A DNA stretch of 64,000 bases from Thermodesulfobacteriota bacterium (GTDB lineage: Bacteria; Desulfobacterota; Desulfobulbia; Desulfobulbales; SURF-16). The notes beneath the pieces are model-generated. The model searched no databases. It was not told the origin of the DNA and saw only the letters and a list, made by a program, of their open reading frames with translations. Both the position numbers and the translations under genes were made by a program. This document shows positions 1 to 64,000 of the stretch, piece after piece (the first letter of the stretch is position 1; every line of letters begins with the position of its first letter). The DNA is taken from the NCBI GenBank assembly GCA_039715015.1, contig JBDLIE010000005.1:1-64000 (forward strand). Direction: 5' to 3'.

Positions 1-278
1 GTAATGCACGGAGAATGGCCTGGTTTTTAGATCGCGAGGACATGCAACAGCCCGTTGGGAAAATAGGCTACGATGATATTGAGAAAAGATTTTCAAAGAG
101 TAGTTTGTCGCCAGCACTTTTTGTCCTTTTGCTAAATAAGAGGGTGCCGGAGGACGTCGAACTGATGGATGCTTTGTCCCAAAAATATCCACTGACATCG
201 AAGGTTTTTGTCGGGCCTGAAAAAAATAAGCATATTATCATTGCCGTTTGGAGTGTTTCGGAAAATAAGGGGGGGTGA
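1..278 (+). CDS. 3' end of an unidentified protein (probably begins before the window)
   Basis: Frame is open from the window edge to the stop at 278; no recognisable motif. Confidence 0.45.
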   Translation, partial: NARRMAWFLDREDMQQPVGKIGYDDIEKRFSKSSLSPALFVLLLNKRVPEDVELMDALSQKYPLTSKVFVGPEKNKHIIIAVWSVSENKGG

Positions 279-411
279 ATTAGCATTTTTTCAGGTATTC
301 CCTTCGCTAACCCTCCTGATTCTCCCCTTCTGCCGCTTCCTTCCTCGCTGGAGTGGGGGTAATAACCATAGTTTGTATTGATTCTTTCTTATTACGTTGG
401 TAGGTGAAATT

Positions 412-2307
412 ATGTTTAATAATCTCGTACGAGGCGTCTTGCTTAATCGTTTTGTTGCCTTTTTTCATGATTTATCTGCCATCCCTTTTGCTTTGGCCAC
501 AGCTTTCTGGTTCCGTTATAATTTTGAATCTGTGCCGAACTGGCAGGTATTCTTGCAAATAGTCTCAGTCGCCCTCCCTGTTCAAGGTGTTATGTTCTGG
601 CTGACGGGTCTTTATCGGGGAATGTGGCGTTTTGCCTCTATGCAGGATCTTATTCGTATTTTGAAGTCAGTTTTGTTGGGCACGATGTTAGTTATGTTAG
701 TGCTATTTCTTGCCACCCGTCTCGATGGTATTCCCCGTTCGGTGATTTTGCTTTATCCAGTTCTGCTTATTGGTATCCTTTCAGGATCTCGTCTTTCTTA
801 TCGCTGGTTTAAAGATAGGCGGTTTTTCTTTCAAGATAAGGATAGCCAGAAAGTTCTGGTAGTTGGGGCAGGGCAGGGGGGGGAGCTTTTGGTTCGAGAT
901 CTTCTCCGGCATCCTGAGTATGAGCCAGTCGCTCTGGTTGATGATGATCCTGTAAAGAATGGGCGGGAAATTCATGGTATTCGAATACTGGGGACTATGG
1001 ATGACATTACGGCATTGGTTGAGATGCTCGGTGTTAATCTTGTACTGATTGCTATACCTTCAGCGCCCCAAAATATTTTCAAGCAGGTCGCTTCGATATG
1101 CTCTGAGGTCGGTGTTGAATGTCGAACCTTACCGGCCATAACTGACCTTGATGACCAGGATGTTGCTGTAAGTCAGCTTCGTTCCCTGACTTTGGAGGAT
1201 TTGCTTGGCCGCGATCAGGTTAAGCTGGATAGAGAATCTATCTCCGTCTTTCTTCGGGCAAGGCCTGTGTTGGTGACTGGGGCAGGTGGGTCTATTGGTT
1301 CAGAGCTTTGCCGACAGGTTGCTAAGGAGAAGCCGTCAAAGCTTATAATTTTTGATCATGGTGAGTTTAATATCTACGCCATTGACCATGAACTCAGAAA
1401 TGCCTTTCCTGATCTTGATATTGTCACCGTGCTTGGTGATGTGAAGAATTATGAGAGGGTGGATTGGGTATTTAAGAAGTTTCGGCCCCAAGTTGTTTTT
1501 CATGCTGCGGCATACAAGCATGTGCCCATGATTGAGCTGAACCCTGCAGAGGGGGTGGTAAACAATGTCATTGGTTCGCGTATTGTCGCCGATGCGACTG
1601 ATCGTTATGGTGCGGATGCCTTTGTCTTTGTCTCCACAGATAAAGCAGTGAATCCGGCCAATGTTATGGGGACCACCAAGAGAATTGCCGAGATTTATTG
1701 TCAGAACCTGGCAAAGCGTTCTGAGACCCGTTTTATCACCACCCGTTTTGGTAATGTGCTTGGCTCGGCAGGTTCCGTGGTGCCGCTTTTTGAAAAGCAG
1801 ATTCACGACGGTGGCCCGGTAACGGTGACCCATAAAGAAATCACCCGTTATTTTATGACCATTCCTGAGGCGGTGAGTTTGATTCTTCAGGCCGGTGCTA
1901 TGGGTGAGGGAGGCGAGATTTTTGTTCTTGATATGGGTGAGTCTGTTCGTATCCGTGACCTTGCCGAGCAGATGATACGCCTCTCCGGGTTGACGCCTGG
2001 GAAGGACATTGACATTGTTTACACGGGATTACGTCCTGGTGAGAAACTGTTTGAGGAGCTTCTTCACAAGAGTGAGAATCTGCGCGGCACACAACACCCA
2101 AAGCTCTTTTTGGCGGGCAGCCGGAAGGTGGATTGGCAGTGGTTGGAAGATGAGTTAGAGGAGTTAAAAGGGGCGGCCACCAGCAGGGATGTCGAAAGGC
2201 TTATTGGTCACTTGCGAAGGATTGTGCCCGAGTATGAAGGACCACATCTCAGTGATGTGAGTGAGGAGGCTCCGCAGGCGCTGAAGCTTGTAGGGGCGAA
2301 GAAGTAG
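412..2307 (+). CDS. CapD/PglF/WbpM-type nucleoside-diphosphate sugar 4,6-dehydratase (polysaccharide biosynthesis)
   Basis: N-terminal TM segments, GAGGSIG, HAAAYKHVP, STDKAVNP, MGTTKR, RFGNVLGS, GLRPGEKL; ATG at 412 after AGGTG. Confidence 0.95.
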   Translation: MFNNLVRGVLLNRFVAFFHDLSAIPFALATAFWFRYNFESVPNWQVFLQIVSVALPVQGVMFWLTGLYRGMWRFASMQDLIRILKSVLLGTMLVMLVLFLATRLDGIPRSVILLYPVLLIGILSGSRLSYRWFKDRRFFFQDKDSQKVLVVGAGQGGELLVRDLLRHPEYEPVALVDDDPVKNGREIHGIRILGTMDDITALVEMLGVNLVLIAIPSAPQNIFKQVASICSEVGVECRTLPAITDLDDQDVAVSQLRSLTLEDLLGRDQVKLDRESISVFLRARPVLVTGAGGSIGSELCRQVAKEKPSKLIIFDHGEFNIYAIDHELRNAFPDLDIVTVLGDVKNYERVDWVFKKFRPQVVFHAAAYKHVPMIELNPAEGVVNNVIGSRIVADATDRYGADAFVFVSTDKAVNPANVMGTTKRIAEIYCQNLAKRSETRFITTRFGNVLGSAGSVVPLFEKQIHDGGPVTVTHKEITRYFMTIPEAVSLILQAGAMGEGGEIFVLDMGESVRIRDLAEQMIRLSGLTPGKDIDIVYTGLRPGEKLFEELLHKSENLRGTQHPKLFLAGSRKVDWQWLEDELEELKGAATSRDVERLIGHLRRIVPEYEGPHLSDVSEEAPQALKLVGAKK

Positions 2308-2360
2308 AGAAGTTTGAGGATGTAAAGGAGGTAGAATGTCGGGGAGGTTGAGGAGGTTGC
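2298..2360. repeat. Purine-rich 9-nt-period degenerate tandem array (family B)
   Basis: gaagaagta gagaagttt gaggatgta aaggaggta ... ggaggttga ggaggttgc. Confidence 0.6.
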
Positions 2361-2364
2361 ACTG

Positions 2365-3498
2365 TCAGGCTAGGGAGAGGTTTGCCAGCCATTCGGCGGC
2401 TGAGCGTATTTCTGTGCCATCAGGATAGGTTGCTTCCCGGTTAATTTTACTGACGATCTGCACTTTTTTTACATCATCAAGTTGTTTGGCAAAGACTGCA
2501 AAGTTACGGCTTGGTTTGTTGTCTGACCATTTCACCTCGATCATCATAGTAGGACGTTCTTCCTTGGTGATCAGAAAGTCAACTTCTCTACCATCCTTTC
2601 TTTTGAGATAATAGAGTGACAGTTGTTCACCGTAACAGTCCTCTTGTCGGTGGATTTCTTTCAGGAGGGCGCAGGCTGTCAGGTTTTCAAGTTTTACGCC
2701 CGCATCACCCAGAACCTGCCCGTTGTCGTAAAAGTAGTACTTTGGTGCCTTCAGGATTGCCCGGCTTATGTTTCGGTGGAATGGGGGCACCCTGAAGATA
2801 ACGTACATGTTTTCAAGTATTGCCAGCCATCTCTTGATCGTTTTGTCTGAGCACTGAAGGTCCCCGGCCAGCGAACGATAGGAAATCGGGCTGCCTACCC
2901 TTTTTCGTAATAGCTGGATAAGGGTTTCTATGGAAGTGATATCTTGAACGTTTTCAAGATCAATGAGATCCTGTTTCAGGATTATGCCCAGATGCGAACG
3001 TTTCCATCGTTTGTAGAACCTTTTGTCACCTTTGAGGAAGGGCTCGGGGAAGCCGCCTAGATCAAGAAAGCGCTGCAAGGCTTCTTGTGAAGTGAGGGAA
3101 TGAGTTGTCTGTTTTACTTCCTTCATGTCAAGAGGATGCAACCTGAACTGAAAGAAACGTCCGGCCAAGGAGTCGCCAACCTTTTTGTAGGTATCGAGCC
3201 TGGCGCTGCCGGTCACAATTATCGAGGGAGGAATGCCTTCGGTGTCATAAATCCCTTTGAGCCAGGACTTCCAGTTTTTCAATTTGTGCAATTCATCGAA
3301 TATGATCAGGTTTTTTGCCCTGTCCCAGGACCTTTCGGCAAGACCCAGTCTGTGTTCCGGGTTGTCGAAATTAAGATAATCAAAGTTGTCTGTCAGCATC
3401 TTTGACAATGTTGTTTTTCCAGACTGCCGGGGACCGGTCAACAGAATAATTTTTCTGGGTAAATCATCCTGAATATACGTTTCTAGAGAGCGCTTCAT
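2365..3498 (-). CDS. AAA+ ATP-binding protein (AAA_14 + DUF4143-like, C-terminal PD-(D/E)xK-like motif)
   Basis: GPRQSGKT Walker A, IFDELH Walker B, TGS, SLAGR, GGFP, EVDF...IEVK. Confidence 0.9.
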   Translation of the reverse strand: MKRSLETYIQDDLPRKIILLTGPRQSGKTTLSKMLTDNFDYLNFDNPEHRLGLAERSWDRAKNLIIFDELHKLKNWKSWLKGIYDTEGIPPSIIVTGSARLDTYKKVGDSLAGRFFQFRLHPLDMKEVKQTTHSLTSQEALQRFLDLGGFPEPFLKGDKRFYKRWKRSHLGIILKQDLIDLENVQDITSIETLIQLLRKRVGSPISYRSLAGDLQCSDKTIKRWLAILENMYVIFRVPPFHRNISRAILKAPKYYFYDNGQVLGDAGVKLENLTACALLKEIHRQEDCYGEQLSLYYLKRKDGREVDFLITKEERPTMMIEVKWSDNKPSRNFAVFAKQLDDVKKVQIVSKINREATYPDGTEIRSAAEWLANLSLA

Positions 3499-3575
3499 TA
3501 TGTCTTTCTATGCCTGGAGTCCGAAATGGTCAAGTCCTTTTCGTATGATATGCCGAAAAAGACAATGTTGTGAGT

Positions 3576-3630
3576 GGGGAGAAAGTGATGAAGATTAGAG
3601 AGGTTAAAGGAAGAGAGAGGTAGAGGAAGT
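3576..3630. repeat. Purine-rich degenerate array (family B-like)
   Basis: gaagattagagaggttaaaggaagagagaggtagaggaagt. Confidence 0.45.
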
Positions 3631-4097
3631 TACGAAATAGCTCTCTTTTTGGGAAAGAGCTTCATGTGGAGGAAGCCGGAAGTGGCGATCATTAGTAGGG
3701 TGAGGGAGAGCTCCAATGTGCCGTGGTTTTTGGGGAGGATGAGGGAGAGGGTGGAGAGAACAAAGAGATACTGATATCCCAGGCGGTGGAAGCGCAGGAT
3801 CTCTTTTAAGATGTAGATGTTGATAATGGGCACCACCAGTCCGGCCAGGAAGGCGACGTCGAGCTTGCCGAAGGAAAAGAGGGTGATAAGCTCCTTGGCT
3901 GTAACAAAGGCAAGAATAAGGGCAAGTACCAGGTTGACAATCTGAAAGTTCAGTCTGTCTTTTAGGCTGGCTTTATTGTTGAGGTAAAACAGAGCTTTTT
4001 CCGGCTCTGCATCGTTTTTCATATCCTGCCAAATATCTGCTTTTCTTTGTCCTGCCAGCAGCCTTTGCTCTATTCTTCTTTCTATGGGGTCTGCCAT
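3630..4097 (-). CDS. Hypothetical membrane protein (about 4 TM helices)
   Basis: 155-aa ORF with GAGGA RBS and hydrophobic C-terminal two-thirds. Confidence 0.75.
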   Translation of the reverse strand: MADPIERRIEQRLLAGQRKADIWQDMKNDAEPEKALFYLNNKASLKDRLNFQIVNLVLALILAFVTAKELITLFSFGKLDVAFLAGLVVPIINIYILKEILRFHRLGYQYLFVLSTLSLILPKNHGTLELSLTLLMIATSGFLHMKLFPKKRAIS

Positions 4098-4175
4098 GGT
4101 ATCCTCTTGTTTTTACAAAACATTACTTGGCCACAATTCTATTATGACTTTTCGGTAAATCTAGTTCTGCTTGTC

Positions 4176-4204
4176 TTGCAGGCCTGATTTATTTGGGCTA
4201 TAGT
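4176..4204 (+). promoter_or_regulatory. Putative sigma70 promoter of the lipid cluster
   Basis: TTGCAG-17 nt-TATAGT upstream of the KS gene. Confidence 0.5.
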
Positions 4205-4289
4205 AACACGCCTCTAATAATTAATGCTTCGTTTACTCAAGCAGTCGTTATCCGTAAACGGTTGATCCAGAATTCTGACTCCTTATTCC

Positions 4290-5537
4290 ATGCCAAACCT
4301 ACCAGAAAATCAGCGTATAGTCATTACCGGTGTTGGCCTTGCGGCACCTAATGCCTCAAACCTGAGTGAGTATCGCCAGAAGCTTCTAGATGGTAAAAGC
4401 GACATCACAACCATTGATTTGCGTTATATGGGAGAGGCTCCAGCCGGTGTCTGTACCTTTGATGAGACAAAGTACAGGAAGAAGAAGGAAAATAAACGGG
4501 GAACAAGGGCAGGCTGCATAAGCGTTTATTGCGCCCAGGAAGCCATCCATGATGCCGGTATTGATTTTAGCGAGTATGGCAAGGACAGGACCGGCGTTTA
4601 TGTCGGCCTCACCGAGCATGGCACGGTAGAAACTGAGAACGAAGTCTTTAGTATCAGTCAGTTTGACTATAATACCGACTATTGGACCCATCACCATAAT
4701 CCTCGGACCGTTTTAAATAACCCTGCCGGTGAAGTCACCATGAGTCTCGGCATTACCGGGCCCCATTACTCTGTGGGGGCCGCCTGTGCTGCCGGTAATG
4801 CAGCGCTTATTCAGGGCCTGCAGATGCTGCACTTAGGCGAGGTTGACCTCGCCCTCTGTGGTGGTATCTCCGAATGTGTTGGTTCCTTTGGGATTTTTGC
4901 AAGCTTTAAGGCCCAGGGCGCACTGGCCGAGCATGAGGACCCCACTAAGGCAAGCCGTCCCTTTGATACCGCTAGAAATGGCATTGTTATTTCTGAGGGA
5001 GGGTGCGTTTACACCCTGGAACGATTGGATAAGGCCAAGGAGCGTGGTGCAAAGATCTACGGTGAAATTGCCGGTTATGCCATGAACTCCGATGCCCGTG
5101 ATTTCGTTTTGCCCTTTGGAGAGCGCCAGTCTGAATGTATGGATCTTGCCTTGAAGCGGGCGGGGATGAACCCCGAGGACATCACCATCATTAACACCCA
5201 TGCCACAGGTACCAAGCAGGGTGATGTGGAAGAGTGCAAAGCCATCCGCCAGATTTTTCAAAATTGTCCCAATACCTTTATCAATAATACGAAAAGTCAT
5301 ATCGGTCATGCCATGGGCGCTGCCGGTGTTCTTGAGCTGGCCGGGAATCTGCCAGCCTTTGATGATAATATGGTCCATCCGACAATTAATCTCGACAACC
5401 TCGATCCTGAATGTGAACTTCCTAATATTGTCGCCAATCAGCCAAAACAACTTGACAATATTGAAGCAATCTTGAATAACTCATTCGGCATGGTTGGTAT
5501 CAACTCTGTTGTGATCGTTAAAAAGTATAAAGATTAG
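4290..5537 (+). CDS. fabF: Beta-ketoacyl-ACP synthase II-like ketosynthase
   Basis: Cys-His-His triad: AACAAG, NTHATGT, GHAMGAAG; SRPFD, NSFG. Confidence 0.9.
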   Translation: MPNLPENQRIVITGVGLAAPNASNLSEYRQKLLDGKSDITTIDLRYMGEAPAGVCTFDETKYRKKKENKRGTRAGCISVYCAQEAIHDAGIDFSEYGKDRTGVYVGLTEHGTVETENEVFSISQFDYNTDYWTHHHNPRTVLNNPAGEVTMSLGITGPHYSVGAACAAGNAALIQGLQMLHLGEVDLALCGGISECVGSFGIFASFKAQGALAEHEDPTKASRPFDTARNGIVISEGGCVYTLERLDKAKERGAKIYGEIAGYAMNSDARDFVLPFGERQSECMDLALKRAGMNPEDITIINTHATGTKQGDVEECKAIRQIFQNCPNTFINNTKSHIGHAMGAAGVLELAGNLPAFDDNMVHPTINLDNLDPECELPNIVANQPKQLDNIEAILNNSFGMVGINSVVIVKKYKD

Positions 5538-5545
5538 AAATCAGG

Positions 5546-5639
5546 AGTTGAGAAGTAAGAATTTGAGTAATAAGAATGGTGATTCGATTATGAGGATTAT
5601 CCACCTTCTTACTTCTCAACTACTTATTTCTCAAATTCT
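5546..5639. repeat. Inverted 7/8-mer array, family A, gene-less site
   Basis: agttgagaagtaagaa (5546-5561) is the exact reverse complement of 5606-5621; second pairing 5558-5574/5623-5639 matches 16/17. Confidence 0.85.
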
Positions 5640-5656
5640 CCATATAGAGGCATCCC

Positions 5657-5908
5657 ATGACGCGCGATGAAATAAAAAATTTAATCCTGGATATCATTGC
5701 TGATATTGATGAAGACGCAGAATTCGATGGTTTGGACCCTGATAAACCTCTTCGCGATCAGCTTGACCTTGATTCTATGGATTTTCTTGACATCGTTATG
5801 GAACTCCGCAAGCGTCATCAATTACAGATTCCTGAAGAGGATTATCCTGAGCTTGCCACTCTAAATAGCTGTGTCAACTATCTCGAACCAAAGCTGAAAG
5901 ACAAATAA
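5657..5908 (+). CDS. Acyl carrier protein
   Basis: 83 aa, acidic, LDSMDF phosphopantetheine attachment motif. Confidence 0.95.
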   Translation: MTRDEIKNLILDIIADIDEDAEFDGLDPDKPLRDQLDLDSMDFLDIVMELRKRHQLQIPEEDYPELATLNSCVNYLEPKLKDK

Positions 5909-5912
5909 GAAT

Positions 5913-7289
5913 TTGGCTGACTACCAGCTTGTCATAATCGGCGCAGGTCTTTCCGGCCTCGCCTCCGGCATACGTGCTGCCCGTTTTGGTTTAAAGACCC
6001 TCATCCTTGAGCAGCATTCACTTCCCGGTGGATTAAACTCCTATTATTTCCGTAAAGGTTTCTTGCTTGAAACCGGCCTCCATGCAATGACCAACTATGC
6101 AGAGGCTGGCGATAAACGTGCACCTTTAAATCGTCTCTTTCGGCAACTGAAGTTGTCGCGCAAGAAATTCGCTACCCACCAGCAATTCTCCTCCCTGATC
6201 CGCTTTCCGCATACATCTCTGCAGTTTTCAAACGACATTACTCTTCTGCAGGCTGAGATTGATGAGCATTTTCCCCATTGTCGTGATTCCTTTCAGGATT
6301 TGCTGACCAATGTTGCTGATTACGACCCTTTTGCTCCGTCATCCTGGCGCTCTACCCGCCAATTTCTTAACAATCTGATACCTGACCCCTTGCTCATCGA
6401 TATGCTTCTGCTGCCCCTTATGGTTTATGGCAATAGCGAGGAGCATGATATGGACCTTGGCCAGTTCGTCATTATGTTTCGCTCAATATTTCTTGAGGGA
6501 TTCTTCCGGCCTGACGACACCATGAAGGAGTTCCTTGCTATGCTTGTTGAGCATTATAAGGGCTTTGGTGGAGAGCTGAGATACAAGGCTAAAGTCGAGT
6601 CTGTTGAACGAAAAGATGAAGAGGTGAAGGGGGTCCGGATCGCTGGGGGTGATTATGTCAGTTGTGATACCTTGCTTTCGACGGTGGGTGCACCTGGCAC
6701 GGCAAAACTTGTTGACTGGCCTAAAGAGCCCGCAAACTATGAAGGGCGAATGAGTTTTGTAGAATCCATCTCGGTTTTACCTTCTGCGCAGCGGCGTGTT
6801 CTCAATGCCGACCACACCATCATTTTTTATAATAGTCAGCAGGAACTATCATATGCCAGACCGCAAAGAGCTTTGAGTCCGGACTGGGGTGTTATTTGTT
6901 TCCCTGAAAACTTCCATGACCTGCCTAAACAGGATTTTTTTCAGGTTCGGGTTACCAATGCAGCAAATTATGATATCTGGAAGCAGACAAATTCTGAAGA
7001 ATATCAACAGTTGAAGGTAGATGCGGAGGCTCAGACCTTTGCAGTCGTATCTGAAATAATTGGGAATTATCAGAAGAATAGAGTATATCAGGATAGCTTT
7101 ACACCGCTTACCATTGAACGTTTTACATCCAAAGCTCAAGGGGCTGTCTATGGAAGTCCCGTCAAAATTAAAGACGGCTTAACTCCATACAGCAATCTCT
7201 TCGTCGCTGGTACTGACCAAGGCTTCTTGGGTATTGTTGGCGCAATGTTGAGCGGGGTAACCATCGTGAATCAGCAGGTCTTGAGGTAG
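5913..7289 (+). CDS. Phytoene desaturase (CrtI)-like FAD oxidoreductase, paralogue 1
   Basis: GAGLSG Rossmann motif, E..S.PGG, TPLT.ERF...GAVYG, GIVGAMLSG; TTG start. Confidence 0.85.
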   Translation: MADYQLVIIGAGLSGLASGIRAARFGLKTLILEQHSLPGGLNSYYFRKGFLLETGLHAMTNYAEAGDKRAPLNRLFRQLKLSRKKFATHQQFSSLIRFPHTSLQFSNDITLLQAEIDEHFPHCRDSFQDLLTNVADYDPFAPSSWRSTRQFLNNLIPDPLLIDMLLLPLMVYGNSEEHDMDLGQFVIMFRSIFLEGFFRPDDTMKEFLAMLVEHYKGFGGELRYKAKVESVERKDEEVKGVRIAGGDYVSCDTLLSTVGAPGTAKLVDWPKEPANYEGRMSFVESISVLPSAQRRVLNADHTIIFYNSQQELSYARPQRALSPDWGVICFPENFHDLPKQDFFQVRVTNAANYDIWKQTNSEEYQQLKVDAEAQTFAVVSEIIGNYQKNRVYQDSFTPLTIERFTSKAQGAVYGSPVKIKDGLTPYSNLFVAGTDQGFLGIVGAMLSGVTIVNQQVLR

Positions 7290-7786
7290 AAGTTGAGAAA
7301 TAAGAATTTGTGAAATAAGAACAACAGCTTCTTAATTTACTTCGTCAGCAAGGCAAGTTAAATGGCAGCAGCTAAAAGTTTTCAGGATTTGGTGGTTTGG
7401 CAGAAGGCGCACACCTTTGTCTTACGAGTATATCAAGTAACTACTGAATTTCCTGCAGATGAACGCTTTGGATTGACTTCACAGTTTCGCCGGGCCGCAG
7501 TTTCCATACCTGCCAATATTGCCGAAGGTTTCCGTAAGAGCGGTAAAGCGGATAAGCTTAGATTCTACAACATCTCCCAAGGCTCCCCTTGAGGAATGTC
7601 GATATTATGTTCTTCTAGTAAGTGACTTAGGATTCGCCGAAGTTCCCGAACTTGAGGTCTTGTTAGAGGAGGTGAGTAAATTGCTAAATGCTTACAACCG
7701 ATCCATACGGACATCATAAATTTTAAAAAAGATGCTCCACTACTTTTTTTACTACCTATTTGACAAATTCTTACTTCTCAACTTCT
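7288..7786. mobile_element. ~500-bp cassette bounded by 24-bp inverted repeats (family A) enclosing a four-helix-bundle gene
   Basis: 7288-7311 agaagttgagaaataagaatttgt vs reverse complement of 7763-7786: 23/24 identical; mobility is inferred. Confidence 0.6.
7362..7719 (+). pseudogene. Four-helix-bundle protein (23S rRNA IVP/S23/Avd-like), frameshifted
   Basis: SFQDLVVWQKA...ERFGLTSQFRRAAVSIPANIAEG...ISQGS continues as LEECRYY in the +1 frame; extra C in run 7585-7588. Confidence 0.85.
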
Positions 7787-7795
7787 CAGAAAACA

Positions 7796-9205
7796 ATGCC
7801 TTTCACTCCTCTTAACGAAACAAAAGATAAGTATGATGTCATCGTCATCGGCTCCGGTCTCGGTGGTCTTACCTGCGCCAACCGTCTAGCAAGTGTTGGT
7901 CACTCGGTTCTTCTTCTCGAGCATCATTTTAAGCTCGGTGGTCTTGCCACCTGGTTCAAACGTAAATCCCATGTTTTTGACGTGTCCCTCCATGGATTTC
8001 CTTATGGGATGGTCAAGACTTGCAAAAAGTATTGGACAAAAGAAATTCGTGATTCCATTGTCCAACTTAAGGATATCGTTTTCGATAATCCGCAGTTTTC
8101 CTTGAAAACAACCTTTGACAAGACAAATTTTAGCGATCTGTTAGTTAAGAAATTTAAAATTGCCAGAGGTGTGGTGGATAATTTCTTTGAGACCGTCAAT
8201 AAGATGAATTTCTACGACGATCTCTCCATGACAACCAGAGAGCTCTTTGAGAAGTTTTTTCCCGGCCGGACAGATGTCCATCGTTTTCTCATGGAGCCCA
8301 TCACCTATGCCAACGGCTCAACATTTGACGAGCCAGCCATTACCTACGGCATTGTCTTTTCAAACTTCATGAATAAGGGCGTCTTTACCTTTAAAGGCGG
8401 CACAGACAAGCTCATTGGCCTGATGGGCGAAGAGCTGCAGCGTAACGGCGTTACTATCTGCACCAAGGCCAAGGTGGATAAGGTCGTTGTTGAAAATGGA
8501 AAGGTCACAGGGGTTGCTGTGGGTGGCCGAATTATTAATTCCCCGTGTGTTGTCTCAAACAGCGGAATAACTAATACCATTTATAATCTTGCCGGCCGTG
8601 AGGCCTTTTCCGAAGATTTTTTAAACCAGATTGACACGGTCAAGGTCAATAACTCCAGCTGTCAGGTTTACTTTGGTCTGAAGCCCGGCGAATCATTCCC
8701 TGCTGTTGGTGACCTTCTCTTTACCTCAACCTCTGAAGAGTTTTCCTCCCAAGAGATGCTGAAGGCGGACACCAAGAGCCGCACTTTCTCTGTCTATTAT
8801 CCGAAAACAAGACCGGATGGCAAAGAGGATTATACCGTTGTGGCCTCCATGAACGCCGATTACGATGACTGGGCGAACATGACTGACGCGCAATACAAGA
8901 AGGCCAAGGAGGATATGATAGAGCGTTGTTTTGATGATCTTGAGCGCTATATCCCCGGCATTCGCAATAAGTGTGACTGGGTAGAGGCCGCTACCCCCAT
9001 GACTTTTAACCGTTATACCTTGCATACCAAGGGCACTTCCTTTGGCACCAAATTCGAGGGCCTTGATGTTTCTCGTAATCTTTTCAAGGTATTACCTGGC
9101 CTTTTCCACGTTGGCTCTGTGGGTATCATTATGAGCGGCTGGCTCGGTGCCATCAACTACGGCGTCATTGTCGCCAACGATGCAGATGCCTATCTGCGTA
9201 GTTAG
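7796..9205 (+). CDS. Phytoene desaturase (CrtI)-like FAD oxidoreductase, paralogue 2
   Basis: [29 protein letters not shown]...GTSFG, GWLGAIN. Confidence 0.88.
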
Positions 9206-9231
9206 CAGCTTCCAATTTTATCATAGAAATT

Positions 9232-9972
9232 ATGTCAGATTTTAATGACCAGAAAATAGTCGTAACCGGCGCAACACGGGGAATCGGTGCCGCCATCTCC
9301 TTGGCGTTTCTTAGCCAGGGGGCTACTGTTATTGGCCTTTATGGCGGTAATGATTCGGCAGCTGAGGCCTTTCGTGGCCAATGTGGTGATAATGCCCAGC
9401 GTCTCCATCTCTTTAAATGCGATGTCAGTGATTACGCTGCTGTTGAGGCCTTCTATACCGATATTGAATCGCGGTTTGACACCATTGATGTCTTGGTCAA
9501 TAATGCCGGGATACGCCGTGATGCCGTTCTTGCCATGATGAAGGAGGAAGATTGGCGCCAGGTTATTGATATTAACCTTACTGGCGGCTACAACATGAGT
9601 AAATTCGCTGTCCAACTCATGATGAAGCAGAAGTATGGCCGTATAATTTTCATCACCTCACCCATGGCCCATTTGGGTTTTGTTGGCCAGGCCAACTATG
9701 CTGCATCCAAGGCCGGCCAGATTGGTATGATGAAGTCTCTTTGCAAAGAAACGGCAAAGCGTAAAATTACGGTTAACTGTGTGTCGCCAGGCTTTATCGC
9801 CACCGAGCTTCTTGATGATCTAGAGAAGGAACAGGTAAAGGCCTATAAGAAAATGGTGCCGGCGCGGCGTTTTGGTAAACCAGAAGAGGTTGCTGATTCT
9901 GTTCTTTTCCTTGCCGGACGCAATGCTGCATATATCAATGGCGCTGTCCTGGAAATTACCGGCGGTCTGTAA
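9232..9972 (+). CDS. fabG: 3-oxoacyl-ACP reductase
   Basis: TGATRGIG, NNAG, YAASK, VSPGFI. Confidence 0.92.
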   Translation: MSDFNDQKIVVTGATRGIGAAISLAFLSQGATVIGLYGGNDSAAEAFRGQCGDNAQRLHLFKCDVSDYAAVEAFYTDIESRFDTIDVLVNNAGIRRDAVLAMMKEEDWRQVIDINLTGGYNMSKFAVQLMMKQKYGRIIFITSPMAHLGFVGQANYAASKAGQIGMMKSLCKETAKRKITVNCVSPGFIATELLDDLEKEQVKAYKKMVPARRFGKPEEVADSVLFLAGRNAAYINGAVLEITGGL

Positions 9973-9982
9973 AATACCGATA

Positions 9983-10010
9983 CAGAACGCAGAATTCTGA
10001 ATTCAGAAAT
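9983..10010. repeat. 7-nt-period tandem array (family C)
   Basis: cagaacg cagaatt ctgaatt cagaaat; related cagaatt ctgactc cttattc at 4268-4288. Confidence 0.6.
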
Positions 10011-10025
10011 GCCTTTGTGAAAAAA

Positions 10026-10469
10026 ATGGATATACAAGACTCTGAATTCATTACATCACGTATTCCCCACAGGCCTCCTTTTCTTTGGCTTGATTCTATT
10101 ATTTCTCTCACCAATGATGAGATTGTAGCTGAAAAAGAGATTGCTGCTGATCTTGATGTCTTTAATGGCCATTACCCGGATTATCCCATAATGCCAGGGG
10201 TCCTTCTTTGTGAGGCTGTTTTCCAGGCAGGTGCTCTGCTCATATCTGAAAGTCTCAATAAAAATGAGGTTGAGGCTCCAGAAGGTGTTCCTGTCCTTAC
10301 CCGGATTCTCGGGGCTAAATTTAAACGTGAAGTGGTGCCGGGCGATACCATTACCCTGACCGCTGCTCTTGCTGAAAAAGTAGGGCCAGCCTGGTTTATG
10401 AAGGGGTCGGTAAAGGTGGCTGGTAAGGTGGCCGTCAAGGTTGAGTTTGCCTGCACCTTAAAAAGCTAG
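10026..10469 (+). CDS. fabZ: 3-hydroxyacyl-ACP dehydratase (FabZ-like)
   Basis: IPHRPPFL.LD, FNGHYP..PIMPGVL..E, F...V.PGD. Confidence 0.9.
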   Translation: MDIQDSEFITSRIPHRPPFLWLDSIISLTNDEIVAEKEIAADLDVFNGHYPDYPIMPGVLLCEAVFQAGALLISESLNKNEVEAPEGVPVLTRILGAKFKREVVPGDTITLTAALAEKVGPAWFMKGSVKVAGKVAVKVEFACTLKS

Positions 10470-10583
10470 AAGGTAAAGGAGGTACAGAAGGTAAAGGAGG
10501 TACAGAAGAGATGAGTGATTAAAGAAACTTTTTTTGCCTCTTTACATTCATCTAACTTTTCTAACTTCTTTAACTTCTCATCT
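10468..10583. repeat. Inverted 9-mer array (family B)
   Basis: Exact 18-bp tandem agaaggtaaaggaggtac x2 then pyrimidine arm tctaacttttctaacttctttaacttctcatct. Confidence 0.8.
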
Positions 10584-10586
10584 GAA

Positions 10587-11387
10587 ATGAGTTTTCTTGG
10601 ACTGCATGGTAAAAAAATAATTGTCTTTGGCTTGGCAAACAAGAAGTCTGTTGCCTGTGCTATAGGTAAGGTACTTGTGGAAGAGGGCGCGGAGCTGGTC
10701 CATGTAGTTCGCAGCGAGGAGCGGGCCCAGACTGCTCGGAAGCTTTTTCCCAAAAGTCCTGTTTTTATCTGTGACGTTGAGGATGAGGAAAACATTGTCC
10801 GGCTCCGTGATGAGATTAAAGGCAAAATCGATGCCCCTATAGATGGCATCGTTCATTCCATTGCCTTTGCCAACTACTCTGAGGGGATGAAGCCTTTTCA
10901 TGCCACCTTGAAAAAGGATTTTCTTCAAGCCGTGGATATATCCTGCTTTTCCTTTATTTCCATTGCTAATCATTTCAAGGACATGCTTGCTCCTCATGGT
11001 TCCATGGTGACCATTTCCATTTCAGCAACCCGGATGGCAGCTGAGAATTATGGCTATATGGCCCCGGTAAAGGCCGCCCTTGAATCCTCGCTTTGTTTTC
11101 TCACTAAGAGTTTTTCAGCCTTTTCCGAGGTTCGTTTTAACGCAGTTTGCCCCAGTCTGTTAAAAACGTCGGCTTCAGCAGGAATTCCGGGCTATATTGA
11201 CAGCTATCTCTTTGCCGAAAAAGTCATCCCCCGTAAAAAGGCCCTCAAGACTCAAGAGGCTGCCGATGTTGCCGCCTTTTTACTTTCTGAACGTTCCTCC
11301 GGCATGACCGGTCAGTGCCTGGTGGTCGATGCTGGTATGTCCCTTAATTATTTCGATGCCGCGGTGGTGGAAAAGGTCGTAAGTTAA
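10587..11387 (+). CDS. fabI: Enoyl-ACP reductase (FabI-like)
   Basis: [23 protein letters not shown] (Y-x6-K), VDAG; upstream ORF extension is repeat-derived. Confidence 0.88.
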
Positions 11388-11416
11388 TGTTTGCCACGGA
11401 ACCCACGAAATTGTCC

Positions 11417-11557
11417 GAAGAAGTTAAAGAATATAAAGGAGGTAAAGAATGTAGAGGAAGAAGATGAGAATTGTTAGGAGTAGGGGGCAAGGTGCTTGTT
11501 TTTCCTTTACCTTCTCTACCTTCTCTACCTTCTCTATCTTCTCTATCTTCTGTTTTC
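11417..11557. repeat. Inverted 9-mer array (family B)
   Basis: aaagaatat aaaggaggt aaagaatgt agaggaaga ... tctctacct x2, tctctatct x2. Confidence 0.85.
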
Positions 11558-11560
11558 TTC

Positions 11561-12595
11561 ATGAAATATTCCCGCGTTTGTCTCCATAATCCTGGCTATG
11601 CCCTGCCGCCCAATGAGGTCTCTTCGTCTGCAATTGAGGCTCGCCTTGCCCCTGTTTACCAGCGTCTTAAATTACCTGAAGGCCGTCTTGAGTTGATGAG
11701 TGGCATTAAAGCTCGCCGTTTCTGGAACAAAGGAACACGGCCCAGCGATGGTGCTGCCCTGGCCGGCAAAGATGCCATAGCAAAGGCCGGAGTTAAGCCT
11801 GATGAACTTGAGTGTTTAATATTTACCTCTGTCTGCCGGGACATGATGGAGCCTGCTACTGCCGCCTTTGTTCATCGTCAGCTTGACCTGCCTGAAAGAT
11901 GCCAGATCTTTGATCTCTCCAATGCCTGTCTTGGCTTTTTAAACGGCATGATAATGCTGGCCAATATGATTGAGCTTGGCCAGATAAAGAAGGGGATTGT
12001 TGTTGCCGGAGAAACAGCCGAGGACTTGGTGGAATCAACCATTAATCATCTCCTTCAAGACAACAGTCTGACCCGCAAATCCATCAAGCCCGCCTTTGCC
12101 TCCTTTACCATTGGTTCCGGTGCCGTAGCCCTGGTGATGCAGGATAAACAATGTGCTGACACCGGCCACTATCTGGTTGGTGGTGCCTGCCGGGCCAATA
12201 CAACCCATAATGATCTTTGCCAGGGCGGCCAGGCCGGTACCGAAGGCGTGCTCATGGCCACTGATTCTGAGCAACTTCTCCAAGAGGGCGTCGACACCGC
12301 TGCCCTTTGCTGGCAGGACTTTCTGCCAGAGCTTAATTGGCAAAAAGATGATATAGATCGTTTTTTCTGCCATCAGGTGGGCAGGGCCCATGCCCAGCTC
12401 CTTTTTGAGACCCTGGATCTTGACCCTGCCAAAAATTTTGAAACATTGCCTGTGCTGGGCAATGTCGGTTCTGTCTCGGCACCTATTACCATGGCCATGG
12501 GTATAGAGCAGGAGGTCCTCAGGAACGGGGACAGGGCCGCCCTGTTGGGTATTGGCAGCGGCATCAACTCCCTTATGCTTGGCATTGACTGGTAA
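11561..12595 (+). CDS. oleA: OleA thiolase-fold head-to-head condensing enzyme
   Basis: EPATA, NACLG, CHQVG, GNVGS, GIGSG; first of four ole-type genes. Confidence 0.88.
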   Translation: MKYSRVCLHNPGYALPPNEVSSSAIEARLAPVYQRLKLPEGRLELMSGIKARRFWNKGTRPSDGAALAGKDAIAKAGVKPDELECLIFTSVCRDMMEPATAAFVHRQLDLPERCQIFDLSNACLGFLNGMIMLANMIELGQIKKGIVVAGETAEDLVESTINHLLQDNSLTRKSIKPAFASFTIGSGAVALVMQDKQCADTGHYLVGGACRANTTHNDLCQGGQAGTEGVLMATDSEQLLQEGVDTAALCWQDFLPELNWQKDDIDRFFCHQVGRAHAQLLFETLDLDPAKNFETLPVLGNVGSVSAPITMAMGIEQEVLRNGDRAALLGIGSGINSLMLGIDW

Positions 12596-13473
12596 TGGAG
12601 AATCTAGCTCAGTATCCCTTTTCCCCGAAGACCATCACCATTAATGGCAACCGTCTTTCCTACCTTGATGAGGGGCAGGGGCCTGTTTTGGTCATGCTGC
12701 ACGGCAACCCTTCCTGGTCCTATCTCTACCGGAACCTGGTCAGTCATCTCCGTGATCGTTTTCGGATCATTGTCCCTGATCACATGGGGTGCGGTTTTTC
12801 TGATAAGCCCCAGGATTACGCCTATACCTTACGAACCCATATTGATAATCTCACTACGCTGCTAGATCATCTTGATGTAGAGCAATGTAGCTTGGTAGTC
12901 CATGATTGGGGCGGAGCCATAGGCATGGGTTGGGCCGTTGATCATCCGGAGAAGGTTGATAAGATTTGTGTCTTGAACACCGCCGCCTTTTTGTCCAAGC
13001 GCATTCCCCTGCGTATCAATATCTGCCGTATCCCTGTTGTCGGGAAGATGATTGTGCAAGGCTGTAATGGTTTTGCCTGGCCGGCGACCTTTATGGCGGT
13101 GACAAAAAAAATGACTAAAGAGGTGGCTCAGGGATTTTTATACCCTTATGATTCCTGGGCCCATCGAATAGCCACCCATCGTTTTGTTCTGGATATACCT
13201 TTGCAAAAAAAGCACCCATCCTGGCCAGATCTGGCCCATATTGATAAAAGTCTGGCTAAGCTTAAGGGCAAACCCATGCTCCTGTGCTGGGGCGGCAAGG
13301 ATTTTTGTTTTAATGACCATTTTTACAAGGAGTGGCAGCACCGTTTCCCTGCTGCCCAATGCCATTATTTCCCTGCTGCCGGTCATTATATTCTTGAAGA
13401 CGCCTTTGATGAAGTGGCTCCCTTGATTGACAAATTCTTTTCCAATTCAAAGAGTAGTGCTGATGAATTTTAA
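12595..13473 (+). CDS. oleB: OleB alpha/beta hydrolase (beta-lactone decarboxylase)
   Basis: HGNPSW, HDWGG, GHY; haloalkane-dehalogenase-like; synteny. Confidence 0.88.
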   Translation: MENLAQYPFSPKTITINGNRLSYLDEGQGPVLVMLHGNPSWSYLYRNLVSHLRDRFRIIVPDHMGCGFSDKPQDYAYTLRTHIDNLTTLLDHLDVEQCSLVVHDWGGAIGMGWAVDHPEKVDKICVLNTAAFLSKRIPLRINICRIPVVGKMIVQGCNGFAWPATFMAVTKKMTKEVAQGFLYPYDSWAHRIATHRFVLDIPLQKKHPSWPDLAHIDKSLAKLKGKPMLLCWGGKDFCFNDHFYKEWQHRFPAAQCHYFPAAGHYILEDAFDEVAPLIDKFFSNSKSSADEF

Positions 13474-15079
13474 TATCGCCCAAACCTTCGCCGATGTAGC
13501 CGCCGAGCGACCTGCCGAGGTTGCTTTGGTTCAAGGAAAGAGGGGTAGATATCAAGAGTGCACTTTTAAAGATCTCCACGAGCAAAGCGCCCTTTATGTC
13601 GCAGCCTTAAAAGGGCAGGGGATTTGCCCGGGGCAGCGGGTTATGCTGATGGTGCCCCCGTCGCTGGAGTTTCTCTCCCTCACCTTTGCCTTGTTTAGCC
13701 TGGGCGCCACGGTTATTCTCATTGATCCAGGTATGGGGTATAAGAATCTTCTACGCTGCATTGGTGCTGTCAGGCCTGATGTCTTGATCGCCATTCCTAA
13801 GGCCCATATCTTTAAGCTCATCTTTCCCCGGCCTTTTCAGACTATCTGCACCAATATCTGTGTTGGGAGATCCTTGGGAATCTTCGGCCATTCCTTGGCC
13901 ACCATATGCTCTCAGGTTGAACCTGATTTTAAGGTCTTTGAGGCCGGTGAAGATGATTTGGCTGCTATCATTTTCACCACTGGTTCCACGGGGCCGCCTA
14001 AAGGTGTCCAGTATAGCCATGGGATTTTCCATGCCCAGCTTGAGCTAATCCGCTCCTATTATAAGATTGGCCCGGGTGAAATCGACCAGCCTGCCTTTCC
14101 CCTCTTTGCACTTTTTTCTACAGCTCTCGGCGCTAGGGCGGTCTTGCCCGACATGAATCCTGCTAAACCCGCCCAGGTCAATCCTGAGGAATTTATCCGC
14201 TCTCTTAATGATCAGGGTGTGACCTATTCTTTTGGTTCTCCTGCAATCTGGAGCGTTGTGAGCCGTTATTGTCTGCAAAAAAAGATTGTTTTACCTCTTA
14301 AAAAAATCCTCATGGCCGGCGCCCCTGTTTCCGGGGAACTTATTGAGCATGTTCTAGAAATTATGGCCCCGGGGGGAGAGGTACATACCCCTTACGGTGC
14401 CACTGAGAGCCTGCCTATTTCCTCTATGGCCGGCACTGAGGTCGTTGACGAAACATGGGCCCAAACTCAGATTGGCAAGGGAACGTGTGTTGGCAGACCG
14501 TTACCCGGGATCACCATCAAAGTCATGAGGGTTGCGACAAGGCCAGTGGAAAATTATAGCCAGGTTGCAATTCTCCCAGTTGGTGAAATTGGTGAAATTA
14601 TTGTTAAAGGACCTGTGGTGACTCGGGCCTATGATCATAATCCCGAGGAAAGTTACGCAGCTAAGATACAGGATGGCGATTCATTCTGGCACCGCATGGG
14701 CGATATGGGATATTTTGATGATAAGGGCCGTCTCTGGTTTTGTGGACGAAAGGCCCATCGGGTCCTGACTTCCCACGGGCCACTCTACACTATCCCCTGC
14801 GAGGCGATTTTCAATGTCCATAAGGATGTTTATCGAACAGCCCTTGTGGGAATAGGCCCGGCGGGGCGCCAGACCCCGGTTCTATGTGTCGAATGCCGAG
14901 ATCAAAAGTGCGACAAGGAACGGCTTGCCATGGAGCTGCGGGCCCTTGGTATCCAAAATAAGGTGACAAGAGGGATAGATGAAATCCTCTTTCATCCGGC
15001 ATTCCCGGTGGATATCCGTCATAATGCCAAAATCTTCAGAGAGAAGTTGGCTGTTTGGGCTGCTCGAAAATTAGGGTAA
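13463..15079 (+). CDS. oleC: OleC AMP-forming beta-lactone synthetase
   Basis: TTGSTGPPKG, PYGATE, HRMGD, FPVDIRHNAKI. Confidence 0.9.
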   Translation: MNFNIAQTFADVAAERPAEVALVQGKRGRYQECTFKDLHEQSALYVAALKGQGICPGQRVMLMVPPSLEFLSLTFALFSLGATVILIDPGMGYKNLLRCIGAVRPDVLIAIPKAHIFKLIFPRPFQTICTNICVGRSLGIFGHSLATICSQVEPDFKVFEAGEDDLAAIIFTTGSTGPPKGVQYSHGIFHAQLELIRSYYKIGPGEIDQPAFPLFALFSTALGARAVLPDMNPAKPAQVNPEEFIRSLNDQGVTYSFGSPAIWSVVSRYCLQKKIVLPLKKILMAGAPVSGELIEHVLEIMAPGGEVHTPYGATESLPISSMAGTEVVDETWAQTQIGKGTCVGRPLPGITIKVMRVATRPVENYSQVAILPVGEIGEIIVKGPVVTRAYDHNPEESYAAKIQDGDSFWHRMGDMGYFDDKGRLWFCGRKAHRVLTSHGPLYTIPCEAIFNVHKDVYRTALVGIGPAGRQTPVLCVECRDQKCDKERLAMELRALGIQNKVTRGIDEILFHPAFPVDIRHNAKIFREKLAVWAARKLG

Positions 15080-15097
15080 GCAGGGAGCAGAGAAAAG

Positions 15098-16096
15098 ATG
15101 AAAAATGTCCTGGTAACTGGTGGGGGAGGGTTTATCGGTCTTGGTATTGTCCGTTCCCTCTGTAAAATGGGAGTTCGTACCTTGGTGGTGGGCCGCCATC
15201 GCTATCCTGCCGTTGAAGAACTGGGAGCCCATTGTTTAGTCGGTGACATCCGCGATAAAGAGTTCATGGTTCAGGCCTGCTGTAATGTTGATACGGTCTT
15301 TCATGTGGCTGCTAAGGCTGGTGTTTGGGGAAGTTGGGACGATTATTTTGGCATTAATGTTAAAGGCACAGAGAATATTATTGCCGCTTGCCAGGAAAAT
15401 TTGGTCTCCCGTTTGGTCTATACCAGTACCCCTAGCGTTGTGTTTGATCGTGGTCATTTGCGCGGTGTTGATGAGACAGTACCCTATGCAGAGGATGTTC
15501 TTTGCCATTATGCTCGGAGCAAAATCATGGCAGAAATCCTTGTTCTTCAAGCCAACAGTCCCACCTTGAGGACCACAGCGCTCCGCCCTCATCTTGTTTG
15601 GGGACCTGGCGATACGAATCTCATCCCTCGCCTCATCAAGCGTGGTCGTGCCGGCAGCCTGAAGATTGTCGGTGATGGCCGAAATAAAGTTGATATATCG
15701 TATATCGATAACGTAGTGGATGCCCATATTCAGGCTGCTATTAATTTAGAGCGATACGGTACGGCAGCAGGTGAGATCTTTTTTATCTCCCAGGGAGAGC
15801 CTGTTAAACTCTGGGAATGGATTAATGATCTCTTTGTTCAGCTCGCCATTCCGCCAGTGGCCAAGTCCATTACCTTTGATAAGGCCTATAAAATTGGTTT
15901 TCTTCTGGAGAAGATCTATGGATTCCTGCGCATCAAAAGGGAACCGAAGATGACCCGTTTTGTTGCTGAGCAGCTCGCTAAATCACACTGGTTTTCAATC
16001 AAAAAGGCAGAAAAGGTTCTGCCCTATACCCCAAGGGTGTCAACCGCTGAAGGAGTAAAAAGGGTAGTGGCCTGGGTCCGTGAGGTGGGCCTGTGA
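15098..16096 (+). CDS. oleD: OleD 2-alkyl-3-oxoalkanoate reductase (3-beta-HSD family)
   Basis: GGGGFIG, YTSTPSV, YARSK, LRPHLVWGPGD. Confidence 0.9.
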   Translation: MKNVLVTGGGGFIGLGIVRSLCKMGVRTLVVGRHRYPAVEELGAHCLVGDIRDKEFMVQACCNVDTVFHVAAKAGVWGSWDDYFGINVKGTENIIAACQENLVSRLVYTSTPSVVFDRGHLRGVDETVPYAEDVLCHYARSKIMAEILVLQANSPTLRTTALRPHLVWGPGDTNLIPRLIKRGRAGSLKIVGDGRNKVDISYIDNVVDAHIQAAINLERYGTAAGEIFFISQGEPVKLWEWINDLFVQLAIPPVAKSITFDKAYKIGFLLEKIYGFLRIKREPKMTRFVAEQLAKSHWFSIKKAEKVLPYTPRVSTAEGVKRVVAWVREVGL

Positions 16097-16527
16097 GAGG
16101 AAAATGTGGGGGGCTGCTTGTTGCCTGCCAGTTTGTTTTTCTCGCCTTGCTGATTGCAACAACCAGCTGGCGCGATCTAAACCTCCTTGCCCTCCCATTT
16201 TTTCTTGCCTCACTCTTTTTGGCTGGCTGGGCCATCAAGGTGATGCGCCTTGGTCATTTTAATATCAGGCCGGCAATAAAAGAGGGCGCTATTCTTGTCA
16301 CCCATGGTCCCTACCGCTATATCAGGCATCCCATGTATGCCAGTATCTTGCTTGCCGGTACCGGCCTTCTTCTGATTACTTTTAATTGGCTTCGTCTCTG
16401 TGCGTTTTGTCTTTTGTGGCTTGTTTTATATCTTAAACTTCGTATGGAAGAAAAACTTTTGGAGCAGCATTTCCCCGACTACTTATCCTATAAAAAACGT
16501 TCTCGTTTTTTTTCTCCCTGGTTCTGA
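16093..16527 (+). CDS. ICMT/PEMT-family integral membrane methyltransferase
   Basis: GPYRYIRHPMY, EEK.L..HF..Y..Y. Confidence 0.85.
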   Translation: MRGKCGGLLVACQFVFLALLIATTSWRDLNLLALPFFLASLFLAGWAIKVMRLGHFNIRPAIKEGAILVTHGPYRYIRHPMYASILLAGTGLLLITFNWLRLCAFCLLWLVLYLKLRMEEKLLEQHFPDYLSYKKRSRFFSPWF

Positions 16528-16569
16528 GAGTTTAATTCTCATTTTTCTTGCTATCTAAGGTAAAAGAGC

Positions 16570-16593
16570 TAAGATGACCACCTGGTCATCTTA
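16570..16593. promoter_or_regulatory. Perfect palindrome, putative TetR autoregulatory operator
   Basis: TAAGATGACCA-CC-TGGTCATCTTA abutting the tetR ATG and overlapping a TAAGAT -10-like hexamer. Confidence 0.7.
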
Positions 16594-17249
16594 TGGATTT
16601 TCACAAACTTGAAAAAGGCACATTTGCCAATTTAGCCGACGAAAAGCAGCATGCCATAATGAAGGCGGCGATCTTTGAGTTCGCCTCTCAGGGCTACCAG
16701 AAGGCGAGTTGTAACAGTGTCGTTAAGGAAGCTGGAATTTCTAAGGGCTCCCTGTTTCAATATTTCGGCAGTAAAGAAGGCCTCTTTCTTTTTGTCTTTG
16801 GCCGCTTTATTGGCAAGGTGAAAGCTTCGGTGAAAGAGGCAACCACCAGGAAGACAGATTTTTTTGATCTCGTACAGGCCATTTTGGTAGCTGGTTTGCA
16901 GTTTGTTGATAGCTACCCGCAATATTTTCAGATGTACCTCCGGGTTCTCTTTGAGCAGGAGATCCCGCGCAGGGAGGAGCTGTTGGCTGAAGTCCGCCTC
17001 TTCTCCAGGGAGTATTTCGGCCCCCATTGCCAAGCTGCTCAGGAACAGGGCATCATTCGCAATGATATTGCGGTTGAAATGGTCATCTTCATGCTTGATG
17101 CGGCTATTGATCGTTTTTTGCAGGCCTATGCCAGGCCCTATCTCGACAGTGGTCTCGGCCTGGCTGGTTTGAGCAAGAAAGAGCTGCAGGAGAGGGTGGC
17201 GGAATTACTCATTGTTTTAAAGGATGGCTTAAGGCCTGCCACTAAATAA
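16593..17249 (+). CDS. TetR/AcrR-family regulator
   Basis: N-terminal HTH: EFASQGY...AGISKGSLFQYFGSKEGL. Confidence 0.92.
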   Translation: MDFHKLEKGTFANLADEKQHAIMKAAIFEFASQGYQKASCNSVVKEAGISKGSLFQYFGSKEGLFLFVFGRFIGKVKASVKEATTRKTDFFDLVQAILVAGLQFVDSYPQYFQMYLRVLFEQEIPRREELLAEVRLFSREYFGPHCQAAQEQGIIRNDIAVEMVIFMLDAAIDRFLQAYARPYLDSGLGLAGLSKKELQERVAELLIVLKDGLRPATK

Positions 17250-17362
17250 GAATTTGAGGAATAAGAAATAAGAAGTTGAGAAGAAGGTACTTTTCTTTAT
17301 TGATAACCTTTCCTTCTATTTATTTCTCAACTTCTCAAATTCTTGTTTCTCAAATTCTCAAC
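17244..17362. repeat. Inverted 7/8-mer array, family A, gene-less site
   Basis: aaataagaatttgaggaataagaaataagaagttgag ... tatttctcaacttctcaaattcttgtttctcaaattct. Confidence 0.8.
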
Positions 17363-17385
17363 AATAATTCAACATAGATAGAAAA

Positions 17386-18480
17386 ATGGAATCACTAGTA
17401 ATTAAAGCAGGGTTAGGGGATATTCTTGACAAGGTGAAGAGTGGTGAGCGTATCACCAGAGAGGAGGGGGTTCGTCTCTATGAATGTCCTGATCTCCTTG
17501 CTGTTGGCTATCTTGCCAATTTGGTGCGGGAACGCAAGAATGGCCATAGGGCTTACTTTATCTACAATCAGCACCTCAACTATTCAAATATCTGCACCAA
17601 TCTCTGTAAGTTCTGTGCCTTTGGTAAAGAAAAGGATACCGACAAATCGTACGAGATGACTGTGGACGAGGCCATTGGCAAGGTGCGTGACCGTCTTGAT
17701 GAACCTATCACGGAGGTTCATATGGTGGGTGGCATTCATCCTGATCTCCCCTTTTCTTACTACACCGATATTCTCAAGGGCATCAAAGATGTCCGCCCCG
17801 ATATCCATATCCAGGCCTTTACCTGTGTTGAGATTGATCACCTGGCCAAACTTGCCGAAAAGCCGGTGAAAGAAACCCTGGAAATCCTCATGGATGCGGG
17901 TCTTGATTCCATCCCCGGGGGCGGTGCTGAAGTTTTTAGCCCCCGCATTAGGGAAAAAACCTGCCCGGATAAGCTCTCCGGTGAGGGGTGGCTCGAGGTG
18001 GCGAAAACCGCCCATCGTCTTGGCTTAAACACCAATGCCACCATGCTCTACGGCCATATCGAAACCATAGAGGAACGGGTCGAGCATCTTGCCGCTCTTC
18101 GTGAGGCCCAGGATGAAACTGGTGGCTTCCTGGCCTTTATTCCCCTGGCCTTTCATCCCAAGAATACCGAGATGGACGATCTCTCCCGGACTTCAGGTGT
18201 TGATGACCTGAAGAATATCGCTGTTTCCCGGATCTTCCTTGATAACTTCCCTCATATCAAGGCCTATTGGGTCATGATCGGCCCCAAGATGGCCCAAGTT
18301 GCCCTTTCGTTTGGCGCTGATGACGTGGACGGCACTGTCAAGGAGGAGATCATCACCCATATGGCAGGAGCTGAAACCGAACAGGCCATGGCCATTCCTG
18401 AGCTTGTCCGGATCATCAAGGAGGCTGGCCGCACTCCTATCCAGCGCGGCACTCTGTATGATGTTGTTAAGGAATATTGA
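17386..18480 (+). CDS. mqnE: Aminofutalosine synthase (radical SAM)
   Basis: CTNLCKFC, EVHMVGG, PGGGAE, HIKAYW. Confidence 0.9.
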   Translation: MESLVIKAGLGDILDKVKSGERITREEGVRLYECPDLLAVGYLANLVRERKNGHRAYFIYNQHLNYSNICTNLCKFCAFGKEKDTDKSYEMTVDEAIGKVRDRLDEPITEVHMVGGIHPDLPFSYYTDILKGIKDVRPDIHIQAFTCVEIDHLAKLAEKPVKETLEILMDAGLDSIPGGGAEVFSPRIREKTCPDKLSGEGWLEVAKTAHRLGLNTNATMLYGHIETIEERVEHLAALREAQDETGGFLAFIPLAFHPKNTEMDDLSRTSGVDDLKNIAVSRIFLDNFPHIKAYWVMIGPKMAQVALSFGADDVDGTVKEEIITHMAGAETEQAMAIPELVRIIKEAGRTPIQRGTLYDVVKEY

Positions 18481-18608
18481 TGGCCACCTTGTACTCATAC
18501 AAAATGGCTAATTTTTTGAGACACCCTTGAGAAACTTTTTCAAAGAGGAGAATGAAGAAAAACTCAGAGTTAGAAGATCGTTCTCTTTTGTTGTGAGTAA
18601 TAAAAAAA

Positions 18609-19658
18609 ATGAAAGAATTGATTACAAAAATTTTAGATGGTGAACGAATAACTAGGGACGAAGGGGCAAAGCTCTTTCGTGAGGGCAGTTTTTATGAACT
18701 CGGTATGCTCGCTGATGAGATTCGTAAACGCAAGCATCCGGAACCCATCGTCACCTATGTCATAGATCGTAATATCAACTATACCGATATATGTCTTTCA
18801 GCCTGTAAATTCTGCGCCTTTTTTAAAGCTCCTGAAGATAAGGCTGGATCCGTGCTCTCCTTTGAGGAGCTTGGTAAAAAGATTGAAGAGACCCAGCGCC
18901 TTGGCGGCAACCAGATTCTTCTTCAAGGCGGTCTGCATCCTGATCTGAGTTTGGAATATTATGAAGATATGTTGCGCTTCATGAAGGGCTATGGAGTCCA
19001 TGTCCATGGTTTTTCTCCACCCGAAGTGATGCATTTTTCCCAGATTTCTGGAAAATCCATGCCTGAGGTCCTGATCCGTCTGCAGCGAGCTGGTCTTGAC
19101 TCCATTCCCGGCGGTGGTGCCGAGATCTTAAATGATCGGGTGCGTCAAGATACAGCGCCAAAGAAATGTTCAGCAGACGAATGGATCGCTGTAATGGAAG
19201 AGGCCCATAAGCAGGGCATGCGCACCACAGCCACCATGATGTTTGGCCATGTTGAGACGTTGGAAGAACGACTTGAACATCTTCAGCGCCTTCGTGATCT
19301 GCAGGATCGCACGGGTGGTTTTACCGCCTTTATACCCTGGCCCTTTCAACCTGACAATACGGTCTTTGATGACATGCCAAAGACCACCGGTCATGAGTAT
19401 CTTAAGATGCTTGCTCTGTCTCGTATCTTCCTTGATAATTTTGACAATATCCAGGCCTCCTGGGTCACCCAGGGGCCGAAGATTGCCCAGATCTCCCTCT
19501 TCTTTGGAGCCAATGATTTTGGTTCCACCATGATTGAGGAGAACGTGGTGGCGGCGGCAGGGGTCAGTTTTCGTCTCTCCGAGGATGAAATTCGTAAATT
19601 GGTGACCGCAGTGGGCATGACCCCTGTGCAGCGCCGGATGGATTATACCCCGGTCTGA
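18609..19658 (+). CDS. mqnC: Cyclic dehypoxanthine futalosine synthase (radical SAM)
   Basis: DRNINYT, CLSACKFC, LQGGLHP, NIQASWVTQG, GSTMIEENVV. Confidence 0.92.
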   Translation: MKELITKILDGERITRDEGAKLFREGSFYELGMLADEIRKRKHPEPIVTYVIDRNINYTDICLSACKFCAFFKAPEDKAGSVLSFEELGKKIEETQRLGGNQILLQGGLHPDLSLEYYEDMLRFMKGYGVHVHGFSPPEVMHFSQISGKSMPEVLIRLQRAGLDSIPGGGAEILNDRVRQDTAPKKCSADEWIAVMEEAHKQGMRTTATMMFGHVETLEERLEHLQRLRDLQDRTGGFTAFIPWPFQPDNTVFDDMPKTTGHEYLKMLALSRIFLDNFDNIQASWVTQGPKIAQISLFFGANDFGSTMIEENVVAAAGVSFRLSEDEIRKLVTAVGMTPVQRRMDYTPV

Positions 19659-19660
19659 TC

Positions 19661-20842
19661 ATGATTACTCTCCACCGGGCCCCCTGGGTGCTACCCATTT
19701 CATCTCCTGCCATTGCTGATGGTGCTGTTGTCGTTGATGACGAACAGATTTTGGCGGTGGGGCCTTACGCTGATATGCGAGATGAATCACATGATACGTT
19801 TGTTGATCATGAATCGCGCATACTTATGCCGGGTCTTGTGAATGCTCACTGTCACCTTGAGCTTTCTCCTTTTGCCGAACTAAGCCAGCATCCGCTTGAG
19901 CCTGGTAATATGCCAGCCTGGATTGCCGATCTACTCGCTCTGCGGGATGGCATGGATACGGATGAAATTGATAGCAGTGTGTGTCTGGCTGCCTTGGCCG
20001 CTCAATATGCTGATGGAGTTGGCCTATTGGTGGATATCGGCAATGCGCTTTCTCCGTCAGTCGGTGCTTATAGCGGTGTGGATGTTCACTATTTCACCGA
20101 ATTACTGGGGCTTTCTAAACAGGGTACAGCCCATGGTTTGCAGATAATGGCTAAACATGGTCCAGACCATCAATTTACCGGTCACGCGCCCTATTCAACA
20201 AGTGGTCCATTGCTGCAAGCTGTTAAAAAGAGAACGCAACAGACAGAGCAGCTTTTTCCCATCCATGTTGCTGAGTCCCTTGATGAGGTTGATTTTTTAA
20301 AGAGTGGCAAGGGCCGATTTCGCAGCTTTTTGGAAGAGCGCGGTGTTTGGGACGGCTCTTTCACAGCTCCTGGCCTGGGCCCAGTTGCCTATCTTGATCA
20401 ACTCAATCTTGTCGATGAAAAGACACTCTGTGTGCACTGTGTGCATCTTGATGACGAGGAGATTGCTCTTTTGTCTCGTAGAAAAGCCAAGGTCTGCCTC
20501 TGCCCTGGTTCTAATCGTTTTCTCGGGGTGGGAAAGGCTCAGGCTGATATGATTGTCGATGCCGGCATCAGGCCCTGTTTAGGGACGGATAGTCTGGCCA
20601 GTAATCCTGAACTTTCCATCTGGCGGGAAATGACGATTCTTGCTGAGGATCATCCAGGCCTTGACCCTGAAATAATTGTCGCCATGGCTACCTATAATGG
20701 TGCTGAGGCTGTTGCTGACCCAAGAAGGGGAAGGCTTGAAAAGGGGTGTTGCCCGCAATTTCTTGAGATTGGTTATAATGGTACGGCGCCATTTGACTTT
20801 CTGGCTTGCGAGCAGGGTGCAAAGGCCATTGCCTGGATCTGA
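19661..20842 (+). CDS. Amidohydrolase, candidate aminofutalosine deaminase
   Basis: NAHCHLE, HAPYS, HVAES, GTDSLASN; lies between mqnC and mqnA. Confidence 0.75.
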   Translation: MITLHRAPWVLPISSPAIADGAVVVDDEQILAVGPYADMRDESHDTFVDHESRILMPGLVNAHCHLELSPFAELSQHPLEPGNMPAWIADLLALRDGMDTDEIDSSVCLAALAAQYADGVGLLVDIGNALSPSVGAYSGVDVHYFTELLGLSKQGTAHGLQIMAKHGPDHQFTGHAPYSTSGPLLQAVKKRTQQTEQLFPIHVAESLDEVDFLKSGKGRFRSFLEERGVWDGSFTAPGLGPVAYLDQLNLVDEKTLCVHCVHLDDEEIALLSRRKAKVCLCPGSNRFLGVGKAQADMIVDAGIRPCLGTDSLASNPELSIWREMTILAEDHPGLDPEIIVAMATYNGAEAVADPRRGRLEKGCCPQFLEIGYNGTAPFDFLACEQGAKAIAWI

Positions 20843-20844
20843 CC

Positions 20845-21687
20845 ATGAAAGAAGATAAAAAATACACTGCCCGGATCGGCATGGTAAATTTTATTAATAC
20901 AGCTCCTTTTTATGAGGTGTGGCGCCGCAGTGTCCACCGGCCGGAATGGCATGTTACTGAGGCTCCTCCAACAAAGCTTAATGAGATGCTCTACCATGGA
21001 GAGCTCGATCTTGGATTTATCTCATCCCATGAGTATGGGGCTCATCCTGAATTATATAAGATACTGGGTGGGCTTTCCATTTCCGCCACTGGGCCGGTGG
21101 GCTCTGTTTTTCTCTTTTCCAGAGAGAAGGCCGCAGATCTTCAAGGCAAAAAGGTGTTGCTTTCAGCCCAGTCGCAAACCTCTGTTGCCTTGGTTAAGAT
21201 TATTCTTGAGGAGTTTTATGGCGTTCAACCCATTTATGAGCAGGGTGCTGTTAATTTGGCTGAGGTGAGTAGAGAGTATGCAGCCGTCCTTGCCATAGGT
21301 GATGATGCCCTCCGTCTTAAAGAACAGGGGAACTATCCTGTGCAGATGGATTTAAGCGAGGTGTGGCACCAGCAAACCGGACTTCCTTTTGTCTTCGCTG
21401 TTTGGGCGGTAAGGGAAGAATTTTGCCAGTATGACCCTGTAACCGTTGTCGAAATCCATCACGAATTGCAACGCTGCATTCAAGAGGGGAGGGATGATTT
21501 GCTCCAGATCTGTGAATTGGTTGCCCCTCGTATTCCCATGGAAGTGACGGCCTGTCATACCTATTTGCAGGGAATGGAGTATGATTTAGGCCCACAGAAG
21601 GTGGAAGCCCTGGAGAGGTTTTTTGAGCTTTTGGTCCAAAGGGGTGAGATGACTGCGAGCTCTTTACCTTTAAAAATTTGTGAATAA
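20845..21687 (+). CDS. mqnA: Chorismate dehydratase
   Basis: GMVNFINT.P, G.V.SV.LFS, IGDDAL, GLPFVFAVW. Confidence 0.88.
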   Translation: MKEDKKYTARIGMVNFINTAPFYEVWRRSVHRPEWHVTEAPPTKLNEMLYHGELDLGFISSHEYGAHPELYKILGGLSISATGPVGSVFLFSREKAADLQGKKVLLSAQSQTSVALVKIILEEFYGVQPIYEQGAVNLAEVSREYAAVLAIGDDALRLKEQGNYPVQMDLSEVWHQQTGLPFVFAVWAVREEFCQYDPVTVVEIHHELQRCIQEGRDDLLQICELVAPRIPMEVTACHTYLQGMEYDLGPQKVEALERFFELLVQRGEMTASSLPLKICE

Positions 21688-21697
21688 AGGTTCTACG

Positions 21698-22252
21698 ATG
21701 AAGGATAAAATTATAGTTGCCATTACCGGTGCCTCTGGAATGATGTATGCCAAAGAGCTGCTGGCCATTCTTGATGGCACGGATGTCGAGATCCACGCCA
21801 TTATTTCCGAGGCTGGGGAGCAGGTTTTGAAACTTGAGCTCGGGATGCAAAAGAGTGATTTTCCCAGGGTGCGCTGGTGGGACATTAAACAGTTTACGGC
21901 CCCCATGGCCTCTGGTTCTGCCCGTTTCCAAGCCATGGCAGTGGTTCCTTGTACCATGGGCACCCTGGCCGCCATTGCCAGTGGTCTGTCGACAAATCTC
22001 ATCCACCGGGCCGCTGACGTCATGCTGAAGGAAAGACGTAAGGTTGTTTTATCAGTACGCGAGACTCCTTTTAACCGTACCCATCTGCAAAATATGCTCG
22101 CCGTCCATGATGCCGGTGCTACTATCTGTCCGGCCATGCCTTCTATGTATCAGAAGCCGCAATCCATTGAAGAAATGGCCCGGAACTATGCATCTCGAGT
22201 TGTCGAGACATTGGGCCTTGAGGTGGACTATCCCCGCTGGCAGGGTGAGTAG
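21698..22252 (+). CDS. ubiX: UbiX-family flavin prenyltransferase
   Basis: ITGASG, ASGS, PCTMGTL, RAADV.LKERR, RETP. Confidence 0.92.
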   Translation: MKDKIIVAITGASGMMYAKELLAILDGTDVEIHAIISEAGEQVLKLELGMQKSDFPRVRWWDIKQFTAPMASGSARFQAMAVVPCTMGTLAAIASGLSTNLIHRAADVMLKERRKVVLSVRETPFNRTHLQNMLAVHDAGATICPAMPSMYQKPQSIEEMARNYASRVVETLGLEVDYPRWQGE

Positions 22253-22296
22253 TTGCACCTTTCTGCATCTAAATAACAATAGAGAAGATCGAAAAA

Positions 22297-23151
22297 ATGC
22301 TAAAGAAAATCTCCACACTCCTTGAAATGATCAAGTTCAAGCACACGGTATTCGCACTTCCTTTTGCTTTCATGGGTGCCTGGCTTGCCCAGGGCGGAGT
22401 GCCTGGTGGCATGGTTTTTATGTGGATTGTCTTGGCCATGGCCGGAGCCAGAACAAGCGCCATGGGTTTTAACCGGATTATTGATGCCCGTTTCGATAAG
22501 GAGAACCCCCGTACGGCCAGCCGGGCTATCCCAGCTGGAGACATCAAGATGGTTGAGGCCTGGGCCATGGTTATTATAGCGACCATTCTTTTTTTTGTGG
22601 CCTGTGCCCAGCTTAACCCCCTGACCCTGAAGCTTTCCCCCTTTGCTTTGGGTCTCACCCTTTTTTATTCATACACCAAGCGCTTTACCTGGTTTTGCCA
22701 TGTGGTTCTCGGCGTGGCTTTGGCCTTTTCTCCCTTGGGTGGTTTTGTTGCCGTAAAGGGTTCCTTTGACAATTTTCCTTGGATGCTTTCGGCAGCAGTT
22801 CTCTTCTGGGTTGCCGGTTTTGATGCTGTTTACGCCTGTCTGGATGCCGATTTTGATAGGAAGCGAGGGCTTCATTCCATGCCAGCCCGTTTCGGGAGAG
22901 AGGGTGCCTTTAAGCTGGCTGTTCTCTTTCATGCCATCGCCTTTGTCCTCTTTACCTATACAGGGTTATATTGCCGTCTTAATATCTACTACTTCCTTGG
23001 TGTTGCCATCACTGGCCTGGCCCTTTTTTATCAGCACCTCATTGTTAATCCAAGGGATCTCTCCAATATCAGCATGAGTTTTTTTACCATGAATGGCATT
23101 ATAAGTGTCACCCTCTTTGCTGCCACTTGGTTGTCCATCCTCACCTCTTAA
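22297..23151 (+). CDS. UbiA-like polyprenyltransferase (MqnP type)
   Basis: IKFKHTVFALPFA, NRIID..FD..NPRT..R, YSYTKRFT. Confidence 0.9.
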   Translation: MLKKISTLLEMIKFKHTVFALPFAFMGAWLAQGGVPGGMVFMWIVLAMAGARTSAMGFNRIIDARFDKENPRTASRAIPAGDIKMVEAWAMVIIATILFFVACAQLNPLTLKLSPFALGLTLFYSYTKRFTWFCHVVLGVALAFSPLGGFVAVKGSFDNFPWMLSAAVLFWVAGFDAVYACLDADFDRKRGLHSMPARFGREGAFKLAVLFHAIAFVLFTYTGLYCRLNIYYFLGVAITGLALFYQHLIVNPRDLSNISMSFFTMNGIISVTLFAATWLSILTS

Positions 23152-23290
23152 AGATCTTTTCTTGGCGCATTCTTTAGGCCGCCTCATTTCAGCATTGATT
23201 TTTAACTGCCTTTTATGACAACATTAAAATGTTGTTAAGCAGAGGTGTCGTCATAAATAAAGGCCAAGGGCGTGAGGGAGAGTTTTATCA

Positions 23291-24274
23291 ATGAGTCAGC
23301 AAAGTAGCTTGAATCAATCAAAGATTCTTTTAGAGGTCGGTACCAATGAGCTTGAGGTAATTACCTTTTATCTAGAGTTTGTCGACCCGAACACAGGAAA
23401 ACTTACCAAGAATGCCTTTGGGATCAATGCCGCCAAGGTGCGTGAGTTAGTCGCATTGCCAGATGATGTTACAGACGTAATTAATAGTCCTGACTGTGTG
23501 AAGGGTGTTTTCTTGTTGAGGGACGCCACCATTCCTCTGGTGGACATAAGTGAGTATTTTGGCTTCGAGGTTGAAAATACCCCGGAGTTCCAAAAGAAAT
23601 GCGTTGTAATTGTTGCTGAATTAAACGGTAAGGCCTTCGGTTTCATTTCCCACGGCGTGGATAAGGTCCATCGTATCTCTTGGAGCCAGATAACTCCTCC
23701 TCCTGAAATTATTGCTGCCAATGCCTCCATCACCGGTATCTGTTTGCTTGATGGCCAGACCATTCAAATGGTGGATTTCGAGAAGATTACCGCAGACATT
23801 GACCCATCAATGATGATGCGCAGCGATCGTGACGAGAAACAATCGTCATTAATTGAAGATAAATATTCCAAAGAGGTAGTTGTTGCTGATGACTCCCGGG
23901 TGATCTTGATGCAGCTCTCCAGTACCTTGCAGAAGGCCGGTTTCCATGTGAAAGCCCATCCAGATGGCCTGTTTGCCTGGGAATATTTAGAGGGTCTCCG
24001 GGAGGCAGGTGAACTTGATGAAAAAGTCTTGGCAATCATTTCTGATATTGAGATGCCCCGGATGGATGGACACCATTTTTGTATTCAAGTAAGAAAGAGC
24101 GCGGCCTACAGTAAAATCCCAATAATTCTTTTTTCATCGATGATCAACGATGCCCTGAGAAAGAAAGGGGTTGCTGTGGGAGCAGACGATCAAGTAACAA
24201 AGCCGGAACTTGACACACTTATAGAGCGCCTTGAGCAGTGCGTCTCTCGACGTAATCCTGAATATGATAATTGA
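23291..24274 (+). CDS. cheV: CheV chemotaxis coupling protein (CheW + receiver)
   Basis: LLEVGTNELE, FGINAAKVRE, SDIEMPRMDG, FSS. Confidence 0.9.
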   Translation: MSQQSSLNQSKILLEVGTNELEVITFYLEFVDPNTGKLTKNAFGINAAKVRELVALPDDVTDVINSPDCVKGVFLLRDATIPLVDISEYFGFEVENTPEFQKKCVVIVAELNGKAFGFISHGVDKVHRISWSQITPPPEIIAANASITGICLLDGQTIQMVDFEKITADIDPSMMMRSDRDEKQSSLIEDKYSKEVVVADDSRVILMQLSSTLQKAGFHVKAHPDGLFAWEYLEGLREAGELDEKVLAIISDIEMPRMDGHHFCIQVRKSAAYSKIPIILFSSMINDALRKKGVAVGADDQVTKPELDTLIERLEQCVSRRNPEYDN

Positions 24275-24301
24275 TTAGGGGCTGTCTGCACTCATTCTTG
24301 C

Positions 24302-26026
24302 TCAGAGGAGCCCTATCTCAGCGAGCATGGTTTTTGCTGTCTCGAAAAGGTCGTTCTTGCCGTTCTCCGTCCTTGATTCGACGTAAAATCGAACCTTTGG
24401 TTCAGTGCCGGAGGGTCTAATGAGCAGCCAGCTCTTGTCCTCAAAGATAAGCTTGAGGCCATCAATATCTATCACATCTGATACATTCTTTGTTTCTGGG
24501 CCAACCTGAATGGATGACCCTTTGTTATACTTTTTTAACTGATCAAGGGTTTCTTGCAGTTCTGTTCCTTGCTGGCTGACAACAACTCCATCCTTTGCCG
24601 GGAAAAAGGCCCCATACTCACTGGTGATTTCTCTAAAATAATCACCGAGATTTTGTTTGCGGCTTACCACCATGTCTATGGCCAACATAAGGCCGACATA
24701 GGCGTCTTTTTCCGGAGTGTGGCCGATGACAGTGATTCCGTCAGATTCTTCAAAGCAGACCAGAGCCTTATCTATTACCGGCTTAAACTCTTTAAATCCC
24801 ACCCTGGGTTCAAAGACTTCTTCTTGAAAGGCTGCGGCAAGGGCATTGGCCATATTGCTGGTGGCAACGGTTTTGGCAACCATACCTTTTATCCCTTTCC
24901 CTTCATGGAGGAAATGGTAGGCCATGGCGCCGAAGACATTCATGTCGATTTCAGTGGTGCCGTCAGTGAAGCGAATCCTATCGCCGTCAGGATCCATAAT
25001 AACGCCGATCTTAAGGGGCTGGGGCTTGTCGTTTAATGCCTCATTGACCAAAACCATATTGGCTGTTGATGGCTCTGGGGCAACCCCTCCAAAGGTGGGG
25101 TCAGCATTGGAACGGATTTTGACGAATCTCTCAGGGGGAAGAGACTTAAAGAAGCGGTCAATATGTATTCTCGTCGCACCATGAACAGGGTCCGCCGCCA
25201 CAACAATGTCAGGATTATCAGCCAAGCTGGCCATTATCTCGTCGTAGTTAAGGCCGTGTTGATGACTGCTCTTCTTGAAGCGATCAAGCCAGAGATCCAA
25301 GGCATTACAATCCTTTATGAGGTTTTTATCGGGAACAGGTTCAAACTGCACCTCTTGGTCGATGAATTGCTGGGTAAGCTCAGTGATGCGCGTGGTGAGA
25401 ATAGGGGCTGCCGGTCCACCATCCGCTGCGTTATATTTAAACCCAGCGTACTCCAGGGGGTTGTGACTTGGAGTAAGGTTGATGGAAAATGCGGCGCCAA
25501 GTTCGAGAACGGTTGCTGATAGAGCACCTGTTGTCGATTCACCTGCGTAATGAACTGTGAAGCCAAGAGAGGTGAGAACATCACAGGAAATCCCTGCAAA
25601 CAGGTGACCGCCAAAACGGTTGTCGAAACCGATGACAGCCCCCATTTTCCTCGCTTTATCAAGGGAATCTACTCCTAGCTGACCGGCGAGTTCCTGGTTG
25701 TGCTGGAGGTCAAGATACATCTGGGCTATGGCACGCGTTACGAGCTTAACAGTGTATAAATTGATGTCTTTGCCAATGATGCCTCGCCAACCAGAAGTGC
25801 CAAATTTGACAGGGGTGCGTGGCGGTTTATCGTTGGATTTAATTTCCTTTTCTATTTTGGTGTAGACCTGTTCGATTTTTTCTTGGCAGGAAAGATAATC
25901 CTTTGATTCGGCAACTGTCTTATTGCGTTCATTCACTAGCATTTTAATGATTTGAAAATAGTCGTGGTCGGCATGACTACCCTTGTTTAAATCTGTAAAA
26001 AGTTGATTTAGTTTATCTCCAGCCAT
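24302..26026 (-). CDS. Phosphoglucomutase/phosphomannomutase family protein
   Basis: FGTSGWRG, TPSHNP, DPDGDR, RPSGTEP. Confidence 0.92.
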   Translation of the reverse strand: MAGDKLNQLFTDLNKGSHADHDYFQIIKMLVNERNKTVAESKDYLSCQEKIEQVYTKIEKEIKSNDKPPRTPVKFGTSGWRGIIGKDINLYTVKLVTRAIAQMYLDLQHNQELAGQLGVDSLDKARKMGAVIGFDNRFGGHLFAGISCDVLTSLGFTVHYAGESTTGALSATVLELGAAFSINLTPSHNPLEYAGFKYNAADGGPAAPILTTRITELTQQFIDQEVQFEPVPDKNLIKDCNALDLWLDRFKKSSHQHGLNYDEIMASLADNPDIVVAADPVHGATRIHIDRFFKSLPPERFVKIRSNADPTFGGVAPEPSTANMVLVNEALNDKPQPLKIGVIMDPDGDRIRFTDGTTEIDMNVFGAMAYHFLHEGKGIKGMVAKTVATSNMANALAAAFQEEVFEPRVGFKEFKPVIDKALVCFEESDGITVIGHTPEKDAYVGLMLAIDMVVSRKQNLGDYFREITSEYGAFFPAKDGVVVSQQGTELQETLDQLKKYNKGSSIQVGPETKNVSDVIDIDGLKLIFEDKSWLLIRPSGTEPKVRFYVESRTENGKNDLFETAKTMLAEIGLL

Positions 26027-26401
26027 AATCGTCCCCTGATAATTTTAAAGAAAAAAGCTTGTTATGATTTTGCCGACAATATTTCCGGGAATCAAGTTTA
26101 AATTATTGTCGAATTTTGTGCAGGTGTTTATACGTAGCACCTGACATCTTTATTGCGTATTGAAAGGGCTTCATTGATTGAGAAAAAAGAAATGGTAATA
26201 GTTGTCCTAAAAAGGCATGGGCCTAGGTGTATATGCCTAGGCGGTATGCTGGTGAGGAAAAGTTATTTTATGGGTTGCCACCGTAATCAGAAATCACCCT
26301 ATAACCTCTTGAAAATAAAGTAAAAAAAATCAAGTTTGTTTTTGACAAGATTGACCTGGTTTTCTTCTCTTAAAAACTCAATGTTTTCGCACTGTTTAGG
26401 G

Positions 26402-26430
26402 TTGACCATGCGGTTAAGATTAGCTATATG
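26402..26430 (+). promoter_or_regulatory. Putative sigma70 promoter of ppsA
   Basis: TTGACC-17 nt-TATATG. Confidence 0.4.
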
Positions 26431-26597
26431 AGATGTAATCTTTAGTCGGATAAATAAGACATCTTGATTGCTCATTTTCCACGAGGGAGCAACATCGCTT
26501 TACATCCTCTTTCCATCCAGCTAGAGTTTTTAACTCTACACAGTCTTTAGTAAACAATATCTATCGTACAAATTTAACCTTTTCAGGAGTAAACGAA

Positions 26598-29039
26598 ATG
26601 GCAGATAAACATGACGAGGCCTTCATCCTTTGGTTTGATGACATCGGCATTGACGATGTCCCCCTGGTCGGCGGCAAAAATGCCTCTTTGGGCGAGATGT
26701 ACCAACATCTCACTGGAAAAGGAGTGGCAGTTCCCCATGGCTTTGCTATCACGGCCTATGCCTATCGTTACCTTCTGAAGCACGCAGGCATTGAAGACGA
26801 TATTAAGGAGGTTCTTTCTGATCTTGATACCGAAGATATGCATAATCTTGCTGAGCGCGGCGAAAAATGCCGTAACATCATTCGCCACGCTAAGTTCCCG
26901 GATGATCTTCGCGATGCCATCATTGAGGCATACCAGAAAATGGAAGCCGAGTATGGCGAGAATGTTGATGTAGCGGTTCGTTCCTCGGCCACGGCTGAGG
27001 ATCTTCCGGATGCCTCTTTTGCCGGGCAGCAGGAGACCTATCTTAACATCCACGGTTATGAGAATATCATTGAGAATTGCCGGAAATGTTTTGCCTCTCT
27101 CTTTACCAATCGGGCAATCTCTTATCGTAAGCATCAAGGCTATGGTCAGTTTGACGTCTATCTTTCCATTACCATTCAGAAGATGGTTCGTTCCGACTCC
27201 TCCTCCTCCGGTGTTTTGTTCTCCATTGATACCGAGTCTGGTTTTCAGGACGCCGTTTTCATCACCGGCGCCTGGGGACTTGGCGAGAATGTTGTTCAGG
27301 GTGCGGTGAATCCTGATGAGTATTATGTCTACAAGCCTACCCTGAAAGAGGGTAAGCGCCCCATCGTTTCTAAGCGTGTCGGCTCAAAAGAGATCAAAAT
27401 GATCTACGACAATGATCCTTCCACCAATGAACCGGTGCAAAATATTGACACCACCCCTGAAGAGCGCAACTCCTTTGTTGTCAATGATGATGAAATTCTC
27501 CAGCTTGCCAAATGGGCCTGTATTATTGAGGACCATTACGGTAAGGGCATGGATATTGAGTGGGCCAAGGATGGTGATGGCGTTAATGTCGGTACCGGCA
27601 ATCTTTTTATCGTCCAGGCCCGTCCTGAAACTGTTCATTCCCAGGCCTCCAAGCGCACCATGGAGACCTATAAGCTGCAAGAGACTGGCGATGTCGTTGT
27701 TGAAGGGCTGGCCGTCGGTGCTAAGATCGGGCAGGGTACAGCGCATTGTATTGATGATGTTGCTGATATCCATACCTTCAAGAAGGGAGAGGTTCTTGTC
27801 ACTGATATGACCGATCCTGATTGGGAACCGATCATGAAGATCGCCGGCGCCATTGTCACCAACCGTGGTGGTCGTACCTGCCATGCTGCTATTATTTCCC
27901 GCGAGCTTGGTATCCCCTGTGTTATTGGTACCGGTAACGGCTCTGTCCTCATTAAAAATGGGCAGGATATTACCGTTTCTTCCGCTGAGGGTGAGACAGG
28001 CTACGTCTACGACGGTATACTTAAGTTTGATATCGAGAGGCTCGATCTGGATGAGGTCCCTGAGACCAAGACTAAGATCATGATGAATGTCGGTATTCCT
28101 GAGAAGGCCTTTACCGAATGCCAGATCCCCAACGAGGGCGTTGGCCTTGCCCGTGAGGAGTTTATTATTAACTCCCATATCGGTATCCATCCCCTTGCTC
28201 TCATGAATTATGAAGAGTTGAAAAACTCCGATGATCCTGAAAAGCAGGCCGTTGCTAAGCAGATTGACGAGCGCACAGGCGCCTATCCAGACAAGAAGCA
28301 ATTTTTCATTGATAAGGTTGCTGAGGGTGTGGGGCGTATTGCTGCTGGTTTCTATCCTAAGGATGTCATCGTCCGCCTTTCCGACTTTAAGAGTAACGAA
28401 TATGCTAACCTGGTTGGTGGTCAATTCTATGAGCCGGATGAAGAAAACCCGATGATCGGCTGGCGTGGCGCTTCCCGTTATTACGATCCCAAATATCGCC
28501 CTGCCTTTGAGCTTGAATGTGAAGGACTGAAGAAGGCCCGGAACGACATGGGGCTCAACAACATCAAGCTTATGGTTCCCTTCTGCCGCACCCCGGAAGA
28601 GGGTAAAAAGGTCATCGATGTCATGAAGGACTGCGGTCTTGTTCAGGGCGAAAACGGCCTGGAGCTCTACGTTATGTGCGAGATCCCCAGTAATGTTATT
28701 TCAGCCGATGCCTTTGCCGACATCTTTGATGGTTTTTCCATCGGCTCCAATGATCTTACCCAGCTTACCTACGGACTTGACCGTGATTCCGGCCTCATTG
28801 CCGGAATTGCTGATGAACGTAATGAAGCGGTTAAAGATATGATTAAGATGGTTATTGCCACTGCTCAACGGCGTGGTAAGAAGATTGGTATCTGTGGTCA
28901 GGGTCCTTCTGATTTTCCTGATTTTGCCACCTTTCTTGTTGAGCTTGGCATCGACTCCATGAGTCTTATCCCTGATACCGCCATCAAAACCAGATTGGCA
29001 GTTCATGAAAAAGAAAAGGAATTGGGCATTGCTCCCTGA
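26598..29039 (+). CDS. ppsA: Phosphoenolpyruvate synthase
   Basis: VGGKNASLGEM, VRSSATAED, TCHAAI phospho-His, SIGSNDLTQ, ICGQ. Confidence 0.97.
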   Translation: MADKHDEAFILWFDDIGIDDVPLVGGKNASLGEMYQHLTGKGVAVPHGFAITAYAYRYLLKHAGIEDDIKEVLSDLDTEDMHNLAERGEKCRNIIRHAKFPDDLRDAIIEAYQKMEAEYGENVDVAVRSSATAEDLPDASFAGQQETYLNIHGYENIIENCRKCFASLFTNRAISYRKHQGYGQFDVYLSITIQKMVRSDSSSSGVLFSIDTESGFQDAVFITGAWGLGENVVQGAVNPDEYYVYKPTLKEGKRPIVSKRVGSKEIKMIYDNDPSTNEPVQNIDTTPEERNSFVVNDDEILQLAKWACIIEDHYGKGMDIEWAKDGDGVNVGTGNLFIVQARPETVHSQASKRTMETYKLQETGDVVVEGLAVGAKIGQGTAHCIDDVADIHTFKKGEVLVTDMTDPDWEPIMKIAGAIVTNRGGRTCHAAIISRELGIPCVIGTGNGSVLIKNGQDITVSSAEGETGYVYDGILKFDIERLDLDEVPETKTKIMMNVGIPEKAFTECQIPNEGVGLAREEFIINSHIGIHPLALMNYEELKNSDDPEKQAVAKQIDERTGAYPDKKQFFIDKVAEGVGRIAAGFYPKDVIVRLSDFKSNEYANLVGGQFYEPDEENPMIGWRGASRYYDPKYRPAFELECEGLKKARNDMGLNNIKLMVPFCRTPEEGKKVIDVMKDCGLVQGENGLELYVMCEIPSNVISADAFADIFDGFSIGSNDLTQLTYGLDRDSGLIAGIADERNEAVKDMIKMVIATAQRRGKKIGICGQGPSDFPDFATFLVELGIDSMSLIPDTAIKTRLAVHEKEKELGIAP

Positions 29040-29059
29040 TTCTAACTTTCTTGATAGTG

Positions 29060-29107
29060 CAAATAAAAAAGGCTTATTCCTTAGCGGGAATAAGCCTTTT
29101 TTATTTG
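29060..29107 (+). terminator. Intrinsic (bidirectional) terminator after ppsA
   Basis: caaataaaaaaggcttattcc / ggaataagccttttttatttg stem. Confidence 0.9.
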
Positions 29108-29403
29108 TCCATCACGGATTACCGTGGAACTTCTGGTTTTAAAGGTTTTGATTTTGCTTTTCCCCATTCAGGCCTGAGCGAGCAGGGAGCTGGGCAAGGC
29201 GAAGAGCATTGCAGCATGTCTGAGCGCAAGCGAGTTCCTGCAATGCCGCCTGGCACAGCGGAAGGCGAGTGGTGCCGAAGGCCAGGACTGTTAGGGGTGC
29301 CTTTTTTGGTTCGTTTTTGGGCAAGCAAAAATGAACAAAACAACATTCCTTGTAGAAAGGTAATACAGGGCACAGGCCTTCCCACCGTAATCCGTGATGA
29401 TCC
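29106..29403. mobile_element. MITE-like non-coding element, ~300 bp
   Basis: 18-bp inverted repeats 29110-29127 / 29382-29399 (17/18) flanked by direct TTTTTATT (29098-29105, 29404-29411). Confidence 0.7.
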
Positions 29404-29429
29404 TTTTTATTTGCTGTGCAGCACTTGTC

Positions 29430-29813
29430 TTAGAGTGGCTTTGAAAGTTCTAGGAGGTTTTGGTCAGGGTCTCTGAAATAGATGGATAAAAGGGAACCTT
29501 GGGCTCCAAGCCTCTGCACCGGGCCTTCAATAATTTGCACGCCATTTTCCTTTAGGAAAGAAATCACCTCGGCAAGTGAGGTTGTCGTCAGAAAGCAGAG
29601 GTCGGCTGAGCCTGGCGTTGGTGCGTGGGCTTTGGGTGAAAATTCAGCCCCTTTCTTGTGAAGATTTATCTTGTGAGTGCCAAAGGATAAAGAGACCCTG
29701 TTGTTGGCAGAAACAACCACTTTCATGGCAAGGATCTTAGAGTAGAACAGGCAGGTCTCCTCAATATCCCGAACAGTAAGAACGAGATGATCTATCTCAC
29801 TAATTTCTATCAA
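29430..29813 (-). CDS. VOC/glyoxalase family protein
   Basis: IDHLVLTV, KINLH, PGSADLCF, GPV.R.GA.G, YFRDPD.NL.E. Confidence 0.92.
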   Translation of the reverse strand: MIEISEIDHLVLTVRDIEETCLFYSKILAMKVVVSANNRVSLSFGTHKINLHKKGAEFSPKAHAPTPGSADLCFLTTTSLAEVISFLKENGVQIIEGPVQRLGAQGSLLSIYFRDPDQNLLELSKPL

Positions 29814-29942
29814 TTCTCATGAACGGTTCTGATTACCACCATGTTTCAGCCATTATCTCATCATCAAGCGACAAATAGGGATCTTTAGAAGCTTCACCCC
29901 TGTGAGCAATGGACGGCCTGACGAGTCACAATTGTCTCTTTA

Positions 29943-30011
29943 ATCGCCCGGAGGGCCGGGTGCCCCGCAGGAGATAAGCGAAGACTTCGAATACCCTTGG
30001 GGTGCTCCTAC
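29943..30011 (-). repeat. REP-like composite repeat, copy 1
   Basis: 29948-30011 is the exact reverse complement of 42830-42893; begins GTAG on the minus strand. Confidence 0.9.
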
Positions 30012-30090
30012 GGCATCATCCTGGGAAGGTGGCTGAAATTCGATGGTGATCAGATAAACGGTACAATAAAACCGTAGCCACCGGTAAATT

Positions 30091-31113
30091 TTACTGCAGC
30101 TTGCCTAAAAGCTTCTTGGCCTTGGCGGCCTGTTCCGATTTTGGATAGTAGGTAAGAATGTCCTTATAGAGTTTTTTCTGAACCATCTTGTCGCCGAAAT
30201 GTTCAAAGGCTTTGGCTTGTTTAAGCAGGGCCTCAGGGGCTTTGGGGTGGCCTGGATAATCGGCAACGATGTTCTGGAATTCAAGAACAGCACCGCTATA
30301 ATCACCACTCTTTAAAAGGCCTGAACCTAGCCAAAAGCGGGCATTGGGCACCAGCTTGCTGTTGTGGTGCCTGTCCAGAAAGGTGGTGAAGCTTGTAATG
30401 GCGCCCTTGTAATCTTCGCTACGATACTGGCCAAGCCCCAAATCATAAAGTTTTTCAGCAGGAGTCTTTGCTGAAGCTGGAACAGGGGCTGGTTGCTCTG
30501 TCTGGACAGGTGTTTTGGTGGAGACCGAAGAACCTGTCTTCTTCTTTTTATGGATACGCGGAGTAATTTCTTTAGTCTGGTCAGAAGCTGTTGCGGTAGC
30601 CGCCTGGGCGGCAGCTGCAACAGCAGCCCTTCTTTTCGCGTCTTTAGCAGCCTGCAAGGCATCTAGGGCTCGTTGTTCTGCTTCTTCAGCCATTTTTGTC
30701 TTTATTTCAGTGATATTATCACCGAGTACTACAAGCTTTGCGGCGTTAGTTTGGCCCATGGCCTCAAGATTCAGGAGCCTATTGTCTAATTCTTGTTGGA
30801 GGCGAAGGTTTTCTTCCTGCAAGGTTCTGCTTCGATGTCTTGCCTCATCAAGTTGACCCTTAATTTGGAGAATTTCCATTGAAAGGCGCTCCAGTTCAGA
30901 AGATATAGAGGCCTGCTGTTTTTGCACGGACTGGGTGGCGCTAGTCCCGCCGCTGGATATTTGCTCCATCTGATTTTCAATGTCAACAAGGCGATTATCC
31001 TGATTGCGAACGTTAAACTGGAGGTTTCTGAATTTTTGGCCGGTGACACAGCCGGAAAGCAGAGGAAGCAGAGAGAGAAAAAGGGTGCTACGGAGAAGAA
31101 TTTTTTTTGTCAT
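30091..31113 (-). CDS. cpoB: Tol-Pal TPR protein CpoB/YbgF (lipoprotein signal)
   Basis: LSGC lipobox, coiled coil, C-terminal TPRs (PNARFWLG, KAPEALLK); follows tolB. Confidence 0.85.
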   Translation of the reverse strand: MTKKILLRSTLFLSLLPLLSGCVTGQKFRNLQFNVRNQDNRLVDIENQMEQISSGGTSATQSVQKQQASISSELERLSMEILQIKGQLDEARHRSRTLQEENLRLQQELDNRLLNLEAMGQTNAAKLVVLGDNITEIKTKMAEEAEQRALDALQAAKDAKRRAAVAAAAQAATATASDQTKEITPRIHKKKKTGSSVSTKTPVQTEQPAPVPASAKTPAEKLYDLGLGQYRSEDYKGAITSFTTFLDRHHNSKLVPNARFWLGSGLLKSGDYSGAVLEFQNIVADYPGHPKAPEALLKQAKAFEHFGDKMVQKKLYKDILTYYPKSEQAAKAKKLLGKLQ

Positions 31114-31170
31114 GATATTTATTGTCTGCGCTGAAGTGAGAGGCAAAAGTTATAAATTTCTACCTGACAA

Positions 31171-32517
31171 TTAGTAAAATTTCAACCTTTGCGACCACTG
31201 AGGGCTTGATTGGCTGCCATCCAGAACAAAAAGTACCTGAAGCCACTGGCCCTCGCTGGTTATTGTGCAAAGTTTGCTCTTGCCATTTCTAGTCTGTGTA
31301 AAAGCGATTTGGCGCGAATCTGGTGACCAGGTTGGCGACTCGTGGCTGCCCCAGGAGGCAGTGAGTTGGATAGGCCGTCCACCTGACTCCTTAATCTTGT
31401 AAATTTGATAGCCGGCGTCACCGTTTCCTGTATAGGCAACCCATTTTCCATCCGGTGACCAGCTAGGCGTCGTGTTTTCTCGTCCTTCATAGGTGAGCCG
31501 TTGGACGCGGCCACTGCTAAGTTCCATGGTATAAATCTGTGGTTCGCCGGTGCGGTCAGAGACAAAGGCAATTTTACTTCCATCTGGAGAAAAAGAGGGA
31601 GAAACATTAATACCGGCATTTATTGTTAGTCTTTTTAAAATGAGGCCGGTGGGAGCAATTTTATAAAGATCCGGGTTGCCGTCTTTACTGAGGGTGACCA
31701 CAAGAAAAGAGCCGTCAGGCGCCCAGGCCGGAGCATAATTAATCCCTTCCCGTCGAGAGATGGCCCTGGTCAGTTTACTGGATTTGGTGAAGTCGATGAG
31801 GTAGAGGTTAGGATTGCCGTTATGATATGAGGTGTAAACAAGCTTATTACTGTCGGGGGAAAGTCGAGGGGTAATGGCGAGATTCTGATGGCGGGTAACC
31901 TGGCGAATATCATCTCCCAAGGCATCGGCGATATATATTTCCTTATGGCCGGAAGTGTCTGACACAAAAGCGATCTTGCTTGAGCTTATGCCCTGTTTCC
32001 CGGTGATCTTATGAATGACTTCATCACAAAACTTAAGGATCATCTGGCGCTGTTTTTCCCTTTTGTCACGAAAACGTTTGCCCATGAGCATCTTGCCCGT
32101 GGATGCATCGACAAGACGGAACTCAAGAACAAGGCGAGGCCCTTCGCTGATGTATTTGCCAATCACCACATAATTTGCCCCCAGCATGCGCCAATTTTGG
32201 TCCTGACCACCGCCATAAACCTCCGGACTTATAATGTTGATAAAGCCGTGGAAATCTAAGCCCTTGGCAAGAAGTTCAGCCATGGATTTTCCTGAGTCGT
32301 GATCCTGCTCAGGCCGATTTTTGTCGGTAAAATAGGGGACCGCAAAGTTAACCTTTTTGATCGCCGCATCAGTGATATCAATATCAATTACCTGTTGGGC
32401 GTTTGAAGGTAAAGGTGTGCCGAAAATTAAAATGGCAGCAAGAAAAACAGTAGATGCGAAGTGGAGTTTCTTAATAGGCATAGTTAGCGACAAAGCTGAA
32501 AATAGAGGGAAAATCAC
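31171..32517 (-). CDS. tolB: TolB beta-propeller protein
   Basis: KIAFVS, repeated P.WSPDG (PD40) units; synteny. Confidence 0.93.
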   Translation of the reverse strand: MIFPLFSALSLTMPIKKLHFASTVFLAAILIFGTPLPSNAQQVIDIDITDAAIKKVNFAVPYFTDKNRPEQDHDSGKSMAELLAKGLDFHGFINIISPEVYGGGQDQNWRMLGANYVVIGKYISEGPRLVLEFRLVDASTGKMLMGKRFRDKREKQRQMILKFCDEVIHKITGKQGISSSKIAFVSDTSGHKEIYIADALGDDIRQVTRHQNLAITPRLSPDSNKLVYTSYHNGNPNLYLIDFTKSSKLTRAISRREGINYAPAWAPDGSFLVVTLSKDGNPDLYKIAPTGLILKRLTINAGINVSPSFSPDGSKIAFVSDRTGEPQIYTMELSSGRVQRLTYEGRENTTPSWSPDGKWVAYTGNGDAGYQIYKIKESGGRPIQLTASWGSHESPTWSPDSRQIAFTQTRNGKSKLCTITSEGQWLQVLFVLDGSQSSPQWSQRLKFY

Positions 32518-33374
32518 ATCATACCCTCAGGGTAGAATTTAAGGCGTAAGGGGCGGTGTGGTATTTCTTCAGGGAAGGGTGGTAGAGGAGAAGACTGTTC
32601 AATGGTTTGCATGACGAATTTATCGAATTGGCCGTTTGCTGAAAGTTTTTCAAAGCTGCTTTCCGTTACAATTCCATCAAGACGGACTTCGATGATAACT
32701 ATGGCCCGAAGATCTTTCGGCCAGATTTGACCTTCCGGCAGGCTCCAGAATCTGCCGATATGTTGGGCAACAAGGGCCTTATATTTTTTAAGGGCCGTGT
32801 TGGCAGCCATACCCCTTTGTGAGCCAGAGCCTGTTGGAGTTCCGGTCTTGGCTGGGGCAATGATATCCATAACAGGCTCAGAGGCTGATTCTCTGGCCAT
32901 GATCGATTGACGAATGGCCTTGAGGGCCTTTTCTTTTTCTGTCACCGCCTTTTCTTGCTGCTGAATACGGTCTAAGGCGGCAAGTACCATGGTTGGGTCC
33001 ATGGGCGGCAGACGGACATCCTTTTTAAGAGCGCGTGGGCGGATCAACTTAATCTCTGTGGGAGCCTTGGGAATAGTCCGGGTCGAGAGAAGGGGCTGAA
33101 GGCTTCGTGAGTTTTCTGTTGGGGCTGCATTCTCTCGCGGCGCAGGCTCATAGACATCATCGGGGGGGAGGGGGATCTCGTCTAGATCAATGAGGTCCAC
33201 TGAATAAATTTCCGGAATATTGCGGCTGAAAAAAAATAAGTCGCTGGGCAAGAGGGCAATACAAAGAATGGCCAGATGGATTGCAGCAGAAAAGAGAAAG
33301 GGATTACGCCATTTCTCGTCTTCCCATCGTGTTAGGAAGAAATCCTGCGGTGAAAATTTGAGTTGGCCAACCAT
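32514..33374 (-). CDS. tolA: TolA/TonB-type energy transducer
   Basis: TM helix with SxxxH (SAAIH), C-terminal PLPPFP domain; between tolR and tolB. Confidence 0.8.
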   Translation of the reverse strand: MVGQLKFSPQDFFLTRWEDEKWRNPFLFSAAIHLAILCIALLPSDLFFFSRNIPEIYSVDLIDLDEIPLPPDDVYEPAPRENAAPTENSRSLQPLLSTRTIPKAPTEIKLIRPRALKKDVRLPPMDPTMVLAALDRIQQQEKAVTEKEKALKAIRQSIMARESASEPVMDIIAPAKTGTPTGSGSQRGMAANTALKKYKALVAQHIGRFWSLPEGQIWPKDLRAIVIIEVRLDGIVTESSFEKLSANGQFDKFVMQTIEQSSPLPPFPEEIPHRPLRLKFYPEGMM

Positions 33375-33449
33375 TTTTAGCTTAAATAATTCCTCTAGTG
33401 TCAGGTGAAACAGCAGCTATGCCGGAGTTTTTATTCAAAGGTGAGTGAG

Positions 33450-33869
33450 TTACCGTTTCTTTTCTACAGGGATAGTTACCATGCCCAGGTTGTCGAAGCC
33501 TGCCCTTTTGATATCGGCCATGACCTGGACAACAAGGCCATACTCCACCTTTTTGTCCGCCTTTATAAGGATAGTTTTTCCGGTATCATGGGTGGCAAGT
33601 TTGCTCAGTTCCTGGCGCAGAAGTTTGCGGTCTCCCTTAATCTTATCTATGCCAATGGCACCATTCTTCTTTATAGTTATAACAACAGGTTTATCATCCT
33701 GACGCAGGGCTTTGGCGGTTGTTTCGGGGAGATTGACCTCCAGACCTTCGGTCATCATGGGAGCTGTAATCATGAAAATGATGAGCAGCACCAGCATAAC
33801 ATCAACAAGGGGGGTGACATTGATGTCAGCCATCAGCCTTTTGCTGCCCCTGTTCGCTGTAAGGGCCAT
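33450..33869 (-). CDS. tolR: TolR
   Basis: DINVTPLVDVMLVLLIIFMITAPM. Confidence 0.92.
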   Translation of the reverse strand: MALTANRGSKRLMADINVTPLVDVMLVLLIIFMITAPMMTEGLEVNLPETTAKALRQDDKPVVITIKKNGAIGIDKIKGDRKLLRQELSKLATHDTGKTILIKADKKVEYGLVVQVMADIKRAGFDNLGMVTIPVEKKR

Positions 33870-34561
33870 TATTTTTCACCCTTTGAAATAAGATCACGCT
33901 CAACTAGATTGAGGAAGTCTGCTGAGAAGTTTGCCATGTCACTCTCAAGATAGCCTAATTTGTTGGAGTAAAAGTTGTAGAAGATAACAGCAGGAATGGC
34001 CACGGCTAGACCGGCGGCAGTGGCCACCAGTGCTTCGGAGATACCCGGTGCGACCACAGCAAGGGATGCCGAGCCATGGGTGCCGATTTCATTAAAAGAA
34101 ACCATGATGCCCCACACCGTGCCAAAAAGGCCAATGAAAGGGGTGGAGGAGCCGGTGGTGGCCAGAAAGGGCAGATATTTGCCGATGGTAACACTTTCAA
34201 TTGCCTCTGCCTTTTGCAAAACGCGTTTAAGGTTATTCATACCGGCGAGTCTCATTTCCAGGGTCTCCTGGCCATGCTCCCTGGCGCGTTCAATTTTCTG
34301 CATTTCGGTATAGCCAGTCTGGAAAATCTGGGCTTCGGGGCAAGGGCTCTCCTTGGCTATATGGAGGGCTTCCGTTAATGTTTTACAGAGCCAGAAGGAG
34401 GAAAGAAAGGTCTCAGATTCTTTTTCCAGTTCCTTGAAAAGAATAAATTTCTGGTAGACAATGAACCAGGAATAGCCTGAAAAGGTGAGAAGGACGAACA
34501 TGACAAATTTTACTGTGAAACCTGCATGCCAAAAGAGTGTAAAGATGTTGAGATCCTGCAC
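33869..34561 (-). CDS. tolQ: TolQ
   Basis: PFIGLFGTVWGIM, VAPGISEALVATAAGL; GTG start. Confidence 0.92.
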   Translation of the reverse strand: MQDLNIFTLFWHAGFTVKFVMFVLLTFSGYSWFIVYQKFILFKELEKESETFLSSFWLCKTLTEALHIAKESPCPEAQIFQTGYTEMQKIERAREHGQETLEMRLAGMNNLKRVLQKAEAIESVTIGKYLPFLATTGSSTPFIGLFGTVWGIMVSFNEIGTHGSASLAVVAPGISEALVATAAGLAVAIPAVIFYNFYSNKLGYLESDMANFSADFLNLVERDLISKGEK

Positions 34562-34923
34562 TGTTAGACCTGTTGGGAAGTTGAATTAGATATAATGATG
34601 GATGTTCTTGGAGCAAGATGTAAATTGATTATGAATCTATATCGTTTTTTTTGTTGATTATAAAGGAAATTCTTGGCTTCTGGGCGTGATAAAAACGCCT
34701 TGGTGCCTTTCAGATGGAAATTACCCTGCCATCCGCCTAAGTAAAGTGAAGGAAAATCCCCAAAAGGTTCCTTTTTTTCTTATGTCGTGTGGCTTTTTGC
34801 CTGTTTTTTTAACGGGCGATTTTTTTTGACACGTTCTTAAGCTTAATGGTAAATGATAAAATTCCAACAAAACTCATATTTTAATCGTTATCCCATAGAT
34901 ATTGCAGGTAGATTACCCCACCA

Positions 34924-36237
34924 ATGAAGACAATACATATCGGCATGATCGGCTTTGGCACCGTTGGCAGTGGTACGGCCCAGGTACTTCTTGAGCAGAG
35001 TAAGCGCATAACGCGCCGCACCGGTGTTCAAATCTGTCTAAAAACCGTTCTGGTTCGTTCTCCCCGGCAACTACCTGAAGAATTTGCAGATATTACTGTA
35101 ACCTGTGAGCCGGATGATCTTTTTAATGACCCGGATATTGATATCATCGTTGAGCTTATTGGTGGCATCGAACCTGCCCGTACCTATGCTCTCAAGGCTA
35201 TTGAAAAGGGCAAGCATGTGGTTACCGCCAACAAGGCCCTGCTTTCAGAGTGCGGTATTGAAATCTTTCAGGCTGCTGCCAAAAATAATGTTGAAGTAGG
35301 TTTTGAAGGCAGTGTGGCTGGTGGGATCCCGGTTGTTAAAACCATTAAAGAAGGTCTTGCAGCCAATCGTATTGTTTCCCTTATGGGTATTTTAAACGGT
35401 ACTGCTAACTACATTCTTACCCAGATGACCGATCATGGTTTGCCTTTTGCTGAGGTCTTGAAGGATGCCCAGGGCAAAGGCTATGCCGAGGCCGATCCTA
35501 CCTTTGATATTGAAGGTATTGATACGGCCCATAAGCTGGCAATTTTGGTTACCATGGCCTATGGCATTAAGGTCAATCTCGATGATATAGCGGTGGAAGG
35601 GATCAGTCGTATTGAGCCCATTGATATTAACTTGGCCCATGAGTTTGGCTACCGCATTAAGCTGCTGGCAATCAGTTGCAACCATGGTGATCATGTCGAG
35701 CTGCGGGTTCATCCTACTTTGGTTGCCGAATCCCATCTCCTGGCATCAATTAATGGTGCTTTTAATTCCGTTCATATTCAGGGAGATATGGTTGGTGATA
35801 TTCTCCTCTATGGACCTGGGGCGGGCAAGCTTGCAACCGGTAGTGCTGTTGCCGCAGATATTGTCGACATTTCCAGGAATATCGTCCATGGCGCCATTAA
35901 TCGTGTCTCGTGTCTCTCCTATCTTCCCGAGCATATAGAGTCACGCAAAGTTACTCCGATCAGCCAGTTGCGCTGTCCCTATTATTTCCGCTTCACCACC
36001 CTGGATCAGCCTGGTGTGCTGGCAACCATTGCCGGAATTTTAGGGAAATTCAATATCAGTATCGAGTCCGTTATCCAGAAATCCAATCATAAAAGCAAGA
36101 CCGTGCCTATTGTTATGCGCACCTACGAGGCAGTTGAGGCTTCCGTTGTTGAGGCCTTGGCCGAGATAGACAAGCTACCCATGGTTGCAGCTGAAACGGT
36201 GAAGATTCGAATCCTGGCTCAAGGGGATGAGGACTGA
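34924..36237 (+). CDS. hom: Homoserine dehydrogenase with ACT domain
   Basis: GFGTVG, VVTANK, VAGGIP, GILNGT, YAEADP. Confidence 0.95.
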   Translation: MKTIHIGMIGFGTVGSGTAQVLLEQSKRITRRTGVQICLKTVLVRSPRQLPEEFADITVTCEPDDLFNDPDIDIIVELIGGIEPARTYALKAIEKGKHVVTANKALLSECGIEIFQAAAKNNVEVGFEGSVAGGIPVVKTIKEGLAANRIVSLMGILNGTANYILTQMTDHGLPFAEVLKDAQGKGYAEADPTFDIEGIDTAHKLAILVTMAYGIKVNLDDIAVEGISRIEPIDINLAHEFGYRIKLLAISCNHGDHVELRVHPTLVAESHLLASINGAFNSVHIQGDMVGDILLYGPGAGKLATGSAVAADIVDISRNIVHGAINRVSCLSYLPEHIESRKVTPISQLRCPYYFRFTTLDQPGVLATIAGILGKFNISIESVIQKSNHKSKTVPIVMRTYEAVEASVVEALAEIDKLPMVAAETVKIRILAQGDED

Positions 36238-37433
36238 TGAAGACTGTAATTTTGGTGGGGGATGGCATGGGGGATTACGCCCATGAGGATCTTGGTGGTA
36301 AGACCGTCCTTGAGGCTGCTCGTACCCCTGGCATGGACCATCTCGCCCAAAATGGCAAGATGGCCCTCTTGCAAACAGTTCCTGATGGGATGCTGCCTGG
36401 CAGCGATGTTGCCAATTTGTCTCTGCTCGGATATCGGCCGGAGGAGTTTTATACCGGTCGCTCTCCCCTTGAAGCTGCCAGTATGGGGGTTGATCTTGGT
36501 CCTGAAGATATTGCCTTTCGCCTTAACCTGGTGAATGTCAGGGAGAAAGACGGGGCAATGACCATGATTGATTATAGTGCCGGTCATATCTCTACAGCTG
36601 AAGCCCATGAGTTGATTGATAGTCTGCAGGCCGCCCTGCCAGCTGAATACCTGGCCCTATATCCCGGTATCAGCTATCGCCATTTGCTTGTGGTGGATGC
36701 CGATATTGCGGACCTAAAGACAGTACCGCCCCATGATTATCCAGAAAAGGATGTGACCCCCTTTTGGCAGAGTTACTCCTCAGTGCCTTTACTTGCTGAT
36801 TTTATCCGCAAGGCAAAGATCATTCTTGCCGATCATCCGGTTAACCTGAAACGCGTTAGTGAAGGAAAATTGCCAGCTAATTGTGTCTGGCTTTGGGGAC
36901 AAGGCAAGGCACCAGCCATGCTGGACCTGCAAGAGCTCTACGGAGTGAGCGGGGCCCTTATCTCCGCAGTAGATCTCCTGAAAGGCATAGGCGTTTATGC
37001 CGGTATGGAAGTGCTGGAAGTTGAAGGGGCCACCGGATATCTTGACACCAATTACCAGGGCAAGGTTGAGGCAGCCTTGGATTCCTTAACGCGCCATGAC
37101 CTAGTTTTCGTCCATGTGGAAGCGCCTGATGAAACAGGCCATCAAGGGTTGCTCAGAGAAAAAATTCAGGCTGTTGAAGATTTTGACAGCAAAATTGTCC
37201 GGCCTATTTTTGCCGGCCTTGAGAAATTAGATTCCTTTCGCCTCGTTGTCTGCATGGACCATTTTACCCCGGTTTCATTGAAGACCCATACCAATGACCC
37301 GGTGCCGGTAGCTATCTATGATCCCAGCCAGCTTGGGCAGAATGATTTTTCTTCTTACACCGAAGAAAGCGGCCGTCAGGCAGGAGTAATTTATAATGAT
37401 GGTGCACAGTTCATGAAAGCGGTGCTTGCGTGA
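36237..37433 (+). CDS. apgM: Cofactor-independent phosphoglycerate mutase, ApgM type
   Basis: GDGMGD, PGSDVAN, HVEAPDE.GH, DH.TP. Confidence 0.85.
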   Translation: MKTVILVGDGMGDYAHEDLGGKTVLEAARTPGMDHLAQNGKMALLQTVPDGMLPGSDVANLSLLGYRPEEFYTGRSPLEAASMGVDLGPEDIAFRLNLVNVREKDGAMTMIDYSAGHISTAEAHELIDSLQAALPAEYLALYPGISYRHLLVVDADIADLKTVPPHDYPEKDVTPFWQSYSSVPLLADFIRKAKIILADHPVNLKRVSEGKLPANCVWLWGQGKAPAMLDLQELYGVSGALISAVDLLKGIGVYAGMEVLEVEGATGYLDTNYQGKVEAALDSLTRHDLVFVHVEAPDETGHQGLLREKIQAVEDFDSKIVRPIFAGLEKLDSFRLVVCMDHFTPVSLKTHTNDPVPVAIYDPSQLGQNDFSSYTEESGRQAGVIYNDGAQFMKAVLA

Positions 37434-37873
37434 CAAGAAAACTTACCATGTCTATGTCCGAACCTGTCAAGAAAAGCCAGGTTCGTGTTCTATACGGCGA
37501 TACCGATGCTGGTGGTATGGTGTATAATGCTACCTATCTTCGCTATTTTGAACAGGGACGTGGAGATTTAATGAGGGAATGCGGTCTTCCCTATAAACTC
37601 CTTGAGGAAAGGGGCTATATTCTTCCCCTTGTTGAAAGTTATCTGCGCTACAAGGCGCCGGCGCGCTATGATGACCTGCTTTTGATAGAAACCTGTTTGG
37701 CCGATCTCTCTCCTTTTTCCTGCCGTTTTCATTGCCGTATTAAAAATAGTGAGGACGGCAGGCTGCTCGTTAAAGGATTTACCCATCATGCCGCAATTAA
37801 CCGGCAGGGAAAATTAACACCGTTGCCGGATGATGTTATTGATGTACTGAGTGGCTATCTTTGCGAGAAGTAG
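37430..37873 (+). CDS. YbgC/FadM-family acyl-CoA thioesterase
   Basis: RVLYGDTDAGGMVYNATYLRYFEQGR, PARYDD. Confidence 0.88.
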   Translation: MTRKLTMSMSEPVKKSQVRVLYGDTDAGGMVYNATYLRYFEQGRGDLMRECGLPYKLLEERGYILPLVESYLRYKAPARYDDLLLIETCLADLSPFSCRFHCRIKNSEDGRLLVKGFTHHAAINRQGKLTPLPDDVIDVLSGYLCEK

Positions 37874-37912
37874 GATCGTGCTTTTTAAGGGACGATCTTG
37901 AGTTGATGGCAT

Positions 37913-37947
37913 AAAAAAAGGCTAACCTAAAAAAAAGGTTAGCCTTT
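37913..37947. terminator. Bidirectional terminator between the hom operon and the tRNA
   Basis: aaaggctaacct / aggttagccttt stem with A7 run. Confidence 0.8.
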
Positions 37948-37956
37948 GGAAGTACA

Positions 37957-38033
<77 letters not shown>

Positions 38034-38045
38034 TCAGTGAAAAAG

Positions 38046-38074
38046 ACAATACTTCTTGTCCCTTGCTATGTCAA
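38046..38074 (-). promoter_or_regulatory. Sigma70 promoter of tRNA-fMet
   Basis: TTGACA-17 nt-TATTGT on the minus strand. Confidence 0.65.
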
Positions 38075-38143
38075 CGTTTTTGTTGCATTTAACTTGCTCT
38101 AAAAGGGCTTTTCCCTACAGTGCTGTAAGTAGCGAAGGTTATC

Positions 38144-39289
38144 ATGAAACATGCGCATGAAGAAGAGATTGGGGATAGGCGAAGCAGTATCCTCCTTGTT
38201 GATGATTTGATCAGCAACGTCAAATTACTTGCTCGTCACCTCGATGAATATAAACTTTTTTTTGCTTTGGATGGCGCCACGGCCCTATCTGTTGCCGAAG
38301 AAAGCCAACCTGATATCATTCTCCTTGACGTAATGATGCCTGATATCGATGGTTATGAGCTCTGCCGTCGTTTTAAGGAGAATCCCAAAACAAAAAAGAT
38401 ACCTGTCATTTTTGTTACAGCAAAAAACCAAGAGGATGATGAGGAGTTGGGTCTACAGGTCGGAGCCATCGATTTTATCTCAAAACCGGTAAATGGCGCC
38501 ATTCTCCGTGCCCGTCTGGGTAATCATCTTGAGCTTAAGGAGCATCGTGATAATCTCGCCGGCCTTCTTTCTGAAAAGAGCCAAGAGCTTGATGCAACCT
38601 ATGAACAATTGCTTCATGCTGAGAAACTGAGCACCCTTGGCAAGTTGACCTCGTCAATCTCCCATGAGTTTTCCAGTCCTCTTTTTGGAATGGAGCAGAT
38701 ACTGACCACCTTTTTTGAAGAAGAGGGCAATGATGATAAAAAACATTTGCTTGGTGTCTGTATCGATGAGTGCCGGCGGCTGAGAGAGCTCATTCGGTCC
38801 ATGCAGAATTTTGGCAGACCAACCTCTTCTCATATGGGGCCAACCGATTTGAATGATGTCATCGGTGATGTCTTACGGCTCTGCGCTAAAAATTTCGAGA
38901 AAAATAGTATTAATATAGAGAAAAAACTCCAGCAAATTCCTCTGATCAATGCCATTGATGACCAGATGAAGCAGGTGGTTTTCAATCTCGTAACCAACGC
39001 CTGTGACGCTGTTGACAAGCCGGGCGGCAGGGTATTACTCTCTACCAGCAACAAGGGAAAGTTTGTGATTTTCTCTGTTACGGATAATGGCAGCGGTATT
39101 GACTCCTCAGATGTTCAGGCAGTCTTTGCTCCTTTTTTTACCACCAAGGAAGAGGGGAGGGGCACCGGCTTGGGGCTTTCAATTTGCTATGGAATCGTCG
39201 CAACCCACAAAGGTACCATTGAGGTTAAATCAAAACCAGGCTATGGCTCTACCTTCACAGTTCGTATTCCTGTTATGGAGAAGAAATGA
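38144..39289 (+). CDS. Cytoplasmic hybrid histidine kinase (REC-HisKA-HATPase)
   Basis: LLDVMMP, SHEFSSPL, NLVTNA, DNGSG, PFFTTK, GTGLGL. Confidence 0.92.
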   Translation: MKHAHEEEIGDRRSSILLVDDLISNVKLLARHLDEYKLFFALDGATALSVAEESQPDIILLDVMMPDIDGYELCRRFKENPKTKKIPVIFVTAKNQEDDEELGLQVGAIDFISKPVNGAILRARLGNHLELKEHRDNLAGLLSEKSQELDATYEQLLHAEKLSTLGKLTSSISHEFSSPLFGMEQILTTFFEEEGNDDKKHLLGVCIDECRRLRELIRSMQNFGRPTSSHMGPTDLNDVIGDVLRLCAKNFEKNSINIEKKLQQIPLINAIDDQMKQVVFNLVTNACDAVDKPGGRVLLSTSNKGKFVIFSVTDNGSGIDSSDVQAVFAPFFTTKEEGRGTGLGLSICYGIVATHKGTIEVKSKPGYGSTFTVRIPVMEKK

Positions 39290-39939
39290 TGGAAAATGAG
39301 GTAAAGGTTCTTCTGGTCGATGACCATCTTCTTGTCAGGTATGGCCTAAAAGCCATGTTGGAGCGTATTGATGGTTTTGTCTGTGTGGCAGAGGCCGATA
39401 ATGGTAGAGAAGGGATTTCCCTGGCCCGTGAGCACGAGCCGGATGTTGTGGTCCTTGATATTGATCTCGGTAAAGGTATGAATGGCTTTGATGTTGCCGA
39501 GGAGATTAAAGCTACCTCGCCAAATTCGAGAATTCTCATGCTCACGGGTAATCCTAAGCCACAGTTTTTTCAGATGGCCATTCAGACAGGTTGTGCTGGC
39601 TATGTCCTTAAGGTCGATTCTGACCAGGAATTCAAGCAGGCCCTTGAAACCGTGGCCAAAGGCGGAAAATATCTGTCAAGATCTTTTACTGACGATGTCT
39701 TTCAGCTTCTTCAACAGAGCAATAATCTTGAGGGGGATAACCCTGAAAACCTTCTTACCCCCAGGGAGAACTCCATAGCGCATCTCATCTGTAAAGGCCT
39801 TAATGACGATGCCATTGGTGAAGAACTCTGTATCAGTCCAAAGACGGTGCGTGTCCATAAGTCTAATATTAAAAGGAAATTTAACTGTAAGACCAGCGGT
39901 GAGCTTATTTTGAAATTAACGTCCCTTGATTTTGGTTAA
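39286..39939 (+). CDS. NarL/LuxR-family response regulator
   Basis: VDDH, LDI, LTPRE...LCISPKTV. Confidence 0.92.
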   Translation: MMENEVKVLLVDDHLLVRYGLKAMLERIDGFVCVAEADNGREGISLAREHEPDVVVLDIDLGKGMNGFDVAEEIKATSPNSRILMLTGNPKPQFFQMAIQTGCAGYVLKVDSDQEFKQALETVAKGGKYLSRSFTDDVFQLLQQSNNLEGDNPENLLTPRENSIAHLICKGLNDDAIGEELCISPKTVRVHKSNIKRKFNCKTSGELILKLTSLDFG

Positions 39940-40088
39940 ATGCCTCTCTTTTTTTAGTAAACTCTATCTACTTTCCCCTAACTCCCTTGAAATACAATAT
40001 TTTCTTGCATTTTGCTTTTTTGAATGGTAGTCATTATCAATCTCGTTGTTTTAAATAACCAATGTGATGTTCATGGGGGTGGCACACA

Positions 40089-41078
40089 ATGGCAATGCAA
40101 GAAAAGATTTTTGAAGTTGATTTTGACAAGCTGCGAGACCGTGCTGATAAGCTCGATAACGCATTATCTGTAGAAACAACGGGGCTTGCCAGACATGTCA
40201 ATAATGACCAGATATGGCAGTGTACATTTGATTTCATAGAGGATCTCCTCTTTATTGTTGATCGACAGTTTAACATTATCCGTGCCAATAAAGCGGCACA
40301 GGATCTCTTCCCAGACAGACCGATTCTCGGTCAAAAATGCTTTAAAATTTTCCATAACTCAAACCAGCCCATAGAAAAATGCCCGGGCTGCCGTGTTTTC
40401 CATTCCGGCAATCCAGAATCCATGGAAAGCAGTGAGTGTAATATGTTTGGTCGTTCGTTTGAGGTAAACGTCCGCCCTGTCAAGGATGACCACGGTTTTG
40501 TCTGGCAGGTCCTTCATATCTGCAAAGATATCACCAAGCTTAAAAAGCTTGAACAACGACTCAGAGATTTAGAGATAAAAGATAGCCTTACCGCCCTATT
40601 TAACAGGCGTACTTTTAACAAGATACTGACCAGAGAGTATGAGTTGGCCGCTGTGCGGCGCTCCGATCTGACCGTGCTGGTCATGGAACTCGATGGGTTG
40701 AAATTGATTAACCAGGAATGTGGCCATCAGTATGGTGATTATATCCTGCAAGAATTTAGTCATGAGCTGCAAAATAGGCTGGGTCCCGCATCTCTCTGTG
40801 CTCGAACCACAGGTGAACAATTTGCTGTTTTGTTGCCTCAGGTTGATTTTGAGGGGGCACAACGGCTTGCTGAGGATATTCATCAAATGGCCGAAAATCA
40901 TATTTATGATGATTTTTTCTGTCGCCAGGTCACGGTGAGTATCGGTGTTGCCTCTCTCCTTGATCATAATCCCAACAGTCAGGACCAATTATTTTGTTTT
41001 GCTGAGAATGCCCTGCGTGTTGCAAAACGTTGCGGCCGAAATCAAATAACGGTTTACAATCTGGAAGATTTTATTTGA
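40089..41078 (+). CDS. PAS + degenerate GGDEF domain protein
   Basis: DSLT.LFNRR, GHQYGD, TGEQF in place of GG(D/E)EF, TVSIG, AKR.GRN. Confidence 0.85.
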   Translation: MAMQEKIFEVDFDKLRDRADKLDNALSVETTGLARHVNNDQIWQCTFDFIEDLLFIVDRQFNIIRANKAAQDLFPDRPILGQKCFKIFHNSNQPIEKCPGCRVFHSGNPESMESSECNMFGRSFEVNVRPVKDDHGFVWQVLHICKDITKLKKLEQRLRDLEIKDSLTALFNRRTFNKILTREYELAAVRRSDLTVLVMELDGLKLINQECGHQYGDYILQEFSHELQNRLGPASLCARTTGEQFAVLLPQVDFEGAQRLAEDIHQMAENHIYDDFFCRQVTVSIGVASLLDHNPNSQDQLFCFAENALRVAKRCGRNQITVYNLEDFI

Positions 41079-41079
41079 T

Positions 41080-42087
41080 TTACCAGCCTTGGTAGAATTC
41101 CTGGCTGTTTCCCTGCTTGATTCGAACTATCTGTGTTTCAAGATCACCTATTTCCCGTTGCCAATACCCTTCTGTGCCCCAGTCAGGAATAATCGTGCTT
41201 GCCGCTTGTCTGTCATGGGATTGATAGGCGCACCAGGCCATGAAATGGATATAACGCATGGCCCGCAAGGGTTCAATGAGGGCCAGCTCACGCCGGTCAA
41301 AAGCTCTAAACACCTCATACCCATCCAGAAAATGTTCTATTTCCTGAAAGCTGTCATCCCGATATCCCGGCAAAACCATCCAGAAGTCCTGTACAGCCGG
41401 CCCCATAACCATGTCATCAAAATCGATGAGAAGAAAGGATTCCTGGCTACGGTGTAAAATGTTGCCAAAGTGGCAATCGCCATGGAGGCGGATGGTATCT
41501 GCATCGGTAAAGAGTGGCGTAATAAGCTCAAGGAGTTCCCGGCATACCCTTTCAAAAAGAGGGGCCAGTTCGCTTGGAAAGAAGTCCCCTGATAACAGAA
41601 ATTCTATCTGTTTACGGGTCATGTGGTCCGGCAAGAGGACGGGGCGGGCCTCGGCTTTTTTGGTGGCGGCAATGGTATGCATGCGGCCAATAAAACGGCC
41701 TAGCTCCTGCCACTGCTCTAATGAGTACTCATCAAGAAAGCGACCGCTCCGCTTTGGGTAGAGGGCATAATAAATGGAGTTATGGCAAAAGAGAGTTTGG
41801 TCGCCGTTTAAGGAGAGTGGGGAGACCACTGATAATTCTTGTTGGGCAAGCTCACCGACAAAGGCATGCTCTTCAAGGATGGCCTTTTTGCTCCAGCGGC
41901 CCGGACGGTAAAATTTAGCAATGAGCCTCGTTCCATCCTCTTTTTCAAGCTCGTAAACCCTATTTATATAAGAGTTAAGAGCCAAACAGTAGGGGGTGAA
42001 GTGGGATGATGTCGCCGCCTCTGCTGTTGAGATAATCTCATCAGGGCCAAGGGCGGCAAAAGAGTCCATGTCTTGAATTTTTGGCAA
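41080..42087 (-). CDS. srkA: Stress-response Ser/Thr kinase SrkA/RdoA
   Basis: LNSYINRVY, KFYRPGRW, HGDCH.GN, DFDD, AVQD. Confidence 0.88.
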   Translation of the reverse strand: MPKIQDMDSFAALGPDEIISTAEAATSSHFTPYCLALNSYINRVYELEKEDGTRLIAKFYRPGRWSKKAILEEHAFVGELAQQELSVVSPLSLNGDQTLFCHNSIYYALYPKRSGRFLDEYSLEQWQELGRFIGRMHTIAATKKAEARPVLLPDHMTRKQIEFLLSGDFFPSELAPLFERVCRELLELITPLFTDADTIRLHGDCHFGNILHRSQESFLLIDFDDMVMGPAVQDFWMVLPGYRDDSFQEIEHFLDGYEVFRAFDRRELALIEPLRAMRYIHFMAWCAYQSHDRQAASTIIPDWGTEGYWQREIGDLETQIVRIKQGNSQEFYQGW

Positions 42088-42102
42088 AATGTTTGGTTGG
42101 CA

Positions 42103-42690
42103 CTAGTTGTTTATGACCCGGTAATAACGGCCATGGGCACAGCTTTTACAAAGGGTTTTCCCGTCTGTTTCTACTTCGCGGCAATCCTGTACCCAATCAC
42201 CGCATCCGTCACATTGCACCCTTTTTAAAGGGCGGCCAGGCATATCTGCAGGGGGAATGGTGATCTCTACCTCTTCAATCTTAAAGAGCTCATCTTCAGG
42301 CATGACACGGTAGGCCTCAAGCTGTTGTTTATACTTTCCCTCCGCCTCCGGCACATATTTCTTGGCAAGCTCCCGGGATTCCTCCCGTGCGGTAATGCGT
42401 ACGGCTTTACCTGTCTCTAAGTTCACAAAGGTAGCAGCCATGATTCCATAATCCAGCCATTTCAAAGAGCGTTTGCCCAGGGTGCAACCAGTAACTGTCT
42501 GGATGGCATCGGTGGCGCAACGGTCGATTTCAACGAGGACATAAAACTTTTTGCGCTCACTGCCCTTGGGGTCTGAAATATCTATTTCCCTAAGACCAAT
42601 CATCGACATGCGAACGCCGATGACCTGTCCGGCACAGACATGGCCGTGGATGGTGGTGGAGTGTTCAAGAAGTTCTTCGAAAGTCTGCAT
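42103..42690 (-). CDS. FmdE-family protein with C-terminal zinc finger
   Basis: HGHVCAG, RCATDAIQ..TGCT.G, CxxC...CxxC. Confidence 0.88.
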   Translation of the reverse strand: MQTFEELLEHSTTIHGHVCAGQVIGVRMSMIGLREIDISDPKGSERKKFYVLVEIDRCATDAIQTVTGCTLGKRSLKWLDYGIMAATFVNLETGKAVRITAREESRELAKKYVPEAEGKYKQQLEAYRVMPEDELFKIEEVEITIPPADMPGRPLKRVQCDGCGDWVQDCREVETDGKTLCKSCAHGRYYRVINN

Positions 42691-42829
42691 GCTGCCCTCA
42701 TGGTATAAGTTTGTTGATTCCTAGCATGGGCAACGGCAATTGTCAAAAAGCAATTTGGAATTTGATTAGCATGGAGCTTCAACCAAACATTGATCATCAT
42801 GGCGCATGGTTGCATGAACGGCCTGATTT

Positions 42830-42893
42830 GTAGGAGCACCCCAAGGGTATTCGAAGTCTTCGCTTATCTCCTGCGGGGCACCCGGCCCTCCGG
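42830..42893 (+). repeat. REP-like composite repeat, copy 2
   Basis: 64/64 identity to the reverse complement of 29948-30011. Confidence 0.9.
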
Positions 42894-43049
42894 CATCGTG
42901 TCTCAAGAATGACTGAAGATGAGTGATAATCAAAATTTAGAATGAGATCGTGGCTGTCTCAATACAATCTCTTAAAGCAAGAAGAAGGGGGAAGATTTTC
43001 TGGCCGTGCAGAGAGAAGAGCTCTTTGGCAGTGTTTGTCCTGGTTTTTT

Positions 43050-44240
43050 TTACTCTTCTTTAATGGCCAGTAAAGGCTCAAGGCGGGCTAAACGGATCAC
43101 CGGCAGGGCGGCGCCGGCAAGACAAATCAAAACACCAGCCAGGCATCCCAAGGCGCTGATAATGATGTTTTGGCTCGATGTTAAAGAGGTAGCGCCTAGG
43201 CTGGTGAGGAGATTAAAGTCCTCAGCCAGAAAATAGATGAGATAATGGCCGACAAATATACCCAGGCAGGCACCAATAATACTGATGAAGAATGCCTCAC
43301 TGAGAAAAAGAGAAATGACGTGTGATTTCTGGGCACCAAGGGCGCGTAGGATACCAACCTCACGCCGCCGTTCGTTTGCCAGAGCGGAAAAGGTGGACCA
43401 AGCCAGAAGAATGGCCAGAAGTGATGAGATTAGAATAGTTATGGTGAATACTCGGACAATATCGCGCAAGGTTGTGCGAACATCTGCGCCGATATTACCG
43501 CGGGTCATAATGCCAACACGTGGATTGATATCACGGATTTTTGCCACCACCCGCTCGACATCAAAGCCTTCTTTGACTTTGAGAAAGACAATGGATATCT
43601 GGCCACGTTTATAGCTACCTAAAGCCTCATCAGTGATATCGTCAAGGTCTTCAAGGCGCATGAACAGGCCGTGGTCAAGACCGGTACCGGTGACCTCAAG
43701 ATGATCAACCATCTTTATTTCATTGCCGAAAAGGGCCATTGTGTCGATGAGCCCCAGGTATTCCCAGACATAATTGCCCACATAGACCTCTCCTTTCTTG
43801 AGAGGGGTAGGGGTTTTTATCCATGGTGTAATGACAAAATCTTCGTCTTGATTAAAGGCGATGATTTGGCCTTCGATGATAGAACAGCAACCGGAATCTA
43901 AGGTGTTAAGGTAGACATGGTAGGTGGAGTCGGCGATCTCATCCATTCCCTTTGTTTCATCATAAATCCCTCTATCCATGTAGAAGATCTTTTCCTTGCT
44001 CTCAAGGATGAACTCTTCAGCCATGGACTTTGCCTTGGAGGGCACAATAACAATATCGGCTCCCAGCCGTTTTGTCGCCTGGTCAAGGTCCTCCTGCACA
44101 GCCTGCTTAAAGAGCAGAGCGAAAACGAGAAGGGCCACGAGAAGGGCCACGGCAATAACCAGGACGATATTGCGAAATAATTTACGGGAAAATCCCTTCC
44201 AGGCAACAAGGGGAAGGGGAAGTCGACCAGGGTTGGACAT
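43050..44240 (-). CDS. MacB/FtsX-type ABC permease
   Basis: RLGADIIVVP-like segment, ERRREVGILRALGA, 4-TM topology, periplasmic SGCCS. Confidence 0.9.
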   Translation of the reverse strand: MSNPGRLPLPLVAWKGFSRKLFRNIVLVIAVALLVALLVFALLFKQAVQEDLDQATKRLGADIVIVPSKAKSMAEEFILESKEKIFYMDRGIYDETKGMDEIADSTYHVYLNTLDSGCCSIIEGQIIAFNQDEDFVITPWIKTPTPLKKGEVYVGNYVWEYLGLIDTMALFGNEIKMVDHLEVTGTGLDHGLFMRLEDLDDITDEALGSYKRGQISIVFLKVKEGFDVERVVAKIRDINPRVGIMTRGNIGADVRTTLRDIVRVFTITILISSLLAILLAWSTFSALANERRREVGILRALGAQKSHVISLFLSEAFFISIIGACLGIFVGHYLIYFLAEDFNLLTSLGATSLTSSQNIIISALGCLAGVLICLAGAALPVIRLARLEPLLAIKEE

Positions 44241-44259
44241 GTGAAGACCTTAAAGTACA

Positions 44260-44297
44260 AATAAAGAAAGGGAGACCTGAGTCTCCCTTTCTTTATT
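44260..44297 (-). terminator. Strong hairpin/terminator between the secreted-protein gene and the permease
   Basis: Perfect 17-bp stem aataaagaaagggagac / gtctccctttctttatt. Confidence 0.85.
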
Positions 44298-44319
44298 CAA
44301 TTATGGTGAAAAGGTTACT

Positions 44320-45468
44320 CTATTTCTTATACTCTGCATCCAAACCACAGAGTACAGCATGAACACCGTCTTCACCAGCGCCAATCTCTTCATCATGGCA
44401 GGCAAGACATACGGAGGTCGCTTTGCCGACGAATTTCTTGGCCTTCACATCATAGAGCTTGAGCTGACCGTCCATCAGATACTCATCTGGAGCAGGCTTA
44501 GTACGATCCTGGCAGTCCTCAGCAAAGATGGCCTTGGTCCTGGAGGTAACGACAACGTACTTGTCATCCGGGGTGAACATGGCGTCATGGGTCTCTTCCA
44601 GAGGAGGCATGGTCTCGGCATCAATGGTTTCCAAGGTGTTGGCATCAATAAGGAACATGATGTCACCGGTGGCATTGGCAATCATGGAAGAATCGTTTGA
44701 CCAGTACTGCCTAAAAGAAATAGTCTTCTTCTTGTTGCCGTCAGCAACGCCAGAGGCAAGGAGCTTTACTTTGCCTTTTTCAAGGGCTTTGGCATCGAGC
44801 ATTTTCAGGTGCAGTTTGCCGACACCGGTGCCGTAGCTGGCAAGAGAGGAGGAATCACTCTCGTTAATTGTGATGAGCATCTTGCTCATGTCTGGAGAGG
44901 TGGTGCCGTGAAAGTATTTATAGGGTACTTTGGGGTCAGCCTCAGAGCCTTCCAGGAAAACACGATGTTTGATCTTGAGATCTTTTTTGGTAAATACATC
45001 GATGTAGGCAGGGTTTGACATGGTGATGGGCATGAAATAATCTTTGGTCTGCCCTGATGCGCAGTACATCTTCTTGGTAACCTTGACTTGCTTCGGGGTG
45101 GGAACATTAACGTCCATGATAACCTCACCGGTGCGCAGATCTGTTTTGCCAACGTGGGTTTTGCCAGTGGCTGGGTCAAGTTTATAGGTAGACCAATACA
45201 TGGTGTTACGGTCTTTATAATCGATACGGGCATCGTGGACTGGATGGGACTCGCCATCACCAATATCAATTTTAGTAAGCTCATTACAGGTAATGGGGGA
45301 CTCTTTAGCTGGGTCTATGGTACAAACGGCCTTGGCAAAATGGCCACCCATGGCTGCTACATAAAAAGTAGCTTCGTAGGTTTTGCCTGCCATGGCGCCA
45401 GTTGCAATTCCTGCAGTGAGAGCAGTAGCGGTTACAGTGCTCAGCAATGCCTTTTTGGAAATCTTCAT
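44320..45468 (-). CDS. Secreted hypothetical protein, probable beta-propeller, with one CxxCH near the C-terminus
   Basis: GAGGAG RBS, Sec signal (AMA), blade-like motifs HGTTSPD / HDAMFTPDDKY, CLACH. Confidence 0.8.
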   Translation of the reverse strand: MKISKKALLSTVTATALTAGIATGAMAGKTYEATFYVAAMGGHFAKAVCTIDPAKESPITCNELTKIDIGDGESHPVHDARIDYKDRNTMYWSTYKLDPATGKTHVGKTDLRTGEVIMDVNVPTPKQVKVTKKMYCASGQTKDYFMPITMSNPAYIDVFTKKDLKIKHRVFLEGSEADPKVPYKYFHGTTSPDMSKMLITINESDSSSLASYGTGVGKLHLKMLDAKALEKGKVKLLASGVADGNKKKTISFRQYWSNDSSMIANATGDIMFLIDANTLETIDAETMPPLEETHDAMFTPDDKYVVVTSRTKAIFAEDCQDRTKPAPDEYLMDGQLKLYDVKAKKFVGKATSVCLACHDEEIGAGEDGVHAVLCGLDAEYKK

Positions 45469-45654
45469 TTTTTCTCCTCGCTTGAGTGTTGTCGCGATCT
45501 CTGTTGCAATCGCATTAACATTTGGATTCTGGAACAATGTGTCACTGGTAAAGGGATCAGAGAAGCCCTGTAGCAGCAGGTTTTACGCTCTCTTTTAGAC
45601 CTCTTTGGTTTTTCTCCAGTTACAGGAAAATCATGTTGCCAGAAAAAATACTTT

Positions 45655-45693
45655 GTGTGACAATCTGTCCCTAGTGTGACAAATTGTCACACT
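45655..45693. promoter_or_regulatory. Tandem operator in divergent promoter (RegA-box-like)
   Basis: Perfect palindrome AGTGTGACAA-A-TTGTCACACT (45673-45693) plus degenerate copy GTGTGACAATCTGTCCC. Confidence 0.75.
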
Positions 45694-45824
45694 GGAAGGT
45701 TCCGAAAATAAATGATTGCGAAAAATTTGCAACAAGAAAAAAGAGAAAAACCCTCCCTTTTCTTGTTTAAAGTTGATTCCTGTTAACGGGGTTATGATCA
45801 GTGGCAGGGGCTGGGAAAATAAAA

Positions 45825-46505
45825 ATGTATATCGAATGTGAAAACCTGAACAAAAAATACAAGTCTGAAGGGGCTGTTTTAACAGCAGTTGATCAAGTCA
45901 ATCTTCAGGTGAACAAAGGGGAGTTCGTCGTCATCTTGGGTCATTCCGGTTCTGGAAAGACGACGCTTCTATCATTAATTGGCGGATTAACCAAGCCCGA
46001 TGGCGGCACGGTTAGAATCGACAATATTGATAATTGGCAGCAGGCTGATGATGAGCTTGCTGTGATGCGCAATAAGAAGATCGGCTTTATTTTTCAATTT
46101 GCCAGTCTTATCCCCACCCTGACTGTTCTCGAGAATATTCTTTTACCTCTTTCCTTCACAAGCGACCCGCAAGGGGACAGGCAATATGCATTGGACCTTC
46201 TGGAGAGAGTCGGCCTCAGTGGCCGGCAGGATGATCTTCCCGGCCAATTGTCAGGCGGCCAGCAACGCCGTGTCGCCATTGCCCGTTCTTTTATAAATCG
46301 CCCAGATATTATTTTAGCAGACGAACCCACAGGTGATCTGGATGAAGAGACTGAGAAAGAAATTCTTGCCATTTTTAAGGATTTTAATAAACAGGGGATC
46401 ACTTTTCTTGTTGTAAGCCATAATAAAGATCTGGCTCTCAGTCAGGACAGACCGCGTATGTTAACCATGAAAAACGGCTCTTTAGCTGAGACTTCTTCTC
46501 CATGA
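45825..46505 (+). CDS. ABC ATP-binding protein (LolD/MacB type)
   Basis: GHSGSGKT, LSGGQ, LADEPTG. Confidence 0.95.
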   Translation: MYIECENLNKKYKSEGAVLTAVDQVNLQVNKGEFVVILGHSGSGKTTLLSLIGGLTKPDGGTVRIDNIDNWQQADDELAVMRNKKIGFIFQFASLIPTLTVLENILLPLSFTSDPQGDRQYALDLLERVGLSGRQDDLPGQLSGGQQRRVAIARSFINRPDIILADEPTGDLDEETEKEILAIFKDFNKQGITFLVVSHNKDLALSQDRPRMLTMKNGSLAETSSP

Positions 46506-46996
46506 AAAAACTTTTTTTATTGTGCACCCTGTTGCTATGTTTAGCCGCTTGCGGGCAGTCCCAACAGGCTCCAGAGCTGCAGGTCGGTGGACCAGCTCCT
46601 GGATTTTCCGGCCTTGATATTTCAGGTAATTCCTTTGACCTGGCTGATTTTTCTGGAAAGCCGGTTATTATTCGTTTTTGGTCAACTGAGTGTAATTACT
46701 GCCGGGCAGACACCCCTGTTTTTAATAAGTTGTACGCGAAATATCACGACAAGGGCCTACAAATTGCTTATATTAATACATTGTCAAGTTTGCCCCAGGT
46801 TAAAGAGTTTGTTGCTGATCTTGCTATTACATTCCCTGTCCTCATGGACGAGGATGGAACCATGGCGCGTAGCTACCAGGTGAAGCTTGTTCCCCAAACA
46901 ATAATTATCGATAAAAAACACAACATTGCTGCTGCTATTCTTGGCGGTGTCAGTGAAAAGGAAGTTATGGATTTGCTTCAGGAGGATTTGAAATAA
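46502..46996 (+). CDS. TlpA/ResA-type thioredoxin lipoprotein
   Basis: LAAC lipobox, FWSTECNYC, cis-Pro VP. Confidence 0.9.
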   Translation: MKKLFLLCTLLLCLAACGQSQQAPELQVGGPAPGFSGLDISGNSFDLADFSGKPVIIRFWSTECNYCRADTPVFNKLYAKYHDKGLQIAYINTLSSLPQVKEFVADLAITFPVLMDEDGTMARSYQVKLVPQTIIIDKKHNIAAAILGGVSEKEVMDLLQEDLK

Positions 46997-46997
46997 A

Positions 46998-47501
46998 ATG
47001 AGAACTTTGAAAAACATCTTTGTGGTCCTGTGTCTTGCTTTCTTGGCCTCTTCTGCTGTTGCCGTTGCCGAACCATTAGAAAATATTGCCGATGATAGCC
47101 GTTGCAATGTCTGTGGTATGTTTGTTGCCAAGTATCCCAATTGGCTCACCCAGGTTCATAGAGCCGATGGACAGGTTTCCCTTTTTGACGGGGTCAAGGA
47201 TATGATGGTCTTTTATTTCAACCCAGAGAAATATGGTGCCAAGGCAGACACTTTAAAGGATATTTGGGTAAAAGATTATTACACCATGAATTGGCTTGAT
47301 GGCCGTAAAGCCCTCTACGTTGTTGGTAGTGATGTTCATGGCCCCATGGGCCACGAATTCATCCCCTTTGCCAGTCATGAAGCAGCGGCATCTTTCTTAA
47401 AAGATCATTCTGGTAAAGCCATCCTTGCCTTTGATGATATTACCTCTGAAAAGGTGGAATCCATGCGCATGGGTATGAAGATGAAAATGAAGATGAAATA
47501 G
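46998..47501 (+). CDS. NosL-family metal chaperone with Met-rich tail
   Basis: CNVCGM, YVVGSDV.GPMG, C-terminal MRMGMKMKMKMK. Confidence 0.88.
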   Translation: MRTLKNIFVVLCLAFLASSAVAVAEPLENIADDSRCNVCGMFVAKYPNWLTQVHRADGQVSLFDGVKDMMVFYFNPEKYGAKADTLKDIWVKDYYTMNWLDGRKALYVVGSDVHGPMGHEFIPFASHEAAASFLKDHSGKAILAFDDITSEKVESMRMGMKMKMKMK

Positions 47502-47536
47502 AGTGCAGCCATCATCTCCATCTTCCTGTGCTCTTA

Positions 47537-47812
47537 ATGCGTCCATCCTCCCTTTTTTTCTTTGTTCTTTTCGCCCTGGCCGTTACTACTGTAACGCTAG
47601 CGGCCCATGGCCGTCATCGTGCCCTTAAGGAGAAGGACGCATATTTTGTGCGCGATAGCCTGACCAGAGAACTTGGTTTAACCGACCTATGTCTGGCCAC
47701 CGAAGCTCGTTACACCAGACATCCTGCCCTGAGTGATGATCTTGCCCCTTTTATGGATTATCCAGCAGCCCTGGAGCATTTTCCCTCAGGTCTCTTCTGG
47801 GCGCCCAAATGA
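47537..47812 (+). CDS. Small membrane-anchored hypothetical protein
   Basis: N-terminal hydrophobic helix, LTDLCLATEARYTRHP...EHFPSG; overlaps next start. Confidence 0.7.
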   Translation: MRPSSLFFFVLFALAVTTVTLAAHGRHRALKEKDAYFVRDSLTRELGLTDLCLATEARYTRHPALSDDLAPFMDYPAALEHFPSGLFWAPK

Positions 47813-48990
47813 AAGAATTCCTTGAAAAACAGACCAATATTCTTGATTATGCCCTGGCTTCGCTCTGGCGCCGGAAGGGGAAGAATCTTAGTGTTTTTTG
47901 TGTCTTTACCCTGGTTATCTTTCTCTTAGCCTCTTTCCAGTTTTTAACACGATCTCTGTTGGTGTCTGCTGCTGATACTTTGCAGCAGACACCCGAAATC
48001 ACCGTCCAACGCATGGTTGCCGGTCGTCAGGAAACAATCCCTGTTGCCTATGGTGAAAAGATTAAAGCAATCTTCGGGGTGACTAGGGTCAGTGAAAGAG
48101 TGTGGGGCTATAAATTTAACGAAGTAACCGGCGCCAACCTTACTGTGATGGCTCTTGCCGACTTTTCCAAAGACAATCAGGCTGCTCTTGCTGAGGGGCG
48201 TTTTTTGGTTCAGGGAGATGCTGGCCAGGCCCTTATTGGTCAAGGGGTTTTAAAAGATCTGGGTTTGGGGAAACGGCGCAGCTTTTCTTTTTTTAGACCA
48301 GATCTCACCCTGAAATCGTTTTCAGTCAGCGGTATTTTTGCTCCTGCAACCGATATACTGACCTATGATTTGGTTGTCATGAATATCGGCGATGGCCGTG
48401 ATCTTTTCGGACTCCAGCCTGATGTGGCCACTGATCTTCTTGTCGAAGTTGGAAACCCTGTGGAGATTGATACCATTGCTAAGAAAATCTCAACGATCTT
48501 GCCAGATACCAGAGTGGTTACCCGTCCGCAGATTTTAATGACATACCAGGCTGTTTTTAGCTGGCGTTCAGGTTTTGCTTCAGTGTGTCTGTTAACAGCT
48601 CTTGCTGCCTTTATTATCTTGGCCTGGGACAAGGCCTCCGGCATGTCGCCTGAAGAACGGCGGGAAATTTCTATTCTGAAAATCCTTGGTTGGCAGACCC
48701 CTGATGTTTTAGCAGTTCGGTTCTGGGAAAGTTTTGCCATGGCACTGGTTGCCTTTGTCTCTGGTAATATTCTGGCCTATATCCATATTGGTTATTTCCA
48801 TGCAGCCCTTTTTCGTTCGGTGATGATGGGTTGGTCTGTGCTCCGTCCCACTCTTGATATTGTTCCGGCTGTATATTCTACGGACCTTTTCTTGCTCTTT
48901 TCTCTCTCCGTGCTTCCTTATTTGGCAGCCACGGTAATCCCTGCCTGGCGCTGTGCCTCAGTTGCCACTGATTCTGCGCTGAGGGGGTAA
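47809..48990 (+). CDS. MacB/FtsX-type ABC permease
   Basis: ERREISILKILGW, 4-TM topology with large periplasmic loop. Confidence 0.9.
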   Translation: MKEFLEKQTNILDYALASLWRRKGKNLSVFCVFTLVIFLLASFQFLTRSLLVSAADTLQQTPEITVQRMVAGRQETIPVAYGEKIKAIFGVTRVSERVWGYKFNEVTGANLTVMALADFSKDNQAALAEGRFLVQGDAGQALIGQGVLKDLGLGKRRSFSFFRPDLTLKSFSVSGIFAPATDILTYDLVVMNIGDGRDLFGLQPDVATDLLVEVGNPVEIDTIAKKISTILPDTRVVTRPQILMTYQAVFSWRSGFASVCLLTALAAFIILAWDKASGMSPEERREISILKILGWQTPDVLAVRFWESFAMALVAFVSGNILAYIHIGYFHAALFRSVMMGWSVLRPTLDIVPAVYSTDLFLLFSLSVLPYLAATVIPAWRCASVATDSALRG

Positions 48991-48994
48991 GTTC

Positions 48995-49678
48995 ATGATT
49001 GTTGAGCTCGAGGATATTGTTAAGATTTATAACCAGGGTGAGGCTAATGAAGTAACGGCCCTTGAGCAGGTTGATCTCACCATTGAGCATGGCTCCATGG
49101 TCTGTCTCAAGGGGCCCAGTGGCTCGGGGAAATCGACACTGCTTTCCATTATTGGCTGTATTTATCCGCCTACCAGCGGCAGGGCCGTTATAGGCGGCAA
49201 GCAGTTGTCACGTCTGCCAGATCGTTTTTTGACCATCCACCGCCGGCAGACCATCGGCTTTATCTTTCAACAATTCAATATTTTGCCGAAGCTTTCTGTT
49301 TTTGAGAATATTGTTCTGCCTCTTCTGCCTTTGGGGGTCTCTCCTGCAAAGCGAAGAGCCATGGCTGAACCTCTGCTTGAACGTTTTGCCATTAAGCATC
49401 GTCAGAATTTTCCTGCCGGCTCTATTTCTGGCGGTGAACTGCAAAGAGTCGCAATTGCCAGGGCCTTAATTAATAATCCGCCTATCATCATTGCCGATGA
49501 ACCCACAGCACATCTTGATAGCAACCTTACCAGGGGTTTTCTGCAAACAATGATGGAGCTGAAGGAGGAGGGGAAAACCATCATTATTGCCTCCCACGAC
49601 CCGCTTGTCACCGAAGATGCCAGAGTGGACAAGATGTTTAATGTTCTGGATGGCAGGGTGAGCCAGGATGTTTCTTAA
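48995..49678 (+). CDS. ABC ATP-binding protein (LolD/MacB type)
   Basis: GPSGSGKS, ISGGE, IADEPT. Confidence 0.95.
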   Translation: MIVELEDIVKIYNQGEANEVTALEQVDLTIEHGSMVCLKGPSGSGKSTLLSIIGCIYPPTSGRAVIGGKQLSRLPDRFLTIHRRQTIGFIFQQFNILPKLSVFENIVLPLLPLGVSPAKRRAMAEPLLERFAIKHRQNFPAGSISGGELQRVAIARALINNPPIIIADEPTAHLDSNLTRGFLQTMMELKEEGKTIIIASHDPLVTEDARVDKMFNVLDGRVSQDVS

Positions 49679-50678
49679 CCCATGGAGTCTAGCCCTGTGT
49701 CTGCTTAGCGGACTCAGTATCTTTTTGATTGGGGTGGCCTGTAAAACGGCGATCAGGGTCATCCGCCAGTGGAACCCGGCCGCTGATAGCCAACAACAGA
49801 TTGAGCTTGAATCGGAGATTTGGCTGTCATCCACCCTGGTCCAGTATGGGCTTGGCTTTCAGATTATTTCCATGTTTCTCTACGTTCTGGCTGCAGATTC
49901 TTTTGCCCAGATGCTTTCCGGGGCCATGTGTGCCACCGGGTCTCTGCTGGCCAACGATTATGGCATTCCGCTTCTTGTTGTCAAAATTGCCGGCATGTTC
50001 CTGTACGGCTTGTGGATTGTTCTTCATCAGCTCGATATCAGCAGTGAGGAGTATCCTTTAGTACGGGTTAAATATGTCCTCCTTCTTTTTTTGCTGCCGC
50101 TGCTTGTCAGTGACACAGTCCTGTTGATTCTCTACCTGGCTGGATTGGAACCAGATATCATTACATCGTGCTGTGCAATTATTTTTGATGAAGGGGCCGG
50201 GGGCACGGTTCAGAATCTTTTCGGTGGACGGGGAGGGGAGGGGAGTTTGGCCTTTTATTACGGCTGGGCGATGCTTCTTTTCTGTCTTGGTTTTCTTGCC
50301 TGGTGGTGGCAGAAATTGGCCGCTTATCTTATCTACGGGATTGGTGTTGCCTTTTTTGGTGTTCTGGCACTGGAGACTCTCATCACTGTATTTTCATCGT
50401 ATATATACGCCATGCCCTTCCATAATTGCCCTTTTTGCATACTGAAGAAAGAGTATGGATATATTGGTTTTTTTATCTACATCCCCCTCTTTGTTGCTGT
50501 TTTCTGTGGCATCACTCCCATGCTTCTTGAGCCGTGTAAAAGAAAGAGTTCCATTGCCAGTACAGTAGCAACCATGCAGAAAAAACTTGTGGTTGTCTCC
50601 CTGGCCTCTCTGGCATTTTATGTCACCCTCTCGTCCTATCATTATCTTGCCTATACCCTGTTGGGAGGGGAGGGGTAG
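49668..50678 (+). CDS. Polytopic membrane protein with Cys motifs, unknown function
   Basis: About 8 TM helices; GAMCATG, ITSCC, HNCPFC. Confidence 0.8.
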   Translation: MFLNPWSLALCLLSGLSIFLIGVACKTAIRVIRQWNPAADSQQQIELESEIWLSSTLVQYGLGFQIISMFLYVLAADSFAQMLSGAMCATGSLLANDYGIPLLVVKIAGMFLYGLWIVLHQLDISSEEYPLVRVKYVLLLFLLPLLVSDTVLLILYLAGLEPDIITSCCAIIFDEGAGGTVQNLFGGRGGEGSLAFYYGWAMLLFCLGFLAWWWQKLAAYLIYGIGVAFFGVLALETLITVFSSYIYAMPFHNCPFCILKKEYGYIGFFIYIPLFVAVFCGITPMLLEPCKRKSSIASTVATMQKKLVVVSLASLAFYVTLSSYHYLAYTLLGGEG

Positions 50679-50730
50679 GCGAGGCTAAAGGGCTGGCTGT
50701 AAAGACGATGAGTACTTGGGGTACCAAGTA

Positions 50731-51258
50731 TCAGAGGGTGGGGGGGAATTTTTGGAGTTTGCGCTGCAGGGTGCGGCGATGAATACCCAGCTTCTTAGCG
50801 GCCTGTGAAATATTATTGTTGCAGTCGCTTAAAACACGGCTGATATGCTCCCACTCAACCCGGGCAAGGGATGGAGCACTGATGCTGTCATCTTCCATTT
50901 CACGGAGATCTTCCGATTCAAAGGCAGCTATAATATCTTCAACTTCAGCAGGTTTGGTGAGATAGCCGATTGCTCCAAGCTTAATCGCCTTGGTGGCTGT
51001 GGCAATGGAGCCATAACCCGTCAAAACTACGGCTCGTAGATCGGGGTGGTGCCGCATGCCAGTCCGGATGACGTCAAGTCCTGACTTCCCTTCCATCTTG
51101 AGATCCACAACGGCAAAGGCGGGCTTGTGTCGCGCAATGATCTCCACAGCCCCGATGTAGTTACTCGCAGTCTCTACGTCGAAGCCACGGCGCTCTAGGG
51201 CCTTGGATAAACGGTTCCGGAAAATATCCTCGTCATCAACAAGTAAAATGGTCGGCAT
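50731..51258 (-). CDS. regA: RegA/PrrA/ActR-family response regulator
   Basis: LTGYGSIATA, SLARVEWEHI.RVL..C..NIS.AA..LGIHRRTLQRKL. Confidence 0.9.
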   Translation of the reverse strand: MPTILLVDDEDIFRNRLSKALERRGFDVETASNYIGAVEIIARHKPAFAVVDLKMEGKSGLDVIRTGMRHHPDLRAVVLTGYGSIATATKAIKLGAIGYLTKPAEVEDIIAAFESEDLREMEDDSISAPSLARVEWEHISRVLSDCNNNISQAAKKLGIHRRTLQRKLQKFPPTL

Positions 51259-51263
51259 GGTTC

Positions 51264-52619
51264 TTACACCTCCAAATCAGAGTCTGTTTGGGTGGCTAAT
51301 GATTTGCTGAAAGAGATAGTTATAGTTGTTCCTGTGTCTTCATGGCTTTCAATATCGAGGGCCCCTTCGAGCTGGGTTGCCAACGATTTTGCCAGAAAAA
51401 GGCCAAGTCCCATACCCTTGCCAACAGGTTTTGTGGTGAAGAAAGGGTCTGTCGCCTGTTCAGCAACTTCTTGTGACATACCACAACCTTGATCAGTTAC
51501 TATGAAATAAATGTACTCGCCATCCTCTTTACATTCAAGGGTGATTTCTCCGTCAGGCGGGCTTGCATCTGCTGCATTGGATAACAGGCCCTTTAATGAC
51601 CAAGAGACAGCATGAGAGGGGACATGGAGTTGTTTGCTTGGAAGCATATTGTTTACAACAAGGTTTTGAGAGATATTGCCAAGCAATTCTCGAGCGCTTT
51701 CGATGAGTTCATCAGTGGTACTGGGAGTATGTTTTTCCCCTTGGATAGCGCCGGCATCTGCAGACATTTGAAAGAGGATCTTTTTGCAACGGTTGGTTTG
51801 TTCCCGAATGAGCTGGGCGTCATCTAAGAGATCTTTGTCATAGATTTCATTCTCACAATGATAGACCATTTCCCCTGATGCCAGACCAATGGTGGCGAGG
51901 GGGGTGGAGAGTTCATGGGCAGCCCCTGCAGCCAGGGTGGCAAGAGCGCTAAGCTTGTCGTTTTGCAGCTTTTCCTGGCGCAGCTTGGCAATGGTACGAT
52001 GATAGTCCCTGAGGGATTGTTGGATGCGTGAAGCGAAAAAGGTGATCAAAACGGCACTAACAGCATAGGCAAACCACATACCCTGTAGATGAAGATCCAT
52101 ATTAAAATTAGTGATATTGCAAACCTGCTGAACCTCCTGACTTGCCCCAGCTCCACTTTGTTTGAGAAGTGAGGGCAGAAACATGCCCCCATAAGAAAGA
52201 ATTGTAGAGATGGAAAGGCCCCAGGCAAGAAGAGATGATAACAAGATGGCGCCAAGGGTGATATGGACCAGATAGATAAAGGTAAATGGGTTCATTGTGC
52301 CGCCAGTAATATAGAGCAACCCTGTGAGAAGGATTATGTCGCCATATAAAGTCAGAGGCAGAAGATATTCAGGTGGTGGCTTTTGGTGGCTGTGAAGACG
52401 AAGAGCAAGGGCGGTGTTGGTAATAATTTCAACAATAATTACAGTACTGACGGCAAAGATAGGAAGGTCAAGATGGAAAAAGAATGAACCAATGGCAATG
52501 GTGAGAATCTGGCCAGCAACGGCCCACCATCGCAATTTGACTAACCAGTTAAGGCCAATACTCCGCGTATCATGGAGATTTTGTTGTGATTCTAAGCTGG
52601 TAAAAAGTGAGTGATGCAT
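51264..52619 (-). CDS. regB: RegB/PrrB/ActS-family redox sensor kinase
   Basis: LRWWAV.GQ, GGTMNPF, AAHELSTPL, RCKKIL, GMGLGLF. Confidence 0.88.
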   Translation of the reverse strand: MHHSLFTSLESQQNLHDTRSIGLNWLVKLRWWAVAGQILTIAIGSFFFHLDLPIFAVSTVIIVEIITNTALALRLHSHQKPPPEYLLPLTLYGDIILLTGLLYITGGTMNPFTFIYLVHITLGAILLSSLLAWGLSISTILSYGGMFLPSLLKQSGAGASQEVQQVCNITNFNMDLHLQGMWFAYAVSAVLITFFASRIQQSLRDYHRTIAKLRQEKLQNDKLSALATLAAGAAHELSTPLATIGLASGEMVYHCENEIYDKDLLDDAQLIREQTNRCKKILFQMSADAGAIQGEKHTPSTTDELIESARELLGNISQNLVVNNMLPSKQLHVPSHAVSWSLKGLLSNAADASPPDGEITLECKEDGEYIYFIVTDQGCGMSQEVAEQATDPFFTTKPVGKGMGLGLFLAKSLATQLEGALDIESHEDTGTTITISFSKSLATQTDSDLEV

Positions 52620-52748
52620 TTGGTGTTGATTTAATAATTAATAGAAAAAATGCTCTTAATTAAAACACGTTAGCATATCAATTTTATGGCTGCTAGGTAT
52701 TTGAAAAAAGGCTTTGGCATAGCTTGGTGAAAAGGGAAAAAACAGGCC

Positions 52749-52771
52749 TATGCGACAATTTGCCACATTTT
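52749..52771. promoter_or_regulatory. RegA-box-like operator (copy identical to 62678-62700)
   Basis: tatGCGACAattTGCCACatttt, 23/23 identical to the site upstream of torD. Confidence 0.75.
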
Positions 52772-52880
52772 TCCGGTCGGCAACTTGTGTTCATGTGAAT
52801 CCTTTACATATTTCTGATGAGCGAACCCAAGTAAACATTGAATATTTACCCTTTTATCCTTCTGCTTGTTATGTTGAGAC

Positions 52881-53180
52881 ACCTTAAACAGCATCATCGT
52901 CGATAAAACCCGCGAATATTTTTGCAAGCATGGGTTTGACATAACAACCAATGAATTCCCTGATCATCTTGTTGTTGAGCTTGACTTCATCGCCTCGCCT
53001 GAGGATGAAAAAGAGGCCAGCAGCGAAGAATTTCTGCGCATCTATTTCCGGCCTTGGTTTGGTCAATTTCGCAACCTTGTTTGTAAAGAAGTTGAGGTTC
53101 GCGATATTAAAGCGGCTGTGGAGGGGGTAGATTTTTTCACGAGCAATGAGACTGACGCGGACTCGGACCAGGCCGCTTAA
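52881..53180 (+). pseudogene. 5'-truncated remnant of a TorD/DmsD-family chaperone gene
   Basis: Translates TLNSIIVDKTREYF...EFPDHLVVELDF...SSEEFL..YFRPWF...DFFTSNET, colinear with 63169-63441; in-frame TGA just upstream, no start. Confidence 0.85.
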
Positions 53181-53376
53181 GATTAGAGCCCTAGAAGGCA
53201 TATTTTTTTATGGTCTTCATCCATTTGGACACTTTGAATTAGTCCTACTCCGCGCCGCCGCACACCCTTGCGGCTGTCAATGAAATCTCCCCCCCCCCTT
53301 CACCTGCCGCGGGAAACACTCCCCTTTGCGGGGCGAGAATAGAAGCCCCTTCCCAGCCTGCGACACTTCACCAATC

Positions 53377-53392
53377 TGCGACAATTCGCCAT
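53377..53392. promoter_or_regulatory. Degenerate RegA-box-like site upstream of the TonB receptor
   Basis: tGCGACAattCGCCAT, with a further GCGACA half-site at 53360. Confidence 0.5.
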
Positions 53393-53491
53393 ATTGATAA
53401 AAATTGTATCGGTGGTGTTAACTATTCCTAGAGATTTTCAAGTCTCTGAAATGAATCTTATTTTTTAACTTTAACAAGAGAGTACTGAGGC

Positions 53492-55588
53492 ATGATTCTG
53501 CGATGCAATGAACGTACTTTATTGCGCGCTGCCCTGGTTACCGGGACAGCGGCATTCTTTGTTTTGCCGCAACAGGTTTTTGCGGCTGAAGACCAGGTTG
53601 TCGAACTCAGTGACGTTGTTATCACGGCCTCCAGGATCAGTCAGCAGGTTAAGGATGCCCCGGTTGCCATCAGTATTGTTTCCGAACAGGAACTGGACAA
53701 AATAAAGGCCAGGAATCCGCAAGAGTTTCTTTCCAGGGTCCCAGGTGTCAACTCCAGTAACTTTGGCGGTGAATCAGAGCTTACCTCCATCAGGATACCA
53801 ACCCATTTCACCAATCCATATACCGTTGTGTTGGTTGATGGCGTGCAGTATGGCAGCTATGGTTCCGGTAGCTCGAGCCAGTTTCGGGAGATTAACCTCA
53901 ACAACATCGCACGTATCGAGGTGATCAAAGGGCCTGCCTCAGCTCTGTATGGCAGTAACGCCATCGGCGGTGTCATTAACGTGATCACCAAGGAGCCTTC
54001 AGCTTTCCCCCAGGCCAGGATCTGGTCGGAACTGGGAGATTACAGGCAATGGCGGGCCGGCGTCTCCGGCAGTGGCGGATTTGATAAACTCAGCTATTTT
54101 ATCGACGCCAATCACACCGATACGGAAGCTGCCCGGGAGCATAGTGGTGTTGATAAGCAGTCTGGCTCCGTGAAGTTGAACTATACCGCCACTGATGTGT
54201 CATTGCTGACCTTTAAAATAGACTATGTCACTGTCGAGAATGACTCCCCAGGCTCTATTAACCAGGATGATTTCGAAGAAGACTGGCTGCAGAGTTATCA
54301 TAATTTTGCCTACAACAAGTCAGACAGGGTGGCACCTGCCCTCTCCTATGTCCATTATCTTGATGCTGCTGAGATGCGGGCAATTTTTGTCTTACGGGAC
54401 ACTGAGGAGGAAACCATACCTAACTACAGCATTCGCCAGCTGACCTTTGGCCCATTTCCACGCCCCTATATTGGCAGTTATACAGAGGATGACAGTCTCG
54501 ATATGAGCCTGCAGCTCTTATATAGTCACGACCTCTCCCTTTGGCGCAGCAAGGTAATTGTCGGCCTTGATACGGAGTATGGCAGCAAATATTCAAAGAC
54601 CTATGACCTTTCGGTATCCTATGACAGCGCTCTCAACAAATATGAGAGCTATACCTTAGGGGACCTCGACAAGTCCTATGATATGACAACCAAGGTGGCA
54701 GCGCCATATCTGCAGCTCGAGAGTTCCCCTTGGAAAAAGCTGCGCATAACTGTCGGCGCCCGCTATGACTCGGCCCGGTATGAAGTTGAAGATCAATTGA
54801 GCAACAGCATTGAAAACAAGCGGGGGTTTGCCAAGACCAGCCCCAAAGCCGGTGTTACCTATGATATTAATGCCAACCTCAACACCTATGTCAGTTACTC
54901 AAAGGGCTTTGTTGTGCCCACCACTAGTCAGCTGTGGACCTCGCGCTATGACAACGCCGATCTGGATCCTGAAAATGCCGAAAATTATGAGGTCGGTCTG
55001 CGCAGCAGCTTTATGAACAGACGTCTTAGGCTCGACATCTCTGTTTATGATATGACTATCACAGATAAGATCGTTATCAACAACACCCCGGCGCCGAATA
55101 CCCGCTACATAAATGCGGGTAAGAGCTCACAGAAAGGCATCGAGGTAATGACCTCTTACGCGCCGCTGGAAAGCGTTCAGTTGAGTGTTGCCTACACATA
55201 TGCCCGCAACAAGTATGAATCTTATAGTGATCAGGGTGTCGATTATAGCGGCAACTGGCAACCGCGCTCCCCTAAACATCACCTCAACGCCCGCCTGTCT
55301 GTATTCCCAGTCGACGGTGTAGAGGTCGAGCTGGAAATGGATGAGGTCAGCAGCCAGTTTGCTGACGACGCCAACCTTTTTGAGTACACCAGGCCTACCC
55401 TTTTTAACCTCCGCGCCTCATACTACTGGAAGCGCTTCACTTTCTGGGGCCATATCCTGAATCTTACCGATAAGGAGCATGCAAACTATATGAGCTATAG
55501 TACCTCGGAAGACACCATGACCCTCTTTCCTGGTATTGCCAGAACGGCATTTGTCGGCCTTTCCTATCGGTTCGGAGGAGACAAGTAG
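53492..55588 (+). CDS. TonB-dependent outer-membrane receptor
   Basis: Signal peptide, DVVITASR TonB box, RIEVIKGPASALYGSNAIGGVIN plug, C-terminal YRF. Confidence 0.95.
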   Translation: MILRCNERTLLRAALVTGTAAFFVLPQQVFAAEDQVVELSDVVITASRISQQVKDAPVAISIVSEQELDKIKARNPQEFLSRVPGVNSSNFGGESELTSIRIPTHFTNPYTVVLVDGVQYGSYGSGSSSQFREINLNNIARIEVIKGPASALYGSNAIGGVINVITKEPSAFPQARIWSELGDYRQWRAGVSGSGGFDKLSYFIDANHTDTEAAREHSGVDKQSGSVKLNYTATDVSLLTFKIDYVTVENDSPGSINQDDFEEDWLQSYHNFAYNKSDRVAPALSYVHYLDAAEMRAIFVLRDTEEETIPNYSIRQLTFGPFPRPYIGSYTEDDSLDMSLQLLYSHDLSLWRSKVIVGLDTEYGSKYSKTYDLSVSYDSALNKYESYTLGDLDKSYDMTTKVAAPYLQLESSPWKKLRITVGARYDSARYEVEDQLSNSIENKRGFAKTSPKAGVTYDINANLNTYVSYSKGFVVPTTSQLWTSRYDNADLDPENAENYEVGLRSSFMNRRLRLDISVYDMTITDKIVINNTPAPNTRYINAGKSSQKGIEVMTSYAPLESVQLSVAYTYARNKYESYSDQGVDYSGNWQPRSPKHHLNARLSVFPVDGVEVELEMDEVSSQFADDANLFEYTRPTLFNLRASYYWKRFTFWGHILNLTDKEHANYMSYSTSEDTMTLFPGIARTAFVGLSYRFGGDK

Positions 55589-56640
55589 TGCCTTCTTTTT
55601 CAGGTGGTATACCGGGGCTTAAGGGCTCGGTCTGTTTTCTGACTTCAGTTATGCCGTTTCTTTTGCTGGGCGTTGCGACAGTGACTGAGGCGCAAGGGCT
55701 TCCCCCTTTGCGCCTCGCCCTTTCGCCCACTGCCCCTGTCGGTGAAGAATGCCTAGCGCATGGTCAAGGCGGCCCTGCCAAGGGCGGCAAGGCTGTAGAT
55801 GACCGGCGGCCGGTACTTGAGTCAGAGCATAGACCACTGCCTGTCCGCACCTACCACTTCAACGCTCATCGTCGCTTGGCCGATGTAAAGGCCTATGTCC
55901 GGCATCCCGATGGCACAGTAGATGTGCCTGAACTTCGCCTGGGGGCCAATCCGCAACTTACTTTTAAAACACCCTTTGGCGATGGCCCCAATCATGGGGC
56001 ACACAATGTCTATGTTGTCGAGCAGGGCGTTGAGGGAGATGTCCTGGTTGTCCGCACCGCAAAATGGATTGTCATGCACCATAGCTGCGGTTGGGGACAT
56101 GATCAAAAATTTAATGAGCAGCTCACCCAACCTCAACCTCTTGAGTCCATTCCCATGGAAATTCTGATCTCAGACCTTTGGGACGGCAATTTCCACTTCC
56201 GGGTGACCACAGGTCAAAAACTTTCAATAACAGTGCTGCGGAATGGTCACCCCCTTGCCAAAGCCCGGGTAAGCGTGAGGAGTGAGCAAGGCTGGGTCAA
56301 AGAGGTAGATGCAGATAAAGATGGTGTCGCCACCTTTCAGCTGATCAGGGATTATTACCCCACCAGATGGCAGGAGTTTCACCGCACCCGGCGGGGCGAG
56401 TTTTTGGCCACGGCAACCTACGAGGCAGAGGAGCACGGCGAATATAAAGGGATACCGTATGGGCGTGTGCGCTATATCACAACCCACCCCTGGACCTATG
56501 GCCCTTCAAGCTGGGACTATGCCTCCTATTCGATGGGTTTGCTGATCGCCGTCATTGCCATGGCCCTTACCGGTGGCGGTGTATTTATCTATCGTGAACG
56601 GCGCAAAAAGCCTTATCAGGAGATTGTTTTTGAAGAGTAA
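55588..56640 (+). CDS. Periplasmic protein with C-terminal membrane anchor (DUF4198-like, tentative)
   Basis: GGAGGAG RBS before GTG; MHHSCGWGH; G.PLA.A.V...D.DG.ATF; C-terminal TM helix. Confidence 0.7.
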   Translation: MPSFSGGIPGLKGSVCFLTSVMPFLLLGVATVTEAQGLPPLRLALSPTAPVGEECLAHGQGGPAKGGKAVDDRRPVLESEHRPLPVRTYHFNAHRRLADVKAYVRHPDGTVDVPELRLGANPQLTFKTPFGDGPNHGAHNVYVVEQGVEGDVLVVRTAKWIVMHHSCGWGHDQKFNEQLTQPQPLESIPMEILISDLWDGNFHFRVTTGQKLSITVLRNGHPLAKARVSVRSEQGWVKEVDADKDGVATFQLIRDYYPTRWQEFHRTRRGEFLATATYEAEEHGEYKGIPYGRVRYITTHPWTYGPSSWDYASYSMGLLIAVIAMALTGGGVFIYRERRKKPYQEIVFEE

Positions 56641-57619
56641 ACTGCAGACCGCCATCAATAACTGTAATGTCAGCCGCTTTCGGTTTTACGTGCAGATCTT
56701 CAGCTTTGCACTCCTCGTTTATGGTGGATACCTGGCCATAAATATTGGCGACCAGTTGCCAACCTTTGCGTGTGTGTTCGATCAAATGAGGGGAGGGGCC
56801 TGCTACCTCATGGGCCTGCAGCATCAGATGACCACCCCCTTCAAGAGCTATTTCAGCGGCCGGGGCATTGGTATGCTGACTGGGCTGCTGACTTTTTTTC
56901 TCTTTTTTATCGCCCTCAACAAGGCCTGGTGCGGTTTTGTTTGCCCCCTTGGCACCCTTCAGGACTGGCTGAGCAGCCTGCGCCGTAAATTCGGGATCCG
57001 GTACGCAACGTACTCGGCACAGAATTTCAAGGGCCTCGGTACCATCAAGTATATCCTGCTGGCCCTGTTGATTCTTCTCCCCATGGCCATAGGCAACAGC
57101 TTTTTCGGCCTGCCCAAGCTCAATCATGATTTTGGCGTGCCGTTCTGCATGATTTGTCCGGGGAGAACCCTGCTCCCGGTTTTTCATGGTGATTTTTCGC
57201 AGTTCATCATCGATTTCAGTTCAAAGACCAAGATGGTCTTCACGGCCCTGGGTATGGCGGTGACAGGTATGTTATTGGCCGGCGCCTTTGCGAAGAAGCG
57301 GTTCTTCTGCCTCTTTTGCCCGATGAGCGCCTTTCACTATATCTTCCACAAGGCAGGCTTGCTGCGCCTTACCAAGGATGGCAGCAAGTGCACCCGTTGC
57401 GGAAACTGTTACCGGGCCTGTGATGTTGGTATCCATGCCATCGCCGATGACTTGACCCATAAAAATATTATCAAGGATGATTGCATGATGTGCCTGAAAT
57501 GCATTGAAGCATGCCCGGAGGAAGATTGCCTGAAGGCTTCTTTTTTTGCAATGCCGGTTTATGAGTCAAGCGCCCAAGGGTTTTTTAAAAGGATGCAGGG
57601 GAAATGTCATGGAAAATGA
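56630..57619 (+). CDS. Membrane 4Fe-4S protein (NapH/MauN/CcoG-like)
   Basis: WCGFVCP, FCMICP, FCLFCP, CTRCGNCYRAC, CMMCLKCIEACP; TTG start after GGAG. Confidence 0.9.
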   Translation: MKSKLQTAINNCNVSRFRFYVQIFSFALLVYGGYLAINIGDQLPTFACVFDQMRGGACYLMGLQHQMTTPFKSYFSGRGIGMLTGLLTFFLFFIALNKAWCGFVCPLGTLQDWLSSLRRKFGIRYATYSAQNFKGLGTIKYILLALLILLPMAIGNSFFGLPKLNHDFGVPFCMICPGRTLLPVFHGDFSQFIIDFSSKTKMVFTALGMAVTGMLLAGAFAKKRFFCLFCPMSAFHYIFHKAGLLRLTKDGSKCTRCGNCYRACDVGIHAIADDLTHKNIIKDDCMMCLKCIEACPEEDCLKASFFAMPVYESSAQGFFKRMQGKCHGK

Positions 57620-58922
57620 ACGACTAAGGCGAGTGCGGAAGACGACCCTTCTTCATTTGGCCATGGAGGCCAAGAACACCCTGCTGAAGATAGAAGAAGA
57701 GTTTCCCGATAACCCGGCGGCAATGGACTACTTCTACACGCTCTATAAGGATGTATTCAACGACGAGCCGAAGCTGCCCACCGATAAGAAAATTATCGGG
57801 ACGATGTGCGTCCAGGTCCCCCAAGAGCTTATACATGCTGTTGGGGCATTCCCCTTACGGTTATGCAATGGGGCTAGTGCCTATGATCAGGTAGGTGCCG
57901 AGTTTATGCCTGCCAAGTCCTGCCCTGTGGTGCGGGCGACAATGGGCATGCTTCATGTCGACCAGGCGCTGTGGGGGGAATCCCTGCAGGCCGTCGTCAT
58001 CCCTACCACCTGCGACCAAAAGAAAAAATCATGCCAGATTCTTGCCGATATGGGCTACCCAGTCTATGCCCTGGACATGCCAGCGACCAAGGAGAGCGAG
58101 GCCTCTCGTTTTTATTGGCAGGAGTCGATAAAAAAATTCACCCTGGATATGCAAAAAATAACCGGGGTGAAAATAACTGCAAAGCGTGTCCAGGCAGCCA
58201 TAGCAAAAGTAGCCTCAGCATCATCCCTGTACCGGAAGTTGCAGGAATTGCGAAAATCTGATTATGCCCTGATTCTTGGCAAGGATATGTTTTTGGTCAC
58301 CAATGCCTATTTTTTTGATGAAATTGATCGCTGGCAGCAGTCTGTCAGCCGGCTGGTCGCCGAATTGGAAGAACGTAAACGAAACGGCTTTAGCGCCGGC
58401 AAGCGCCAGGCCCCACGCATCCTTTTTACCGGTTCGCCACCAATATTTCCCAACCTCAAGGTTCCCATTCTGGTGGAACAGGCCGGCGGGGTTATCGTGG
58501 CAGATGAAACCTGCTCGTCGGGAAGACTTCTCTATGATTCCGTTGCCTTTGATGAAGCAACTCTCAACGACATGATTCCCGCTCTTGCCGACCGCTCCCT
58601 GAAGCCCTGCACCTGCCCATGTCTCACCCCAAACAAGGACCGGCTGCGGAAGCTCATTAACATGGCCAAAGAATTTGAGGCCGATGGCGTTGTCTATCAG
58701 GCTTTTTCTGGTTGCCTCCCCTATGAAATGGAGCAGAAGCAGGTTGCCAAGGCCCTGGCCGAAGCCGAAGTGCCGATGCTATATGTTGAAACCGACTATA
58801 GCCCTGAAGATATGGGGCAGCTTTCCACACGGATAGAGGCCTTTATCGAATCGATCCTGGCCCGGAGAAGAAAAAAGAAGGTTGCCCAGCTTCATCAGAA
58901 GGCAGGTGAGGAAGGCTCGTGA
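57609..58922 (+). CDS. 2-hydroxyacyl-CoA dehydratase D family; double-cubane cluster protein (DCCP)-like reductase
   Basis: GTMCVQVP, RLC, SCP, TTCD, ETC, CTCPC, SGC, ETDYS..D.GQL.TRIEAF. Confidence 0.8.
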   Translation: MENERLRRVRKTTLLHLAMEAKNTLLKIEEEFPDNPAAMDYFYTLYKDVFNDEPKLPTDKKIIGTMCVQVPQELIHAVGAFPLRLCNGASAYDQVGAEFMPAKSCPVVRATMGMLHVDQALWGESLQAVVIPTTCDQKKKSCQILADMGYPVYALDMPATKESEASRFYWQESIKKFTLDMQKITGVKITAKRVQAAIAKVASASSLYRKLQELRKSDYALILGKDMFLVTNAYFFDEIDRWQQSVSRLVAELEERKRNGFSAGKRQAPRILFTGSPPIFPNLKVPILVEQAGGVIVADETCSSGRLLYDSVAFDEATLNDMIPALADRSLKPCTCPCLTPNKDRLRKLINMAKEFEADGVVYQAFSGCLPYEMEQKQVAKALAEAEVPMLYVETDYSPEDMGQLSTRIEAFIESILARRRKKKVAQLHQKAGEEGS

Positions 58923-59734
58923 ACTACTTTGCAGGTATTGATATCGGTTCGACCTCGATAAAGATTGTTCTGGCCGACGACAATGAACAGATTGTTGCCT
59001 CAGATGTCTGTCCGACTGGCAGTTTTTTTCATAAAAATACCATGACTGCCTTTGCTGGTTTATTGACCCAAAAAAATATCGATCGCCAGGAGGTGGTCTA
59101 TATCATTTCCACCGGCTATGGCCGTAAGCTTTTCAAAGAGTCCGACGAGACTATCAGCGAGATCACTGCCAATGCCATTGGCGCCCGTAAAATCGGTGAG
59201 CGCTATGGCCAGACACGGACAATCATCAATATTGGCGGCCAGGACTTGAAGGTAATTCTTCTTGATGACGAGGGCCATGTTAAAAACTTTGCCATGAACG
59301 ACAAGTGTGCGGCTGGTACCGGCCGCTTTCTGGAGATGACTGCCCGCAACCTGGAGGTTGAGGTTGATGAGCTTGGTGACTTTCATGAAAGGTGCGCCAC
59401 TATTCCGTTAATCATTAACAGCACCTGTACTGTGTTTGCCGAGTCTGAGATTATCAGCCTGCTCGCCAACGGTCATGGCAAAGAAGAACTCATTACCGGC
59501 ATTCACTATTCCGTTGCCAGAAGGGTAGCGCGTCTGGCAAAACGCCATGGCGTAGAGGACATGGTCTTCTTTGATGGCGGGCCTGCCTTAAATCAGGGTC
59601 TTGTTAAGGCCCTGGAGGATGAGTTGATGCACCGGGTTGTTGTCCCCGACACTCCACAGATTACCACCGCCTATGGTGCTGCCTTGTTGGCCAGGGACGC
59701 CTATCTCTGTGAAGACGAGGTGGTTAATGGCTGA
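58919..59734 (+). CDS. BadF/BadG/BcrA/BcrD-type ATP-dependent activator ([4Fe-4S] archerase)
   Basis: GIDIGST, TGYGR, IGGQD, MNDKCAAGTG, STCTVFAESE. Confidence 0.93.
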   Translation: MNYFAGIDIGSTSIKIVLADDNEQIVASDVCPTGSFFHKNTMTAFAGLLTQKNIDRQEVVYIISTGYGRKLFKESDETISEITANAIGARKIGERYGQTRTIINIGGQDLKVILLDDEGHVKNFAMNDKCAAGTGRFLEMTARNLEVEVDELGDFHERCATIPLIINSTCTVFAESEIISLLANGHGKEELITGIHYSVARRVARLAKRHGVEDMVFFDGGPALNQGLVKALEDELMHRVVVPDTPQITTAYGAALLARDAYLCEDEVVNG

Positions 59735-60332
59735 ACTCTTCAGCTTTCTCGGCCTCGGTGTACTGTACGGCTGCACCATGTGTAGCTTTACCTGCCTGCC
59801 ATACCTGGGCATCTATCTCATGGGTACTGGCCAGGGTTTTGGCGACGGGGTGCGGGCATCGTTTTTTTTTCTGCTGGGAAAGGTTTGCACCTATACCTTG
59901 TTCGGGGCCTTGGCCGGGGCCTTGGGGATGGTCCTTGATTTGAGCGCCACCCAGGGCAAGGTATTGGGCCTTGTCTTGATAACGACCGGTATTTTCTTGC
60001 CCTTTGTGGCCAGGAAGCAATGCCAGGGGACTTGCCGGCAATCAGGGAAAAGACTCTCTCTCTTTTCCCTGGGCATGGCCACCAGTCTGTTACCATGCCC
60101 GCCCTTGGCTGCGGTTTTTCTTGTGGCTGCCCAAAAAGGCTCCTGGCTCCTGGGGGCAGGATACGGAGCGCTGTTCGGTCTGGGCCTTTTTGTGTCGCCG
60201 CTCCTGCTGGCTGGAGGAGGGCTGGCCCATATAACAAAGACAATCCAGTTTGAAGCAAAGGGATTCACCCCCTACCTGCAGGGTATTTCCATGTTGATAA
60301 TAGTAGTGATTGGTCTGCGAGTTTTTATCTAA
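59727..60332 (+). CDS. DsbD_2/UreH-like membrane protein
   Basis: CTMCSFTC, G+..TY...GA..G, LLPCPP. Confidence 0.75.
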   Translation: MAELFSFLGLGVLYGCTMCSFTCLPYLGIYLMGTGQGFGDGVRASFFFLLGKVCTYTLFGALAGALGMVLDLSATQGKVLGLVLITTGIFLPFVARKQCQGTCRQSGKRLSLFSLGMATSLLPCPPLAAVFLVAAQKGSWLLGAGYGALFGLGLFVSPLLLAGGGLAHITKTIQFEAKGFTPYLQGISMLIIVVIGLRVFI

Positions 60333-60338
60333 GGGGGA

Positions 60339-60773
60339 ATGGCTATGGAATGGCTTAAGGATGTCATTGATTATGGAATAATTGGTTTCTTGCTGGTGAT
60401 GAGTGTGGTTGCATGCGCCATCGCCATAGAAAGGTTCTTGGTTTTTCGTTCTATCAGGCTTGACGACTACCCCAACAAGCAGCTCTTGCAGATTGAGCTC
60501 ACCAAAAAGCTGCATGTCATTGCGATCATCGGCAGCAATGCCCCCTATTTGGGTCTGCTTGGCACGGTCCTCGGTATTATGCTGACCTTCTATAATCTGG
60601 GCCGGGAAGGCTTTATGGATACCAGCGAGATAATGGTGGGTTTGGCCTTGGCCCTGAAGGTAACAGCTGTTGGCTTGGTCGTGGCGATTCCGGCCGTTTT
60701 TCTTTATAATATGCTGCTGCGCCAGGCAAAGGTGCTGATGTTGCAATGGGAGAGTACCCATGGACGAGACTGA
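60339..60773 (+). CDS. exbB: ExbB (short form)
   Basis: GSNAPYLGLLGTV.GIM.TF, IM.GLALALK.TA.GL.VAIP. Confidence 0.92.
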   Translation: MAMEWLKDVIDYGIIGFLLVMSVVACAIAIERFLVFRSIRLDDYPNKQLLQIELTKKLHVIAIIGSNAPYLGLLGTVLGIMLTFYNLGREGFMDTSEIMVGLALALKVTAVGLVVAIPAVFLYNMLLRQAKVLMLQWESTHGRD

Positions 60774-61140
60774 GTTCAATACCTTGAATGTGATCCCCCT
60801 CGTCGATGTGATGCTGGTCTTGCTGACCATTGTTTTGATGACATCGACTTTTATTGCGGTGGGCGGACTTTCCATTGAATTGCCGCAAGCCGCCGGGGAA
60901 AAAGTGGAAATGTTAAAGACGCTGACCATCGAAATAGATAGTGAGGGCACCATATTTCTTGAGGCCGCGGCAATATCACTTGCCGGGTTGACTGATTCCT
61001 TGGCCGGAACCGATAAGGAGACACCCCTAATCATCCGGGCCGACAAGAAATTGGCCTTACAACATTTTGTTGAGGTGATGAGTGCGGCAAAGGCTTTGGG
61101 TTTCACCAAGGTAAGCCTGCAAACCGAGGTGACCTCATGA
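60760..61140 (+). CDS. exbD: ExbD
   Basis: NVIPLVDVMLVLLTIVL. Confidence 0.92.
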   Translation: MDETEFNTLNVIPLVDVMLVLLTIVLMTSTFIAVGGLSIELPQAAGEKVEMLKTLTIEIDSEGTIFLEAAAISLAGLTDSLAGTDKETPLIIRADKKLALQHFVEVMSAAKALGFTKVSLQTEVTS

Positions 61141-61871
61141 ATTATCAAGGCTGGGGCTTAGGAATATCCATGATGCTCCATGGCCTTTTGGCCTGGGGGC
61201 TGTTGAGCACAATTACCACTTCCACCCTGAATCCCTTGGACGGCAAGAGCCGGATAAGCCTTGATTTCTGCCTGCTGCCTCTCCAGGCGGTGGTGCTGGC
61301 ACAAAGCTCACCATCTCCGCCCCAACCTAGGAAGGTGGTGAAAAAAAAACCAGCCACGCCTGTCAAGGTGCGGGAGATAGCCAAACCTGAAGCCAGCAAG
61401 AAAAAAACTGTCGTTGCCGAAAAACAACCCGATCCGGCCCAGGTTGCCCCGGCACTGGCTGAAGAACGGCTGGTTGCCAAACAGGAAGTTGGAGCTGAAG
61501 ATTTGCCGCCAGCCGGCTTTAGCGAGGCTGGGCCGGGCACGGCTGACGAGGCTGCCACCGTTCCGCAGGCTTCTCTGCAAGCCGCCAAACGGCAGCAGTA
61601 TGTTGATACCTATTTTTCTGATATCTGCCAAAAGATACAGCAAAACATGCGTTATCCCAAACTAGCCCGCCGTATGGGCCTGGAAGGGAAGGTTGTGGTC
61701 TCATTTATGGTTCATAAAGATGGCAATATTGATGATGTGCGTATAGTGCAAAGCTCCGGGGTGAGAATTCTTGATAAAAACGCCATTGATACCATAAAAA
61801 ATACGGCCCCCTTTCCGAAGCCGCCGATCACTGCCGAGTTGATTGTGCCGATCAAATACGGTTTGGTCTGA
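61137..61871 (+). CDS. tonB: TonB
   Basis: SxxLH TM, Pro/Lys linker, YPKLARRMGLEG.V, SSG..ILD. Confidence 0.92.
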   Translation: MNYQGWGLGISMMLHGLLAWGLLSTITTSTLNPLDGKSRISLDFCLLPLQAVVLAQSSPSPPQPRKVVKKKPATPVKVREIAKPEASKKKTVVAEKQPDPAQVAPALAEERLVAKQEVGAEDLPPAGFSEAGPGTADEAATVPQASLQAAKRQQYVDTYFSDICQKIQQNMRYPKLARRMGLEGKVVVSFMVHKDGNIDDVRIVQSSGVRILDKNAIDTIKNTAPFPKPPITAELIVPIKYGLV

Positions 61872-62677
61872 AACCGTTGATCCTTGCAGGTCTTCTTGCC
61901 TGTAATCCCATGGCAGGTAATGTAACTGCCTGCTGTTAATGGCTTTTTCCAAGACTCTCATTTCATCGACTTAGATACAAATCCAAAGACCTGGCAGGTA
62001 TCGGCTAGGTGCTTGGATTTTGTGGTACTTGAGCGAGAATCAAACTCGAACGGGCGCAATGTCAAACCGCTTTGAAAATTAACCTCTCAACCGCGTCCAA
62101 TTTTGCCCCCTTATTTTAAACAAAAGAGATCATTTTCTGTTTTTCAACCTCCAATTCTCCCTTGTGAAGAGTGTCATTGCAGGGCCAATCAGCAACCGGT
62201 TCTTTACGGAGCGTCAGGGGCTCAGTCGGGGTGATTCTTGCCAAGGCGGTTGGCTCCTACTCTCTGGCAATGGTGCGGTGTCACTCGCTTAAGGATTGCT
62301 GAATGTGCGAGACGAAAAAGGTCGTTAAAATTGCACTTATGGCAGAAGCAAGCTCCATACCCTATAGATGAAGGTCCATATTCAAGGTAGTAATAGTGCA
62401 AACCTGCTGGAAAAGAAATGAACCGATCTTGATCGTAAGAATTTGGCTGGCCACGGCCCACCAACGTAATTTTAGCAGCCACAAGAGACCAATTCGCTTG
62501 GTGTTATGAGTATTTTGCTAAGGATTCAGTCTGCTTAGAAAAGTGGGATCCATTGTGTTTGGTTGAGGTGGAAGGGAAGGTGTCGACTGAATCAAAATCA
62601 GCACATCAACCTCAAGCCCGCCAACCACCTAAGGGACACTTTCTCAATATCTTTTGGCCAAAAGGATCAACGAGACT

Positions 62678-62700
62678 TATGCGACAATTTGCCACATTTT
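62678..62700. promoter_or_regulatory. RegA-box-like operator upstream of torD/molybdoenzyme operon
   Basis: GCGACAattTGCCAC at 62681-62695. Confidence 0.75.
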
Positions 62701-62892
62701 CCCTGCCGCTAACTTGTGTTAAGGAGAATCGTTTACAAGGAAAAGGTGAATTGGCCTAAGTATGCAATGCTTATACAAAATTCATTCTCTTATTTTTTTT
62801 AACGAGTATGTAAAGCTCCTTTGAATATTTGATTCTCATTTTTTTTATTTTGTAATGAGTACACCAATATATTCTGACAACCACGGTATCTT

Positions 62893-63444
62893 ATGTCAGC
62901 AGCAGACGAGCCAATCAGGCTTGCAGAAATCTATCGTTTCCTGGCGCAGACCATGCGCTATCCAGAGTCATCATGGTTCCATGATGACTATCTCTCTGTT
63001 TTTAAAGAGATGCTCGTTCAGCTTGAGTGGCAAGATAACGTCAATGCCCTTCCTGAGAGGATTACTGACGAGATCCTTGAAGAGATTCAGGTTGATTACA
63101 CCCGCCTTTTTATCAATGCCGTTCCTCATGTTATAGCCCCTCCTTATGCCTCGGTATATATCGATGGTACCTTAAATAGCACCACTGCTGATAAGACCCG
63201 CGAGTATTTCCGCCAGAAAGGCTTCGATACCACAAACACCGAGTTCCCTGACCATCTTGTTACTGAACTTGATTTCCTGTCCTTGCTTGAGGATGAGAGT
63301 GAGGGCAGTAGCGAAGAATTTTTAACCCAATATTTTCGCCCCTGGTTTGAGATGTTTCGCGATCTTGTTCTAAAAGAGGTTGAAGTTTCATACATCAAAT
63401 CAGCCATTGAACTAATAGATTTTTTCACCACCAATGAGACCTAA
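62893..63444 (+). CDS. TorD/DmsD-family redox-enzyme maturation chaperone
   Basis: DYTRLF, PPYASVY, EFPDHL..EL.FL. Confidence 0.92.
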   Translation: MSAADEPIRLAEIYRFLAQTMRYPESSWFHDDYLSVFKEMLVQLEWQDNVNALPERITDEILEEIQVDYTRLFINAVPHVIAPPYASVYIDGTLNSTTADKTREYFRQKGFDTTNTEFPDHLVTELDFLSLLEDESEGSSEEFLTQYFRPWFEMFRDLVLKEVEVSYIKSAIELIDFFTTNET

Positions 63445-63544
63445 GCGGGCTGTGAACAGGCCGCTTAATATATGAGTCTACAAAGCATATTTTTTTTGAA
63501 GCTTACTGTTTCAAATAATTAAAACCTGAGGGAGGTAAGAGAAT

Positions 63545-64000
63545 ATGGCTTTCAACTTAACAAGACGTAAATTCCTGCAAACGGCTTCGCTTGCAGCGGC
63601 TTCTGTGCCGTTGGCAAATGTTGTCGCTGCAGAGGCCGGCGTTGCCAAGTCGCCATTTACACCGTCTGGTACCATTGCAGATAAAACTGCTGTTGGCGGT
63701 ATCTGTGAGATGTGTTTTTGGCGCTGTCAGCTTGTCGGTAAGGTTCGTGACAACAAGCTCATGAAGCTTGAGGGTAACCCCAAGTCGATTGACAACGGCA
63801 AGGCGATTTGTGCCCGCGGTAATGCCGGTGTCCAGCTTCTTTATGATAAGGATCGTCTCAAGTACCCCATGAAAAATGTCGGTAAGCGTGGTGCTCCTAA
63901 GTGGAAGAGAATCTCCTGGGACGAAGCCCTTGATACCTGTGCCAAGAAGCTGAAAGCCACTGAGAAGAAGTTTGGCGCCAAGGGTATCTGTATGTTTCCC
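63545..64000 (+). CDS. Tat-exported molybdopterin oxidoreductase catalytic subunit, PsrA/PhsA-like (partial; absent from ORF track)
   Basis: Manual translation MAFNLTRRKFLQ...CEMCFWRC...LEGNP...CARG...DRLKYP...RISWDEA; GGAGG RBS; runs off window. Confidence 0.9.
   Translation, partial: MAFNLTRRKFLQTASLAAASVPLANVVAAEAGVAKSPFTPSGTIADKTAVGGICEMCFWRCQLVGKVRDNKLMKLEGNPKSIDNGKAICARGNAGVQLLYDKDRLKYPMKNVGKRGAPKWKRISWDEALDTCAKKLKATEKKFGAKGICMFP

Follow-up and report, generated by a model that had tools for sequence, protein, structure and literature searches.

What might nine genes that set a NosL-family chaperone among two ABC systems be building or handling in the periplasm? The genes occupy positions 43050-50678 of the window, that is, of the whole 64-kb stretch of DNA analyzed here, and form two divergent operons in which the coordinates of all nine genes were confirmed (Table 1). 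Pfam and NCBIfam scans of the nine genes report the families that had been named in a sequence-only reading of this DNA: two MacB/FtsX-type permeases, two LolD/MacB-like ATPases, a TlpA/ResA-like lipoprotein, and NosL, next to three proteins (G2, G6, and G9) devoid of any Pfam or NCBIfam family. The absence of nosZ and nosD from the window, also claimed in that reading, is borne out by Pfam scans of 57 window ORFs and by BLAST with a Paracoccus nos set, which found no nosY either.

Table 1. Coordinates of the nine-gene cluster and of the adjoining regulatory genes in the window.
Feature	Position	Strand	Assignment
G1	43050-44240	-	MacB/FtsX-type (type VII) ABC permease, 396 aa
G2	44320-45468	-	Sec-exported beta-propeller, probably six-bladed, 382 aa, C-terminal CxxCH
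Divergent intergenic region	45469-45800		19-bp palindrome and related half-site
G3	45801-46505	+	ABC ATPase, LolD/MacB/FtsE type
G4	46502-46996	+	TlpA/ResA-like periplasmic thiol-disulfide oxidoreductase, lipoprotein
G5	46998-47501	+	NosL-family Cu(I) chaperone, PF05573
G6	47528-47812	+	94 aa, N-terminal hydrophobic segment, no family
G7	47809-48990	+	Second MacB/FtsX-type permease, 393 aa
G8	48995-49678	+	Second ABC ATPase, LolD/MacB type
G9	49668-50678	+	336 aa polytopic membrane protein, no family
RegA-like	50731-51258	-	ActR/PrrA/RegA 1.8e-55, below equivalog cut-off
RegB-like	51264-52619	-	ActS/PrrB/RegB 1.9e-66, below equivalog cut-off

Pfam analysis of G1 reports FtsX (2.3e-22) and a MacB_PCD score of 21 bits, under the cut-off of 27, and its nearest solved sequences are YtrF, MacB, and LolF. 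The periplasmic domain of G1, located between TM1 and TM2, carries a Cys118-Cys119 pair, and C118, C119, and C373 are invariant in 37/37 orthologues and at least 95% conserved in 74 sequences. The ATPase G3 is assigned ABC_tran by Pfam (9.5e-36) and is LolD-like according to NCBIfam (5.9e-64, below the equivalog cut-off); its true start is likely the ATG at 45825. G3 shares 37% identity with G8, which returns ABC_tran (1.8e-32) in Pfam, LolD (2.5e-54) and MacB (1.2e-53) in NCBIfam, and the end of which overlaps the start of G9 by 11 nt. The second permease, G7, is identified by MacB_PCD (2.4e-8, 35 bits), by FtsX slightly below the cut-off (23.7 bits for 25.5), and by a LolC/E-like NCBIfam hit (9e-10). 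It shares only 24% identity with G1, confined to the C-terminal transmembrane part, has no PDB sequence match, and is devoid of any conserved periplasmic Cys.

G4 returns AhpC-TSA (4.7e-26) and Redoxin (2.1e-24) in Pfam, and the ResA subfamily (1e-30) and TlpA (2.6e-10) in NCBIfam. It possesses a LAAC lipobox (Cys17) and a CNYC active site (C64-N-Y-C67), the three cysteines being at least 95% conserved in 63 sequences. G5 belongs to PF05573 (1.5e-34) and has a signal peptide and no lipobox. Its C36-x-x-C39-G-M41 motif is accompanied by M117 and a Met-rich C-terminal tail, with C36, C39, M41, M117, and M162 at least 95% conserved in 66 sequences; alignment with the NosL of a nosZDFYL cluster (30% identity, E 8e-15) superimposes the CGM motif and M117. 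G6, the stop of which overlaps the G7 start, returns only noise at Pfam E-values up to 10 and exhibits a conserved E-x-R-Y-x-R-H-P motif in 48 sequences. It had been described as a Cys-containing anchor protein: the single Cys is present but does not belong to the residues at least 95% conserved in these 48 sequences. G9 comprises about 8 transmembrane helices and has 887 homologues, all labelled "hypothetical", and no Pfam or NCBIfam match. C88, C168-C169, H252-x-C254-x-x-C257, and H120 are invariant, and the loops carrying its five invariant Cys are predicted, from positive-inside reasoning, to face the periplasm. A PDB fold search with the AF2 model of G9 (pLDDT 85.6) found no match (best E 0.15, TM 0.31 or lower). 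Thiophilic motifs recur across the cluster proteins.

A G2 relative is encoded in 190 genomes. The nine genes do occur together elsewhere, as the sequence-only reading required: loci were assessable when G2 had flanks of 6 kb or more upstream and 1.4 kb or more downstream, and 42 of these 54 contain all nine in the same order, the eight partners lying within 9 kb of G2. The arrangement is therefore far beyond a chance neighbourhood. Full clusters span the Desulfurivibrionaceae, Desulfocapsaceae, and Desulfobulbaceae, their proteins being 50-60% identical, G1 lies within 9 kb of G2 in 53/54 assessable loci, and the identities of the partner genes to those of the window co-vary with that of G2 across loci (r 0.41-0.86). 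Three well-flanked loci (L019, L071, and L078) hold G1, G2, and G3 only, and G6-G9 are missing from four assessable loci, so that NosL and TlpA are not obligatorily linked to the cluster. In L046, the two halves lie 7 kb apart. Lastly, in two MAGs a full cluster is accompanied by an additional G2 copy (L074 with L072, and L011 with L048); the copy in L011 stands alone and that in L074 keeps G1 but not G3, which we count in favour of a client-like behaviour of G2.

In 80 related loci of +/-10 kb, BLAST with the Paracoccus set returned no NosZ, NosD, or NosY. ORFs with at least three CxxCH motifs occur in only 10 of them and not in the window. Copper-resistance genes adjoin the cluster in a single locus of the 80, the isolate locus L024, where a multicopper oxidase and CopB directly follow G9; a MerR-family regulator adjoins G9 in five loci. 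The intergenic region of L039 contains ATACCCCCGTGAGGGGTAT, which we take to resemble CsoR-type operators.

In the window, the intergenic region includes a 19-bp sequence, GTGTGACAA-A-TTGTCACAC (45674-45692), that is perfectly palindromic, together with a related half-site (45655-45670). The palindrome, proposed earlier as a shared operator, is real and unique in the window, and two matches were reached in 0/100 shuffles; however, none of the 80 related loci contains it, and its operator role is putative. In 11/80 loci, G9 has a close RegA homologue (60-92% identity) as a neighbour, which does not sustain RegBA as a general feature of the system and leaves the RegA/RegB-like redox two-component pair as a candidate regulator in this sub-clade only. 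The suggested tie to a nearby "Psr-like" enzyme is not upheld either: a molybdopterin oxidoreductase begins at 63545, at a distance of 13 kb, and the TonB cluster in between is unrelated and lacks synteny in relatives.

The start of G2 is the ATG at 45468, preceded by GGAGA, where its homologues also begin, the mechanical ORF extending to 45537. The protein contains a signal peptide and a C-terminal CLACH, and returns no Pfam, NCBIfam, or PDB sequence match. Its AF2 model (pLDDT 86.9) comprises 24 strands and represents a beta-propeller, probably six-bladed. A fold search reports only generic propeller matches, with TM at most 0.5, among them 1jju_B and 5c2v_B, and the Atlas neighbours are similar; the nearest profile neighbour is 5c2v_B (E 7.7e-5, over one repeat). 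The 749 homologues of G2 fall into 113 clusters at 50% identity. Its CxxCH motif (C354-x-x-C357-H358) is invariant in 24/24 distant relatives, down to 28% identity, as are H294, D79, D193, and D333, while H43, H78, C136, H187, R253, D295, and C374 are kept in at least 90% of these distant relatives. Among 13 long or fused homologues, 12 retain nearly all of the 15 key positions, nine of them without exception; the caspase fusion P0135 deviates at five of the 15. Both C136 and C374 are missing from the relative P0123, and only C374 from P0136. The conserved His, Cys, and Arg sit at the starts of inner strands, in a ring worked out from the order of the strands that DSSP gives for the model and not from coordinates. 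Only four His outside the CxxCH are conserved family-wide, and a CuZ-like seven-His site is therefore not general in the family. Judging from these features, G2 is a secreted propeller protein that has not been described before and carries a motif for haem binding, and its conserved residues make it look probably like an enzyme rather than a plain binder. As a guess, its substrate might be a small sulfur or nitrogen oxyanion or a gas.

We propose that the locus combines a periplasmic enzyme and its maturation machinery in one self-contained module, with G2 as the client. Our tentative preference, with somewhat less than even confidence, is for an ABC-driven line, fed by NosL and protected by TlpA, that would load G2, taken as a haem-c propeller enzyme, with a soft metal, probably Cu(I). 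The earlier idea of an ATP-driven metal-centre assembly line remains reasonable considering the G5-NosL alignment and the thiophilic motifs, but its client, placed in an enzyme elsewhere, is more likely the cluster's own G2, the key residues of which are conserved down to 28% identity. According to its motifs, G2 would probably carry one covalent haem c on the CxxCH, in the propeller-closing loop, and probably a second, thiophilic site, most likely for Cu(I), made up of C374, H78, C136, H187, R253, and H294, located where the six inner strands begin, together with H43 and M150. G2 would be exported unfolded, and G4 would hold the periplasmic Cys of G2, G1 (Cys-Cys), G5, and G9 in the reduced state. 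G5 would then bind Cu(I) and give it to the membrane machinery. Both MacB-type ABC modules, G7/G8 with G6 and G9, and G1/G3 with the Cys-Cys pair, would work by ATP-driven movement of their periplasmic domains, no transfer of a substrate across the membrane being needed, and the metal would be passed on and loaded into G2 as NosDFY does for NosZ.

The copper or thiophilic part of this proposal is favoured by the NosL protein G5, the Cys-Cys pair of G1, the Cys of G9, the TlpA/ResA-like G4, and the neighbours in L024. The haem part is favoured by the UniRef label "cytochrome c domain-containing" on two G2 relatives, by two relatives with a second CxxCH 22 residues after the first, a multihaem-like spacing, and by G2 being the only CxxCH ORF of at least 80 aa in the window. 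Against the proposal stand the lack of NosZ similarity of G2, the absence of known copper propeller enzymes among the 50 fold matches listed for it, the presence of two separate ABC systems, which exceeds the need of the nos precedent, the rarity of copper-resistance neighbours, the loci reduced to G1-G3 or deprived of G6-G9, and the small number, four, of family-wide conserved His outside the CxxCH.

By analogy, the closest precedents for this assembly line are nosDFYL and the clade III nosZ clusters with MacB-type ABC components, the source of the latter reportedly being He et al. 2025 (Nature 646:152). NosDFY relays Cu(I) from NosL to NosZ through an ATP-driven conformational change (PMC13477213 and the review PMC13685413), and NosL with its ABC system, as presented in PMC13685413 and PMC7558416, imports no cargo and loads a Sec- or Tat-exported periplasmic beta-propeller enzyme at the expense of ATP. 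As in the NosDFYL systems of clades I and II, a NosL chaperone is found here beside an ABC system, and G5 aligns with nos-cluster NosL. In contrast, NosD, the ABC-2 type NosY, and NosZ are missing from the window and the 80 loci, the permeases are of the FtsX/MacB type in two full ABC sets, G5 is without a lipobox, the cluster additionally contains a TlpA-like reductase and two membrane proteins of no family, and the putative client G2 has a CxxCH and no cupredoxin domain. The clade III ("lactonase-type", L-) nosZ encodes a divergent propeller enzyme in Desulfobacterota and Nitrospirota (He et al. 2025, as related in PMC13685413 and PMC13477213); its clusters lack nosDFYL and contain two ABC components, one of the MacB type (PMC13477213 and PMC13685413), and NosZ HMMs pick up its proteins, according to PMC12569097. 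These clusters resemble ours by a MacB-type ABC beside a propeller protein and are set apart, by description, in having b-type cytochromes and no nosL. Moreover, G2 matches no NCBIfam NosZ model and has no detectable homology with NosZ (hhalign probability 0.16%).

With the mechanotransmission systems MacB, LolCDE, and FtsEX, the cluster shares the LolD/MacB-like ATPase and a four-helix FtsX permease, the periplasmic domain of which is large. However, partners of the MacA-type adaptor, lipoprotein-release, or EnvC-like kind are lacking, the Cys-Cys pair in the periplasmic domain of G1 is invariant, a CxxCH propeller serves as the partner, and every NCBIfam score is far under the equivalog cut-offs. 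MccA, a sulfite reductase with haem c and copper (reportedly Hermann et al. 2015), is said to combine c-type haem and Cys-ligated Cu(I) in its active site and may serve, as functional speculation only, as a precedent for a haem-c plus Cu(I) periplasmic enzyme. MccA is a periplasmic octahaem protein of a sulfur-metabolising anaerobe and not a propeller, in contrast with G2, and the window has no multihaem ORF.

The nearest fold and profile neighbours of G2 are the YVTN/YncE-type propellers of hydrazine synthase beta and quinohemoprotein amine dehydrogenase beta. Unlike G2, these subunits are seven-bladed, haem-free, and devoid of the CxxCH and Cys/His ring, and TM is at most 0.5. Being non-catalytic, and the nearest in language-model terms too, they are in line with an explanation that we consider unlikely, in which G2 would be the periplasmic adaptor of G1/G3, as NosD for NosFY or LolA for LolCDE, and would pass copper or sulfur to an unlinked enzyme. 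G2 travels with G1 as an ABC partner would. However, an adaptor would not require the invariant CxxCH and the His/Cys/Arg/Asp set, which tandem-duplicated and domain-fused relatives preserve as well, the loci offer no candidate client within 10 kb on either side (no NosZ, NosD, or NosY, and multihaem ORFs in only 10/80 loci), and the extra G2 copies lack G3 or stand alone.

Two further explanations appear improbable. The cluster might be a dedicated cytochrome-c maturation set, in which G4 would reduce the CxxCH of apo-G2 like ResA, its best NCBIfam match, haem would be exported or presented by one of the MacB-type ABCs and handled in the membrane by G9, and NosL would be incidental or serve another ligand. 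HrtBA, which handles haem, provides a model for such an ABC, and the invariance of the CxxCH is consistent with this set. The Atlas structure search of G9 gives CcsA, NrfI, and CcmF-type proteins, but with TM of 0.35-0.38 only, and G9 has neither a Cytochrom_C_asm Pfam match nor a PDB fold match. Furthermore, a standard CxxCH normally requires no private haem lyase, and NosL, the G1 Cys-Cys, and the five Cys of G9 would be left unexplained. With the same low probability, the cluster might balance or detoxify soft metals (Cu/Ag) in the periplasm. Cu(I) would then be captured by NosL, TlpA, and the Cys-rich membrane proteins and driven out by the MacB-type pumps, while G2 would either bind metal in the periplasm or oxidise Cu(I). 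The multicopper oxidase and CopB of L024, the MerR-family regulators, and the presumed CsoR-operator-like sequence of L039 point in this direction. However, copper-resistance genes adjoin only 1/80 loci, Pfam and NCBIfam scans identify no MacA/TolC-type outer-membrane or adaptor gene in the cluster, and the strictly conserved CxxCH and polar ring of G2 are unlike known metal sponges. Finally, two unrelated back-to-back operons, propeller plus ABC and NosL/TlpA/ABC set, are very improbable despite the loci with G1-G3 only, without G6-G9, or with separated halves, considering the nine genes kept together in 42/54 assessable loci across three families and the ATPase of G1, G3, which lies in the G4-G9 transcript so that the halves share components.

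The cluster is conserved in sulfur-cycling Desulfobulbales and, if the assembly line with G2 as client is true, two ATP-driven machines probably build the metal centre of this propeller protein.

The nine genes of the cluster, G1 to G9, form two divergent operons within window positions 43050-50678. Gene and family calls bear out the NosL/TlpA/double MacB-type ABC arrangement noticed in the sequence-only reading, together with its remark that nosZ and nosD are missing from the window; neither these two genes nor nosY were returned there by Pfam scans or by a search with the Paracoccus nos set. The permeases G1 and G7 share 24% identity, confined to the C-terminal membrane part, and the ATPases G3 and G8 share 37%, low values that point to two distinct ABC sets and not to a recent duplication. 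Overlapping reading frames of G6/G7 and G8/G9 suggest coupled translation. The start of G2 in its homologues is the ATG at 45468, with GGAGA upstream, the mechanical ORF extending to a TTG at 45537. Our verdict is that the cluster is best read as a NosL-based periplasmic metal-centre assembly system, a variant equipped with MacB-type ABC machines and with its own undescribed CxxCH propeller as the putative client.

Features of the nine-gene cluster and its surroundings (window positions unless a related locus is named)
Feature	Position	Strand	Description
G1	43050-44240	-	FtsX/MacB-type permease
G2	44320-45468	-	secreted, C-terminal CLACH
G3	45801-46505	+	LolD/MacB-like ATPase
G4	46502-46996	+	TlpA/ResA-like lipoprotein, CNYC motif
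G5	46998-47501	+	NosL, PF05573 1.5e-34
G6	47528-47812	+	94-aa protein
G7	47809-48990	+	second MacB_PCD/FtsX permease
G8	48995-49678	+	second ATPase
G9	49668-50678	+	336-aa polytopic membrane protein
Palindrome	45674-45692		perfect, 19 bp, divergent intergenic region; unique within the window
TACCAC-N3-GTGGTA	G3/G2 intergenic		related loci L016, L019, L020, L029, L035-L037, L041, L042, L046, L048, L050, L053, L057-L059, L067, L069, L071-L073, L076, L077, L079
Menaquinone genes	17386-23151	+	futalosine type: two radical-SAM CofH/MqnC-like, amidohydrolase, VitK2_biosynth, UbiA prenyltransferase
FmdE-domain protein	42103-42690	-	directly beside G1; C-terminal DksA/TraR-type zinc finger
TonB-receptor cluster	53492-61871	+	TonB-dependent receptor, weak DUF4198-like protein, membrane ferredoxin (Fer4_5), HgdD-like dehydratase component, BcrAD/BadFG-type activator ATPase, DsbD_2 protein, ExbB/ExbD/TonB
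Chaperone and molybdoenzyme	62893-64000	+	TorD/NarJ-type chaperone gene, then start of a molybdopterin oxidoreductase (63545 onward), cut at the window end
Copper genes	1907-4442 of locus L024	as G9	multicopper oxidase and CopB, downstream of G9

Of the nine proteins, G2, G6, and G9 lie outside Pfam and NCBIfam families, Pfam returning only noise (E-values up to 10) and NCBIfam nothing, and fold searches found no solved structural relative of G2 or G9. The G2 family is narrow, since clustering at 50% identity, in a library of 1.84 billion representatives, reduces its 749 homologues of near-length range to just 113 clusters; their source names are 'hypothetical', 'YncE family', and 'cytochrome c domain-containing'. 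G2 comprises 382 residues and no second domain. Its AlphaFold model (pLDDT 86.9, pTM 0.85) is all-beta with 24 strands, which may be read as six four-stranded blades with residues 374-380 as the closing strand, judging from strand order and a YVTN-like repeat pattern and not from coordinates. The fold search reports generic WD40/YVTN propellers only among the 50 matches listed (TM at most 0.5), the lone PDB profile match is to hydrazine synthase beta, over a single repeat (7.7e-5), and the neighbours in the language-model search resemble YncE and quinohemoprotein amine dehydrogenase beta.

Residues C354-x-x-C357-H358, H294, D79, D193, and D333 are invariant in 24 G2 relatives down to 28% identity, in which conservation is 90% or higher at H43, H78, C136, M150, H187, R253, D295, and C374; H75, H105, H220, and H370 are additionally kept within Desulfobulbales. 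The CxxCH haem-attachment motif is found in all aligned sequences (29/29, 24/24, and 37/37), and within the 64-kb window no ORF of 80 residues or more other than G2 carries one. In such propellers, the inner strand borders the entrance to the central channel. According to the strand order of the model, C374, H78, C136, H187, R253, and H294 each lie on the first, inner strand of a blade, and the CxxCH motif probably belongs to the loop that enters the closing strand and shares its face with this ring of residues. One relative is devoid of both C136 and C374, another of C374 alone. Taken together, the conservation and the CxxCH pattern read as a site, probably catalytic or carrying a cofactor, with a single c-type haem, and not as a passive binding module. 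Nearly all of 15 key positions are kept in 12 of the 13 long or fused relatives, and every one in nine of them.

In the long forms the whole propeller is duplicated in tandem and each copy carries a CxxCH, and in two G2 relatives a second CxxCH occurs 22 residues past the first. The distant relatives P0121, P0122, P0125, P0127, P0129, P0157, and P0135 are tandem double propellers with a CxxCH...LCG closure per half, some being fused to fn3 or caspase (Peptidase_C14) domains; the caspase-fused one has lost several key residues, deviating at five of the 15 positions. The longer relatives were considered as possible joins to an ABC permease or to a further cytochrome domain; this was rejected, since they are tandem duplications or fn3/caspase fusions and provide no Rosetta-stone link. 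G2 might still act as an adaptor for an enzyme encoded outside the cluster; the sequence-only reading had named the client as an unknown periplasmic enzyme. Considering the residue pattern of its putative site, we judge an adaptor role unlikely and favour the cluster's own propeller as the probable client; the broader idea of periplasmic metal-centre assembly is partly supported.

Among the helper proteins, the FtsX four-helix permease domain scores 79.7 bits in G1 (cut-off 25.5) and 23.7 bits, slightly below the cut-off, in G7, which also has a LolC/E-like match at 9e-10. The MacB_PCD periplasmic core between TM1 and TM2 reaches 35 bits in G7 (cut-off 27) and 21 bits, under the cut-off, across residues 27-237 of G1. 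The cognate ATPases match LolD (G3, 5.9e-64; G8, 2.5e-54) and MacB (G8, 1.2e-53), every score being under the equivalog cut-off. Pfam and NCBIfam identify no MacA-type membrane-fusion adaptor, as used in tripartite efflux, in the nine genes or in the genes adjoining them. MacB-type ABC transporters work on periplasmic cargo via mechanotransmission, and the periplasmic Cys118-Cys119 pair of G1 is invariant in 37 of 37 sequences, reduced loci included. G4, with Redoxin, AhpC-TSA, and ResA (1e-30) matches, has a thioredoxin fold with a CxxC and a lipid anchor, its lipobox C17 and active-site C64xxC67 being conserved; thioredoxins of the TlpA type maintain copper-site cysteines in the reduced state. 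G9 keeps C88, C168-C169, H252-x-C254-x-x-C257, and H120, and its three Cys-bearing loops would be periplasmic by the positive-inside rule. With these recurring Cys/Met motifs, the helper proteins appear to be thiophilic.

The G9 model (pLDDT 85.6) comprises about eight long helices and has no fold match in the PDB (best E-value 0.15, TM at most 0.31), and its 887 homologues are all without a name. CcsA, CcdA, and DsbD-like identities were rejected for G9, which has no Pfam match and reaches TM values of just 0.35-0.38 against CcsA/NrfI/CcmF in an Atlas structure search; the Cytochrom_C_asm (WWD) domain of System II CcsA was not found in it by Pfam at E-values up to 10. That the nine genes, with their CxxCH propeller and ResA-like thioredoxin, constitute a private cytochrome-c maturation set is, to our mind, quite unlikely.

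The NosL domain of G5 scores 119.6 bits (cut-off 24), and the protein is 30% identical (E-value 8e-15) to NosL of a Paracoccus nosZDFYL cluster. Its conserved features are C36-x-x-C39-G-M41, M117, and a tail rich in Met; of these, C39-G-M41 and M117 are matched in the alignment by the CGM and M of this Paracoccus NosL and show at least 95% conservation across 66 orthologues, the Cu(I) ligands of NosL being Cys-x-Met plus a distal Met. Neither the window nor the 80 related loci found through G2 (L handles) contain a NosZ, NosD, or NosY match with which G5 could be associated. Of the systems described so far, nosDFYL and the clade III nosZ clusters come closest; He et al. 2025 is reportedly the primary description of clade III (L-) NosZ. 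NosL is lipoprotein-anchored through an N-terminal lipobox Cys according to two papers (PMC7558416, PMC13685413), whereas G5 is devoid of a lipobox: its signal peptide, ending in ...ASSAVAVA-EP, has a cleavage site free of Cys. The clusters of clade III ('lactonase-type') nosZ, as described in PMC13685413 and PMC13477213, occur in Desulfobacterota, Nitrospirota, and other phyla, are without nosDFYL, and carry b-type cytochromes along with two ABC components, of which one is MacB-type. The MacB-type ABC is shared with G1/G3 and G7/G8, but nosL is described as missing there while G5 is present here.

Clade III proteins are reported to be caught by NosZ HMMs (PMC12569097), whereas G2 matches no NosZ model of Pfam or NCBIfam. 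The hhalign comparison of A2, the G2 alignment, with clade I NosZ gives a probability of 0.16%, and the cupredoxin (CuA) domain of NosZ is not found in G2. By the tests run, G2 does not appear to be a NosZ; from descriptions of clade III L-NosZ in citing papers, it is tentatively taken as separate from that group too. Homology with NosZ-like or thiocyanate-dehydrogenase-like copper propellers was dropped in view of the fold, profile, and hhalign results, and the likeness to these enzymes may serve as a functional analogy only. The six-bladed propeller of ANME-partner cytochrome operons belongs to a different gene set. Literature searches found no description of this nine-gene cluster, nothing linking NosL to Desulfobulbaceae, cable bacteria, or thiocyanate dehydrogenase, and nothing relevant on NosL, FtsX, and a beta-propeller together; the Desulfobulbales and sulfur-disproportionation literature listed does not mention NosL, nor do the Desulfobulbales papers checked mention a propeller, copper, FtsX, or MacB.

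In nos systems, NosL binds Cu(I) and gives it to NosD-NosFY, for delivery to NosZ via ATP-driven conformational changes, as stated in PMC13685413 and PMC7558416. We tentatively read the present cluster as performing NosL-fed, G4-protected, ABC-driven metal loading into a haem-c propeller. G2 would be an enzyme with an extra soft-metal site besides its haem, and G4 would hold the cysteines reduced; Cu(I) would be provided by G5, and the metal would be relayed and inserted by G7/G8 with G6 and G9, jointly with G1/G3 and the G1 Cys-Cys pair. In this scheme we infer the metal's identity, the sequence of its transfer, the presence of haem, and the nature of the substrate. A more far-reaching proposal, which we regard as doubtful, is that G2 founds a new class of periplasmic oxidoreductases, six-bladed and with a channel haem c beside a Cys/His-bound copper or copper-sulfur site. 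MacB-type ABCs would then replace NosDFY in the first such NosL-dependent line, the permease Cys-Cys pair would serve metal hand-over, and the substrate would be a small S or N compound central to sulfide oxidation or sulfur disproportionation in Desulfobulbales.

Copper homeostasis is another conceivable function of the cluster, and multicopper oxidase and CopB genes do follow G9 in locus L024, from the isolate 'Thermodesulfobacteriota bacterium B35'. However, this arrangement is unique among the 80 loci (two sister loci end on that side), and copper-resistance genes were rejected as general neighbours, which makes this function rather improbable.

A genome scan with the G2 alignment identified 190 genomes encoding a G2 relative, the best 80 loci of which form the synteny set. 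They bear mostly Desulfobulbales labels (Desulfurivibrionaceae, Desulfobulbaceae, Desulfocapsaceae), with a few Nitrospirae and one Desulfoarculaceae. When the window proteins were BLASTed against all ORFs of these loci, gene order and orientation recurred repeatedly. Whether the cluster genes co-occur elsewhere can be answered positively: of 54 loci whose flanks extend 6 kb or more upstream and 1.4 kb or more downstream of G2, 42 contain all eight partner genes. The partners are reduced to G1, G3, G4, and G5 in four loci, to G1 and G3 in three, and to G1 alone in two; one locus has no partner, one is split, and one is missing G4 alone. Among isolates, Hydrosulfovibrio ferrireducens (L041) possesses the cluster; G2 is also encoded by Thiovibrio frasassiensis and by Desulfogranum mediterraneum, the latter having G1-G3 as the only cluster genes nearby. 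Across loci, the identities of the partner genes to the window correlate with that of G2 (r 0.41-0.86), which fits inheritance as a block and is expected among related genomes anyway. Reduced loci are dispersed among full ones in the G2 tree, and two of them originate from MAGs in which a different contig carries the complete or almost complete cluster (L074 with L072, L011 with L048), so at least some 'minimal' loci are extra G2 copies and not an ancestral form. It is very improbable that the two operons, with this shared gene order, are unrelated neighbours.

Regarding regulation, the shared operator supposed from the sequence does not hold as a conserved element, the window palindrome being missing from 80/80 related loci and rejected as such. 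Exactly one TACCAC-N3-GTGGTA is present in 24 of the 80 loci, each time 125-370 bp upstream of the start of the G2 match and also in the reduced loci L019 and L071; the window has none, its palindrome being a different one. This motif looks like a putative clade-specific operator for a repressor. RegA/RegB-like genes adjoin G9 in the window and in 10 other loci. In L044, L054, L062, and L068 (about 1.5-2.2 kb), the RegB/RegA pair adjoining G9 is immediately preceded by another NosL paralogue, 39-42% identical to G5, a repeat of the NosL-RegBA association. In L015, L026, L031, L042, and L076, G9 has as upstream neighbours a MerR-family regulator and a pentahaem protein, about 500 residues long, with five CxxCH and a weak NapC/NirT-type match.

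Homologues of the FmdE-like zinc-ribbon protein (72-90% identical) lie within about 7 kb of G2 in 13/80 loci. The TonB-receptor cluster is an unusual uptake cluster in which a TonB system is joined to a radical-type ATPase/dehydratase pair. This cluster and the molybdoenzyme were rejected as parts of the system, both being non-syntenic in relatives, and the proposed tie to a 'Psr-like' enzyme, namely this molybdopterin oxidoreductase, is unsupported. The window also encodes futalosine-type menaquinone biosynthesis.

In Desulfobulbales, among them sulfide oxidisers, sulfur disproportionators, and cable-bacteria relatives, some steps of periplasmic sulfur chemistry still need enzymes. A strongly conserved cluster combining a family-less haem-motif propeller with a copper chaperone offers a tangible candidate enzyme that can be purified. 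It would broaden the role of NosL to clients besides NosZ, and would make type VII ABC transporters candidate cofactor-assembly engines, at which the clade III nosZ clusters, by analogy, hint likewise.

Follow-up and report, generated by a model that had tools for sequence, protein, structure and literature searches.

Gene Content and Organization of the Operon

Nine ORFs occupy positions 53492 to 61871 on the + strand of the window, the 64,000-nucleotide stretch of DNA that was analyzed. The original prediction described nine tightly coupled genes here, and all of the ORFs, their family assignments, and their overlapping or near-abutting junctions (successively -1, overlap, -11, -4, -8, +6, -14, and -4 nt) were verified. 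The genes of this module are as follows.

53492..55588, + strand: TonB-dependent outer-membrane receptor (698 aa; plug and barrel matches)
55588..56640, + strand: p2, His/Cys protein with predicted DUF4198 fold and C-terminal anchor (350 aa)
56555..57619 (ORF), + strand: NapH-like four-helix polyferredoxin (probable start near 56630, giving 329 aa)
57609..58922, + strand: DCCP, HGD-D family (437 aa; true start is the ATG at 57609)
58919..59734, + strand: DCCP-R type activase ATPase (271 aa)
59727..60332, + strand: DsbD_2 family membrane protein (201 aa; true start at 59727)
60339..60773, + strand: ExbB (144 aa; TIGR02805, 165.2 bits, cut-off 135.35)
60760..61140, + strand: ExbD (126 aa; PF02472, 93.8 bits, cut-off 25.4)
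61137..61871, + strand: TonB (244 aa; TonB_C, 77.1 bits, cut-off 24.6)

The absence of a CoA-transferase, a second HGD-D (dehydratase) subunit, and an ABC importer, which had also been predicted, holds for all nine genes. ABC genes at 43-50 kb of the window, upstream of the operon, are part of a separate cluster.

DCCP and Its Activase

The DCCP homolog scored 364.6 bits against the double_cubane model NF040772 (cut-off 350) and was the only match to this model in the whole genome. Residues 33-416 aligned with the crystallized DCCP of Carboxydothermus hydrogenoformans (6ENO; E 2.9e-77), including a gap-free alignment of seven motif Cys (C67, C86, C105, C135, C302, C336, and C369) that were invariant in 25 of 25 relatives. 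The Cys pattern is thus that of a double-cubane protein, as had been proposed, and not that of an ordinary dehydratase subunit. The protein retains the extended N terminus of the long class, with the alignment running from residue 33 to residue 37 of the crystallized chain. The activase matched BcrAD_BadFG (E 1.9e-54) and TIGR00241 (239.2 bits, cut-off 125.4), and its C130 and C170 were invariant in all 21 sequences compared.

Outer-Membrane Receptor and Periplasmic Protein p2

Matches to the plug (E 4.4e-25) and barrel (E 1.8e-43) domains identify the receptor, which passes no substrate-specific NCBIfam cut-off. Its closest solved chains are YncD (6V81, E 4.1e-37) and PqqU (9C4O, E 7.7e-35). 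Receptor type is exchanged among loci (24-85% identity) while p2, the NapH-like protein, and DCCP stay constant; for a receptor of the second type, the next-best solved relative after YncD and PqqU is the metallophore receptor CntO.

The p2 protein has a signal peptide, 15 His, 3 Cys, and a C-terminal membrane helix. Hydropathy places the signal helix at residues 15-33 and the anchor at 312-330, followed by a conserved basic tail on the cytoplasmic side. At the sequence level p2 had no match in the PDB and matched Pfam DUF4198 only weakly (23.7 bits, below the cut-off of 34). The top Foldseek matches of its AF2 model (pLDDT 80.3) were Zcp (9MHM, E 8.4e-10) and a Ni-bound DUF4198 protein (9GCB, E 1.1e-6), indicating that p2 adopts the fold of the DUF4198 metal-ion binding proteins, for which Zn- and Ni-bound structures exist. 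In the p2 alignment (A1), H81, H136, H165, C167, H171, and H203 were invariant and H164 was retained in at least 90% of sequences.

Membrane Redox Proteins

The NapH-like protein contains a Fer4_5 domain (E 4.7e-12) and two 4Fe-4S motifs. It scored 73.8 bits against the NapH model PRK09477, below the cut-off of 234, and did not match the CcoG model; no solved structure matched its membrane part. Sixteen Cys were invariant in 29 of 29 relatives. Charge-based topology predicts two Cys pairs to be periplasmic and two further pairs, with the two 4Fe-4S motifs, to be cytoplasmic; the periplasmic loops are among the best-conserved parts of the protein. Prediction of a complex between the NapH-like protein and p2 gave a score of 0.49 (best control, 0.00), within a range (0.60 or lower) where only 18 of 157 solved complexes, as against 116 overall, attained the mark that was applied, as did both of the passing mismatched pairs (2 of 215). 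Separate runs had at least 74% of contacts in common, with partner pLDDT of at least 68. These models weakly suggest that the two proteins associate.

The DsbD_2 protein matched PF13386 (56.4 bits, cut-off 24.9), and its C19, C23, C99, and C124 were conserved in 17 of 17 sequences. Its structural neighbors in the Atlas include fusions of DsbD_2 to HMA metal-binding or cupredoxin domains, as well as an FtrD-like polyferredoxin fused to DsbD_2.

Conservation and Probable Mobility of the Module

The synteny sample comprised 46 loci, with L019 and L029 removed as duplicates. Among loci reaching far enough, p2 was followed by the NapH-like gene in 40 of 40 and the NapH-like gene by DCCP in 28 of 28. 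The activase was kept in 23 of 24 loci, DsbD_2 in 18 of 21, ExbB in 18 of 20, ExbD and TonB each in 15 of 18, and an upstream receptor in 34 of 38; the flanks varied from locus to locus. Among a further 400 genomes from the order, 27 carried the module, and all 28 p2-positive genomes in the order sample had a DCCP match. At five canonical DCCP loci from the same order the other seven operon genes were all missing within about 9 kb. These observations bear out the prediction that the DCCP pair is kept together with the receptor, periplasmic protein, and membrane proteins in other genomes, and linkage to the uptake genes is specific to this divergent DCCP branch.

Gene fragments detected by tblastn mark both edges of the module as insertion scars.

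52881..53153, + strand: torD-like gene fragment, left edge of the module
62263..62409, - strand: regB-like kinase gene fragment, right edge of the module

The first is 68% identical to residues 93-183 of a resident TorD-like protein (62893-63444), and the second is 67% identical to residues 164-212 of a resident kinase (51264-52619); both represent foreign genes. Because it is flanked by these fragments, the module looks to have been horizontally acquired in this window.

Probable Regulation of the Module

Two further features bear on expression.

53377..53398, + strand: conserved box of 22 nt resembling an operator, some 95-115 nt before the start of the receptor gene
50731..52619, - strand: resident two-component system resembling RegB/RegA, which may regulate the module

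The commonest 7-mer of the box occurred in 14 of the 19 distinct regions upstream of receptor genes, and a matrix built from those sites found only six sites of at least 22.5 bits in the 3.0-Mb genome. Three of the six fall within the window. The box also fronts the RegB/RegA-like genes (52751-52772, 33.2 bits) and precedes a PhsA-like molybdoenzyme operon adjoining the module. The RegA-like and RegB-like proteins scored below the cut-offs of the ActR/PrrA/RegA model (187.6 bits, cut-off 250) and the ActS/PrrB/RegB model (224.7 bits, cut-off 350), respectively. No cobalamin or other riboswitch and no metal-specific regulator site was found at the module, and no NikR, Zur, or B12 element was found beside any locus examined. 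A RegB/RegA-type redox system, not a metal-specific repressor or riboswitch, probably controls the module.

Proposed Function and Alternatives

We propose, with a probability of about 0.5, that the module is a self-contained, mobile, TonB-energized system with which cells in anoxic, sulfidic habitats acquire a trace metal that is both scarce and thiophilic. The receptor, powered by its own ExbB-ExbD-TonB, would take a metal species into the periplasm, where p2, held against the NapH-like protein, would capture the metal at its His/Cys site. DCCP-R would spend ATP to drive low-potential electrons into the double cubane of DCCP. We infer that these electrons pass to the 4Fe-4S clusters on the cytoplasmic side of the NapH-like protein, although in the characterized DCCP the double cubane itself is described as the place where substrate is bound (PMC7317905). 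The NapH-like protein would reduce the metal or its ligand, as CcoG reduces Cu(II). The reduced metal would then be released and handed on via the Cys-lined membrane proteins, with DsbD_2 as an accessory thiol or metal path.

The original prediction combined TonB-dependent import with an ATP-driven reductive step through a polyferredoxin/DsbD_2 pair. This is still the best-supported reading because both tests that could have refuted it, on the Cys pattern and on genomic conservation, came out in its favor, except that DsbD_2 is not essential to the conduit, as 3 of 21 loci lack it. The predicted cargo list can also be narrowed: a metal, as an ion or in a small complex, is favored over a tetrapyrrole because of the DUF4198 fold of p2, the exchanged receptor types, and the lack of a riboswitch, while the only observation that bears on S/Se compounds is a pair of rhodanese genes beside one locus (L035). 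None of the papers searched names both double-cubane and TonB. That one conserved, mobile operon unites an outer-membrane importer, a periplasmic metal-binding protein, and this ATP-driven reductase suggests that the enzyme serves anaerobes in gaining a trace metal in short supply.

The most likely cargo is, tentatively, copper. NosL was encoded in 27 of 28 p2-positive genomes and in 191 of 373 p2-negative genomes, and enrichment stratified by family gave a one-sided p of ~0.016; as a control, canonical DCCP was not enriched (9 of 28 and 146 of 373, respectively). NosL is near-universal in several families carrying the module, and correcting for relatedness leaves a weak association. Genes for NosL, a TlpA-like thioredoxin, or YHS proteins directly adjoin the module at L006, L028, L037, and L043. 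Further hints come from the HMA and cupredoxin fusions among the structural neighbors of DsbD_2 and from CcoG, a NapH-type polyferredoxin that reduces Cu(II) (PMC7558416). The genome also has CbiM (Ni/Co), ZnuA (Zn), and three ModA-type genes (Mo/W), which may be counted as a hint of copper. However, reduction of Cu(II) does not require a very low potential, and copper alone therefore leaves the ATP-driven double cubane unexplained.

Nickel or cobalt (or zinc) ranks after copper and is the main rival, although an unlikely one. The same architecture would serve, with p2 capturing Ni/Co/Zn, DsbD_2 acting as a UreH/RcnA-like permease, and, as the ions themselves cannot be reduced in cells, the reductase targeting the sulfide, polysulfide, or thiolate ligands that surround the imported metal. 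The membrane proteins have Cys as their invariant residues, where Ni/Co permeases have His/Asp motifs, even though one Atlas feature neighbor of DsbD_2 is named UreH-like and a faint RcnA match was found (E 0.0035). The Ni-bound DUF4198 protein is described as having a Kd of 18 nM and as encoded near TonB receptors and NikR (PMC12537917), and Zcp, with structures containing Zn, Cu, and Co, is reported to take Zn, Co, Ni, and Cu in vitro (PMC12663993); in these accounts the two proteins prefer Ni and Zn, respectively, and the Ni-binding one disfavors Cu. Yet p2 lacks the His that directly follows the signal peptide in most DUF4198 proteins. The relationship of the second receptor type to CntO fits such a cargo, whereas the CbiM-type importer and ZnuA already in the genome and the lack of NikR, Zur, or B12 elements do not.

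Somewhat less probable is the import of an organic cofactor or S/Se compound that enters the cytoplasm through DsbD_2 or through the NapH-like protein for reduction at the double cubane of DCCP, with the NapH-like protein merely supplying electrons to DCCP-R or anchoring the enzyme. In the characterized DCCP, the double cubane itself is described as the catalytic site for small molecules, reached via narrow channels (PMC7317905), and the long-class extension is retained here. YncD and PqqU carry an organic cofactor, but the exchange of receptors around a constant p2, NapH-like protein, and DCCP fits one element in several forms over one organic ligand. The metal-ion binding fold and invariant His/Cys of p2 and the conserved periplasmic loops of the NapH-like protein also argue against this alternative, as does the small size of DsbD_2 (201 aa), which with its absence from some loci makes it a poor obligatory permease; the rhodanese genes at L035 are in its favor.

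It is improbable that the module reductively frees iron held in ferric chelates of great stability, such as catecholate siderophores. Ferric catecholates have very low reduction potentials, and an ATP-boosted reductant would therefore be justified; moreover, the top NCBIfam match of the receptor is a generic siderophore-receptor model (186.6 bits, below the cut-off of 223.5), and DUF4198 genes of several bacteria are reported to be induced under iron limitation. However, the module and its immediate neighborhood lack a siderophore permease (ABC or other), an esterase, and a Fur-type element, the invariant Cys-rich sites are a better match for soft metals than for Fe(III), and carriers come from anoxic sulfidic sediments, as inferred from MAG record names, where ferrous iron is expected. 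A non-nutritional role, in which low-potential electrons are exported to detoxify or respire periplasmic metal(loid) or sulfur species and the receptor merely raises substrate access, is more improbable still: the redox-type box is shared with the PhsA-like operon and NapH-type proteins mostly serve periplasmic reductases (bioRxiv 10.1101/2021.01.07.425746), but spending ATP per electron is the reverse of respiration, a dedicated receptor with its own energizer typifies scarce-nutrient scavenging, and the module encodes no periplasmic reductase catalytic subunit.

Comparison With Known Systems

The operon resembles DCCP/DCCP-R of C. hydrogenoformans (PDB 6ENO, 7YYL; Jeoung and Dobbek; PMC7317905, PMC9351452) in its single-subunit HGD-D protein with seven motif Cys and the long N-terminal form, and in the adjoining archerase-type ATPase with two cluster-bridging Cys. 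It differs in that its DCCP belongs to a divergent branch (365 bits, compared with 470-505 for canonical copies of the same order) whose genes are always accompanied by TonB import genes and by those for a membrane polyferredoxin and a membrane-anchored, metal-binding protein of the periplasm.

NosA and OprC offer a parallel, in that TonB-dependent import has been proposed as the copper supply for periplasmic enzymes under anoxia (PMC7558416). The receptor here, closest to YncD and PqqU, lacks the OprC-kind Cys/Met copper site (CxxxM-HxM type) and has no conserved Cys among the relatives compared. Like CcoG (FixG/RdxA) and the NapH/MauN/NosR family, the NapH-like protein has a multi-helix membrane part, CX3CP-type Cys motifs, and two cytoplasmic 4Fe-4S clusters, to which it adds two invariant Cys pairs in predicted periplasmic loops. 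CcoG is described as a cupric reductase that has an Ig-like domain in the periplasm and for which no electron donor is known (PMC7558416). In the operon, by comparison, the gene immediately before the NapH-like one encodes a periplasmic protein that is Ig-like, and the genes immediately after it encode a dedicated reductant system.

The PepSY clusters and FtrABCD-type systems are not known to include an ATP-hydrolyzing archerase or a double-cubane protein and draw electrons from flavins or the ordinary membrane redox pool. Clusters of PepSY, DUF2271, DUF4198, and TonB-receptor genes, proposed to encode periplasmic ferric reductases (bioRxiv 10.1101/2021.01.07.425746), nevertheless share with the operon a TonB receptor, a DUF4198 protein, a transmembrane electron carrier, and a proposed reductive step in metal uptake. 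Finally, p2 shares its Foldseek-assigned fold, periplasmic location, and richness in His ligands with the known DUF4198 proteins Zcp of Neisseria gonorrhoeae (PDB 9MHL-9MHN) and IsDUF4198 of Ideonella sakaiensis (PDB 9GCB), and such proteins are reported to be frequently encoded beside TonB receptors, as p2 is. It is set apart by a 40-residue linker in place of the usual N-terminal His, an extra HHSCGWGH segment, and, at the C terminus, a membrane anchor followed by a basic tail that is conserved.

Gene Content and Conservation of the Module

Nine forward-strand open reading frames (ORFs) were called between positions 53492 and 61871 of the window. All nine were assigned to families with Pfam and NCBIfam, which bears out the gene set listed in the original prediction of a TonB-linked reductive uptake operon built around a double-cubane protein (DCCP). 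As that prediction also held, these models identified no second HGD-D subunit, CoA-transferase, or ABC importer among the nine genes.

Genes of the module in order (53492-61871, forward strand)
TonB-dependent receptor, first gene: Pfam Plug 88.7 bits, barrel 150.5 bits
p2, periplasmic His/Cys protein, 350 aa: weak and partial Pfam match to DUF4198
NapH-like membrane ferredoxin, third gene: Pfam and NCBIfam
DCCP, HGD-D family, 437 aa: passes NF040772 (double_cubane)
Activase (DCCP-R), acyl-CoA dehydratase type: TIGR00241, 239 bits (cut-off 125)
DsbD_2 protein: PF13386, 56.4 bits (cut-off 24.9)
ExbB: TIGR02805, 165.2 bits (cut-off 135.35)
ExbD: Pfam, 93.8 bits
TonB: TonB_C, 77.1 bits

With the starts of three ORFs fixed from the preceding stop codons, the junctions measured, gene by gene, -1 nt, an overlap, and -11, -4, -8, +6, -14, and -4 nt. 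The receptor and ExbB-ExbD-TonB together provide the domains and the energiser of a TonB-dependent system (Pfam, NCBIfam), and the receptor is one of three TonB-dependent receptors detected in a search of the genome. Promoter and terminator sites predicted between 52600 and 62900 were no more numerous than in shuffled sequence.

With the DCCP as query, searching a single genome of each species recovered six loci. The five with enough flanking sequence all encode the nine genes ordered as in the window, and the remaining one, a 2.3-kb contig, encodes DCCP, activase, and DsbD_2. Scanning metagenomes with a p2 alignment yielded 36 loci and genome searches yielded five further contexts; in one genome of the order sample the complete module sits on one closed contig. 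After removal of L019 and L029 as duplicates of loci L006 and L028, 46 loci were considered. Counting only contigs that reach the expected position, the linkage to the receptor on which the original prediction depended held in other genomes: the receptor gene lies upstream of p2 in 34 of 38 loci, the NapH-like gene follows p2 in 40 of 40, and the DCCP gene follows the NapH-like gene in 28 of 28. Activase (23/24), DsbD_2 (18/21), ExbB (18/20), ExbD (15/18), and TonB (15/18) were recovered at similar positions downstream. The raw tallies for p2 (45/46) and the NapH-like protein (40/41) reflect a contig, L005, that starts inside the DCCP gene. All four loci without a receptor have less than 800 nt upstream of p2, and some of the downstream misses are due to contig ends (L015 stops in exbD) or inserted genes (L028 has a 135-aa ORF in the place of ExbD). 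No further conserved gene was identified beside the module in a search of the flanks, where neighbours vary by locus.

The DsbD_2 gene is absent from L014, L016, and L028 (the first two in genomes G329 and G242). In L014 exbB lies only about 145 nt away from the activase gene, and in L016 no activase gene adjoins the DCCP gene. Such loci are natural variants that could reveal which parts of the module are dispensable. Two other loci differ in composition. L017 (genome G113, 8243-17254) is a distant version in which the p2-like gene is immediately preceded by an ECF sigma factor gene and the receptor gene is followed by a canonical DUF4198 gene (E 4.5e-32), with no exbBD-tonB nearby. L015 (genome G086, 4484-18560) has three TonB-dependent receptor genes around the core and encodes another Fer4_5 membrane protein (432 aa).

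A Divergent Branch of Double-Cubane Proteins

DCCPs were described in 2018 as carrying a nitrogenase-like cofactor and as reducing acetylene, azide, and hydrazine, and excerpts of the literature give their physiological function as unknown (PMC7317905, PMC9351452). A seven-Cys motif defines the family, and six of these Cys are ligands of the [8Fe-9S] cluster (PMC7317905, excerpt). The module DCCP passes NF040772 marginally, at 364.6 bits against a cut-off of 350 (365 bits in the genome search), and is the only match to this model in the genome as well as the only HGD-D gene in the operon. Its residues 33-416 align with the crystallised DCCP of Carboxydothermus hydrogenoformans (6ENO; E 2.9e-77), and its motif Cys are C67, C86, C105, C135, C302, C336, and C369, separated by 18, 18, 29, 166, 33, and 32 residues. 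The review gives 19 for the first gap (PMC7317905, excerpt), against 18 here; 6ENO has the 18-type spacing too, in a gap-free alignment.

The alternative that the protein is an ordinary dehydratase subunit fails, since all seven motif positions are present and unchanged in 25 of 25 relatives from related loci, and both cluster-bridging Cys of the activase, whose gene overlaps the 3' end of the DCCP gene by 4 nt, are retained in 21 of 21 relatives. The alignment to the Carboxydothermus protein thereby upholds the DCCP assignment of the original prediction. Judged by sequence, the module HGD-D protein classes as a single-subunit double-cubane protein paired with an archerase-type ATPase (DCCP-R).

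Matches to the double_cubane model occur in 188 of 401 genomes of the order, among them all 28 p2-positive genomes in the order sample. Most copies in the order score about 470-505 bits, whereas module copies score near 365 bits. Five high-scoring, canonical DCCP loci were retrieved and their neighbours inspected within about 9 kb. All five encode DCCP and activase, at 31-33% and 38-42% identity to the proteins of the window, respectively, and none of the other seven module genes was found within that distance. TonB linkage is thus a property of one branch of DCCPs rather than of DCCPs generally.

Distribution and Genomic Surroundings

Among 400 other genomes drawn from the phylum, 5 encode p2. 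A sample of 400 other genomes from the order gave 27 with p2, covering 16 of 83 genera (that of the window included); within the genus of the window, p2 was detected in one of the seven other genomes. In the window, the module sits between torD-like and regB-like gene fragments, an arrangement that fits its acquisition by recombination.

Features around the module
46502-47501: TlpA-like thioredoxin gene and NosL copper-chaperone gene, 6 kb upstream, in a separate cluster
52881-53153: torD-like gene fragment, 68% identical to the resident copy
62263-62409: regB-like gene fragment, 67% identical to the resident kinase
62893-66596 (contig C5): TorD-like chaperone, PhsA-like molybdopterin oxidoreductase (thiosulfate/polysulfide reductase type), and 4Fe-4S subunit, directly downstream of the module

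Regulation

A 22-nt box was identified upstream of the receptor gene in 14 of 19 distinct loci, and it forms a full inverted repeat in L013, L014, and L027. A matrix derived from these receptor-upstream sites identified six sites in the whole genome.

Sites of the 22-nt box in the genome
53377: before the module
52751: before the divergent RegB/RegA-like genes
62680: before the TorD-like/PhsA-like molybdoenzyme operon; top score, 34.7 bits
Contig C6, about 4301, reverse strand: before a DUF2202 ferritin-like gene and a peroxiredoxin gene; weaker site
Contig C38, about 24313: before a gene for a C_GCAxxG_C_C redox protein; 23 bits
Contig C41, about 10818: before a cation-diffusion-facilitator efflux gene; 23 bits

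The three weaker sites hint at a small redox or metal regulon, of which the two 23-bit sites may be chance matches. The resident two-component system is RegB/RegA-like only, as its full-length best matches, to the RegB/RegA models (ActS/ActR, PrrB/PrrA), fall below the equivalog cut-offs (187.6 against 250 bits for the RegA type and 224.7 against 350 bits for the RegB type). A RegA-like regulator adjoins the module in L037 and a RegB-like kinase adjoins it in L006. Together with the occurrence of the box before both the module and the RegB/RegA-like genes, this makes it plausible that module expression is under the control of a RegB/RegA-type system. The box may also resemble RegA/RegR binding sites, a likeness given no weight here. 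A sigma-54 promoter reading of the box was rejected by eye, because the reverse strand has a GG-GC spacing shorter by one base than required and would drive upstream genes that are not conserved.

An Rfam search of positions 50000-64000 of the window returned no RNA family at E values up to 1, and none of 21 related loci searched against Rfam has a riboswitch, the B12 type included, adjoining the module. The sole riboswitch hits were in L021, which has three c-di-GMP-I aptamers in tandem (2958-4675), located 3-5 kb upstream of the module and before unrelated genes.

Partner Proteins and Candidate Cargo

The receptor fits none of the substrate-specific families with which it was compared (PqqU, BtuB, siderophore, heme, OprC/NosA); it scored below the cut-offs for PqqU (154 against 1200 bits), BtuB (168 against 600), and a siderophore subfamily (187 against 223.5). 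Related loci also encode another receptor type and, in one case, an additional receptor; these match only YncD/PqqU, CntO, or BtuB plugs, which do not identify a substrate. Identity between loci ranges from 24 to 85% for the receptor and from 45 to 89% for the NapH-like protein, so the receptor has been swapped while the core of the module held constant.

About 170 homologs of p2 were identified, nearly all of which are unnamed. In an alignment of 32 sequences, H81 (in ESEHRP), H136, H165, C167, and H171 (in HHSCGWGH), and H203 are invariant and H164 is retained in at least 90%; a C-terminal membrane helix is followed by a conserved basic tail, and the soluble part comprises residues 76-311 or thereabouts. 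The sequence match to DUF4198 (PF10670) covers only residues 205-252 and, at 23.7 bits, is below the cut-off of 34, and a p2 profile had no meaningful match among PDB sequences. The AlphaFold model (pLDDT 80.3) matched Zcp, which has been solved with Zn, Cu, and Co (Foldseek E 8.4e-10, TM 0.62 by target), and a Ni-bound DUF4198 protein of Ideonella (E 1.1e-6). Excerpts of two papers describe these as periplasmic metal binders whose genes often lie beside those of TonB receptors (PMC12663993, PMC12537917). A transition metal is the cargo suggested by the modelled fold of p2 together with its invariant His and Cys residues.

The NapH-like protein has a mean column identity of 75% (26 sequences), and all 29 relatives compared share 16 of its Cys. 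Hydropathy and charge place two Cys pairs in predicted periplasmic loops and a CX3CP pair, a CXXCP pair, and two 4Fe-4S motifs on the predicted cytoplasmic side. Its four helices, CX3CP motifs, and two 4Fe-4S motifs suggest that it works like a NapH-type protein, yet it is not a member at the level of the models, scoring 67 against 213 bits for TIGR02163 and 73.8 against 234 for PRK09477 (NapH/MauN). No solved structure matched its membrane part, and its model had no Foldseek match at E values up to 0.001. A complex prediction for p2 and the NapH-like protein scored 0.49 (best control, 0.00), which supports a contact between them weakly. Of 157 solved complexes, 116 attained the mark applied, as did 2 of 215 mismatched pairs; with scores of 0.60 or less, only 18 solved complexes attained it, along with the two mismatched pairs. 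At least 74% of contacts were common to the prediction runs, with partner pLDDT of at least 68.

In the DsbD_2 protein, all 17 relatives compared retain C19, C23, C99, and C124. It had no match among PDB sequences. Some of its ESM Atlas structural neighbours are proteins in which DsbD_2 is joined to an HMA, cupredoxin, or FtrD-like domain.

Copper is the cargo with the most hints, each of them weak. NosL was detected in 27 of 28 p2-positive genomes, compared with 191 of 373 lacking p2 (one-sided p about 0.016 when stratified by family), and canonical DCCP, used as a control, was not enriched (9/28 against 146/373). NosL, TlpA-like, or YHS genes directly adjoin the module in four loci. The Atlas neighbours of DsbD_2 that are fused to HMA and an analogy to CcoG, a polyferredoxin cupric reductase, also hint at copper. 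An inventory of metal transporters in the genome turned up CbiM, ZnuA, and three ModA-type genes but no NicO; this leaves room for copper, weakly and by elimination alone. Three points argue against copper. Characterised DUF4198 proteins favour Zn or Ni, an extreme potential is not needed to reduce Cu(II), and the receptor family has no conserved Cys and no CxxxM-HxM copper site of the OprC/NosA type.

Proposed Mechanism and Comparison With Known Systems

We propose that the receptor would bring in a metal species, which p2 would bind beside the NapH-like protein. DCCP-R and DCCP would then spend ATP to pass low-potential electrons to the clusters of the NapH-like protein, the metal or its ligand shell would be reduced, and the metal would be handed on. 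On a bolder reading, the module DCCP would serve as an ATP-powered injector for a membrane polyferredoxin, rather than as a soluble small-molecule reductase, and would deliver very-low-potential electrons to a metal at the periplasmic face, a reading to which we assign a probability of roughly one in four. In the main rival model, an imported small molecule would be reduced in the cytoplasm by the double cubane itself, in parallel with the in vitro reactions of the known DCCP.

If the module DCCP does act as an injector, double-cubane proteins would gain their first physiological role and TonB-dependent metal uptake its first ATP-coupled reductive step, and anaerobes could strip copper or another soft metal from sulfide or polysulfide complexes that resist ordinary reductants. 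The module also bears on how anaerobes are supplied with trace metals that sulfide renders almost insoluble. The constant pairing of this branch of DCCPs with an outer-membrane importer, a metal-binding protein, and a membrane polyferredoxin makes the question of function testable in terms of the metal, the direction of electron flow, and the phenotype. With subscription-only papers and preprint supplements outside the search, we found no publication naming both "double-cubane" and "TonB" and no description of the module in literature on DCCP, DUF4198, or TonB with 2-hydroxyglutaryl-CoA dehydratase or NapH.

The NapH-like protein can also be compared with CcoG, for which the electron donor is given as unknown (PMC7558416, excerpt). 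The CcoG/FixG model was absent among the 25 NCBIfam matches of the NapH-like protein at E values up to 0.01, and the architectures differ: CcoG/FixG has a fused C-terminal Ig-like periplasmic domain, whereas the NapH-like protein ends in a cytoplasmic ferredoxin domain and the Ig-like p2 is encoded by a separate gene. The module offers a candidate electron donor for metal reductases of the CcoG/NapH type.
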